From the NCBI GenBank assembly GCA_048886185.1, contig JBHLKY010000015.1:1-32000 (forward strand): DNA of 32,000 nt, in the 5' to 3' direction. The translations under genes were made by a program, and so were the position numbers. Source of the stretch: Candidatus Hermodarchaeota archaeon. GTDB taxonomy: Archaea > Asgardarchaeota > Heimdallarchaeia > Hodarchaeales > Hodarchaeaceae. The notes under the pieces are model-generated. The model searched no databases and was not told the DNA's origin. It worked only from the letters and a program-made list of their open reading frames with translations. Below are positions 1 to 32,000 of this stretch, piece after piece. The number at the start of each line of letters is the position of its first letter. Positions within the stretch are counted from its first letter, which is position 1.

Positions 1-2
1 GT

Positions 3-422
3 TCTACTGGAATGTATGTAAATGAAAGAGCTGATATAGTAGGTCCAGTTTCAAATGTTTCTGGGAGGGTCGAAATACACATACCCTATTGGCCAAAATT
101 GAAATATGCTATCCAATGGGATACTGCTGCTACTGCCCCTAATTTGACTAGTGTGCTTGCAGGATATTGGGTAGGCTTTAAACGGAGAAATGCTGGACAT
201 ACTTTCACAAAATTAAGGCCGTTGACTTCAGCAATGAGAGGTAATCATGAAATGATATATCAAGAATTCGAGTGGCTTCAACAAGATCAATCATTTCCAG
301 GTGTTATTGGTGCCTGGTATTGTGAAGAATCGTCTCGACTTTATATTGTCACTTATTACGATCTCGATATCGATCTAATCCCAAATGCTCTAAAATTTTT
401 TGATTCCTTTGTATGTCATTGA
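3..422 (+). CDS. Hypothetical protein, probably 5'-truncated by the window edge; C-terminus weakly resembles PsbP/Mog1-like exported archaeal proteins
   Basis: Frame is open from position 3 (first ATG at 12). It ends in ...GAWYCEESSRLYIVTYY...FFDSFVCH, a W-Y-C...S-F-x-C-H pattern I recall from archaeal hypothetical exported proteins. The fold call is weak. Confidence 0.6.
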   Translation, partial: STGMYVNERADIVGPVSNVSGRVEIHIPYWPKLKYAIQWDTAATAPNLTSVLAGYWVGFKRRNAGHTFTKLRPLTSAMRGNHEMIYQEFEWLQQDQSFPGVIGAWYCEESSRLYIVTYYDLDIDLIPNALKFFDSFVCH

Positions 423-683
423 CGAAATTATCTTTCTAAAGACTTTACAAATACCTTAGTATATGAAATTAAATAAGAATATACATTCATCCAGCCTTTT
501 ACGACAGTGATTAATAGAGTTTTAGCAAATATATATAGAATCACTATTTGTCCTAATAATGCTTTTTTTAATTATTTGTCCCATTTTTTCTGTACTCGTC
601 CCTAATGACGTAAAACCGTAAGATCTCATATATACTTAGAAAAAAACGGGGAAAAAAACTTTTTGTGAAAATCAATATGCTAG

Positions 684-881
684 TTATGAAAAGAAACCAT
701 GAGAGGGATTTTTGATTTCAGAGTTGATATCAATGGAGGTAGTAGAAGGGAGATAGAAGATTCCAAATTCATTAATCCATTGATTTATGACAATACATGG
801 GTATTTTTCATGGTATTTGGACATTAACCGTTGGTTAAGTGACATTTCATCAAACTTCGTAAAATCCGTATTTGAAGACAT
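684..881 (-). CDS. Small hypothetical protein (65 aa), doubtful
   Basis: ATG-started ORF in otherwise empty space; no recognisable motif. Confidence 0.3.
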   Translation of the reverse strand: MSSNTDFTKFDEMSLNQRLMSKYHEKYPCIVINQWINEFGIFYLPSTTSIDINSEIKNPSHGFFS

Positions 882-944
882 TTCTAAATGATCAGAATCA
901 AAAAATTTCTCGGGGGAAGTGTTCTTTGATTTTCTTATTATTTG

Positions 945-1096
945 AAAGAACCGAAAGATCCCTCCTCACAATGAATGAGGTTCTTGAGGAAGTGCATTAA
1001 GATGAAAAGGAAGACAGAAAATGGTAAAATCCCGTTTTAGTATGTTTATCACTTAAATCATTCTTGCATTGGATTCATGATCTTTCGGTCTTCTTT
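945..1096. repeat. Imperfect inverted repeat bounding a ~150-bp segment that contains direct-repeat copy 1
   Basis: AAAGAACCGAAAGATC (945-960) versus GATCTTTCGGTCTTCTTT (1079-1096): 11-bp perfect core (950-960/1079-1089), extending to 16 bp with a 2-nt bulge. Confidence 0.6.
979..1074. repeat. Direct repeat copy 1 (96 bp)
   Basis: GGTTCTTGAGGAAGTGCATTAAGATGAAA...TTAAATCATTCTTGCATTGGAT aligns by hand to 2085-2181 with 8 mismatches and 1 gap. Confidence 0.95.
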
Positions 1097-1283
1097 ATCA
1101 CTACACATTCTCTCTCATAGTCGTTTTATAATTCGTTCTAATACTGATTTGACAATTATTTCAGCCATAAGGTTCCCTCCTTAATCAACAATATTCTTTA
1201 AAATAATTATTCCAACTCTATATAAGAAATTTGACTCCATCGTCATGGCTCTGTCGATCCCCTCACTTTCAAAAAACATAGTC

Positions 1284-1904
1284 TTATTTTTTTCTAGATA
1301 TCCAGATTGTCATTATACTTAATAAAAGAAATGCGAGATAAGTTTCAACATAAGTATAACCAATAACAGTACCCTTCTTTTGTACAATAACGAATTCGAA
1401 TCGTGAAACATACCATTTATTTGTAAGAGTTAATTCAAGTTGGGGAGCAATTGTCTTGTCCCAGTATCTGATATCTGATTCATTTTTTGAATTGCAATCA
1501 AATTCTACTACTCCATAATAACGATCGAATGTCGAATTCTCTTTATATGGATCACCTTGGTAAAAATCATCGTAGTCATGCATAATATGGGTGTACTCAA
1601 AATTGAAACCTAGGATTAATGGGTATTTTTGTATTTCTAGTGAAAGATCTTCGTTTAAATATTCCCGAAAAATATCATTAGGACCAATAATGGAATCATC
1701 AGTTGAGTTTATTACCCATGGACAGGCAACAACATTGCTATTATTTTGACCAGAGAAGATTATTCCTCCAGCTTTGCCTTTGAAAGCTTCAGGATAATCA
1801 TCAGGTAAACTAGTAACCGTATAAAATACAGTAGAGGTGGTTATAAGGATTATAAGACATAAGAAAAGAAAAAAACCAATTTTTCTTTCTTTATGTTGTG
1901 TCAT
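1284..1904 (-). CDS. Orphan membrane-anchored protein (N-terminal and C-terminal hydrophobic helices, exported middle domain)
   Basis: 206-aa ORF with KIGFFLFLCLIILITTSTVFY near the N-terminus and YLAFLLLSIMTIWISRKK at the C-terminus; two Cys in the soluble part. Confidence 0.75.
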   Translation of the reverse strand: MTQHKERKIGFFLFLCLIILITTSTVFYTVTSLPDDYPEAFKGKAGGIIFSGQNNSNVVACPWVINSTDDSIIGPNDIFREYLNEDLSLEIQKYPLILGFNFEYTHIMHDYDDFYQGDPYKENSTFDRYYGVVEFDCNSKNESDIRYWDKTIAPQLELTLTNKWYVSRFEFVIVQKKGTVIGYTYVETYLAFLLLSIMTIWISRKK

Positions 1905-2084
1905 AATTGAAAAAGAATCAAAGCTATATTTAAGACCTTTTTTTTTCTCGTCAAATAATTTCAGTAGAAGGCGTTAATAGTTTTTTTCTAATACTGATAT
2001 CGTTTAACGTTGGAAGGGACATAAATTTGAATTAATATCATTAATTAGATGAATAATATCTTCTGATCGTCAGGTCATGGTAAC

Positions 2085-2181
2085 GGTTCTTGAGGAAGTG
2101 CATTAAGATGAAATGGAAGTCAAAATAATGGTAAAATCCCTTTTTAGTATGTTTAACGCTTAAATCATTCTTGTGTTGGAT
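2085..2181. repeat. Direct repeat copy 2 (97 bp), overlapping the last 17 nt of the MFS gene
   Basis: About 91% identical to 979-1074 by hand alignment; includes the MFS stop codon at 2165-2167. Confidence 0.95.
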
Positions 2182-3646
2182 CCTTTTTATACCTGGATAG
2201 AAGTTTACGAATATTAATTTTTCTAACCTTTAAAGGAAGAATTGTGATTTCTGCTCCTCTATCATAACCAAGGCGGAAATATTTTATAAAGAAATATTTT
2301 AGAGGATGAATTAGTATACCTGGGATTTCTGGCTCTTTTACAGTAATCAATATAGAAAGACAAAACAGGATAATGAAACCTCTTAATAGAAAGACAATGG
2401 GGATATTATTAATGATTTCGATAACTATACCGCCTAAAAGTGGTCCAAGAAACATTGCAATCCCATTTATAGTGTTGTAAATTGCTATTAACTGCATTCT
2501 ATATTGGGGATGAACAATATCAAGTAAAAAAACAGATAATGAAGCATTAAAAATCCCCCATCCTATTCCCATCAAGATCCATGTAAAAAATCCCCATTCA
2601 TAGACAGATATTTTAAAATAATATGGAAAAGTTACTCCAATTGTTCCTAAAGCCACAAAAAAAGCCCCAATGATAAGGGGTGGTTTTCGCCCGATTTTGT
2701 CCAATAAGCCAATCCGAACGAATAATAATCCTAATATTACTTGTGATATGGTAGAAAGACTTGTAAAGACTGAAGCCATAAAGAAGGAGATGTGATATAC
2801 TTCTATTTTTAGGATGATGAAGAATGGTGCAGCTAGATTAACCGCAAAGTAAAAAACGCCCGAAAAAACGCAGAACCGCCAAAAATTACCAAATTTCTTA
2901 TAATATCTGTTTATTTTTTGTAATGTTGTTAAATTTGAACGAGTTTCGGGATAAATCATTTCTCGGTGTATGGTGAGGGAGGAATCCATCTTATTATAAG
3001 GCTGGTAATCTGATACACTAAAATAAAAGATTAATGATGCTAATAATCCTAATATACAAGTCCATACAAACAATAAAGCAAACGATATGTTCAAATCAAT
3101 AAGTAAATTATCCGATAGAGCACTAACAGCAAAACCACTGAAAATTGTCCCGCAAAACGCTCCTCCTAAACCCAACCAAGTCATAGTACCTATTTTATGG
3201 GCCCGTTCTTTTTGTGGTATATGTTCTGCAAGTAGTGATGCTTGAGTTGAAACGGAGGCAGAATAAAAAAAGCCTTGAATTGTCCGAATTATAAGGAGAT
3301 AGATAAAATGGCCTATTTTTATTAAAGAGATTGGAATAAAAAGACAGAATGTTATCATCCAACCTAAAAGGACAAAGAATTTAGATTTGCGGATTTTCAG
3401 AGAAAGGTTAATCCAAAATAGTTGAAATATACTCACTAATGAAAATAATCCTGACATAAATCCAATTTGACTAGAAGTTGCACCAATTAATCGTGCGAAA
3501 ATGGGCATAAAATGATCAACACCTCCTCTACTGGTACTCTCTAGAAAATTGGCTAAAGCCCAACCTGTAAAATTATATTTAGATTGATTCTCCGTAGTAA
3601 ATCTATTTGTAAGATCATTAATTTGAGAAGGTTCGTCCATTTCCAC
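2165..3646 (-). CDS. Major facilitator superfamily transporter
   Basis: About 12 hydrophobic segments in two halves; motif-A-like GLLDKIGRKP in the second half; basic C-terminal tail. Alternative ATG start at 3640. Confidence 0.9.
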   Translation of the reverse strand: MEMDEPSQINDLTNRFTTENQSKYNFTGWALANFLESTSRGGVDHFMPIFARLIGATSSQIGFMSGLFSLVSIFQLFWINLSLKIRKSKFFVLLGWMITFCLFIPISLIKIGHFIYLLIIRTIQGFFYSASVSTQASLLAEHIPQKERAHKIGTMTWLGLGGAFCGTIFSGFAVSALSDNLLIDLNISFALLFVWTCILGLLASLIFYFSVSDYQPYNKMDSSLTIHREMIYPETRSNLTTLQKINRYYKKFGNFWRFCVFSGVFYFAVNLAAPFFIILKIEVYHISFFMASVFTSLSTISQVILGLLFVRIGLLDKIGRKPPLIIGAFFVALGTIGVTFPYYFKISVYEWGFFTWILMGIGWGIFNASLSVFLLDIVHPQYRMQLIAIYNTINGIAMFLGPLLGGIVIEIINNIPIVFLLRGFIILFCLSILITVKEPEIPGILIHPLKYFFIKYFRLGYDRGAEITILPLKVRKINIRKLLSRYKKDPTQE

Positions 3647-4018
3647 TTTCTCTTTACCTGTTTTTCCAATGGAAATATTTTTTATAACGATTTGAATGGA
3701 TATAAGAGATTTTTTTAAAGAAGCTTAATTTAGATATGGCTGTTTTGAATATTGTTCTTATTTCTAATTTGAAGTTATAAGTGTTAGAAAAAGAGAAAAT
3801 ATCGATTAATAATATTTAAATCTGTATTGTTGAGACAAAATCTTATTTAAGGTTATTAATTCAATTTTTAATGAATCATTAATTTACACTGGAATATTTA
3901 ATGTTCTTTTTGGCTATAGGTATTTTTATTCGAATAGTATTGAGATATTAATCATAATAATAGCTGCTGTTTCATGTCTAAGGCTATATTTTAGTAGAAA
4001 ACAGAAAATGTCGCAAAT

Positions 4019-6769
4019 TTAAGCTAATATTTCTAATTGTTCTTTTAACTGGGCTCTCTTTCCCTTTAATTCTTTTAATTTATCTTTTTCTTTTTCAACA
4101 ATATCTGGAGGCGCTTTTTGGGCAAATGGACCTTCCAACTTGGAATATATCTGTTTAATTCTTTTCTGAACATTTTCTAATCTATTTTCTACCTTTTTCC
4201 TTTCTTTTACCAGATCTATTACTCCTTCTAAAGGAATATAAGCGGTTATTCCCTGTATAACAAGACGAGCCGCCCGTTTGGTGTCTTCTAAATGAGGTAA
4301 TATGTAAACTTTTTCTGAATTAATTTTACCAAGAGTTATGATTTCATTTCGATATCTTTCAAGGAAATTTACTCTCACATCTGATTGCACTATTAATGGA
4401 ACTGTTTGTGATAAACTGACATCAAATGCAGCCCTGATTCTTCTTATCTCATGAATGAAATCCATTATGAATTTGAACTCCTCTTCGAGTTCTATGTCTA
4501 TGAAATCTTCAATACAATCTGGCCAATTGCCCACGATTAATGCAGGACCTTGTTTAACAGTTTTAGGTAAATTTTGCCACAATTTCTCGGTGATGAAGGG
4601 AACCATTGGATGCAATAATTTTAAGCAGTAATCCAAGACATGTAGTAAGATCACTTTAGGGATAATTTTATCGGTTTCTTCTTCATCATAAAGTCTTATT
4701 TTACTAATCTCAATATACCAATCACAGAATTCATTCCAATAAAAGGCTTTGATTTCTCTGGATGCTTTCAGGTAATCAAAGTTTGTCATATTTTCTGAAA
4801 CAATTTTTACTAGTGAATGTAATCGTGATAGAATCCACTTATCTGGATATTGTAAATCAGCTATTTTGAAGTTCTTAATCGAAGGTAATTCATCATCTCT
4901 CTGAACATTATTAAGTATAAAACGGGTTGATTGCCAGATTTTATTTAGAAAATGATGGGCTGATTCCAATTGGCGGGGATCCAAGTTTGTGTCTATACCA
5001 GGAATACTATTGGATATTAGAACGAATCGCAATGAATCGGCCCCATATTCAGATATAATGTGTAATGGATCGTATTTATCGACATCTTCCATAGACTTGC
5101 TAATCTTTCTGCCCCTTTCATCTCGGATAAGACCGTGCAAATAAACAGTTTTATACGGCGATCTGCCTGTTAATTCGATTCCAAGCATCATCTCTCTAGC
5201 AACCCAAAAGAAAAGAATATCATATCCAGTTTCTCGTGTATCCGTAGGAAAGAATCGTTTAAAATCAGGGTGATCTGTGTTCGGCCATCCAAGTGTTGAG
5301 AATGGCCATAAACCACTTGAAAACCATGTATCTAAGACATCTTCTTCTTGTCTCAAATTTTCACTTCCACAACTTGGGCATTTTTCGAGCTTATCAACAC
5401 TTGGAGGAGGACATATCTCTTCATTACATTCGCAATACCAGATCGGTATTCTATGCCCCCACCAGAGCTGTCTACTGATACACCAATCGTGTATATTTTC
5501 CATCCACAGGAAAAATCTTTTTTCTTCTCGTTCAGGTATAATAATTGTTTCTTTCTTACGTATTCTCTCTAGAGCGGCATTTGCTAAAGTTTTTGTTCTA
5601 ACAAACCATTGCAGAGAAATTCTAGGTTCAATTATTGTATCACATCGTTGGCAATGAGGCTCTTGGTGAAGATAAGGTTCTATTTTAACTAATAGATTTT
5701 CTTTCTTCAAATCCTTTACAATTGCTTCACGGCCCTCCTCACGTGTCATACCAACATAAGGACCTGAATGTTCAGGTAGTAAGTGTACTCTTTCATCTAG
5801 GACAGTTATTACTTCTAAATTATGTCGTTGGCCAATCTCAAAGTCATTAGGGTCATGGCCAGGAGTGATTTTTAGAGCACCTGTTCCAAATTCAGGATCT
5901 ACATAATCATCAACTATAATTGGAATTTCCCGTGCATTAACAGGCAGTATTGCTGTTTTTCCTTCGAATTTACCATACTTTTCATGATTAGCAGCGATAG
6001 CAACAGCTGTATCTCCTAAGAGAGTTTCAGGGCGGGTTGTAGCAACAACAATAAACTCTGGTGCTCCTTCAGCCCACTTACCACTCCCCCACTCAGCTAG
6101 TGGCTTTTTCCAATCCTCATCCACGATTGGATATTTGATGTACCATAACTGACTTGCCTTCTCCCCAGATATTGTTTCTAGATCAGAAATTGCAGATTCA
6201 CAACGAGGGCACCAATTAACCATATATTCCCCTCTATAGATCAATCCTTTTGAATATAAACGGTAGAATGCTTCACGAACAGCTCGTGTACAAACCGAGT
6301 CAAGCGTGAATCTTTCTCTGTTCCAATCGCTACTCATCCCCATCCGTTTTGATTGTTCTGTTATCCGTGTATGATATTTTTCCTTCCATTCCCAGACTTT
6401 TTCGATGAATTTCTCTCGTCCTAAATCCTTTCTTTTAATTCCCTGTTTCAATAGTTCCCTTTCGACTACATTTTGGGTTGCAATTCCTGCGTGATCCGTA
6501 CCAGGGATAAATAAAGCTTCCTTTTGTTGCATACGCGCGAATCGTGTCATAAAATCTTCAATAGAAATTGTAACTGCATGACCAAGATGAAGCTGACCAG
6601 TTACATTTGGCAATGGAATTGTAATACAAAATCGGGGGCTCTTATGTCTATCCACTAATCCCAATTCGATTTGCTTTTCAGGTCTAAAAAATCCATTTCC
6701 TTCCCACCATTCATAGATTTCTTCTTCGAGGCCCCGATGATCATAGGAGGTACCAAGTCCTTCATTCAT
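4019..6769 (-). CDS. valS: Valyl-tRNA synthetase, bacterial/eukaryotic-type
   Basis: PNVTGQLHLGH (HIGH), TDHAGIATQ, ATTRPETLLGDTAVA, FGTGALKITPGHD, WCISRQLWWGHRIP, DVLDTWFSS, GYDILFFWVARE, KISKS (KMSKS variant), and a C-terminal coiled-coil arm containing KAPPDIVEKEK. Confidence 0.98.
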   Translation of the reverse strand: MNEGLGTSYDHRGLEEEIYEWWEGNGFFRPEKQIELGLVDRHKSPRFCITIPLPNVTGQLHLGHAVTISIEDFMTRFARMQQKEALFIPGTDHAGIATQNVVERELLKQGIKRKDLGREKFIEKVWEWKEKYHTRITEQSKRMGMSSDWNRERFTLDSVCTRAVREAFYRLYSKGLIYRGEYMVNWCPRCESAISDLETISGEKASQLWYIKYPIVDEDWKKPLAEWGSGKWAEGAPEFIVVATTRPETLLGDTAVAIAANHEKYGKFEGKTAILPVNAREIPIIVDDYVDPEFGTGALKITPGHDPNDFEIGQRHNLEVITVLDERVHLLPEHSGPYVGMTREEGREAIVKDLKKENLLVKIEPYLHQEPHCQRCDTIIEPRISLQWFVRTKTLANAALERIRKKETIIIPEREEKRFFLWMENIHDWCISRQLWWGHRIPIWYCECNEEICPPPSVDKLEKCPSCGSENLRQEEDVLDTWFSSGLWPFSTLGWPNTDHPDFKRFFPTDTRETGYDILFFWVAREMMLGIELTGRSPYKTVYLHGLIRDERGRKISKSMEDVDKYDPLHIISEYGADSLRFVLISNSIPGIDTNLDPRQLESAHHFLNKIWQSTRFILNNVQRDDELPSIKNFKIADLQYPDKWILSRLHSLVKIVSENMTNFDYLKASREIKAFYWNEFCDWYIEISKIRLYDEEETDKIIPKVILLHVLDYCLKLLHPMVPFITEKLWQNLPKTVKQGPALIVGNWPDCIEDFIDIELEEEFKFIMDFIHEIRRIRAAFDVSLSQTVPLIVQSDVRVNFLERYRNEIITLGKINSEKVYILPHLEDTKRAARLVIQGITAYIPLEGVIDLVKERKKVENRLENVQKRIKQIYSKLEGPFAQKAPPDIVEKEKDKLKELKGKRAQLKEQLEILA

Positions 6770-6853
6770 AGTTATTTCTCCATATTATAAACCACTACTT
6801 ATTTTGATCTATTTCATCTTTATGAACAGTAGTAGAGGTGAATCCACATCATT

Positions 6854-8641
6854 GTGAAATTTTTTATAACTGAAATAAAAACTAGTTCTTGCAATCGAGG
6901 TTACCTCCAGATGAGCTCGTATGATAATTTTTTGAAACCAAGTGAACCTCACTTAGTTGTGGGGCGGCGAAGCCATGAAAAACGATTTGAAGCGATTTTG
7001 GCCGATTTTAAAGAGAATAATCTCAAAGGAAATTTCATTCTCATATCTGGGTCACCTGGAATTGGGAAAACAAGTCTGTTGAAAGTATTTGGTGAAATTG
7101 TAAAGAATGAGATGATGATTTTTGTTCCTGTTAGTATTGGAATGGGAGGGAAAATGAATCAATATCTCTTTCGTGACATATATCAGGCGATTTCCCCTCA
7201 TTTGACGGAAGAAAAAACAGGGTTCTTTAAGAAATCTAAAGAGGAATCAATAAAAGCTTTTACTCCTAAATCAAAAATGTCTGAAATCATCAGTAGCTTT
7301 TCTAATAATCTAACTCATCGCCCCATTAAATCTCCTATTGTAGTTGCTTTAGATCCACTAGATAGAATTCTAGATTCCGGGCAAAAATATGTTATTGAGG
7401 GTTTTCAAGCTCTAATAAAAGTTCTACAGAGTAGGTTTCCACAAGTATTGTTTATTGGTACTTGCCAAGAATACAATGCTGAAGAGATAAAAGAACTTGT
7501 TCAAATTAGTGAGTATTTTGTCTTAGATAAGTTAGATTTTTCTGATTCAAAGCTCTTAATCTCTAAGATCGCTCGCGGAACATTACGAAGTAGTAGTCAA
7601 TTACGAGATGAGTTAGTGAAACAAAGTGATCGCTCCCCTTTCAATCTTGTTTTCATTGTAGATGTGATCCATTGGGTTGAAGACAAAATTAAGCAGGAGG
7701 ATTTAGATGACAACGAAAGAACAATTAAAGAGATGGCTCAACCTTTCGTCCGTACCTTTGCTCTTCGCTCTTTTCTTCAGGAAATACTTAAAATTAATGA
7801 GGGGGAAAATGAAGTACTCCAACTTATGCTAGGATCCCCTCGTAATGCTGTTTCTCAAGAAGTATTTGACTCAGCCAAGATTCCAAGTAGTAACCTCAGC
7901 AGCTTAGAAACCAAAGGATTAATATCTAAACACGGAGATTATTATCAATTATCAAGTTATGCATCTTTTACTCTGCTAGGTTCAGGTCTTTCAGTTGTGG
8001 ATTTAAAAGCTGAGGCAGGTCTATTACTCCAAATTCTAGAAACAGATATGATGATGGGATTTGAGATCAATCCAAAGGTTTTGGAACGGTTAGAACAGGC
8101 TTCATTCTCTGCAGGACGATTAGAAGATAAATCTATACCAAATCGTACAAAATCCCTTTTTCAAAGTGCTTTTGAAACCAGAAAATTCTTTGAAGCTTAT
8201 CGTTTAGCTTTACTTACAGGTAATTTTTTACGGATGGCGAAGGATGTGGAGGGTTGTGGTCTTTTCTTTGAGGAATGTGCCCGAGAGTTCTATAATCAAG
8301 AGAAACTTCCATATACAATTGCACTTTATCGAAAATCTCTGGAAGCATATCGTTTAGTAAAGAATGAGAGGAAACGTAAAGATATCAGTCAGCGAACTGC
8401 AATGATTTATCTTCAAAATGCTGAAAAATATGATAAGCAACACCAATTAGAATTAGCCCGATCATCATACTATCACGCTTTTAAATTATTTGAAGGAGCA
8501 GATGACATCAATTCAGCAACTGATGCTGTTAGTAAGGCAATTAAGACATATTCATCAGATGCAGAGGCATCTTTCTTTAAATCACTTCAAAAAAATCTCA
8601 AACCAAGAATAGTAAAATCTCCAACAGAGATTAATAATTGA
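6854..8641 (+). CDS. STAND/AAA_16-like P-loop NTPase with winged helix and C-terminal TPR/alpha-SNAP-like helical repeats
   Basis: VVGR pre-P-loop motif, Walker A ISGSPGIGKT, Walker B-like IVVALDPLD, GxP-equivalent RSPFNL, wHTH-like LSSLETKGLISKHGDYYQL, and helical repeats after about 8190. Start is either GTG 6854 (GAGGTGA upstream) or ATG 6911. Confidence 0.8.
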   Translation: MKFFITEIKTSSCNRGYLQMSSYDNFLKPSEPHLVVGRRSHEKRFEAILADFKENNLKGNFILISGSPGIGKTSLLKVFGEIVKNEMMIFVPVSIGMGGKMNQYLFRDIYQAISPHLTEEKTGFFKKSKEESIKAFTPKSKMSEIISSFSNNLTHRPIKSPIVVALDPLDRILDSGQKYVIEGFQALIKVLQSRFPQVLFIGTCQEYNAEEIKELVQISEYFVLDKLDFSDSKLLISKIARGTLRSSSQLRDELVKQSDRSPFNLVFIVDVIHWVEDKIKQEDLDDNERTIKEMAQPFVRTFALRSFLQEILKINEGENEVLQLMLGSPRNAVSQEVFDSAKIPSSNLSSLETKGLISKHGDYYQLSSYASFTLLGSGLSVVDLKAEAGLLLQILETDMMMGFEINPKVLERLEQASFSAGRLEDKSIPNRTKSLFQSAFETRKFFEAYRLALLTGNFLRMAKDVEGCGLFFEECAREFYNQEKLPYTIALYRKSLEAYRLVKNERKRKDISQRTAMIYLQNAEKYDKQHQLELARSSYYHAFKLFEGADDINSATDAVSKAIKTYSSDAEASFFKSLQKNLKPRIVKSPTEINN

Positions 8642-8645
8642 AACG

Positions 8646-8650
8646 GGTGA
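8646..8650 (+). promoter_or_regulatory. Archaeal-type ribosome-binding site GGTGA
   Basis: GGGTGAGAAGTT-ATG; 6 nt upstream of ATG 8657, inside the 15-bp gap after the ATPase stop. Confidence 0.6.
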
Positions 8651-8656
8651 GAAGTT

Positions 8657-10813
8657 ATGAGTACAGAACAAAATGATAAAATTAGTGAAATTCAAGATCA
8701 AAAAATAAAAATAGAAAGCGAAAACACTCAGATTCAGCAAAGAGTTTTAAATTTTCAAAAAGAAAGTAAAAAAGCAGTGGAAAGTTTTACCAGTTCATTG
8801 AACCAATCTAAGTCAAAAACTCTTTCTGAAATTAACTTATTAATGGATAATATCGATAATTTAACGAAAGAACTAGAGGATTACAAGAAAAGAACCCTAG
8901 TCTCGGAGAAAGGAGCTTTAAGTAGCCGATTGGATGGCTTGTTAGGACAGGTTAACTCTAGTATAGAGGGATTACAGAAATCAGTTATTGAATTATCTAC
9001 TAAACAGGAAGAAGACGTTTCTACAATCTATTCACAAATGGGGAGAAAAATTAACACTGGATTAAGTGATATTTATTCCAACCAACGAGCTCAGATAACT
9101 GAATTTGAAAAATCTATTTCTAGTAAATTAGCCCAAATTCAACGTGATATTGTTAGTACAGTTGAAAGTGAAAGTGCTAATCAGCGAGAGATGACCGAAA
9201 ATATTGCTACTTATTTCTTAGAATCATTAGATGATTTTCAATCAAAAATTAGAGATCTAAGTGATTCCAAAGAAACAAATGTGGATGCAATCTTTACTAG
9301 TACAGTCAGCGAGTCTGTGGGTCGTCTAGAGATAGCCAAAGAGGATTTACTAGCAAGTATTGATGGTGTAATGAATAATCTTGAGGAAAGTCTTTCTAAT
9401 CAAAAATCAACGAATGAACAGATGCAGTCAGCTATTAAGGATTTAATTACAAAAACAAAATCGGATGTCAAAACAAGAATTGAGAATCAACTATTGGAAT
9501 CAAGGGAAGACTGGAAAACAATTCAAGATACAGAAATAGAATCTCTTTCATCTGTTAAAGAAACTACTATAGGTTCTTTTCAGAAAGCCTTGGAAACCAG
9601 TGAATTATCTCAAAATAATCTATTAGCTGAATTAGAAAACCAATTAAAAACCAATCTTTATAATGAAATTGATAATATTACCCTTTCTTTTACGAAATTT
9701 CAGGACTCGATTATCAATCAAATTGATGCTCTCATTTCCCGGTTAACAAGTGCTCGTGATGAGATGAGAGAAAGCTTAAGCAGTCTTCTTGTAAGTAATT
9801 TGAATAAAATAGGTGGGATCGGGAAGCAGCTTGAACAACACCTTTCAGGAGTATTATCCCAAATTTCTGATGAATATGAAAACAGTCGAGAGAGCATTTA
9901 CACAAGTTTAATTGCTGCTATCGAAGAAAGATTCAGTAAAATAGTTACTTCTCTGGAACAATATACAACAACAACCAACTCTAAACTCCAAAAAACCGCT
10001 ACTGATCTTGATGTTTCTCTTCTTGACTTTTTTGATTCAACACAGAAGAATATCTCTGAGACAGTTGATAAAAACAGTTCGACACTTAATCAACTAAGGA
10101 ACACTGTTAATGAGTCTTTTAGAACCCTACAAGCGGGACAGGAAAAAAATATAGAGACTACACTTACTGATGTTCGAGCAGCTTTGCGAACGAAACAAAG
10201 TGAATTGGTTACCACCATTAGCAGTATTTCTCCAGCTGCTGAAGATCATATTGAATCCAATCGTGAATATATTGAAGGAAAGAAATCAGAAATATCAAGA
10301 ACAAGTTCTACTGCTTTTGACGACCTTAGAAAACAGGCAATTGCTATTGAACAGGATGGAATGACCACTATTCATTCCATTGTCGGAGAAACTAATCAGA
10401 AACTTGATGAAAGTATCAGTATCAGTGAGCAGAGTACTAAAGAACTCATTGAAGGACTAGAGGATGAACATAAACTATCCGTTGCGAAATTCCGTTCAAA
10501 TTCTACTCAAGAACTAGATAAACATTTGGAAACTCTCACTGAATATCAAAATAATCTCCAGGAAAAATTCACAAAGTTTTTTGATAATCAACAACAAAGT
10601 CTTGATTTGTTTGTCAACGCAAACCGAAAGGGTCGAGAAGCAATAGATGATCAACGTCGTAATCTTGATGTTAAGTTCGAAGAGATTAATAATAGCATCG
10701 AGACCGCTGCCGATTCACTCTCTATGAATATTACCACTAATACAGGAAATGTTACAACTTCGGTAAAACAGGTTTTAAAGGATGTTAATGATGTTATCAA
10801 GACTATAAAATGA
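8657..10813 (+). CDS. Long soluble all-alpha-helical / coiled-coil protein (apolipoprotein-like amphipathic repeats)
   Basis: 718 aa, rich in S/T/E/Q/N/L/I, with 1 Pro, 1 Trp, no Cys, no TM segment and continuous 3-4 hydrophobic spacing. Confidence 0.85.
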   Translation: MSTEQNDKISEIQDQKIKIESENTQIQQRVLNFQKESKKAVESFTSSLNQSKSKTLSEINLLMDNIDNLTKELEDYKKRTLVSEKGALSSRLDGLLGQVNSSIEGLQKSVIELSTKQEEDVSTIYSQMGRKINTGLSDIYSNQRAQITEFEKSISSKLAQIQRDIVSTVESESANQREMTENIATYFLESLDDFQSKIRDLSDSKETNVDAIFTSTVSESVGRLEIAKEDLLASIDGVMNNLEESLSNQKSTNEQMQSAIKDLITKTKSDVKTRIENQLLESREDWKTIQDTEIESLSSVKETTIGSFQKALETSELSQNNLLAELENQLKTNLYNEIDNITLSFTKFQDSIINQIDALISRLTSARDEMRESLSSLLVSNLNKIGGIGKQLEQHLSGVLSQISDEYENSRESIYTSLIAAIEERFSKIVTSLEQYTTTTNSKLQKTATDLDVSLLDFFDSTQKNISETVDKNSSTLNQLRNTVNESFRTLQAGQEKNIETTLTDVRAALRTKQSELVTTISSISPAAEDHIESNREYIEGKKSEISRTSSTAFDDLRKQAIAIEQDGMTTIHSIVGETNQKLDESISISEQSTKELIEGLEDEHKLSVAKFRSNSTQELDKHLETLTEYQNNLQEKFTKFFDNQQQSLDLFVNANRKGREAIDDQRRNLDVKFEEINNSIETAADSLSMNITTNTGNVTTSVKQVLKDVNDVIKTIK

Positions 10814-10914
10814 ATTGATACTTGGAATTTTTAATAGTAGGGATTATTTCATTATATATTAATACTCCTTGTTTACTTGAAGATCATTTTAACTTAAATA
10901 CAGGTGTAACAATT

Positions 10915-11427
10915 ATGTCCTATCCCAAAGAAGTCGCGTGTCATTTTATTGGGGTTGGAGGGGTTATATTTCACAATACTAGAGTACTACTTGTTAAACT
11001 GAATTATGGCCCTGCAAAAGGTAGATGGCTAATTCCAGGGGGCTTAGTTGATCCAGGGGAGACATTACGAGAGGCAATAAAAAGGGAAATTCTAGAGGAG
11101 ACTGGACAGAATATTAGGCCACTTGGAATCATAGGAGTTAGAAGTATGGTGCGTACAATAGATAATCTGACCGATCTTTATTGCATTTTCCTCTGTCAAT
11201 TGGAATCTGAACCAAAACCTCTAGTAAGAGCAGATGAAGAAATTAATGATATTAGATGGATAAGTATGAATGAGTTACATGAAGACTCAGCGGTTGCTGA
11301 TTACACTAAAATAATTGTAACAAAAGCCCGTCATTGTCAACTCTTGCAATATGATTTAGAAATGGAAGAACTCGCCATTAGACGGCCTAATCTGAAAAAA
11401 TACGAACATTTCTGGACGTGTTTATAA
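10915..11427 (+). CDS. Nudix hydrolase (NUDT6 / ADP-ribose-NADH pyrophosphatase-like)
   Basis: Nudix box GGLVDPGETLREAIKREILEETG and N-terminal HFIGVGGVIF. ATG 10915 preferred over TTG 10822. Confidence 0.9.
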   Translation: MSYPKEVACHFIGVGGVIFHNTRVLLVKLNYGPAKGRWLIPGGLVDPGETLREAIKREILEETGQNIRPLGIIGVRSMVRTIDNLTDLYCIFLCQLESEPKPLVRADEEINDIRWISMNELHEDSAVADYTKIIVTKARHCQLLQYDLEMEELAIRRPNLKKYEHFWTCL

Positions 11428-11471
11428 ATCTGGAATGAATTCTTAAGTTAAATATTGTCTTGGGCAAGGAA

Positions 11472-12155
11472 ATGATTGAGAAAGAATACTACTCTAAAAA
11501 ACTCTCTGCATTACGTTTGAAGCGTTGTTATGAGATTGCATCACCAAGAATCAAGCAATACTTAGAAGCTGAAATCCAATATGTTTTGGGACAAATTATT
11601 CCATCAGATACAGTTCTTGAACTTGGTTGTGGATATGGGAGAGTTTTAGGAAGACTTTCTAAGAAAGCACAGACTGTATATGGTATTGATATATCAGAAG
11701 CAAGTATTATTCTTGCACAGGAATTCTTAACTGATTTATCTAATGTTAAATTACAAATTATGAATGCTCAATCATTAGCTTTTGCTGACCAAGTTTTTGA
11801 TATGGTTATAGCGATCCAGAATGGTCTTTCCGCCTTCAAAGGTGATCCCAATGAAACAATTAAGGAAAGCATTAGAGTCACTAAACCTGGAGGTAAGGTA
11901 TTATTCTCTAGTTATTCAGAAAAAATCTGGGAGGAGCGACTTAATTGGTTTATTCAACAATCTAAAAATGGATTACTCGGGGAAATAGATTTGGAAAAGT
12001 CCAAAAAAGGTGAAATTATTTGCAAAGATGGGTTTAAAGCAACAACTTATACACCAGAATATTTCTCCCTTTTATCAATGAAATTAGGTTTAAAAACAGA
12101 GATTAAGGAAATTGATCAATCAAGTATCTTTTGGATTATTCATGTTAATCATTAG
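11472..12155 (+). CDS. Class I SAM-dependent methyltransferase
   Basis: VLELGCGYG (motif I), YGIDIS, FDMVIA, RVTKPGGKVLF. ATG 11472 preferred over TTG 11460. Confidence 0.9.
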   Translation: MIEKEYYSKKLSALRLKRCYEIASPRIKQYLEAEIQYVLGQIIPSDTVLELGCGYGRVLGRLSKKAQTVYGIDISEASIILAQEFLTDLSNVKLQIMNAQSLAFADQVFDMVIAIQNGLSAFKGDPNETIKESIRVTKPGGKVLFSSYSEKIWEERLNWFIQQSKNGLLGEIDLEKSKKGEIICKDGFKATTYTPEYFSLLSMKLGLKTEIKEIDQSSIFWIIHVNH

Positions 12156-13200
12156 AGTGCAATAATTTATGCAATTCTTCTACATTGAACTTGTATCCAT
12201 TCCATATCTTATATTTTCTGAAGCCTAACTGTTTATTGATTGCTATCATAGGTTTATTAATGATTGCAAAATCCGTAGCAACAAATCTTACCTCTGGAAA
12301 CATTTTCCTAGCATAAGTTAACATTTCTGCTTTCAACCATTTTCCCAACCCACGACCTCGATATTCCTTTTTAACTCCTGTAAGACCTTGATATAAGAGG
12401 GTTGCCTGATCTGGTTGGTAGAATGTCTCTGTTAATCCACTTATTACTCCATCTTTCTCTTTGGATATTATTGTAGTCCAAGTTTGGTTTAATATTTTAG
12501 AATGCTTTTCTCTAATTCTTCTTGTTACAGGAGTTTCAACCTCTTCCCATTCAAGTTCCCCTTTTGGAACTTGGTTAAGTGTTTCAGTAAATAACTTACA
12601 ATACTCTTCTATGTCTTCTTCTGGTACGATTTCAAATTGCGCAATAGTCACTCCCTCAGTACGCTGTGATCCTTTGGTTATCCATTCATTTACTATCTTC
12701 CAATCAACCTCATCCAGCGATAATCGAGATTCTTCTTCTGTTAACGCAATTTTCCCCCCATATTGTTCACAAAACGCTTTCCCAGTTTTCAAATGGCTTC
12801 CTCCTTGAATTATCATTTTTCCTTCCTCTTTTACTTTGTTTACTTGAATTTTTAGTAATTCGGAACCTAATCTAAGCCTTCGGTGCTTCTTATCAATAGA
12901 TAGATCACAGAAAGCGATGTGCTTATTCATTTTGTAAGCAGGAGCTGATCTATCGTAAATTGAAACTTTCCCATATCCAATCACTTTATCTTTTTCTTTA
13001 GAATGGATCATCCATCTGTAATTCTTGAAATTAGGGTCGGGATTTTGTAAATTTTTCTTAATTCTTTCTCTCGACGGTAAGGGGTCATCAGGAAAGATTT
13101 CTAAAAGGATCTTCTCGTAAAAATCGAATAATTTTTTCCATAAATCATCAGAAGCAGTATGTGGATCAAAAACAGTAATTTCTGGTTTTGGTTTACTCAT
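12145..13200 (-). CDS. Tandem-domain GNAT acetyltransferase
   Basis: Two acetyl-CoA-binding motifs (HRRLRLGSELL and YRGRGLGKWLK) and a C-terminal MIAINKQLGF; 3' end overlaps the methyltransferase by 11 bp. Confidence 0.88.
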   Translation of the reverse strand: MSKPKPEITVFDPHTASDDLWKKLFDFYEKILLEIFPDDPLPSRERIKKNLQNPDPNFKNYRWMIHSKEKDKVIGYGKVSIYDRSAPAYKMNKHIAFCDLSIDKKHRRLRLGSELLKIQVNKVKEEGKMIIQGGSHLKTGKAFCEQYGGKIALTEEESRLSLDEVDWKIVNEWITKGSQRTEGVTIAQFEIVPEEDIEEYCKLFTETLNQVPKGELEWEEVETPVTRRIREKHSKILNQTWTTIISKEKDGVISGLTETFYQPDQATLLYQGLTGVKKEYRGRGLGKWLKAEMLTYARKMFPEVRFVATDFAIINKPMIAINKQLGFRKYKIWNGYKFNVEELHKLLHSND

Positions 13201-13390
13201 AAATTCACTCTTCAGGTATTAAATAATATCAAAGACAGAATCTGTGTAAAAGCATAGTGTTTAAAAAATTCTCTAAAACTATTTTTAAACGTAAAAGATA
13301 CTATATTTAGGCAAATAATAAATTCATAAGTCTGAGAATATATGGCTTTCAAGTTAAAGCAAGTGATTCCCTTTTTGGGGATAAAATCAT

Positions 13391-13624
13391 ATGTCTAAGA
13401 AACAAGAACATCCATTACTGTTTATTATCACCGTAGCTTTGTCAAGTGTGATAATGCTTATTCTTTTCTATACTAATATTATTATTTTCTTCTTTGTCTT
13501 TCTTGCAGTCCTTGGTTGGAATATTGGACGAAGAATTCAAAGAAGAAAGGCAACTGTTATCCATCCTGATGATGAGCTTCAAAAATATATTACTCAGATA
13601 GACAACATGATGAAGGAGCGATAA
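13391..13624 (+). CDS. Small membrane protein (two TM helices plus short cytoplasmic tail)
   Basis: 77 aa; long hydrophobic stretch followed by basic GRRIQRRK. Confidence 0.65.
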   Translation: MSKKQEHPLLFIITVALSSVIMLILFYTNIIIFFFVFLAVLGWNIGRRIQRRKATVIHPDDELQKYITQIDNMMKER

Positions 13625-13718
13625 TCATCCATTTATATTTAAAAATTAACCAAAATTAAAAACATCCCTAGGGGCGCAATCACTTGTGATATCAAGTATA
13701 TTTATCTTTCATAGTTTA

Positions 13719-14156
13719 TCAATATCTTAATCCATATTCACAATAGAATTTAAGGAGGGTTAATGCTTCTCCCCATCCAACTGCACACTCAAGACAACGT
13801 TGGTGCCCTTCTATTGTATTTGCGTAACCATATTCTTTGAGATTAACAACAGTCCCTTCTTCTACTTCAATGAAGTCTATCTCAACTGTTGTATAATGAT
13901 CTTCCCACCATCTAAACACAATACGTTCAGGGATTTTGACTTCTACAATCGGACAAGTTGCTTGAGTATTCATTTTATCGACTCCCCAATCTACCCATTT
14001 AAAGATAATTCTACCTCCAGGTCTACGGTCAACTTGAGCTCCCTTAGTAAACCATCCATCTAATCCATCTGCGGTTGTCAGGCTATCAAAGACTTTTGTT
14101 TGGTCTGATCTTATCATAACCTTATGAGTTATTGGTGTAGCGATTATCGACATCAT
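13719..14156 (-). CDS. SRPBCC/AHSA1 (START-fold) ligand-binding protein
   Basis: VFDSLTTADGLDGWF, RPGGRIIFKW, PERIVFRW and GWGEALTLLKFYCE follow the AHSA1 pattern. Confidence 0.88.
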   Translation of the reverse strand: MMSIIATPITHKVMIRSDQTKVFDSLTTADGLDGWFTKGAQVDRRPGGRIIFKWVDWGVDKMNTQATCPIVEVKIPERIVFRWWEDHYTTVEIDFIEVEEGTVVNLKEYGYANTIEGHQRCLECAVGWGEALTLLKFYCEYGLRY

Positions 14157-14287
14157 TAATCATCTAACTTTCTTTTTAAAACCGCTATATTTATTTTAAT
14201 TAAAAAGGGAAATCATAAAGAATAAGTTAAATCAAATTTAATATCGGAGTTCATAATGAATCCAAATCTTCTTAAAAAGGATTCGAA

Positions 14288-15067
14288 GTGATTGAAACGA
14301 AAGGAATAATCTTCGACATAAAGAAATTTGCCATTCACGATGGCCCTGGAATACGTACAACTATATTTTTAAAGGGTTGTCCATTAAACTGCTGGTGGTG
14401 CCATAACCCAGAAGGCCAGAACCCAAACTCTGAAATAATATGGAAAAATCAGAAGAAAGAGCTAGTTGGACGAGTGGTAGGTGTTAAAGAGGTATTAGTT
14501 GAAATAGAAAAAGATCTAATTTTTTATGATGAATCTGGTGGAGGTATTACTTTTTCTGGTGGGGAACCATTAATGCAGCCTGTTTTCCTGGAACACCTGT
14601 TAATTGCCTGTCAGAAACGAGAACTTTCAACAATTCTCGATACGTGTGGATATGCTTCATGGAAGGTTATTGAAAAAATAAAGGATAATGTAGATTTATT
14701 TTTATATGATCTAAAGATGATAGATGATAAAAAACATCTTAAATATACTGGAGTGTCAGTTCTACCAATATTAGCTAATTTAAAGAAGCTCGATAGTATA
14801 GGTGCAAATATTATTATCCGTTTTCCAGTCATAACAGGAATTACCGAAACAGAAGAGAATGTTAGGCAAATGACTGAATGGTTATCCAAGCTTCAAACAA
14901 TTAAAGAAATTGATCTTCTTCCTTTTCATAAAAGCGGTTTTAATAAATATAAAAAGTTGAATCGGGAAAATAAAATGCTAAATCTGAATCCCCCATCAAC
15001 AGAAAGGCTGAATCAAATTTTAGACATTTTTAGCGAGCTGGGATTTGTCAGTAAGCTCGGAGGTTAA
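14288..15067 (+). CDS. Glycyl-radical enzyme activating protein (radical SAM), short form without ferredoxin insertion
   Basis: HDGPGIRTTIFLKGCPLNCWWCHNPE (CxxxCxxC), GGITFSGGEPLMQ, DTCG, DLFLYDLK; only 3 bp separate it from the GRE. Confidence 0.96.
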   Translation: MIETKGIIFDIKKFAIHDGPGIRTTIFLKGCPLNCWWCHNPEGQNPNSEIIWKNQKKELVGRVVGVKEVLVEIEKDLIFYDESGGGITFSGGEPLMQPVFLEHLLIACQKRELSTILDTCGYASWKVIEKIKDNVDLFLYDLKMIDDKKHLKYTGVSVLPILANLKKLDSIGANIIIRFPVITGITETEENVRQMTEWLSKLQTIKEIDLLPFHKSGFNKYKKLNRENKMLNLNPPSTERLNQILDIFSELGFVSKLGG

Positions 15068-15070
15068 GAA

Positions 15071-17437
15071 ATGAACGAACGTATTCGAAAATTACGTGAA
15101 CAGAGCTTAAAAGCTAAACCTTGGTTAGATCCTGAAAGGGCAATTTTAATTTCGCAATTTTACCAAAGTGAGATTGCTGACAGAGTTTCAATCCCTGTAA
15201 AGAGGGCCCTAGCCTTCAAATATATCTTAGAGAATAAGACAATATGCATTAATGACGGGGAGTTGATTGTGGGGGAAAAAGGATCGGAATCAAAAGCTGC
15301 GCCTACCTATCCAGAATTATGTGTTCATAGCATGAAAGATCTTGAAATACTAAATTCTAGAGAAAAAATATCATTTATGGTTAGTAAAGAAACACAGAAT
15401 ACTTATACTAAAACCATCATTCCGTTTTGGAAGAATGGTAAATCTATCAGGGACATAATTTTTAGATCAGTTTCGGAAGAATGGAAAGCTGCTTATAAAG
15501 CGGGTGTATTTACAGAATTTCAAGAACAAAGAGCTCCTGGACATACAGTTCTGGGGGAGAAGATCTATCAGAAAGGATTTCTGCATCTCAAGAAAGATAT
15601 TAAACAATCTATAGAAAGTTTAGATTTTTACAATGACCGTGAAGCCTTTGATAAAAAAGAAGAATTAGAGGCAATGGACATTGCTGCAGATGCACTAATT
15701 TCTTTTGCTAATCGTTATTCAAAAGCATTAAAGGAACTCGCCAAAGAGGAGAAAGATGAATTTCGTTCTCAAGAATTATTAAAAATGTCAGAAATTTGTC
15801 ATTGGGTTCCTGCCCACTCCCCACGAACATTTTGGGAAGCTTTACAGTATTACTGGTTCGTTCACCTAGGAGTTACAATTGAATTAAATACATGGGATTC
15901 TTTCAATCCTGGGAGGTTGGATCAACATCTTTACCCCTTTTACAAAAAAGAGCTTGAGGAGGGGATTTTGTCTGAAGAGAAGGCAACAGAACTTCTTCAA
16001 GCATTTTGGATTAAGTTCAATTCTCAGCCAGCTCCCCCAAAAGTTGGTGTAACCGCTCAAGAAAGCAATACTTACACTGATTTCTCATTAATTAACATTG
16101 GAGGAGTAAAGGAGGATGGATCTGATGCGACAAATGAACTCTCTTATTTATTACTGGATGTTATTGAAGAGATGCGGTTGTTGCAGCCTAGTTCTATGGT
16201 TCAGTTGAGTAAAAAGGGTCCCAATCGCCTACTTAGAAGAGCTTTCAAGATTATTAAAACTGGATATGGTCAGCCCTCAATTTTCAATACTGAGGCCATT
16301 ATCCAAGAAATGATTCGCCAGGGGAAATCTCTGAGAGATGCAAGGAAGGGTGGAGCTAGTGGATGCGTGGAGACTGGTGCATTCGGAACAGAATGTTACA
16401 TATTAACTGGTTATTTTAATCTGCCAAAGATTCTTGAAATTACTTTGAATAACGGTGTTGATCCCAGAACAGGAAGAGAAATTGGTTTAATTACTGGTGA
16501 TCCCGTTTCCTTCCAGAATTTTGAAGAGTTCTATGATGCCTATGAGAAGCAGTTGAATCACTTCATTAATATTAAAATCAAAGGAAATAACATCATTGAA
16601 AGGATTTATGCAAAATATATGCCAGCTCCTTTTCTTTCCTTGTTGATTGATGATTGTATAGTTAATGGGAAAGATTATAATGCTGGAGGGGCTAGATATA
16701 ATACATCATATATCCAAGGTGTAGGATTAGGTAGTATAACTGATTCTTTAACCGCAATAAAATATAATATATTTGATCATGACCTTATTAATATGAACGA
16801 ACTTCTTCAGGCTTTAAAAGCGAACTTCGAAGGATTTGAAGATATTAGAAGTCGTTTACTTAATGAAACACCTAAATATGGAAATGATGATGATTATGCT
16901 GATTCTATCACAACACAGATTTTCGAGAGTTATTTTAATGCTGTTGATGGACGGCCTAATACTAAGGGGGGCCATCATAGGATAAATCTTCTTCCTACAA
17001 CTGTTCATATATATTTTGGACAAAAAACTGGCGCTATGCCTGATGGAAAAAAGAATAGAGAACCCCTCTCCGAAGGGATTTCTCCTGTTCAGGGAGCAGA
17101 TAGGAAAGGACCTACTGCAGTGATAAAATCTGTATCAAAAATTGATCACTTAAGGACTGGAGGGACTCTCCTAAATCAAAAATTTACTCCAGCACTTTTA
17201 GCCACAGATGAAGGGATTGAAAAAATGATGCATCTTGTCCGTACTCATTTCAAACTTGACAATCACCATATTCAATTTAATGTAGTTACTGCTGATACTT
17301 TAAGAAAGGCCCAGATGAATCCTGAAAGGTATCGTGATTTAATAGTACGTGTTGCAGGTTACAGCGATTATTTTGTTGACCTGATACCAGAATTACAGAA
17401 TGAGATTATTAAAAGAACTGAATATGAGAGTTTTTAA
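15071..17437 (+). CDS. hypD: Glycyl-radical enzyme, trans-4-hydroxy-L-proline dehydratase
   Basis: Gly loop RVAGYS and single-Cys loop SGCVE. HypD-diagnostic segments: EFQEQRAPGHTV, ELNTWDSFNPGRLDQ, QPAPPKVG...ESNTYTDF, CYILTGY, LLPTTVH. Confidence 0.88.
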   Translation: MNERIRKLREQSLKAKPWLDPERAILISQFYQSEIADRVSIPVKRALAFKYILENKTICINDGELIVGEKGSESKAAPTYPELCVHSMKDLEILNSREKISFMVSKETQNTYTKTIIPFWKNGKSIRDIIFRSVSEEWKAAYKAGVFTEFQEQRAPGHTVLGEKIYQKGFLHLKKDIKQSIESLDFYNDREAFDKKEELEAMDIAADALISFANRYSKALKELAKEEKDEFRSQELLKMSEICHWVPAHSPRTFWEALQYYWFVHLGVTIELNTWDSFNPGRLDQHLYPFYKKELEEGILSEEKATELLQAFWIKFNSQPAPPKVGVTAQESNTYTDFSLINIGGVKEDGSDATNELSYLLLDVIEEMRLLQPSSMVQLSKKGPNRLLRRAFKIIKTGYGQPSIFNTEAIIQEMIRQGKSLRDARKGGASGCVETGAFGTECYILTGYFNLPKILEITLNNGVDPRTGREIGLITGDPVSFQNFEEFYDAYEKQLNHFINIKIKGNNIIERIYAKYMPAPFLSLLIDDCIVNGKDYNAGGARYNTSYIQGVGLGSITDSLTAIKYNIFDHDLINMNELLQALKANFEGFEDIRSRLLNETPKYGNDDDYADSITTQIFESYFNAVDGRPNTKGGHHRINLLPTTVHIYFGQKTGAMPDGKKNREPLSEGISPVQGADRKGPTAVIKSVSKIDHLRTGGTLLNQKFTPALLATDEGIEKMMHLVRTHFKLDNHHIQFNVVTADTLRKAQMNPERYRDLIVRVAGYSDYFVDLIPELQNEIIKRTEYESF

Positions 17438-17439
17438 TC

Positions 17440-17907
17440 CTATTCTTCAGTTGATAATTTCATTTCTGTGTTTGTTAGATAAAAACCTGTTTTTTCGTAC
17501 ACACTTCTTCCAATTTCTGTTGTATGTAAACTTACATTAGTTATTTCATTCTTTTTTAAGAATTTAATGATTTCCTCTAACAGTTTCGATGCTATTCCTT
17601 TACTCCGCCAACCAGGCAGTGTATACATATTCATAATGTACGCTTCTCTTCCAGAGTTATTACCAGGTGAAGGAGGTTTTTGAAAAAAAACTAATCCACT
17701 TGTTGCGATTATTTCACCTTTATTTTCTGCAACCCATGATAGGAATTCCTCTTTGGAGATAAATTTACTAAAATAGTCTTTACAAGCTTCTTGAAAGGAG
17801 TCTAAATTTAAATTTCCATCTATTAGCCCCATCTCCTCAAACAAAGCGACCCTGAATTGAACCAATGAATCTATGTCTTTAATGCCAGCTCGTCGGTACA
17901 GAATCAT
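17440..17907 (-). CDS. GNAT acetyltransferase
   Basis: YIMNMYTLPGWRSKGIASKLL and GRSVYEKTGF; AGGAG RBS upstream. Confidence 0.9.
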   Translation of the reverse strand: MILYRRAGIKDIDSLVQFRVALFEEMGLIDGNLNLDSFQEACKDYFSKFISKEEFLSWVAENKGEIIATSGLVFFQKPPSPGNNSGREAYIMNMYTLPGWRSKGIASKLLEEIIKFLKKNEITNVSLHTTEIGRSVYEKTGFYLTNTEMKLSTEE

Positions 17908-17917
17908 TTTTATTCTC

Positions 17918-18415
17918 CTACAAATTATTTTCTTGAATATTCAATTCATCGAAGTAAAAGAGATAATCTGCATCAATTCTCTCCCTATTCATCTTTCTAA
18001 GAATATAGTTAAGCTGACCCCGATGGTACACGGTATGTAAAATATATTGGAGATAGAAATCATCTAAATTTAGAATAAAAGAGCTAGTGTCCATTCTTTG
18101 AATTGTTACTTTACCTTGGTTTTCTTGTTGTAATGCATTGGCGATTTCAGTATCACGAGATTCCCAATGGTCTAATAACTCTTTATTGGACATAGATTTA
18201 AGACGGTTTACTATTTCTTCAAAAGATGAAGATTTATCTGAAATTTGGTTAAAGCAAGATTCTATTGCTAGAATAATGTGTTCAATCTTGTCTCTAATAC
18301 TTCCTAATAAGGGATCTGGAATAATTTTAAATTCTTCCTCTTTTAGTGATCTTAATAGTCTTCTAGATTCATTTCCAGACCATAAATGATATTTTCCAAG
18401 ACTTTTAATACCCAT
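17918..18415 (-). CDS. DinB/YfiT-family protein (four-helix bundle, metal-binding His triad)
   Basis: SIRDKIEHI (His1) and LHTVYHRGQL (His2, His3). ATG 18415 preferred over 18448. Confidence 0.85.
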   Translation of the reverse strand: MGIKSLGKYHLWSGNESRRLLRSLKEEEFKIIPDPLLGSIRDKIEHIILAIESCFNQISDKSSSFEEIVNRLKSMSNKELLDHWESRDTEIANALQQENQGKVTIQRMDTSSFILNLDDFYLQYILHTVYHRGQLNYILRKMNRERIDADYLFYFDELNIQENNL

Positions 18416-18463
18416 TTTACGTATTCTCCTCACTTGAATAACTTTCATCGGATTAATAAAGAA

Positions 18464-19627
18464 TCAGCACTCCTTGAGTGGTGACATAACCGATCCTGCA
18501 GTCTTTCTATTTAATGGGATCATTGAATCACATATCTTTATGAGTACTTCCTTAAAGGTAATGAACTCACCGATTCTCTTAGCTTTCAACAAAATATCAC
18601 TCAATATAGCTTCTTCAGTTGCTTCAAAGAGAAATAACTTTATTATTGGATTTTTTTCTTTTAAAATGTCCCAGATTCCAATTACTTGACCATTGAGTAA
18701 AATTGTAGATGTAGCATTCCCCGTACGATCAAAAACATAACTGTAGTATTTAGAGTGAATTAATCTTTCACGTTCTTTATAACCCATTAAAAAAGGATCC
18801 AAAGCTGGCAACAAATTGACATTACTTTTTCTAAAAGAAAGCTTTTTCCTCAAGAAAGCAGTATCTGTTTGTAGTATGAGGAGATTCTTATTCAAATCCG
18901 AAATATCAATATAAACGATTTTATCTTGAAAATGATTCAATGCATTAAGAATAGTTATTTTTCCCAACCCAGTCCACCATGCAATATCCTCTTGAGAAGC
19001 AGGACCAAAGGCGTTTAAATAGTGTTGAACTAATTTGATTATTGCTTGTTGTTCATTCCACTCTGATAATTCCAGATCTGGAAAATATGTGCTAAAAAGT
19101 GAATACTTTCGTGGTTTAGCTCTTATTAGTAATTTCTGGTCACACATATGATATAAAATATAAGAGATATTTTGTTCAGTTTTTAGAGCTTTCTTAATTT
19201 CAGAGGCGGTCATTTCTCCTTTATCGGCGATTTTTTTTAGTACCAATTCCGAAATTTCTTTGTACTCCTCTGAGGAGATCCCTCGAAATTCTAAAGCTCT
19301 TTTTGATTGATTTAAAACTAAATTGTTTGTTGCAATAGAAACTATTGGGATTATTTCTTTAGGAAAGATATATAGAGTTTTTCTAATGCCTCTTATTTTT
19401 CCAAGGCTTTTATTAATATATAATGCATTATCTAACTTTTCTGGTGTAAAATCTCTGGTTCTAGCGAACAAGGAAAGGTATGGAGTTGTCGAACTAGTTG
19501 CATGCAGCCCACCAATATCTTTTATTACTTTAATAAGGTCTTGACTTGTTGAATAATCTATTAAATGTTGTTTATATAAAACAAAGTCATTAATATCGTT
19601 TAATGTAGTACTCTGCATATTAATCAT
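18464..19627 (-). CDS. AlkZ/YcaQ-family (HTH_42) winged-helix DNA glycosylase
   Basis: GGLHAT...PYLSLFART, RGIRKTLY, LVQHYLNAFGPASQEDIAWWTGL, LLPALDPFLMGYKER, ILLNGQVIGIW. Confidence 0.88.
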   Translation of the reverse strand: MINMQSTTLNDINDFVLYKQHLIDYSTSQDLIKVIKDIGGLHATSSTTPYLSLFARTRDFTPEKLDNALYINKSLGKIRGIRKTLYIFPKEIIPIVSIATNNLVLNQSKRALEFRGISSEEYKEISELVLKKIADKGEMTASEIKKALKTEQNISYILYHMCDQKLLIRAKPRKYSLFSTYFPDLELSEWNEQQAIIKLVQHYLNAFGPASQEDIAWWTGLGKITILNALNHFQDKIVYIDISDLNKNLLILQTDTAFLRKKLSFRKSNVNLLPALDPFLMGYKERERLIHSKYYSYVFDRTGNATSTILLNGQVIGIWDILKEKNPIIKLFLFEATEEAILSDILLKAKRIGEFITFKEVLIKICDSMIPLNRKTAGSVMSPLKEC

Positions 19628-19966
19628 TTTTGTTGGTTTTTTTACCTGAATCTTTTCGTTATATCAAATTTCTTTTTTTTAATTCATCTAAAGCACTTTT
19701 AGTGGCTTCTGGATTTAGATCATTAGCAATTTTCATTACTTCCTCAATAGTTTATACTAATCTGGATACTGATATACAATATACCCGAACCTCTTCAATT
19801 TAAGCCCTATTTTAAATACAAATCTGATAACATAAACATCAAATACAAAACGAATTATATCACAAAAGATTTTTAATTTTTAACATGGTTTCAAATATTA
19901 TTACTATCTTGTAGTTTTATAATCACTTTTATAATTAATTATTTTGGCTTGGTAGACGATTAATCA

Positions 19967-21397
19967 ATGAATAGTATTATTCAGCAGAGACAGTATCAGC
20001 ACAAAATATTAGAGATGCTGAAAGATAATTATATTCAAGGATATAATACTATCGTTGAAGTTGATACGGGATTGGGAAAACGTGTTCTCACATATTTACT
20101 CATTAAGGATATTCTTAAAGATAAGAAAGTTCTTCTTCTGTTGCATTCAACAATAAGTTATTCTGAAACAATTCACTACTTCAAGGAACACTATGGTGGT
20201 TTTGTAAATTCTGAGTTTCAAAGTTTTTCTAGCCAAACTCCTGGATTTATTCGACAAAAAATTCTTGAAGATGCTCAAATCGTAGCATCCACCCCTCAAA
20301 CATTTTTAAATGCTTTCAATAAACTAACTATAAAGCCAAAATTTGATGGAATCATTATTAATGAAGTAGATAAAATAGTTCGACGTCATGGGGATTCGAG
20401 GTTACTGATTTATCCCTACAACACTCTCATTCCTTATTTTGTAAATTTAAATTCTTGGATTGTTGGTATGACGGGCACTATTCGTGATAAACATATTTTC
20501 TATAATGAAAGAAGAGATACTATTGAACTGCAAGAAGAACTCGTTGCACTCGATAAGAGAATTCCAGTATTACATATCATTCGGATGGATTCTCTTTTAG
20601 CACATACTGATATCCAAAATTACATTCAAAATACATATATTCGGCAATATCACGTTAAACCAAGCCCTGAATTACGATTGGTTCTAAAATTGATAGATCA
20701 TGCTATAGAGAATTTACGTCAGGAAATCATAAACGAAACCATGGAGGAACGACCAACACTTCTTGAATTTATTCCTTCCTCCGAGTATGCTCTTGTTTCT
20801 GGTATGTTGGATACTGAATCTGGGGATAATCAAAAGTATCAAGGACTGCTATTAATACGAAAATACTGTACTGCAATGCAGGTACAAAAGTATCGGAAAT
20901 TTCTCTACCGTTTGAAGAAATTTGGAATAACAAAAGATATTATCCAAGCTTTACCAGAACACAATTCCAAAACTAGTACATTACTCCAAATTATTAATGA
21001 TCAACCACCAAATTCTAAAACAGTTGTATTATGCTCATTTTTGGATACAGCCCAAAAACTGGATGAAGAAATTCAAAAGATGGGTATTGCTACCTTTCGT
21101 ATAACCGGCAAAGTTCGAGACAAAATATCCATTTTAAATAGTTTTAAGGAATTAGAAGGAAAATCTGTTTTAGTAATAACATCTGTGGGTGAGAGAGACC
21201 TTGATATCCCCCAAGCAAAGCTATTAATTGTTTATGATGTTGTGAACACCGTGAAAACAATGTATCAGAGATTTAAGAGAACCCGTGGGGGATTAGTCTT
21301 ATGTTTATCTTACCAAGAGACTTTTGAAGAGAGGAAAGTGGCCCGATTACTTCAAGAGATTAGTAAACGTTATCCATGGTCTTCTATTATTGAATAG
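19967..21397 (+). CDS. Hef/FANCM-like SF2 helicase domain with degenerate motifs and no ERCC4 nuclease
   Basis: DTGLGKR (I), STPQT (Ib), INEVD (II), GMTGT (III), TSVGERDLDIP (V), QRFKRTRG (VI). Confidence 0.78.
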   Translation: MNSIIQQRQYQHKILEMLKDNYIQGYNTIVEVDTGLGKRVLTYLLIKDILKDKKVLLLLHSTISYSETIHYFKEHYGGFVNSEFQSFSSQTPGFIRQKILEDAQIVASTPQTFLNAFNKLTIKPKFDGIIINEVDKIVRRHGDSRLLIYPYNTLIPYFVNLNSWIVGMTGTIRDKHIFYNERRDTIELQEELVALDKRIPVLHIIRMDSLLAHTDIQNYIQNTYIRQYHVKPSPELRLVLKLIDHAIENLRQEIINETMEERPTLLEFIPSSEYALVSGMLDTESGDNQKYQGLLLIRKYCTAMQVQKYRKFLYRLKKFGITKDIIQALPEHNSKTSTLLQIINDQPPNSKTVVLCSFLDTAQKLDEEIQKMGIATFRITGKVRDKISILNSFKELEGKSVLVITSVGERDLDIPQAKLLIVYDVVNTVKTMYQRFKRTRGGLVLCLSYQETFEERKVARLLQEISKRYPWSSIIE

Positions 21398-21404
21398 AAG
21401 AAAT

Positions 21405-22067
21405 CTAAAATAAGAATATACCAAAAAATCCAAGAGCTATTAAACTCCCAATTAAAGAAATCCAAATTTTTGGATCCCATGCTAAGACTTTTGCTCCATC
21501 TAAGACACCTATAGGAAGAAGGTTGAAAACTCCTAGAAAAACATTCAACCATACTCCAGCAGACCCAATCATAATAATCACAGTAATATTAAAAAGCAAA
21601 CCAACTCCTTGTAGAAACATAAACAGTCCTGCTAGTATAAAATTAGTTATTGGCCCAGAAGCGGAAACTCTACCACGAATTCCAGGAGATGCTGTGGCTT
21701 CTCCCCACCAAAAAACTGCACCAGTTGCTAAAATTGGGAAACCAACAATAAGGCTAACCATCATCAGAAATACTGCTTCTTTACTTAGTTTGTAATAAGC
21801 TCTTGCGCCATATTTAATTGCAATGAATTTGTGAGATAACTCGTGGGCAAAAAAACTTATTCCTAGGACAAATAAATAGATCAACAGTTCAGTTGGAATC
21901 TTTCCTTCTTGAATAATTGTATTCAGAGTTCCTCTAAGAAAGAGAATGACAAAACTTATAATTATCCAACTAATTCCTAATTCTGATATCTCCTGAACAG
22001 ATAAATGGAGTCTATCTAGGATGCCTTTTTTGGTAAATTCTTTTTCCCAATTAGGTTTTTGACTCAA
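21405..22067 (-). CDS. M50 (site-2 protease) intramembrane zinc metalloprotease, archaeal type
   Basis: HELSH, VSASGPITN and FNLLPIGVLDGAKV; TTG start directly abuts the upstream stop. Confidence 0.92.
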   Translation of the reverse strand: MSQKPNWEKEFTKKGILDRLHLSVQEISELGISWIIISFVILFLRGTLNTIIQEGKIPTELLIYLFVLGISFFAHELSHKFIAIKYGARAYYKLSKEAVFLMMVSLIVGFPILATGAVFWWGEATASPGIRGRVSASGPITNFILAGLFMFLQGVGLLFNITVIIMIGSAGVWLNVFLGVFNLLPIGVLDGAKVLAWDPKIWISLIGSLIALGFFGIFLF

Positions 22068-22496
22068 CTATATCTCATCCTTACAGATGTGACTTCCCGC
22101 AAGAAAGTGACTTCCACATAGGATTTGTCCACATCTAGAACATTGAAATGGTTTGAAAACCTTTTTTCCACAAGCACTGCAATAAGCTACTTCTGGAACT
22201 TTCGGATGCTTTGGTCCACTATCGGGATAAGTTTTAACCACTTCAAAATGGGTCAGATCTGGGGAAACCTCATATTCTGCTTTGTATCCTCTTATTCTTT
22301 CTGGAGAGAATAAAGAGTTAATAAATATAATTCCAATCATTGTTGAAATGATACCAAGTACAAGATAAGGTAAAGCAATAAAGGCATCCTCTCCTAAAAT
22401 CATATATCCAATTAGAAATCCAATGGGAGAAAATAAACCAATACCAGTCGCAACAACAATTATAAACCCAGTAATATATTTTGAATTGAGATTCAT
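22068..22496 (-). CDS. Membrane-anchored AN1-type zinc-finger protein
   Basis: Two N-terminal TM helices; C-terminal C-x2-C-x9-C-x2-C-x4-C-x2-H-x5-H-x-C; AGGAG RBS upstream. Confidence 0.88.
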   Translation of the reverse strand: MNLNSKYITGFIIVVATGIGLFSPIGFLIGYMILGEDAFIALPYLVLGIISTMIGIIFINSLFSPERIRGYKAEYEVSPDLTHFEVVKTYPDSGPKHPKVPEVAYCSACGKKVFKPFQCSRCGQILCGSHFLAGSHICKDEI

Positions 22497-22508
22497 ACTA
22501 ATTCTCCT

Positions 22509-23222
22509 TTAGAGTGTTGGTAAAATGTGAATAATCTCGGTTAATGTGTTAATAACAAGTGTGTTTGGAATGATTTTTTGGAAATCCTCAAGTTTAAACA
22601 TACCTACTCTTCCGATAAACTGAATATTGTTTCCTCTAGCGCGTATTGCATCATTTAAAGAATCCCCAACAAATAAAATTTCGGAGCTTAATAGATTGTA
22701 TTTCAATTTGACAAAATCGAAGTGATGCTTACCTTTTTCAAATCCTTGTCTCCATCCAAGAATATCATCAACTATATCCATGCCTTTTTTCCTAAGATAT
22801 TCTATAATTATTGATTCAATGGTTCCACTTGATATTCCTAAAAAATATCCAAGCCTCTTCAATTCTGTCAGTACTTTATATGATTCTGCAAAGAGTTTTT
22901 GTTCAAAAATTCGTTCTAGTTTTAATTTTTCAAATTCATCAACGATTACAGTATTATCTTCAGTTGGTGCAATGATCTCCATTTGTTGAACGAAAGGTAG
23001 TCCAGTTGTTTTTCGATATTTTATTCTCGCTTCGGTTGGGGAAAATCCATAATGATTTGTCAGAAGATAGATTGCATTATTTTCTAAAAAAGGCATTGAA
23101 TCAACAATAGTTCCATCGAAATCAAACATAATGTATCTTATCGAATCTTTCGTCATTATTATCCGATGCCTAGGGTTTTGATCCTTTTTTTCCAGTTTTT
23201 TCTGTGTGATGTTATTATTCAC
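22509..23222 (-). CDS. HAD-superfamily phosphatase/hydrolase
   Basis: MFDFDGTIVDS (motif I), ISSG (II), GK (III), FVGDSLND (IV). The true start may be the downstream MTKDS. Confidence 0.92.
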   Translation of the reverse strand: MNNNITQKKLEKKDQNPRHRIIMTKDSIRYIMFDFDGTIVDSMPFLENNAIYLLTNHYGFSPTEARIKYRKTTGLPFVQQMEIIAPTEDNTVIVDEFEKLKLERIFEQKLFAESYKVLTELKRLGYFLGISSGTIESIIIEYLRKKGMDIVDDILGWRQGFEKGKHHFDFVKLKYNLLSSEILFVGDSLNDAIRARGNNIQFIGRVGMFKLEDFQKIIPNTLVINTLTEIIHILPTL

Positions 23223-23376
23223 GAATTCAATTAATCAGTTGAATCATGGATCAAATGTTTTTAAAAGCCTCTTTCTGAAGCAAGCAAAAATGTTTATAGC
23301 ATATTCAGAAAATGTTTCCCCTTAAATATGACTCAATAATCCCAATGATTCTCCTTCTCACTGGAGTGAAGCCTAT

Positions 23377-25020
23377 TTGCGTACTTATGACAAACTTTTT
23401 ACGTGGTTTATAATATCCTTGGTGCTCATATTTCTATATTTTTTCCTTCCACTTATGTTGTTACCAGAATTAGCTGTGAGTGAAGTATATGAGGCAATAG
23501 GGGTTTTAATTATGTTATTGGGAGGTTTTATGCCAATAATCTACTTTCTAGTTTTGAAAAAACAGCGGAAACAAATTCAAACAGATCTTTTAGACCTCCA
23601 AGAGGCAGGAATAACGGTTTTCATAAAGAAATATGAGAGACTACTTTATGGTAGAGATATAGGTGATGTGCCCAGAATTGCACGTTTACTTTTTAACATG
23701 AATTGTCTAGCAATAATTCAGCCCAAAGAAATTACAGAGTTAAAAGCGATAATACATCTTTGCGAAAAATACCGTATTCCACTTATTCCTCGTGGAGCAG
23801 GAACTTCTGGATATGGTGGGACCCTACCTATAAAAAATGGAATAATTGTTATCCTGACAAATTTTGAGGAAATTGTAGAGATAAATAAGGAAGAGAAAAC
23901 AGTTGAAGTAGAGTGTGGAGTTACTTGGGAACATCTTCGTAAATTTTTAGAATCCCAAGGTTTAACACTCCAATCTTACCCCTCATCTGGGCCATCATCA
24001 ACAATTGGTGGGTGGGTGGCTCAAGGGGGTTACGGTGTAGGATCTGCAAAATTTGGAAGTGTTAATCAAAGCGTTTTAAACATAACTGTACTTGGGACTG
24101 AGGGGAAAGAATTTCAGCTTCAGAATCCAGATATTTTTATTGGTTCTTGTGGAAGATTAGGTATTCTCTGGAAAATTACTTTGAAAGTTAAAGACCTTTC
24201 AAATATGATTCATATGGCTGTTTCATCCTCTCATCAAAATCAATTAATCAAAGCAATTTCAGCTTATCAAGACCTTCAACCCTTTTTTTTAAGATATGAT
24301 GACCATAAAACTTTATTATGGAAGAATACAACACAAAATCAATCAGCTTGGGAATCAAGAGAATATACAGGAGGTGTTATATCATTGAGCTTTCAGGAGG
24401 AGGATTGGAATCAAGATAAGTTTAGTGATATTACCCAAAAATATCATCTTTTTGAACTTCCCAAAGAATTAAGTGAAAAATTTTGGAAGGAACGCTTTAA
24501 AACAATTAGATTAAAACGTAAGGGGCCTTCCTTAATAGTAGTTGAGGTACTTGTACCTACAATTTATTTGGATAAGATAATTAAGGCGCTATTAAAACGT
24601 TATGATCAGGAGATATATGCTTTAGAGCTTCTCTCCACGTCTGATGACTATTGCATTGTTTTTGTTTGGTTTCCTACCGACATGAGAAATAAAGCTCTTC
24701 CAGTAATTGGTTCATTGCCCTATACTTTTCACTGGTTGAGATTCTTTGATATAATACAGATAGTTCGTAATTGGAAAGGTAAACCCTATAGTAGTGGTTT
24801 GTGGTTTAGTCCTTATTCAGGAGTAATTTTCAAAAGGCAATTAAAAGAAATGAAACAATTAAAAAATAAAATCGATCACCTAGATATATTTAATCCTGGA
24901 AAGGTATGGGGAACCCGGATACCAAGGTTTTTTCCTTTCTTTTCTTATTGGCTCATCATTCGCTTTAGCGTTCCAATTGTGAGCCTTTTTTATCGATTTA
25001 TACCTAAAAAGTTTAGGTAG
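23377..25020 (+). CDS. FAD-linked oxidoreductase (VAO/PCMH family) with N-terminal membrane hairpin
   Basis: AIIQPKE...IPLIPRGAGTSGYGG, TVEVECGVTW, SSTIGGW, GSCGRLGIL and DHLDIFNPGK; two hydrophobic helices in the first ~60 aa. Confidence 0.88.
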   Translation: MRTYDKLFTWFIISLVLIFLYFFLPLMLLPELAVSEVYEAIGVLIMLLGGFMPIIYFLVLKKQRKQIQTDLLDLQEAGITVFIKKYERLLYGRDIGDVPRIARLLFNMNCLAIIQPKEITELKAIIHLCEKYRIPLIPRGAGTSGYGGTLPIKNGIIVILTNFEEIVEINKEEKTVEVECGVTWEHLRKFLESQGLTLQSYPSSGPSSTIGGWVAQGGYGVGSAKFGSVNQSVLNITVLGTEGKEFQLQNPDIFIGSCGRLGILWKITLKVKDLSNMIHMAVSSSHQNQLIKAISAYQDLQPFFLRYDDHKTLLWKNTTQNQSAWESREYTGGVISLSFQEEDWNQDKFSDITQKYHLFELPKELSEKFWKERFKTIRLKRKGPSLIVVEVLVPTIYLDKIIKALLKRYDQEIYALELLSTSDDYCIVFVWFPTDMRNKALPVIGSLPYTFHWLRFFDIIQIVRNWKGKPYSSGLWFSPYSGVIFKRQLKEMKQLKNKIDHLDIFNPGKVWGTRIPRFFPFFSYWLIIRFSVPIVSLFYRFIPKKFR

Positions 25021-25063
25021 GGCCCCTTTATTTGGCCTAAACGTTCACTGACTTGAGAAAGTA

Positions 25064-25858
25064 CTAATCTTCACTAGATTCTTTAAAACAATATGTTTCA
25101 ATGAAACTATCAATTTTTTCAAAGGCTTCTTGGGCCTCTTCTCCATAAAAAAACCAGCGAGCTCTTTTTTTGTGTGTCCAACGTTCCTTATACGGACAAT
25201 TCACTAATTGATCAAAGATGAAATCTGGGGATAAGCTATCATTTTCATTATGAATAATTAATGTGGGTTGAGTAATAAGAGATAAACGACGATTTGTGAA
25301 ACCAATGACTCTGTACAGTTCAATCAAAGATTCAGTAGGTCTTTTTGAATAATAAAACTGGCCTCTCTCCTCATCTAATGTTTTCAACATTTTAACATGT
25401 TCCTCTGAAACTGTAGAGAAATCCTTCTTGATATATTTAAGAAAAGGAAGCACAGTCTTAACTAAAGTGGATGGAGGATGCTGACTGGGTGATATTAGAA
25501 CTAGTCCGCCAATTTGCTCTCTTTCTGGAGATGCTGCTAGCATTGTAGCCAGTACTGATCCTAAAGCAACCCCAATGACAACCACTTTATTATAATTCTG
25601 GATTAAATAAAAGAGTCCTTCTCTCGCGTTTGAGTACCAATCTAACCAAGATTTCTGCCTTAATTCTTCTGGATCACTTCCATGGCCAGGTAGTAAGGGA
25701 GCAATTCCGGAGTACCCGCAATTTCTTAAGAAAACTCCTAAGGGACGAACTTCACTTGGACTTGCAGTAAAAGAATGAAGGAGTAAACATCCAATTTCAT
25801 TTTTGGAGCCATGTCCCTTGAATTCAAAAGGAAGGGCAAGAGGATCAACGTCGTACAT
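25064..25858 (-). CDS. Alpha/beta-hydrolase of carboxylesterase (Est30/YvaK) type, probably catalytically inactive
   Basis: CLLLHSFTASP and APLLPGHG match the family; the nucleophile elbow reads G-V-A-L-G and no His is visible at the expected C-terminal position. Confidence 0.85.
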   Translation of the reverse strand: MYDVDPLALPFEFKGHGSKNEIGCLLLHSFTASPSEVRPLGVFLRNCGYSGIAPLLPGHGSDPEELRQKSWLDWYSNAREGLFYLIQNYNKVVVIGVALGSVLATMLAASPEREQIGGLVLISPSQHPPSTLVKTVLPFLKYIKKDFSTVSEEHVKMLKTLDEERGQFYYSKRPTESLIELYRVIGFTNRRLSLITQPTLIIHNENDSLSPDFIFDQLVNCPYKERWTHKKRARWFFYGEEAQEAFEKIDSFIETYCFKESSED

Positions 25859-26155
25859 CGTAAACGCTCATGTGTTGCTTATTAAGTCATTTTATTTGAT
25901 TCAGTAATTGAAAAATAATAGAAAAAAACACAATTATTTACTCTTATAATACTCTTAAATATTTACATTAGAACATTGTTAGAGAAAATGAATATTTTAA
26001 GAAATACTTAAAATGAATATGTATTAGTAAAAACACAAAAATTTAATTCAATCCTCTGAATTCACTCAGTTTCTCGAATTAAAAGTATTTTAGATGTCAA
26101 AAATACACAGAGATATTAAGATTATGAAAAAAGTTAATTTTTAAAAATTGGAGTT

Positions 26156-26944
26156 GTGTTAAGTTTGAGTTCCAAGAATGTAATTCGGACGGGAGTTCAG
26201 TCTCTGGATATTTTCCTTGGAGGAGAAGAGAACCCTGGACTTCCAGATAAAAGCGTTATACTTGTACTAGGAGAACCAGGGACTAAATTTGAATTATTTA
26301 CACAACAAGTTCTTTTCAGGGTTTTACAAACTAAAGTAACTGACAAAGTTATTTATTTATCATATGATGGAAGACCACAAGAAATTATTGAAGAAATGGC
26401 AATTTATAATTTCCAACTTCAACCTTTTGTAGCAGCTGGAGAGAGGTGGCAATTCATGGACGCATTTACTGCTAGAATTGCTGCCGAGGGAGCAGTAATC
26501 GGCTTACAGTCACTCCCAGGTGTTGATTTTGGATCTGAGTACGCCCAGGATTCATTACGTTATTTTTCGAGAGTATTTGTACCGGCTATTCTGGAATATG
26601 ACAATGTTTCTACATGTATCCACTCCATATCATCAATGATCCGCAGCAATTCAATTGAAAGTGTATCAATAGCTATAGAAACACTAAAACATATAGTAAG
26701 ACAACGAGGTTCAGGGATTCATTTTATCCTAATGGTTAAGAATTTACATGGATCGGAAGTAGAAGTACTTGCGTCTCATCTTGCTGATTTTGTATTTGAC
26801 ATCTCGTTTGGAAGGGTCGGCGGGGGAAAAATTTCAATAAATTTTTCTGTACAGAAATCGTGGAAGAGTACATTGTTACCTATTTCAGTTCCAATAACAA
26901 TCGATAAGAAAGGTATCCGCCTAGAAACTACTGTTCGAATTTAG
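26156..26944 (+). CDS. KaiC/RAD55-like RecA-fold protein with degenerate Walker motifs
   Basis: IRTGVQSLDIFLGG, VILVLGEPGTKFE, YLSYD, MDAF, HSISSM, ADFVFD, ITIDKKGI. Confidence 0.85.
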   Translation: MLSLSSKNVIRTGVQSLDIFLGGEENPGLPDKSVILVLGEPGTKFELFTQQVLFRVLQTKVTDKVIYLSYDGRPQEIIEEMAIYNFQLQPFVAAGERWQFMDAFTARIAAEGAVIGLQSLPGVDFGSEYAQDSLRYFSRVFVPAILEYDNVSTCIHSISSMIRSNSIESVSIAIETLKHIVRQRGSGIHFILMVKNLHGSEVEVLASHLADFVFDISFGRVGGGKISINFSVQKSWKSTLLPISVPITIDKKGIRLETTVRI

Positions 26945-26958
26945 TCCATAAAGTAGGA

Positions 26959-27861
26959 TTAAATGAATACAAGATTGTTATTCATCTTGGTTTTTAACAA
27001 ACGATAATAATAAATGATATTTTTATAATCATTTCTCACAGGAATCATTTTTTTGGAACTCACTCTCACTCTAGATCCTTCAATATCGATCAATGAAAAA
27101 TAATAACAAGTTAATGGTCCAGGATTCAAATAAATGGTGTTTTTCCATTTTTTAATCGTAGGAAGTTCATGATAATGCCCAAATATTGATATTCTAGGCT
27201 TCATATGATTTATTAGTTTTGAGATGGAAGTCGATCCCCCCTTCCTTATCTTCCCTTCTATTTCATATTGAAATGCGGGTGCTTCATGAGTGACCAAGAT
27301 GTCAACGGTTGATTTTTTTATATCCCTTTTTTTTCTTAATATTGGTTTCAAGCGAGAATAAAAATCGTTCGGATGGAATTCCATATCACATAAAGGAATA
27401 TTATACTGTATTGGAATGAATTCTGATCCACCATAGCCCGCTATTTGTAAGTTACTGAATTTTTTCCTTGTTGTACACAAAAAAGATATTTTCGTGTTTG
27501 GCCATGTTTTTAACAATCGCTGTACCTCATAACTATCTACATTACCAGGTATATAAACTATAGGTGCTTTTAACGAACCTAATAAGGTTAGGATAGTTTT
27601 GACAGATTTGATCTGGGCGTGTACAAATTGTTTTCTTCCTCGTCCCTTGTAAACCCAATGTGTGTATTTTCTCTTTGAAAGATTGCCATGAGTCAAGATA
27701 TATTGAAGAATCAATCGGATAGGTGTAGTTTCAGGTAGATCCCCCGCAATTAAAATAAGATCTACTTTGATTTTACTCTCTTGAATTGTTGTTAGTAATT
27801 TGGAAACAGCTTTTGTGTTTCCATGAATATCCGCGAGAACTAAAATTCTGTAAATATACAT
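26959..27861 (-). CDS. Calcineurin-like metallophosphoesterase
   Basis: ADIHGN, IAGD, PGNVD, VTHE, FGHYHE, YLNPG. ATG 27861 preferred over 27942. Confidence 0.92.
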   Translation of the reverse strand: MYIYRILVLADIHGNTKAVSKLLTTIQESKIKVDLILIAGDLPETTPIRLILQYILTHGNLSKRKYTHWVYKGRGRKQFVHAQIKSVKTILTLLGSLKAPIVYIPGNVDSYEVQRLLKTWPNTKISFLCTTRKKFSNLQIAGYGGSEFIPIQYNIPLCDMEFHPNDFYSRLKPILRKKRDIKKSTVDILVTHEAPAFQYEIEGKIRKGGSTSISKLINHMKPRISIFGHYHELPTIKKWKNTIYLNPGPLTCYYFSLIDIEGSRVRVSSKKMIPVRNDYKNIIYYYRLLKTKMNNNLVFI

Positions 27862-28011
27862 CACACTAACCAATTCTTGATAATCATGATTTCCCAAACA
27901 AATTTGAAATAATTTTCCCATGATAAGGAAAAAAAATTTCATTATTCCCTGTATAGAATAATTATTTTCTTAATTTAACGTTCAAAGGTTTTTTGGAATT
28001 TCAGAGCTGAT

Positions 28012-28551
28012 TTATCTTATTGAGTGGTCTAGAATGTGTTTTCCTAGTAAAATAAATGGTTCCAAAGTGTTTTGCTGCTCGATCGTACTAGTCTCAACAA
28101 TTGGTGTGGCAAGACCAGTCTGGTTTGTGATAATTTTAGATAATAAGATACCTTCTTCAGCTGTCACAAATTCAGACATTTGATCACGTAAATCAATTTT
28201 ATTTGCAACTAGCACAATAGGAATCTTTCCTGTGTGTTCTAATAACTCATTTGTCCATCGTGGTATGTTTTGATACGTTTCACGACGAGAAACATCAAAA
28301 ATTAGAATTGCCCCGTTTGAACGACTGTAAAATTGATGTCTAATAGATTGGAAAGATTGTTGCCCTGAAAGATCCCAGATTTGGAAAACGATCTTACGGG
28401 AATCAACATCAAATACTTTACGACCAATATCCACTCCAATTGTAGGTTTATACGTCCCTGATATCTCGCCTCCTAAAAATAATTTAACAAAAGTTGTTTT
28501 ACCTACTGCATAGTCTCCACAGATAACTATCTTTGACGTGTGAGTCAACAT
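28012..28551 (-). CDS. Rab-like small GTPase (Ras superfamily)
   Basis: G1 GDYAVGKT, G2 PTIG, G3 WDLSGQ, G4 NKID, G5-like ETST; RabF-like IGVDI, FQIW, SFQSI, FYSRS, LIFDVS. Confidence 0.93.
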   Translation of the reverse strand: MLTHTSKIVICGDYAVGKTTFVKLFLGGEISGTYKPTIGVDIGRKVFDVDSRKIVFQIWDLSGQQSFQSIRHQFYSRSNGAILIFDVSRRETYQNIPRWTNELLEHTGKIPIVLVANKIDLRDQMSEFVTAEEGILLSKIITNQTGLATPIVETSTIEQQNTLEPFILLGKHILDHSIR

Positions 28552-28576
28552 TTGTGAGCCTAAATTTTATTTAGGG

Positions 28577-28858
28577 TTATCTATACTTGTGTCCTTCTTG
28601 GAGTAAGCGCTCATCGATTTTTTCTTCTTCATCTGCTAATGTAAATCCTGCTCCAATTCTTTTTCCTGTTGCTAGTAGAAATCCTGATCTACAAATGCTT
28701 TCTGCTTGCCGACGAGCTGTTCTTCGCATAATTAAACCAGCTTCGGGGGAGTACTCCAACTTTCCTGTTTGCGTGGCTTCATCTAAGATCAGAACTGCGT
28801 CGCCAGTCTCCTCTCTACCTTCAGTAAACGACTTGTTCTTGAAAACTAGTCTAACCAT
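28577..28858 (-). CDS. Small hypothetical protein, possible single gelsolin-like domain
   Basis: 93 aa with AGGAG RBS, 25 bp upstream of and co-oriented with the GTPase. The fold is inferred only from sequence pattern; confidence refers to the CDS. Confidence 0.75.
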   Translation of the reverse strand: MVRLVFKNKSFTEGREETGDAVLILDEATQTGKLEYSPEAGLIMRRTARRQAESICRSGFLLATGKRIGAGFTLADEEEKIDERLLQEGHKYR

Positions 28859-29062
28859 GTTTCTTTACTCCTGTTAGTTTTTATTTTCTCTTTTTCCTTT
28901 AGAGTTATTATTTAATTGATCTGTATTCAACCCTTTTAGAACTCATTAAAAGTATTTGGAAATCAATTGTTGATACCTGATGTATATAATGATATTAATT
29001 GTGAGAAATTATAAACATATTCATTTGTATGTGAACTAGCATTTTTTAATGGATCTGTGATA

Positions 29063-29401
29063 ATGGTGAAACATCCTAAATTTGTCACCTCATTAGCGAT
29101 AATTGGTGACTCTTTTGACCAGTGGAAGAATATTAAGAAACTTTGTGATCAATCTACGCAATCTTATGGTCTTGGTCTTGGAATTTTATCTCGTACAATT
29201 GAGACAGATTTAGGCTACTTTCCTGTAAAATTTCTCGTTATATTTATAGAAAAAAAATTCACTCATAATATCAAACCCACTTTTAAATTTACAATGAATG
29301 AAATAACAAATGAAGGAATTGAAAATATTCTTACAAGAATCGGCCGAAAGACTATTATTAAAGCTCATATAAACATGAAAACTAAGATAAGCCAATTGTG
29401 A
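29063..29401 (+). CDS. Hypothetical protein resembling an internally deleted, inactive small GTPase
   Basis: LAIIGD (beta1), GLGILSRTIETDLGYFPVKFLVI (beta2-beta3) and PTFKFT...TNEGIENILTRIGRK (beta6-alpha5). ATG 29063 or GTG 29057. Confidence 0.6.
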   Translation: MVKHPKFVTSLAIIGDSFDQWKNIKKLCDQSTQSYGLGLGILSRTIETDLGYFPVKFLVIFIEKKFTHNIKPTFKFTMNEITNEGIENILTRIGRKTIIKAHINMKTKISQL

Positions 29402-29443
29402 TCTAGAGCTCGATGTTTATTGTCATTTAAGATATGAAAATCC

Positions 29444-30358
29444 TTATTTAGTACCTTCAATTTCATGCAATTTTGTTAAAAGGTCTTCCTGATCTTTTGT
29501 TAACGTCTTAGGATATTTATATTTCACTCTTACCTTTCTTTGTTTTCCATTTGCTGTATTGAAAGAAAGTACCGCATTTTCCTTCGTATTTTTAGGAATT
29601 ATTCCTTTCAATTCTTCTCCCAAAGGTGATTTAATTGTTAGATCTGATCCTCGGATAGCTAAAAAAATAGATATTGGGATTTCTAAAACATCATCTATTA
29701 AAGAGATTTCAACTAATAAATCTCCTGGGGGTCCTCCCATCTTCCCTAGATTTCCCTTGCCAGATATTCGTAGCACTTTACCGTTTTCAATATTAGGTGG
29801 TACCGGTATACGAATTTTTTCTTTTTTAATCGTTCCATTTTGAAATTTACGACTTAAACTGATCGTTTTTTTTAAGTTTGTGGGCATATCTTCGATTTCA
29901 GATGTTTTTATCTTTAAAGAAATTCTCACATTTGAACCTTTTTGAGGGCTTGGAGTACTTCTGAAAGGGCTTCTCTGACTAAAAAATGGAGAACCCTGGT
30001 GTTGAAAGGATGAAAAAATATCATCCCCCCCAAAAAATTGTGAGAATATTTCAAAAGGATCAATATCCATCCTAAATCCCCCTGGTCCCCCTCGAGTATG
30101 CTGAGAGAAAGCTTCATGGCCAAACATGTCATACTGTTGTCTTTTCTCCTTATCAGAAAGAACAGAATAAGCTTCAGAGATTTCTTTGAATTTTTCTTCT
30201 GCAACTTTTGGGTCTAAACCACTCTCTTTTGCTCTATCAGGATGGTATTTCAAAGCCATTTTACGATATGCTTTTTTAATCGCTGAAAGATCAGAGTTAC
30301 GAGAGACTCCAAGAGCGTCATAATAATCAGTTTTGCCCACAGAAGAGACCTCGTACAA
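29444..30358 (-). CDS. dnaJ: Class B J-domain co-chaperone (DnaJ/CbpA-like, no zinc finger)
   Basis: [24 protein letters not shown]-rich linker and GKGNLG...GGPPGDLLV; no CxxCxGxG repeats. Confidence 0.9.
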
Positions 30359-30395
30359 TTAAATTAAGTAGATTAATTAAAGCTAAAACCAGTTA

Positions 30396-30740
30396 TTATT
30401 CTTCGAGTGTCTTTATAATCTCTCTTTCCAGTTTTTTCATGTCGGCTCCAACGATCTTTGAGACAACTTTATTACCAATTATGATTGCAAATGTAGGTAC
30501 ACCATGGACCCGAAGTTTAGCTGCTACCCCCTGGTTGTAATCTACATTAATTTTTATAAAGTCCGCCCCTTGATATTTTTTACTTAATTGTTCAAAAATA
30601 GGAGCGCTCACTTTACAAGGGGGGCACCAATCAGTAAAACAATCTACTACCAATGGACGTAAAGAATTGGATTCCGTGTTAGCTTTGATTAAATCAGCAA
30701 ATTCTCGTTCGTTGACTATGCGTGCCATGATAACCATCAA
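30396..30740 (-). CDS. trxA: Thioredoxin
   Basis: VVDCFTDWCPPCK active site, FIKINVD, and cis-Pro motif GVPTF. Confidence 0.93.
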   Translation of the reverse strand: MMVIMARIVNEREFADLIKANTESNSLRPLVVDCFTDWCPPCKVSAPIFEQLSKKYQGADFIKINVDYNQGVAAKLRVHGVPTFAIIIGNKVVSKIVGADMKKLEREIIKTLEE

Positions 30741-30977
30741 TATGATTTTGAGCTGATTTTTTCACAGGATATTTATATTGACTAGCCTACAAAAAAATGA
30801 AAGACTGTCTAGGAATCTTAATTTTAAATAGAACATCTTGGAGGAAATTATTATTCCGTTTTTAGAAAATTTTTTTGATTTAATTGCACTATTTCAACAA
30901 GATAGCTTGATTTTTTCTTTATCATTTAATTCAATAATTTAGAATTTACAATAAGCACAGATTCGAGTTTTCGCATG

Positions 30978-31084
30978 TTCCTAAAATTTCTAGGAAAAGT
31001 AATCAAAGCAAAACAGTATTAGAATATTAAATGAAGAGCCAAATTGTTCTGTAAATGAAGTGAAAGTGCCCAAATTTCTAGGAA
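30978..31084. promoter_or_regulatory. Candidate operator: palindrome TTCCTA-N7-TAGGAA plus a second copy of AAATTTCTAGGAA
   Basis: Palindrome at 30978-30996; identical 13-mer at 30984-30996 and 31072-31084; half-site TCTAGGAA also at 30808-30815; all lie in a divergent intergenic region. Confidence 0.4.
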
Positions 31085-31105
31085 TTCCATTAAAGTGAAA
31101 CTATA

Positions 31106-31918
31106 ATGGTTCTATTCGTCGAACTTACTCCATATATACCTCTATTTAATATGATCTTTTTCATCGCAGGTGTACCTTTTGTATTATGGTTGAATAATAA
31201 AACTCAAAACGACTGGATTTGTCTAACTCTTGGAATAATCTATATGATTTGTTATGGATTGATCGCACAACCGGAGTGGGATGAATGGCTCTTTTTCTTT
31301 TTTGGACTAATTGTAGGTTATGTTACAGATTATTGGGGAGTAAAAGCTGGTAAATGGAAATATCATCCTTGGGATCCAGAATATGGATATTCCGCATATG
31401 TGGGATTTAGTTGGGGAATGGTCTCGATCTTCACTTATAATATTGGAAAGGTAATATTAGCTATCCCTGAGCTTGCTTTCCTACCAGGAGTATTATTCAT
31501 GATACCCACATTCTTTTTTGAATGGAGATTTGGTAAAACACGTAAAGACCAATATTTCTTGTTCGCTCGTGTGATTTTTACATTCTTCGCCTTTCTAGCT
31601 GCAGATAGTTTAGGGTTAATGTTCATTGCTTGCTTTGTTGGAGCATATATTGAGTTTGCAGGCGTTAATTGGATCAAGAATTGGCTTTATATTGATACCA
31701 TGAGTTATATATTCATTTCTTTTGGCTACTCTTTTATGATTCTTTGTTCAAAGATGCTAGTAGACTTGATAAGTGGTATAATTACACCTGCAGTATGGAT
31801 TTTTTTCATTTTGGCTATTTTAGCTGCTTTGATAGACATATTTTGGGCACAGAAAAAAGTAGATGTAGATACGAGTAAAGCAATAGTTGCTGCAAAGCAA
31901 TTTCACGAGAATAGATGA
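31106..31918 (+). CDS. Polytopic membrane protein with internal duplication (G-x3-D/E-x2-GV...W-x-Y repeats; DUF2878/CruF-like)
   Basis: About 8-9 hydrophobic helices; repeats VGYVTDYWGVKAGKWKY and VGAYIEFAGVNWIKNWLY. Confidence 0.8.
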   Translation: MVLFVELTPYIPLFNMIFFIAGVPFVLWLNNKTQNDWICLTLGIIYMICYGLIAQPEWDEWLFFFFGLIVGYVTDYWGVKAGKWKYHPWDPEYGYSAYVGFSWGMVSIFTYNIGKVILAIPELAFLPGVLFMIPTFFFEWRFGKTRKDQYFLFARVIFTFFAFLAADSLGLMFIACFVGAYIEFAGVNWIKNWLYIDTMSYIFISFGYSFMILCSKMLVDLISGIITPAVWIFFILAILAALIDIFWAQKKVDVDTSKAIVAAKQFHENR

Positions 31919-32000
31919 ATAGGACTCATTCTGTAATATCAAAATGAATTCATATTAAAAGAGAATAAAGATTAAAAAAAATGGAAATTCGTGTATGGTA

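What the first reader, a model, noticed from the sequence alone, without database searches (positions are those of the whole stretch)
8192..8641. alpha-SNAP-like domain fused to the C-terminus of a P-loop ATPase
Seen: EAYRLALLTGNFLRMAKDVEGCGLFFEECAREFYNQEKLPYTIALYRKSLEAYR (8192-8353). It aligns without gaps to the human alpha-SNAP segment as I recall it ([54 protein letters not shown]), 10 of 54 identical, including N-x2-[KR]-M-A-K-[DN]-x4-G-x2-F-x3-A. EAYRL also recurs exactly 150 nt apart with 15/16 identical bases (8192-8207, 8342-8357). Established: alpha-SNAP is the TPR-like adaptor that couples the ATPase NSF to SNARE helical bundles. Inference: an ATPase-adaptor fusion. Generic TPR similarity is a real alternative.
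Basis: partly seen in the sequence, partly recalled or inferred. Interest (0 to 1): 0.7.

Follow-up and report, generated by a model that had tools for sequence, protein, structure and literature searches.

The report
SNAP-shaped TPR tail on Asgard ATPase
The C-terminal 150 residues of this Asgard-archaeal P-loop ATPase form a four-hairpin TPR domain shaped like the front half of SNAP/Sec17, but it is the usual sensor domain of a STAND-type switch ATPase, not a SNAP adaptor fused to an NSF-like motor.

Summary
The quoted peptide, its 10/54 identities to genuine alpha-SNAP and the repeated 16-mer are all present. The gene (6911-8641, 576 aa) encodes Walker-A NTPase, helical domain, winged helix and eight C-terminal helices.

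**Against SNAP membership**
- The best whole-length structural match is PH0952, an archaeal STAND ATPase with a TPR sensor.
- PF14938 scores 15.8 bits (cut-off 25), level with MIT and TPR_MalT. Relatives reach at most 24.6 bits.
- More than 40 other TPR stretches in the same genome match that model better, and it also matches E. coli-type control genomes.
- SNAP's C-terminal bundle and conserved end are missing.
- Sequence and structure alignments land in different repeat registers.

**For a SNAP-like shape**
- SNAP is the commonest top Pfam hit across the family.
- The model overlays Sec17 residues 28-190 at Z 13.8-13.9, rmsd 3.6-3.8 Å. This ties with LGN/Pins on Z but has lower rmsd.

I therefore read it as a SNAP-shaped TPR, not a SNAP. 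The gene is accessory, found so far only in Asgard archaea, and always followed by a long all-helical protein (718 aa here). First-reader notes of this scan describe the same two-gene unit in three other genomes, and follow-up reports describe SNAP-shaped TPR modules in several other Asgard genomes. Interest is modest.

The parts
6911..8641 (+). Gene for the 576-aa NTPase-wHTH-TPR protein. An in-frame GTG at 6854 would add 19 residues.
   Evidence: ORF list. All 31 aligned homologs start at the ATG-equivalent position. The own-genome search places the match at C15:6911-8626.
6968..7525 (+). P-loop nucleotide-binding domain (residues about 20-205)
   Evidence: Pfam AAA_16 scores 36.2 bits against a cut-off of 32.6. 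The AF2 model shows five parallel strands with flanking helices.
7049..7075 (+). Walker A motif GSPGIGKTS (residues 47-55)
   Evidence: G50, G52 and K53 are invariant in 31 sequences.
7337..7366 (+). Walker B strand hhhhD-x-x-D-R (residues 143-152). The usual second acidic residue directly after the Asp is absent.
   Evidence: D148 and D151 are invariant and R152 nearly so. Position 149 is P, S, N, T or C.
7538..7789 (+). Helical domain after the NBD (residues about 210-293), with the conserved S-P-F motif
   Evidence: AF2 helices 210-293. S239, P243 and F244 are invariant.
7799..7978 (+). Winged-helix domain (residues about 297-356)
   Evidence: The AF2 model shows three helices and a beta hairpin, 338-341 and 344-347. 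Foldseek matches to STAND and Orc/Cdc6 span this region.
8132..8593 (+). C-terminal TPR-like domain: eight helices in four hairpins (residues 408-561), with a SNAP/Sec17-N-domain-like shape
   Evidence: The AF2 model of the domain alone has pLDDT 91.8.
8192..8353 (+).
   Evidence: 10/54 identities, BLOSUM62 score 25.
8192..8207 (+). First EAYRL 16-mer
8342..8357 (+). Second EAYRL 16-mer (one mismatch)
8594..8638 (+). Variable, low-confidence C-terminal tail (residues 562-576)
   Evidence: pLDDT is below 50 for 566-576. The alignment columns are not conserved.
8657..10813 (+). Co-oriented partner gene 15 nt downstream: a 718-aa all-helical amphipathic protein
   Evidence: Translation. It is conserved directly downstream of the ATPase gene in Thor-, Hod-, Hermod-, Hel- and Loki-type contigs. 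It is 36% identical to the Thor copy over 718 residues without a gap.

Best explanation
The gene encodes an AAA_16-class (STAND / Orc-Cdc6-like) P-loop NTPase laid out as NBD, helical domain, winged helix and a C-terminal four-hairpin TPR domain. The TPR domain belongs to the long-helix, low-curvature 'SNAP-shaped' TPR subclass that Asgard and other archaea use in many different proteins.

By analogy with PH0952 and MalT, I infer that it is the sensor or protein-binding domain of a nucleotide-dependent switch. In the resting state it would pack against the NTPase core, and binding of a ligand would release it and allow oligomerisation or partner engagement. The most likely ligand is the co-encoded 718-aa helical protein, or something bound to it.

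The non-canonical Walker B (D-x-x-D, with no acid directly after the Asp) suggests slow hydrolysis, which fits a switch better than a motor.

Shown here: the domain layout, the family, the synteny and the sub-threshold, non-specific SNAP signal. Inferred: the sensor role, the partner binding and the switch behaviour.
For: **ATPase core**
- Pfam AAA_16 scores above its cut-off; ATPase_2, KAP, NACHT and nSTAND3 are weaker.
- The AF2 model has pLDDT 88 with the order NBD-HD-WHD-helical array.
- The best Foldseek match for the whole chain is 6mfv, the PH0952 STAND with TPR sensor (E 3e-9, 665 columns). Next come the archaeal ATPases 2fna and 2qen, Orc/Cdc6, SAMD9, Avs and NOD2.
- The PH0952/MalT paper describes TPR-sensor autoinhibition (PMC6468293).

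**TPR tail**
- The tail model has pLDDT 91.8.
- It matches gamma-SNAP, KLC2 and consensus TPRs at nearly equal Foldseek E-values of 7e-4 to 1.4e-3.
- It ties LGN/Pins (Z 14.0-14.5) with Sec17 and alpha-SNAP (Z 13.8-13.9).
- The nearest sequence relatives of the tail outside the family are multidomain TPR proteins (at least one from Theionarchaea) with VWA or solute-binding domains, in which PF14938 scores 41-67 bits. The module is therefore promiscuous.

**Cassette**
- The ATPase and helical-partner pair is kept in six Asgard lineages with different flanking genes.
Against: No ligand or interaction has been shown. The protein has no recognisable effector domain, so the output of the switch is unknown. 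The Walker B and the Q at the sensor-1 position depart from textbook STAND motifs, so assignment to STAND rather than the broader Orc/Cdc6-PF01637 group is not secure. SNAP is the top Pfam hit in most divergent members, at 20-24.6 bits against 17 or less for generic TPR models. A specific, if distant, tie to SNAP-type TPRs therefore remains possible.
Confidence: 0.6

Rival explanations
1. A genuine, truncated SNAP homolog fused to an ATPase. The SNAP-type sheet would grip the helical bundle of the downstream 718-aa protein as SNAP grips SNARE bundles, and the ATPase would remodel it, giving a one-chain analogue of NSF plus SNAP.
For: PF14938 is the most frequent Pfam hit across the family (23 of 28 members, best E 1.4e-5). 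hhalign of the family profile against a vertebrate SNAP alignment gives 63% probability, against 0.6-0.7% for reversed controls. Sec17 28-190 superposes at rmsd 3.6-3.8 Å over 146-147 residues, a tighter fit than LGN at about 6 Å. Eukaryotic alpha- and gamma-SNAP clusters are among the nearest Atlas shapes, with TM 0.63. The conserved neighbour is a long helical protein.
Against: Every member scores below the PF14938 cut-off. The model scores higher on more than 40 other TPR stretches of the same genome and matches 11 of 14 control prokaryotes. A family profile searched against PDB sequences puts designed TPRs, OGT and CTPR3 ahead of or level with Sec17 (E 0.94). The alignments fall in at least three different registers. 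Only SNAP model positions of about 21-158 of 282 are covered, so the C-terminal bundle and the conserved D293-L294 end are absent. The ATPase is not of the NSF/Cdc48 type.
Confidence: 0.07
2. An Avs-like antiviral STAND system. The TPR tail would sense a viral protein and the helical partner would act as effector or scaffold.
For: The distribution is patchy: 3 of 9 other genomes in the same genus, 14 of 59 genera and 29 of 201 Asgard genomes at E <= 1e-10. The flanking genes differ between genomes. The STAND plus TPR layout and the Foldseek matches to Avs3, Avs5 and SAMD9 also fit.
Against: There are no meaningful PADLOC hits for the ATPase: only two marginal ones, mad8 at 15.6 bits and PDC-S39 at 13.9 bits. 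For the partner there are only compositional coiled-coil hits to ZorA tails. No nuclease, SIR2, TIR, protease or pore-forming effector is present. No defence genes are evident beside it in the window.
Confidence: 0.2
3. A MalT-like transcription regulator, in which the winged helix binds DNA once the TPR sensor has bound a small or protein inducer.
For: The layout is NBD-HD-WHD-TPR, and the best structural match is a MalT homolog (PMC6468293).
Against: In STAND proteins the winged helix is part of the nucleotide-binding core and is not a DNA reader. MalT uses a separate LuxR-type domain, which is absent here. The conserved partner is a 718-aa structural-looking protein, not a regulon.
Confidence: 0.08

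Closest known systems
PH0952 (Pyrococcus horikoshii) and MalT: STAND NTPases with a TPR sensor (PDB 6mfv; PMC6468293)
   Same: The domain order is the same: P-loop NBD, helical domain, winged helix and C-terminal TPR array. It is the best whole-chain Foldseek match (E 3e-9, 665 aligned columns).
   Different: Sequence identity is only 15%. The TPR array is much shorter, with four hairpins. There is no N-terminal or LuxR effector domain. Walker B is D-x-x-D rather than D-[DE]. The gene has a conserved helical-rod partner.
alpha/beta/gamma-SNAP and Sec17 (Pfam PF14938; PDB 1qqe, 2ifu, 3j96, 9nlu)
   Same: A long-helix TPR-like hairpin sheet. The model overlays Sec17 28-190 at Z 13.8-13.9 and rmsd 3.6-3.8 Å. 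PF14938 is the commonest top Pfam hit in the family.
   Different: The score is below the Pfam cut-off. Only about the front half is present. There is no C-terminal globular bundle, no conserved C-terminal Asp-Leu and no Gly-rich hydrophobic loop. The alignment registers are inconsistent. The domain is fused to a non-NSF ATPase.
Archaeal ATPases of Pfam PF01637 (SSO1545, PDB 2fna; PAB2304, PDB 2qen) and Orc1/Cdc6
   Same: An AAA+-like NBD, lid and winged helix. Foldseek E-values are 6e-8 to 1e-6, and there is a weak ATPase_2 Pfam hit.
   Different: Those proteins lack a TPR tail. This protein has no origin-binding features.
LGN/Pins and kinesin light chain TPR domains (TPR_12 type)
   Same: They tie as the best structural matches for the tail: LGN/Pins Z 14.0-14.5, KLC2 Foldseek E 7.3e-4.
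   Different: The rmsd is higher (about 6 Å), because those arrays are more strongly curved. There is no sequence signal above the noise.
Archaeal multidomain 'SNAP-domain' TPR proteins (VWA-TPR, SBP-TPR; Theionarchaea, Thorarchaeota and Methanobacteriota clusters)
   Same: They are the nearest non-family relatives of the tail by profile search (E 1e-17 to 1e-9) and by shape (TM 0.62-0.67).
   Different: They have longer arrays, score above the PF14938 cut-off (41-67 bits) and have different N-terminal domains.

Membership tests
SNAP (PF14938; alpha/beta/gamma-SNAP, Sec17) | Score at or above the Pfam gathering cut-off (25 bits) | tested here: not met
   The window protein scores 15.8 bits (tail alone) or 11.1 bits (whole protein). 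The best of the ten most divergent tails scanned individually scores 24.6 bits; the best family E-value is 1.4e-5.
SNAP (PF14938; alpha/beta/gamma-SNAP, Sec17) | The SNAP model is clearly preferred over generic TPR-clan models | tested here: inconclusive
   For this protein the scores tie: MIT 16.4, SNAP 15.8, TPR_MalT 14.8. In divergent relatives SNAP comes top but stays below the cut-off. In the reverse direction, the family profile ranks designed TPRs and OGT above Sec17.
SNAP (PF14938; alpha/beta/gamma-SNAP, Sec17) | N-terminal twisted sheet of TPR-like hairpins | tested here: met
   Sec17 28-190: Z 13.8-13.9, rmsd 3.6-3.8 Å, 146-147 residues. Gamma-SNAP: Z 12.1, rmsd 2.5 Å, 143 residues. 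The Z-scores tie with LGN/Pins and designed repeats, so this feature is not discriminating.
SNAP (PF14938; alpha/beta/gamma-SNAP, Sec17) | C-terminal globular helical bundle completing the roughly 290-aa protein | tested here: not met
   Only eight helices (about 155 aa) precede a disordered tail. Pfam alignments stop at about model position 158 of 282.
SNAP (PF14938; alpha/beta/gamma-SNAP, Sec17) | Conserved extreme C-terminus (Asp-Leu near the end) that stimulates NSF | tested here: not met
   D293 and L294 are nearly invariant in the SNAP alignment. The tail of this family is variable and has pLDDT below 50. The role of this end in NSF stimulation comes from my own knowledge.
SNAP (PF14938; alpha/beta/gamma-SNAP, Sec17) | Gly-rich hydrophobic loop before helix 2 (the S-F-F-x-G-x-F-G-G region) | tested here: inconclusive
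   hhalign overlays K-S-L-F-x-S-A-F on this loop. The family segment lacks the glycines, however, and is predicted to be helical.
SNAP (PF14938; alpha/beta/gamma-SNAP, Sec17) | Works with an NSF/Sec18-type AAA+ ATPase and SNARE bundles | not testable with these tools
   The fused ATPase is AAA_16/STAND-like, not NSF-like. The only SNARE-domain hit in the genome is below its cut-off, at 23.9 against 26.8 bits.
STAND / AAA_16 NTPases with TPR sensor (MalT, PH0952) | P-loop NBD with Walker A; Pfam AAA_16 above its cut-off | tested here: met
   AAA_16 scores 36.2 bits against 32.6. The G-x-G-K-[ST] motif is invariant.
STAND / AAA_16 NTPases with TPR sensor (MalT, PH0952) | NBD, helical domain and winged helix core followed by a repeat sensor | tested here: met
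   AF2 secondary-structure order. The whole-chain match to 6mfv has E 3e-9 over 665 columns.
STAND / AAA_16 NTPases with TPR sensor (MalT, PH0952) | Canonical Walker B hhhhD[DE] | tested here: not met
   The family has hhhhD-x-x-D-R. The residue after D148 is P, S, N, T or C.
STAND / AAA_16 NTPases with TPR sensor (MalT, PH0952) | STAND-specific motifs (sensor-1 Arg, GxP in the helical domain, conserved His in the winged helix) | tested here: inconclusive
   An invariant S-P-F may stand for the GxP motif. A conserved Q186 sits where the sensor-1 Arg is expected. No residue-level structural comparison was possible.
STAND / AAA_16 NTPases with TPR sensor (MalT, PH0952) | Inducer-triggered nucleotide exchange and oligomerisation | not testable with these tools
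   This needs biochemistry.

The most novel reading that the evidence does not exclude
The SNAP-shaped TPR modules that Asgard archaea attach to many proteins, this one included, are the stock from which eukaryotic SNAP arose. Here the module already does a SNAP-like job: it holds a long helical rod (the 718-aa partner) for a nucleotide-driven switch that assembles or dismantles it.
Probability: 0.07. Interest if true: 0.75.

Novelty: new member of a known kind. Interest (0 to 1): 0.3.

Why it matters
A true SNAP homolog fused to an ATPase in an Asgard archaeon would bear on how the eukaryotic membrane-fusion machinery arose. The tests show no such thing. The SNAP signal is the resemblance expected from a long-helix TPR array, and the protein has the standard STAND-type sensor layout. 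This guards against over-reading PF14938 hits in Asgard genomes.

What remains of interest is an uncharacterised accessory two-gene cassette found so far only in Asgard archaea: a switch ATPase plus a rod-like protein whose length is conserved. Its function is unknown.

Tried and rejected
- **Complex prediction.** The TPR tail (alignment A3) with the 718-aa partner (alignment A5) gave 'no answer' (score 0.02 against a mark of 0.32). This is evidence neither for nor against binding.
- **phmmer of the tail against PDB sequences.** Only chance hits to ribosomal protein uS17.
- **ESM Atlas feature search.** Only generic bacterial TPR clusters at 0.85-0.88, below the useful range, and no SNAP cluster.
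- **hhalign of the narrow vertebrate SNAP profile against single sequences.** The window tail gave 0.8%, and generic TPR controls gave 1.5% and 4.0%, so this test was uninformative.
- **No proper profile-profile control.** The 63% hhalign probability was calibrated only against reversed sequences, because no generic TPR family profile could be built.
- **EAYRL as a duplication mark.** Rejected, because the two copies occupy non-equivalent helix positions.
- **PADLOC.** No defence-family assignment.
- **Literature searches.** Nothing found for SNAP or PF14938 in Asgard archaea, or for this family.

Full report
**Observation.** The ORF can start at GTG 6854. All 31 aligned homologs begin at the ATG at 6911, however, which gives 576 residues. 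The ungapped overlay gives 10/54 identities and a BLOSUM62 score of 25. The two 16-mers encoding EAYRL differ at one base and lie 150 nt apart.

**How much the overlay means.** Ten identities are reached by 20% of shuffles of the tail. Ordinary TPR proteins of the same genome give 10-12 identities and scores of 30-38. The EAYRL copies sit at the start of one helix and the end of another, 50 residues apart against a hairpin period of about 40. They therefore do not mark a repeat unit.

**The protein as a whole.** Pfam finds AAA_16 above its cut-off (36.2 bits) and weaker P-loop families such as ATPase_2, KAP, NACHT and nSTAND3. AlphaFold2 with 31 homologs gives a confident model (pLDDT 88). It has a five-stranded P-loop domain, a helical domain, a winged helix, two linker helices and eight C-terminal helices at 408-561.
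- The best whole-chain Foldseek match is 6mfv, the PH0952 STAND protein with a TPR sensor (E 3e-9, 665 columns).
- It is followed by the archaeal ATPases 2fna and 2qen, Orc/Cdc6, SAMD9, Avs and NOD2.
- PH0952 and MalT are the documented case in which the TPR sensor packs on the NTPase core and keeps it closed until an inducer binds (PMC6468293).
- Walker A is invariant.
- Walker B is hhhhD-x-x-D-R, without the usual acid next to the Asp.

**SNAP tests by sequence.** On the tail of this protein PF14938 scores 15.8 bits against a cut-off of 25, level with MIT (16.4) and TPR_MalT (14.8). Across 28 relatives SNAP is the most frequent hit (23 of 28 at E <= 1). In seven of the ten most divergent relatives scanned it is the top hit, at 20-24.6 bits, while generic TPR models stay at 17 bits or less. 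None reaches the cut-off.
- Searching the whole genome with PF14938 returns 40 matches, at least eight above the cut-off. They lie in large proteins whose real families are TPR_12, TPR_1 and TPR_MalT, at 46-144 bits.
- This gene is not among those 40 matches.
- The same model matches 11 of 14 control prokaryote genomes.
- In the reverse direction, a profile of the tail searched against PDB sequences ranks a designed TPR toroid first. It places OGT and CTPR3 level with Sec17, which has E 0.94.
- hhalign of the tail profile against a 12-sequence vertebrate SNAP alignment gives 63% probability. Reversed controls give 0.6-0.7%.

Register-hopping of this kind is what similarity between repeats looks like.

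**SNAP tests by structure.** The tail folded alone has pLDDT 91.8.
- Foldseek puts gamma-SNAP (7e-4), KLC2 (7.3e-4), a consensus TPR and Sec17/alpha-SNAP (1.4e-3) together.
- An exhaustive VIA-align search gives a designed toroid and Pins at Z 13.3, NASP at 12.5 and gamma-SNAP at 12.1 (rmsd 2.5 Å over 143 residues). In all, 152 chains reach Z >= 8.
- The second-look VIA ranking ties LGN/Pins (Z 14.0-14.5, rmsd about 6 Å) with Sec17 (Z 13.8-13.9, rmsd 3.6-3.8 Å over 146-147 residues, Sec17 28-190).
- By shape in the ESM Atlas, the nearest clusters are archaeal TPR proteins that carry PF14938 (Methanobacteriota, Thorarchaeota). Eukaryotic alpha- and gamma-SNAP follow at TM 0.63.

So the twisted hairpin sheet is there and fits SNAP's front half well. 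It is only that half. The C-terminal bundle and the conserved Asp-Leu end of SNAP have no counterpart, because the tail after helix 8 is variable and disordered.

**Relatives and context.** The family is single-copy in this genome. Named members come only from Asgard lineages: Hod, Heimdall, Thor, Hermod, Hel and Loki. It was found in 29 of 201 Asgard genomes sampled and in only 3 of 9 other genomes of the same genus, so it is an accessory gene.
- Outside the family, the closest relatives of the tail are multidomain TPR proteins with VWA or solute-binding domains in which PF14938 scores 41-67 bits, and bacterial kinase-TPR proteins. One of the former is from Theionarchaea.
- In every contig examined, the next gene downstream is a long all-helical protein. 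It has 718 aa here and in Thor and two Hod-type contigs, 717 aa in Hermod, and 1110-1123 aa in Hel and Loki. The flanking genes differ.
- The Thor partner aligns at 36% identity over all 718 residues without a single gap. The Hermod partner aligns at 23%. The Hel partner shows only weak similarity.
- The partner has only compositional matches, to apolipoprotein A-I and to ZorA tails.

**Reading.** The finding is a real, well-conserved domain with a SNAP-like shape. It is best filed as the TPR sensor of a STAND-type switch NTPase. It fails the membership tests for the SNAP family that could be run, and the ATPase it is fused to is not NSF-like. I infer that the tail mediates autoinhibition and ligand or partner recognition, probably involving the co-encoded rod protein. 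This is not shown. The rivals are a defence system, a true SNAP-like adaptor and a transcription regulator, ranked in the rival section.

First-reader notes of this scan describe the same two-gene unit in three other genomes, and follow-up reports describe SNAP-shaped TPR modules in several Asgard genomes, with the same cautious verdicts. I treat these as leads that agree with my results, not as independent evidence.

Noticed in passing
window 8657-10813; L009:9733-11889; L011:7735-9891; L012:7744-9900; L015:2532-4685: The helical partner keeps a length of 717-718 residues across Hod, Thor and Hermod lineages. It aligns to the Thor copy at 36% identity with no gap over 718 residues, which suggests a strict length or register constraint such as a rod or ruler. 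In Hel and Loki the partner has 1110-1123 aa.
   Followed up: partly
L014:146-1073 and L014:6737-7648; L013:10378-11289: In the Loki-type contig, two Roadblock/LC7 (LAMTOR5-like) genes lie directly upstream of the cassette. A V4R-domain gene follows the cassette in both the Loki and the Hel contigs.
   Followed up: no
L015:4706-7038: In the Hermod contig the cassette is followed by a giant gene (more than 1719 aa) that combines a TrmB domain with apolipoprotein-like helical repeats.
   Followed up: no
own genome G000:C6:143851-144003 (-), outside the window: A 257-aa ORF has a sub-threshold SNARE-domain match (PF05739, 23.9 bits against a cut-off of 26.8). It is the only such hit in the genome.
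   Followed up: no
own genome, e.g. L001:322-2613, L003:1-2679, L004:508-2463: At least eight large TPR_12/TPR_1-type proteins in this genome exceed the PF14938 cut-off at 26-40 bits. Automatic 'SNAP domain' labels in Asgard genomes should therefore be read as a TPR subclass.
   Followed up: partly
window 4019-6769 (-): The divergently oriented valS matches the NCBIfam valine--tRNA ligase equivalog NF004349 (1055.8 bits; by my own knowledge the bacterial-type model) and has the C-terminal tRNA-binding arm (PF10458).
   Followed up: no
G101:C1:9510-11195; G025:C20:39377-40837; G014:C235:10589-11344: Several homologs of the ATPase in related genomes contain in-frame stop codons (TAG, TAA, TGA). 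These may be decaying copies or assembly errors.
   Followed up: no

Follow-up and report, generated by a model that had tools for sequence, protein, structure and literature searches.

The question raised by this locus, in a 32,000-nucleotide stretch of contig JBHLKY010000015.1 of a Candidatus Hermodarchaeota archaeon (the window, hereafter, at its full length), is what a STAND-like ATPase and a 718-residue, almost entirely helical protein (the rod), encoded side by side, do in an archaeal cell. No archaea are closer to eukaryotes than the Heimdallarchaeia, Hodarchaeales among them, yet to our knowledge very little is known of the cell biology of Heimdallarchaeia beyond actin, ESCRT and small GTPases. 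A first-pass annotation had treated the genes as a candidate two-gene system and offered two models for it, an analogue of NSF/SNAP and an NLR-like sensor. The answer that we tentatively prefer, with confidence somewhat short of even, is a nucleotide switch docked on a length-calibrated antiparallel rod scaffold, probably linked to DNA and encoded by an undescribed Asgard operon. The features concerned are collected in Table 1.

Table 1. Features of the ATPase-rod locus, in window coordinates
Feature	Position	Strand	Basis or remark
Gene 1, ORF as listed	6854-8641	+	595 aa from GTG
Gene 1, STAND-type P-loop NTPase, probable product of 576 aa	6911..8641	+	Start at ATG 6911
Probable promoter/RBS region, gene 1	6860..6901	+	Reading of the sequence, inference only
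C-terminal TPR-like/SNAP-like helical-repeat domain of the ATPase, residues 365-561	8003..8593	+	Model helices and domain profile
Spacer between the genes, 15 bp, with GGTGA at 8646-8650	8642..8656	+	GGTGA 6 nt before ATG
Gene 2, hendecad-repeat rod protein, 718 aa	8657-10813	+	ORF; AF2 model; periodicity
Central 55 residues of the rod (335-389, five hendecads)	9659..9823	+	Only segment lost by relatives
valS, divergent neighbour	4019-6769	minus	Pfam tRNA-synt_1 1.8e-136

Whether the two genes belong together can be judged from their neighbourhood. The arrangement first described, with co-oriented genes separated by a short GGTGA-containing spacer and divergent from valS, agrees with the coordinates, and the pair proved to be linked in every relative with both genes on one contig, as the annotation had proposed to check: it is adjacent and co-oriented in 10/10 other genomes of family f1 and also in L001, L003 and L005, with a spacing identical to the base pair in the last two. 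Flanking genes vary among relatives while the pair stays joined, and the divergence of one protein tracks that of the other (61/58, 49/45, 46/36 and 31/22% identity). In L024 and L026 the rod gene stands head-to-head with a P-loop-less ATPase homolog that keeps the C-terminal domain, which indicates that the link survived rearrangement. This linkage is far beyond chance. That the genes are mere neighbours with unrelated functions might be argued from short-form rods that exist without the ATPase, but adjacency holds from 61% down to ~20% identity, in two orientations and between changing flanks, and the spacing is conserved, which leaves this explanation scarcely credible. A search among longer proteins found no ATPase-rod fusions, which is weak evidence. 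The genes downstream of the pair in the window, for a NUDIX protein and a methyltransferase, were rejected as members because they are not conserved beside the pair in relatives (L001, L003, L005).

The notion of a stand-alone two-gene system did not survive comparison with other Asgard archaea. The ATPase family is present in 85 of 400 Asgard genomes, always in about one copy. Eleven distant Asgard loci pair an ATPase homolog with a hendecad protein encoded next downstream, the interval being -44 to +20 bp except for one of 492 bp; in seven of them (L015, L017, L018, L019, L022, L023, L025) a TrmB-headed giant rod of 1176-1729 aa comes next. The hydrophobic period of 11/3 is the same in all second and third genes of the operon, and the hendecad rod measures 425-529 aa in several other lineages, compared with 718 aa here. 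The pair represents, in Hodarchaeales, a two-gene version of an operon conserved across many Asgard lineages. In this genome and in sister family f2 the TrmB-headed third gene lies outside the operon; three TrmB rods are encoded elsewhere in this genome (contigs C3, C6 and C16), with a TrmBL2 match of E 5e-6. A locus search with the close ATPase alignment returned only contigs of Hodarchaeota type and P-loop noise in bacteria and methanogens.

The class of the ATPase can be established from its domains. The predicted model (pLDDT 88) and its fold matches bear out the make-up originally read from the sequence, namely NTPase, wHTH and helical-repeat domains with no N-terminal effector. The NBD-HD-WHD core spans residues 1-362, and through residue ~362 the model aligns in the structure search to MalT, Orc1/Cdc6 and NLRP3, with a full-length match to the STAND-TPR protein 6mfv. 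Walker A (GSPGIGKT) is invariant in the close family, as are S239, P243 and F244 of the GxP-like motif SDRSPF. The protein has the features by which STAND proteins are recognised, a P-loop core, a GxP-type motif and winged helix after the NBD and a C-terminal repeat domain, and at 36 bits it passes the Pfam AAA_16 cut-off of 32.6. It is STAND/AAA_16-like, as first placed, and probably outside the NSF/Cdc48 clade. The Pfam NACHT profile reached 16.5 bits against a cut-off of 26.7, over the P-loop only. Walker B (VVALDPLDR) had been thought to lack its second acidic residue; no Glu or Asp does follow directly on the Asp of hhhhD148, which is invariant in the close family, but D151 and R152 (Asp+3 and Arg+4) are equally invariant and the wider family follows the pattern hhhhD-x-h-[DE]-R, which argues that this residue is displaced rather than absent. 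The extended Walker B of NACHT proteins is DGxDE, which the ATPase-family pattern resembles. The nearest known STAND NTPases are of the MalT type, in which the sensor domain is built of TPRs (E. coli MalT, 8bob; Pyrococcus STAND-TPR, 6mfv); unlike them, the ATPase here carries no DNA-binding or other effector domain, has the D-x-h-[DE]-R form of Walker B and is coupled to a rod gene. Its differences from NACHT/NLR proteins (NLRP3, NOD2, bacterial Avs) are that it has no LRR, WD40 or effector domain and is spread like a housekeeping gene.

These comparisons bear on the NLR-like model, in which the STAND protein would detect an invader by its repeat domain and the rod would be the effector or guard target. 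The STAND architecture, the NACHT-like D-x-x-[DE] Walker B and the matches of the whole model to NLRP3, NOD2 and Avs, which are filled by the NTPase core, would suit such a sensor, and the absent effector domain could come in trans. However, the gene is single-copy and near-universal in whole families (31/31, 11/12, 6/6 and 5/5 genomes in four of them), its synteny is stable, the neighbours are valS, a glycyl-radical enzyme and a helicase with no defence or mobile genes, and the rod has neither an enzymatic nor a pore-forming domain and is strictly conserved in length, unlike fast-evolving immune effectors. PADLOC, which the annotation had suggested as a means of excluding known defence systems (Avs, Zorya, Lamassu, Wadjet and others), gave only noise: mad8 on the ATPase (E 0.0022 over 29 P-loop residues only) and, on coiled-coil stretches of the rod only, a ZorA tail (E 8e-11) and JetC/LmuB (1e-3 to 1e-4); NCBIfam ZorA scored 18.8 bits on the rod against a cut-off of 190, with no MotA-like membrane domain. 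A defence role of the pair is unlikely, and the sensor model in particular fits the locus so poorly that we regard it as very improbable. Since the literature search found no published description of the pair or operon either, the view that this is not an already described system stands.

The C-terminal domain of the ATPase, with seven helices of 12-24 residues and helical hairpins at residues 408-544 in the model, is its best-conserved part in distant homologs and in those that have no P-loop. When its profile was compared with PDB sequences, the five best matches were Sec17/alpha-SNAP (E 8.5e-4 to 1.1e-3), and Pfam SNAP finds eight of the 17 family members, at E 1.8e-4 in the best case and in none above its cut-off; this ATPase reaches 11.2 bits where PF14938 requires 25, and the language-model neighbours of the domain are generic TPR clusters. 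Of the original description as SNAP-like, a weak but repeatable resemblance is what holds, which at these sub-threshold scores appears to be a likeness and not family membership. The domain is a predicted stack of helical hairpins with its best sequence-profile matches (marginal E ~1e-3) to alpha-SNAP/Sec17, the adaptor of NSF on SNARE bundles, and its genetic partner forms long helical bundles; in contrast to alpha-SNAP/Sec17, it is fused to a STAND core instead of working on an NSF-type AAA+ ring, and no SNARE-like partner is present here.

This likeness speaks for the NSF/SNAP model, according to which the ATPase would oligomerise, grip rod bundles by its SNAP-like domain and use ATP to dismantle or recycle them. 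The tight coupling of the operon speaks for it as well, as does the rod, a former of long helical bundles whose surface is acidic like that of SNARE bundles, but STAND proteins are switches and not unfoldases, some lineages keep the rod beside a homolog that lost the P-loop, and in the genomes of a sister clade of rods no ATPase was detected. Weakened on these three points, the model is in our estimation unlikely. Homologs without Walker motifs were found in L021, L024 and L026, which indicates that nucleotide turnover is not universally needed.

The rod itself is encoded by a single-copy gene, is acidic (net charge -37) and contains one Pro. The AF2 model (pTM 0.29) predicts helices at residues 2-201, 224-356, 363-502 and 525-717, with conserved breaks at 202-223 and 503-524 where pLDDT falls below 50, and no TM segment was found (top 19-residue Kyte-Doolittle mean 0.66), as expected from its earlier description as nearly all helix with no membrane anchor. 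A hydrophobic period of 3.66 (11/3, hendecad) runs over all 718 residues with 92% phase coherence, forming a narrow stripe in which about three of 11 positions are filled by Leu/Ile. Conservation along the rod is mirror-symmetric about residue 363 (r 0.68 at i+j=727, a value reached by 0 of 300 shuffles), and structural alignments match the helices as 1 with 4 and 2 with 3. Internal indels are absent from homologs at 15-18% identity, the sole tolerated indel being one of 55 residues centred at 362; the midpoint of this segment coincides with the symmetry point as well as with the predicted hairpin tip. This tip (354-366) contains no Gly or Pro and keeps the full hendecad amplitude, which makes both a fold-back and an extended form of the rod possible. 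Short rods of 661-664 aa occur in five genomes and form one clade, sister to the full-length rods; no ATPase was detected in these five genomes, so that the rod can probably work without it. That residues 335-389 may be the docking site of the ATPase is only a lead, resting on a single loss event.

An 11-residue amphipathic period along a whole protein could also indicate a lipid-surface coat, an apolipoprotein-, perilipin- or phasin-like amphipathic helix on lipid or polymer bodies or membranes that the ATPase would load or regulate. The rod profile matches ApoA-I and ApoA-IV in the PDB (E 1.6e-5 to 2.5e-4) and Pfam gives sub-threshold matches, Apolipoprotein for the rod itself and ApoLp-III, Phasin and PhaP among relatives; yet Apolipoprotein A1/A4/E (PF01442) scores 49.4 bits on the rod against a cut-off of 90, with only the 11-residue periodicity in common. 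The Leu/Ile stripe is as narrow as in coiled-coil cores, the strongly negative charge likewise tells against a coat, no conserved lipid or polymer genes lie nearby, and the exact lock of length and register together with mirrored conservation points to fixed protein-protein pairing and not to a fluid coat, which makes this reading improbable.

Other parallels may be found among scaffold proteins. Streptomyces Scy and FilP are long non-heptad bacterial scaffold proteins. The Agrobacterium growth-pole-ring protein GPR is of the same kind (PMC8262873). Like these proteins, which build cellular scaffolds, the rod is an unbroken helical stretch several hundred residues long, with repeats of apolipoprotein-like or hendecad type, but the likeness is one of form, and GPR and Scy/FilP are not known to have a STAND partner or a residue-exact length. 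The arms of SMC, MukB and Rad50 and the hairpins of chemoreceptors (MCPs) are also among the nearest known likenesses of the rod; whole-model structure matches to SMC arms, MCPs and ciliary proteins were set aside as generic long-helix likeness only. A match to the MIT domain (E 0.055) at the locus was dropped as noise.

The switch-and-scaffold reading would accommodate these observations as follows. The product of gene 1 would be a switch driven by nucleotide through its NBD-HD-WHD core, lacking an effector domain and ending in the TPR/SNAP-like domain, and that of gene 2 a length-calibrated acidic rod of 65 hendecads whose halves pair antiparallel. The rod would be either an extended antiparallel dimer of ~105 nm or a monomer of ~50 nm that folds back near residue 360, in which the segments 202-223 and 503-524 (joint motifs AKEDLLAxIDG and QEKNIETTLTD) would form a conserved two-strand joint. 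We infer that the ATPase binds the rod, docking via its TPR/SNAP-like domain, and acts as a switch, its nucleotide state controlling where or when rods assemble into a scaffold. A complex prediction for the rod and ATPase residues 365-576, run without control pairs, gave a score of 0.14, the mark being 0.32, and counts neither for nor against binding. Elsewhere in Asgard archaea, the operon adds a TrmBL2-like DNA-binding protein whose giant rod shares the repeat type; since such rods stand in the operon there and three are encoded unlinked in this genome, the scaffold is probably tied to DNA, a link which in this genome rests on genes unlinked to the pair.

A bolder version, which we think rather unlikely, would make the rod a molecular ruler, mirror-paired and exact to the residue, that builds, with TrmBL2-like DNA-anchored giant rods and the STAND switch, an Asgard-specific, DNA-linked intracellular scaffold; eukaryotes' closest relatives would then have their own prokaryotic equivalent of a nucleoskeleton or long-range tether, the SNAP-like domain being an early hairpin-stack adaptor that reads helical bundles. 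What makes the system worth pursuing is that the single-copy gene set of whole families encodes rods tens of nm long, and that the length of full-length rods stays the same to the residue even at 15% identity; so strict a conservation of length is rare and suggests that the rod measures or spaces something. A connection of the rods to DNA via their TrmB-headed relatives would make the module a new kind of chromosome-linked scaffold, and if the SNAP likeness is real it would bear on the origin of the adaptor fold by which eukaryotes read helical bundles. Both proteins are soluble and simple enough for in vitro work, and proteome data are reported for at least one cultured member of the Hodarchaeales (bioRxiv 10.64898/2026.07.02.735847).

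A smaller point concerns the start of the ATPase. The Met of ATG 6911 is common to 17/17 aligned homologs (lengths 560-578 aa), the GTG-extended N-terminus is present in 0/17 of them, and this ATG is preceded by a TTTTTTATAA box at 6860-6869 and by GAGGT at 6897-6901, both read from the sequence; it is therefore probably the true start of gene 1. The putative promoter and ribosome-binding region falls inside the GTG-extended part of the listed ORF.

The two genes, which encode a STAND NTPase (hereafter the ATPase) and a 718-aa hendecad-repeat protein (the rod), are each present as a single copy in their own genome (4.84 Mb, 96% complete), the G+C content of the window being 33%. The first-pass annotation had described them as co-oriented, separated by 15 bp containing GGTGA and divergent from the valyl-tRNA synthetase gene, all of which was borne out by ORF coordinates, sequence and Pfam, with GGTGA located six bases ahead of the rod ATG. 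All of the aligned ATPase homologs (560–578 aa) begin at the methionine of ATG 6911, and a TTTTTTATAA box and GAGGT are found upstream of it; on this evidence ATG 6911 was taken as probably the true start, giving a product of 576 aa. The genes of a NUDIX hydrolase (with a TTG start 8 bp past the rod stop codon) and a class I SAM methyltransferase (window 10822–12155) run in the same direction as the pair, with which they may share a transcript in the window genome; they do not adjoin it in relatives.

Linkage in relatives had been set beforehand as a test of the proposed two-gene system, and wherever the ATPase and a long rod share a contig, which is the case in 10 further genomes, they are adjacent and co-oriented, with a gap of 23–55 bp. 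They are likewise side by side at three loci with differing flanks (L001, L003 and L005), and identity to the window's ATPase and rod drops in parallel among relatives. At L001, giant Laminin_G_3/DUF2341 proteins of >2200 and >3600 aa, unrelated to the pair, flank it (12636–17686 and 1–5292). The close rod family was found in 15 of the 21 genomes of the window's own family (f1) and in one genome each of f2 and f7. A broad ATPase profile detects the protein in 85 of 400 Asgard genomes, always with about one copy, including f4 (31/31), f6 (11/12), f14 (6/6), f28 (5/5), f5 (3/3) and f15 (3/3); in f20, the largest family, only 1 of 135 genomes has it, and it was detected in none of the 12 genomes of f7. 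Directly behind the ATPase gene at 11 distant loci comes the gene of a hendecad protein of 425–1123 aa, in many cases with codons that overlap or abut; seven of these loci continue with a 1176–1729-aa protein that has the same type of repeats and, at its head, a TrmB winged helix. Locus L025 bridges both forms of the operon, carrying the ATPase, a true 717-aa rod homolog and a 1729-aa TrmB rod. No fused ATPase-rod proteins were found among longer proteins.

Coordinates of the gene pair, its surroundings and related loci (L numbers, loci of relatives or, for L027–L029, of the window's own genome)
Feature	Location	Strand	Remarks
ATPase ORF	window 6854-8641	+	ORF listing
Rod ORF	window 8657-10813	+	ORF listing
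valS	window 4019-6769	divergent from pair	Pfam
TTTTTTATAA box	window 6860-6869		upstream of ATG 6911; read from sequence
GAGGT	window 6897-6901		upstream of ATG 6911; read from sequence
Glycyl-radical enzyme (PFL-like, 788 aa) and radical-SAM activase	window 14288-17437		
ResIII/Helicase_C helicase	window 19967-21397		
TrmB/TrmBL2-like head with hendecad rod	L027:5312-7456; L028:5295-7577; L029:4675-7077	+; -; +	unlinked paralogs, own genome
P-loop-less ATPase homolog	L024:5090-6454; L026:4467-5879	-; -	GPQQVS replaces GSPGIGKT; TPR/SNAP-like domain kept
Short rods, 661-664 aa	L008, L009, L010, L011, L012		no ATPase neighbour

The composition of the rod is 27% Leu/Ile/Val/Phe/Met and 36% Ser/Thr/Asn/Gln; it contains a single proline, and its net charge is -37. 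Hydrophobic residues recur with one sharp period, 3.66 residues (11/3), and about 92% of the phase coherence persists along the whole chain. The hendecad core positions a, d and h are mostly occupied by Leu and Ile, and an old internal duplication is detectable (lag of about 275–283). In the predicted model (pLDDT 74, pTM 0.29) four long helices are found (2–201, 224–356, 363–502 and 525–717), and no membrane segment was detected along the 718 residues, in agreement with the earlier description of an almost wholly helical partner lacking an anchor. That the rod coats a lipid surface is unlikely. The breaks at 196–227 and 498–524 are modelled with low confidence and are the most conserved motifs. 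From structural alignments of the model, helix 1 packs on helix 4 (MCP 2ch7 over 27..696; 7n6g_3M over 61..686 at 3.5 A) and helix 2 on helix 3 (5xg2, an Smc arm, over 231..490; 4ke2 over 254..466 at 3.4 A), the first-ranked match to the predicted fold being the folded elbow of cohesin.

Antiparallel pairing about residue 360–363 agrees with three model-independent observations: the two halves mirror each other in conservation (r 0.68 at i+j=727, long forms only, reached by 0 of 300 block shuffles); the sole indel seen in the family is a clean loss of 55 residues (5 x 11) at 335–389, centred on 362; and homologs of 711–731 aa at 15–18% identity can be aligned over their full length without any internal insertion or deletion. 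Since the predicted tip contains no Gly or Pro and is periodic at full strength, an extended antiparallel dimer (~105 nm) would fit as well as a folded-back monomer (~50 nm).

The short rods form a sister clade lacking the central five hendecads, and no ATPase was found in their five genomes (84–93% complete); in one genome with both rod forms, only the long one adjoins the ATPase. In two cases (L008, L009) the short rod and a 1077-aa gene are transcribed away from each other, and at L012 it precedes the glycyl-radical enzyme pair that comes after the long rod in L003. In two metagenome contigs (L024 and L026, 49% and 31% G+C), a 721/723-aa rod lies head-to-head with a 439–464-aa ATPase homolog that has lost the P-loop and kept the C-terminal domain. 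On contigs other than that of the pair, the window's own genome encodes three TrmB-headed rods (714, 760 and 800 aa), one matching TrmBL2 (E 5e-6), which are probably the dispersed third gene of the Asgard operon. The one at L029 and a 1001-aa SMC-like gene (7975–10980, -) are convergent and 900 bp apart.

The assignment of the ATPase to the STAND/AAA_16-like class, with NTPase, winged-helix and helical-repeat domains and no N-terminal effector domain, was confirmed by Pfam (AAA_16 at 1.1e-8, other P-loop families weaker) and by a confident AlphaFold model built from 17 homologs (pLDDT 88), in which predicted nucleotide-binding, helical and winged-helix domains extend to residue ~362 and are followed by a stack of seven helices (408–544). 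The top Foldseek match is a Pyrococcus STAND-TPR protein (6mfv), followed by archaeal ATPases, Orc1/Cdc6, NOD2, Avs and SAMD9. The close family shows no variation in Walker A (GSPGIGKT), in the Asp of Walker B, in Asp+3 and Arg+4, or in the GxP-like SDRSPF motif. The LDPLD reading of Walker B stands, but the second acidic residue reported as missing is displaced rather than absent, given the invariant Asp+3 and the consensus hhhhD-x-h-[DE]-R of the wide family. NACHT proteins likewise carry it at +3 (DGxDE).

The C-terminal domain is certainly TPR-like. When a profile of residues 365–576 and their counterparts in homologs was compared with PDB sequences, the five best matches were Sec17 and four alpha-SNAP proteins (E 8.5e-4 to 1.1e-3), with designed and natural TPR proteins ranking below them. 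Of 17 family members, 8 are hit by Pfam SNAP, more than by any single TPR family in Pfam. Support for the SNAP likeness proposed earlier is repeatable though weak, and the Pfam match (best E 1.8e-4) stays below its cut-off. The nearest clusters in language-model space are of the ordinary TPR kind, one of which bears the name SNAP/TPR. A specific relationship to SNAP is no more than possible. The SNAP signal would suit an NSF/SNAP-like remodeller; what is common to all variants, however, is the rod and the TPR/SNAP-like domain, while the mostly intact nucleotide site is dispensable in some lineages, a pattern of a regulated adaptor rather than a motor, and we regard such a remodeller as improbable. 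The ATPase is instead read as a STAND switch that would dock on the rod via its hairpin-stack domain, candidate sites being the conserved motifs at the joints or the middle segment missing from ATPase-less rods. It may gate assembly or placement of a fixed-length rod scaffold; a link of this scaffold to DNA is suggested by the TrmB-headed rods. No published description of the pair or operon was found in searchable papers; new are the two-gene form in Hodarchaeales, the rod's mirror symmetry and its length lock, exact to the residue, the variants that lack the P-loop or the ATPase, and the measured, weak SNAP signal.

An NLR-like sensor with its effector supplied in trans by the rod, as also envisaged in the first-pass annotation, would be in keeping with the NOD2 and Avs matches; PADLOC and NCBIfam searches returned only P-loop or coiled-coil noise, and this reading is very unlikely. 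Neighbouring genes are housekeeping or metabolic (valS, NUDIX, methyltransferase, GNAT, glycyl-radical enzyme with activase, helicase), and nothing suggests a mobile element or defence island. The order rod, glycyl-radical enzyme, helicase is found again in L003; in the window, NUDIX, methyltransferase, GNAT and AHSA1-like genes (10822–14156) intervene between the pair and the enzyme. An AlkZ-like DNA glycosylase (18464–19627, -; Pfam 2.8e-43) lies beside a DinB-family protein (17918–18448, -), forming a small DNA-repair pair.

Follow-up and report, generated by a model that had tools for sequence, protein, structure and literature searches.

In the genome of a Hodarchaeales archaeon, a reading frame of 112 codons next to the operon of a complete Rab-like GTPase raises the question of whether a G domain can lose its nucleotide-binding motifs and the middle of its fold and still be kept by selection. 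The Hodarchaeales have been named in the literature as the Asgard lineage closest to eukaryotes. In Asgard archaea, the Ras, Rab and Arf-like GTPases are greatly expanded, and their regulators are mostly unknown and not predictable from operons (PMC10933270). The window analysed here, a stretch of 32,000 nucleotides, comes from a genome whose 75 contigs add up to 4.84 Mb, and its short gene (hereafter the mini gene, with its product the mini protein) had been described in an initial annotation as a miniaturised pseudo-GTPase.

Coding sequence of the mini gene

The open reading frame of the initial annotation (29,057-29,401, forward strand) is present and its translation reads as quoted there. 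FVTSLAIIGD is followed by SFDQWKN at the place of the P-loop, and the segments GLGLGILSRTIETDLGYFPVKFLVI and PTFKFTMNEITNEGIENILTRIGRKTI are both found in the mini protein, separated by a linker of 11 residues that had been put at about ten. The upstream limit taken earlier is an in-frame GTG at 29,057, an alternative start. The relatives begin at the ATG at 29,063, as does the database copy (P0001, 112 aa), so that the likely coding sequence is 29,063-29,401, ending with the stop codon TGA at 29,399-29,401 (Table 1).

The mini gene is a real gene. Its product is annotated as "hypothetical protein" in every source and matches no Pfam family at E<=1, the small-GTPase profile PF00071 included, and no NCBIfam model. 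A profile search against PDB sequences returned nothing useful; the two proteins that it listed, an aldehyde dehydrogenase at E 0.15 and a domain from a copper ATPase at E 0.33, were rejected as chance matches.

Table 1. Features in and around the mini gene, with positions in the window; residue numbers refer to the mini protein, and structural elements are those of the AlphaFold2 (AF2) model.
Feature	Position	Strand	Basis
Metallophosphoesterase, same divergent operon as the GTPase	26,959-27,942	-	
Complete Rab/Ras-family GTPase, 179 aa, intact G motifs	28,012-28,551	-	Pfam Ras, E 2.5e-37
93-aa protein, first gene of the divergent operon	28,577-28,858	-	gelsolin-type (probable), from relatives
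Divergent intergenic region, with TATA-like TTATAAA at 29,009-29,015, 54 nt before the ATG	28,859-29,062	.	sequence
Mini gene, 112-aa truncated Rab-like protein (predicted)	29,063-29,401	+	ORF list, alignment of relatives, 13 stop-free genomic copies, dN/dS
β1 (residues 7-15, VTSLAIIGD), lost P-loop, short α1 (18-25)	29,081-29,137	+	AF2; absence of motif
Short strand (30-34) and long β2-β3 hairpin (37-48, 51-63); switch-I/interswitch equivalent, most conserved stretch of the family	29,150-29,251	+	AF2, alignments, hhalign, Foldseek
Linker with six-residue helix (64-69), replacing all between β3 and the last G-domain strand	29,252-29,284	+	AF2; alignment
Short strand (75-77), C-terminal helices (78-84, 86-111; matched to α5 of Rabs), basic tail	29,285-29,395	+	VIA chain ranges (ending at Rab residues 175-187); split hhalign P 0.047
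DnaJ-type co-chaperone, convergent with the mini gene	29,444-30,358	-	found 3' of the mini gene in every relative examined

Distribution and selection

Database searches revealed about 30 relatives of the mini protein, 76-120 aa in length. Sixteen close relatives (103-120 aa, 55-66% identity, 30 invariant columns) came from a word-indexed search that covered 5.8 billion proteins. An HMMER profile run exhaustively against 1.84 billion representatives added about 10 further members at 32-42% identity, all of at most 112 aa, and no true relative of greater length. Three long proteins returned by the profile search (1032, 1412 and 1100 aa) were spurious, as they consist of TPR, MBG and cadherin/PKD repeats and score via many short stretches. 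A match in the source genome itself (contig C57, E 0.1) was likewise a matter of chance, lying out of frame within an acyl-CoA-synthetase-like gene.

One intact copy of the mini gene occurs in 13 of the 22 genomes of a single Hodarchaeales genus and none in the other nine; neither the sister family, with two genomes, nor some 190 further genomes sampled from the phylum yielded one. The family is confined to one genus and dispensable in some of its species. None of the 13 genomic copies contains an internal stop or a frameshift. The copy of one genome (G107; L043 3531-3830, reverse strand) ends about 12 residues early, giving a protein of 100 aa (...RLGKKNNN) with a shortened C-terminal helix, which may reflect true variation or else an artefact of assembly or frameshift.

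Pairwise dN/dS of the mini gene ranges from 0.14 to 0.32 among pairs with unsaturated dS (0.03-0.18 for the neighbouring genes), indicating purifying selection. With 33-66% identity, compared to 50-81% for its neighbours, it is at the same time the fastest-evolving gene of its neighbourhood. The initial annotation had asked whether relatives keep the same deletion with an intact frame, and they do: the short length stays constant down to 32-42% identity.

Genomic neighbourhood

The mini gene is transcribed divergently from the Rab operon across some 200 bp, as had been described earlier. In the window this arrangement is borne out, with starts 198-204 bp apart; among relatives it is not constant. 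Five relatives share a syntenic block in the order thioredoxin (Trx), DnaJ, mini gene, 93-aa protein, GTPase, phosphoesterase and KaiC-like protein, and in four of the five a gene of 513 aa lies between the mini gene and the 93-aa gene. This 513-aa frame (L041 6564-8105, forward; L042 4227-5768, reverse) heads the 93-aa/GTPase operon there and matches no Pfam or NCBIfam model; the source genome has only a paralogue of 29% identity, located elsewhere (C3:204392-205918). In the intergenic region, the block GAAATTATAAACAT around the TATA-like element is common to the window and its closest relative (G172), and TTATAAA is a possible archaeal promoter of the mini gene. A scan for sigma-70 promoters and terminators gave background level, under a model that does not apply to archaea.

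Two relatives (G102 and G209) keep the whole block including the GTPase operon and lack the mini gene, in place of which there is a gap of 317 bp; the mini gene is hence accessory and not required for the GTPase operon. No remnant of it was found in a search of the gap of these two genomes. In a tree built from seven concatenated neighbour proteins and rooted at its midpoint, the two form a pair sister to the group of the window, a topology which implies that they lost the mini gene, with a root that is not secured. Their gap spacers (L064 7943-8259 and L065 8065-8359) look alike by eye, a similarity that hints at a regulatory region kept in both species or at a small element missed by annotation.

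The 93-aa protein at the head of the divergent operon has no Pfam or NCBIfam match of its own and shows 74-81% identity and dN/dS of 0.03-0.18 among relatives. Its residues 2-92 match the C-terminal part of frames of 386-402 aa in genomes of the same genus (L058 601-1776, L059 1501-2706, L061 601-1758), frames in which Pfam identifies two Gelsolin repeats (E 1e-20 to 1e-22). By this sequence relationship, the 93-aa protein is probably a divergent domain of gelsolin type that stands alone and shares its transcript with the Rab-like GTPase. A frame of 96 aa antisense to it (28,587-28,877, forward strand) also appears 'conserved' in relatives, most likely as a by-product of the strongly conserved sense gene.

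Absence of the nucleotide-binding motifs

At the position of the P-loop the mini protein reads GDSFDQWK (G15-K22). The G1 motif GxxxxGK[ST] occurs in no member of the family, one subgroup of which carries an additional one-residue deletion at this very place, and DxxG (G3), [NT]KxD (G4) and SAK (G5) are found neither in the mini protein nor in the family consensus. In the sequence and the family alignment all nucleotide-binding motifs are thus missing, and since every G motif has gone, binding of GTP or any other nucleotide by the mini protein is judged very unlikely.

Predicted fold

AF2 prediction with 26 more diverse sequences yielded five models of one topology (pLDDT 88.0-89.3, pTM 0.79; elements in Table 1). 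With 16 sequences only one of five models was confident (pLDDT 82) and four were poor, and the topology was the same as in the larger run. The ESM Atlas model of the mini protein was poor (pLDDT 0.44), with mixed structural neighbours, and the ESM Atlas gave no feature match for it.

In the Foldseek comparison with the PDB, the top rows were almost all Ran, Rab or Arf, with a weak best E of 6e-3; about 60-70 residues around the switch-I/interswitch hairpin align to Ran and Rab at about 4 Å. Superposition on Rabs covered 92-99 residues at 2.5 Å out of 162-178 Rab residues (about 60%). The structural alignment extends from Rab residue 5 to residue 178, the end of the last helix, with about 99 residues covered. 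As the alignments start in the first strand, reach the end of the last helix and cover only about 60% of the Rab, both ends of the Rab appear to be kept and the middle to be missing. The predicted model therefore agrees with the earlier description of a Ras fold with both ends kept and the middle deleted, and the AlphaFold check proposed with it returned a predicted fold that resembles a shortened small-GTPase G domain. At 112 residues the model falls short of the complete fold, which has a six-stranded sheet, five helices and 160-180 residues. In shape, the mini protein is predicted to be a cut-down Rab/Ras-like G domain.

Re-ranking of Foldseek's 999 best chains placed first six nucleotide-free Rabs held by exchange factors: Rab23-Fuzzy-Inturned (9rs9, score 8.8), Ypt7-Mon1-Ccz1 (9rs7, 7.8, and 5ldd, 7.5), the human MON1A-CCZ1-C18orf8 complex (9l0d, 7.2), Rab11A-SH3BP5 (6djl, 7.1) and Rab8-Rabin8 (4lhx, 6.9). 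Nucleotide-bound Rabs score at most 6.8, and only the 9rs9 row lies more than 1 Z unit above them, so that the ranking of the predicted model is a pattern and no proof. The 9RS9 structure contains the nucleotide-free mutant Rab23 N121I (PMC12383261).

Possible homology to GTPases

The sequence signal is weak. No GTPase was among the matches of the exhaustive HMMER family-profile search (1.84 billion proteins), and GTPases were not enriched among the weak HMMER matches in the source genome (2 of about 190, compared to about 2 expected by chance). Profile-profile comparison by hhalign was made with an alignment of 27 Ras-like proteins from the source genome as target. The whole mini-protein family gave P 0.052, with the best local match exactly on β2-β3; when the family was split, the N-terminal part was co-linear with β1 through β3 (P 0.028) and the C-terminal part matched best on G5/α5 (P 0.047). 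Column shuffles attained the hhalign scores in 6 of 60 and 1 of 60 cases. The full-length path, at a path probability of 1%, places the last helix on α3 and not on α5, and the sequence comparisons do not settle which pieces of the G domain were kept.

The signal thus agrees in position with the structure and is not significant alone. The expectation of profile similarity to small GTPases is not clearly borne out: Pfam and HMMER gave no GTPase match, and the split hhalign matches, though at the expected positions, stay at P 0.03-0.05, with scores that some of the shuffles attain. The claim of a reduced GTPase paralogue fares similarly: the predicted fold, the loss of motifs and the short length in relatives speak for it, while the sequence homology is not significant, for which reason homology to GTPases rests on the predicted structure.

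The source genome contains 63 Pfam Ras matches (74 ORFs with a profile built from the genome itself), several of them partial or broken. Ras copies with internal stops or matches to part of the domain lie, for example, at C17:21728-22234, C12:149229-149744 and C4:200610-201065. Such broken and partial copies point to ongoing turnover among the GTPase paralogues of the genome. Given the 63 Ras-family matches, the simplest account is that the mini protein descends from a GTPase, and we regard this as somewhat more likely than not.

Origin and possible function

We lean, by a modest preference, towards a half-size, stand-alone pseudo-GTPase that arose from a Ras-family paralogue by internal deletion and was kept as a nucleotide-independent binding module. 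The deletion would have taken place in the ancestor of one Hodarchaeales genus, in one of its many Ras-family paralogues, and would have been followed by fast divergence. Retained would be β1, α1, the switch-I/interswitch hairpin (β2-β3), one further strand and the C-terminal helix; with the loss of the P-loop, G3, G4, G5 and the block from α2 to α4, the protein could neither bind nor hydrolyze GTP. Selection would then maintain it as a fixed protein-binding module that does not switch. Because the predicted shape comes closest to nucleotide-free Rabs clamped by GEFs, the mechanism we favour is that of a permanently 'empty' Rab mimic, which might occupy a regulator (GEF-like, roadblock or longin type) or an effector of a true GTPase. 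The occupied partner would be titrated or scaffolded rather than switched, giving the mini protein the role of competitor or scaffold, and a decoy or adaptor function is, like every functional claim made here, inferred from the predicted structure. Candidate partners in the genome include 11 Roadblock matches; the SNARE-type Longin Pfam model found no match in the source genome, but none in the control genomes either. A more specific and rather unlikely version would make the mini protein a natural, genetically encoded 'dominant-negative', that is, a 112-residue mini-Rab holding or titrating an exchange-factor-like regulator of the expanded Rab-like GTPases.

Other explanations have to be weighed against the truncated paralogue. 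A small α/β protein of independent, lineage-specific origin (de novo or from another fold) might have converged on the β1-α1-hairpin arrangement and be unrelated to GTPase signalling, an explanation which we consider somewhat unlikely but which carries appreciable weight. It has to contend with a list of structural matches consisting almost purely of G domains with two independent models and two aligners, and with the antiparallel placement of β2 beside β3, a hallmark of the class of small GTPases to which Ran and Rab belong. The best of the weak profile alignments, moreover, fall exactly on the structurally equivalent segments, and the 63 Ras-family matches of the genome offer a possible source. 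Quite improbable in our estimate is a GTPase truncated in another manner, keeping the N-terminal half from β1 to α3 with a shortened switch II/α2, such that the long C-terminal helix would be α3. The full-length hhalign path does pair residues 75-100 with the end of β4 and α3; topological reasoning demands that the last strand pair with β1, which is the position of β4 in a G domain; and there are Ras-like ORFs in the same genome whose match is confined to the N-terminal 113-126 profile positions. That path, however, has its probability of only 1%, the C-terminal part aligned alone prefers G5/α5, and the structural alignments (92-99 residues at 2.5 Å) end at Rab residues 175-187, within α5.

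The reading as a decaying duplicate, which the initial annotation had left as an alternative, or as a spurious ORF without function is effectively refuted. The mini gene does evolve faster than every neighbour, is missing from 9 of the 22 genomes of the genus and is shortened C-terminally in G107; against this stand the 13 genomic copies free of stops and frameshifts, the 30 invariant columns among close members, the constant length in distant ones and the confident AF2 fold, and purifying selection (dN/dS 0.14-0.32) rules decay out.

Should the truncated paralogue be confirmed, a conserved, free-standing fragment of a G domain with the regulator-facing surface (the switch-I/interswitch hairpin) but no capacity for nucleotide binding would broaden the pseudoGTPase concept to include truncated proteins. 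The mini protein would also show how far a G domain can shrink and still fold, and would serve as a handle to fish for GEF-like or effector partners in Hodarchaeales. If the mini-Rab mimic holds true, a mode of control of GTPase networks not described in archaea or eukaryotes would come to light, and the mini protein would define the smallest part of a G domain able to fold by itself.

Comparison with known systems

G domains usually comprise 160-180 residues and five G motifs (PMC12490416). Like the Rab/Ras GTPases (PF00071), the mini protein is predicted to possess a core of β1, α1, switch I strand, β2 and β3 and a C-terminal helix that superpose on Rab, and its gene adjoins the operon of a true Rab-like GTPase. 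Unlike them, it has 112 residues in place of 160-180, lacks G1, G3, G4 and G5 as well as the α2-β4-α3-β5-α4 block, and is without significant profile similarity.

A second comparison is with the class i pseudoGTPases, represented by the N-terminal domain of AAGAB/Irc6p, CENP-M, and pG1 and pG2 of p190RhoGAP. Members of this class, such as the AAGAB N-terminal domain, keep the canonical fold without binding nucleotide and act as interaction modules, the AAGAB pseudoGTPase domain spanning residues 2-177 with a canonical GTPase fold (PMC12490416). The mini protein may work in the same manner. Judged from the AAGAB domain, the described pseudoGTPases keep the full-size fold, whereas the mini protein is about two-thirds that size; no half-size or truncated pseudoGTPase was reported in the literature searched. 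The pseudoGTPases of AAGAB and p190RhoGAP are, furthermore, domains of larger eukaryotic proteins, whereas the mini protein is free-standing and archaeal.

The closest resemblance of the model, among Foldseek's 999 best chains, is to trapped nucleotide-free states, of which the dominant-negative small-GTPase mutants of the Ras S17N type are an example. Empty-pocket Rab mutants (Rab23 N121I, Ypt7 N125I) bind their exchange factors stably and trap GEF complexes (PMC12383261). These are laboratory point mutants of full-length GTPases, whereas the mini protein would be a truncated counterpart that occurs in nature and stays empty permanently.
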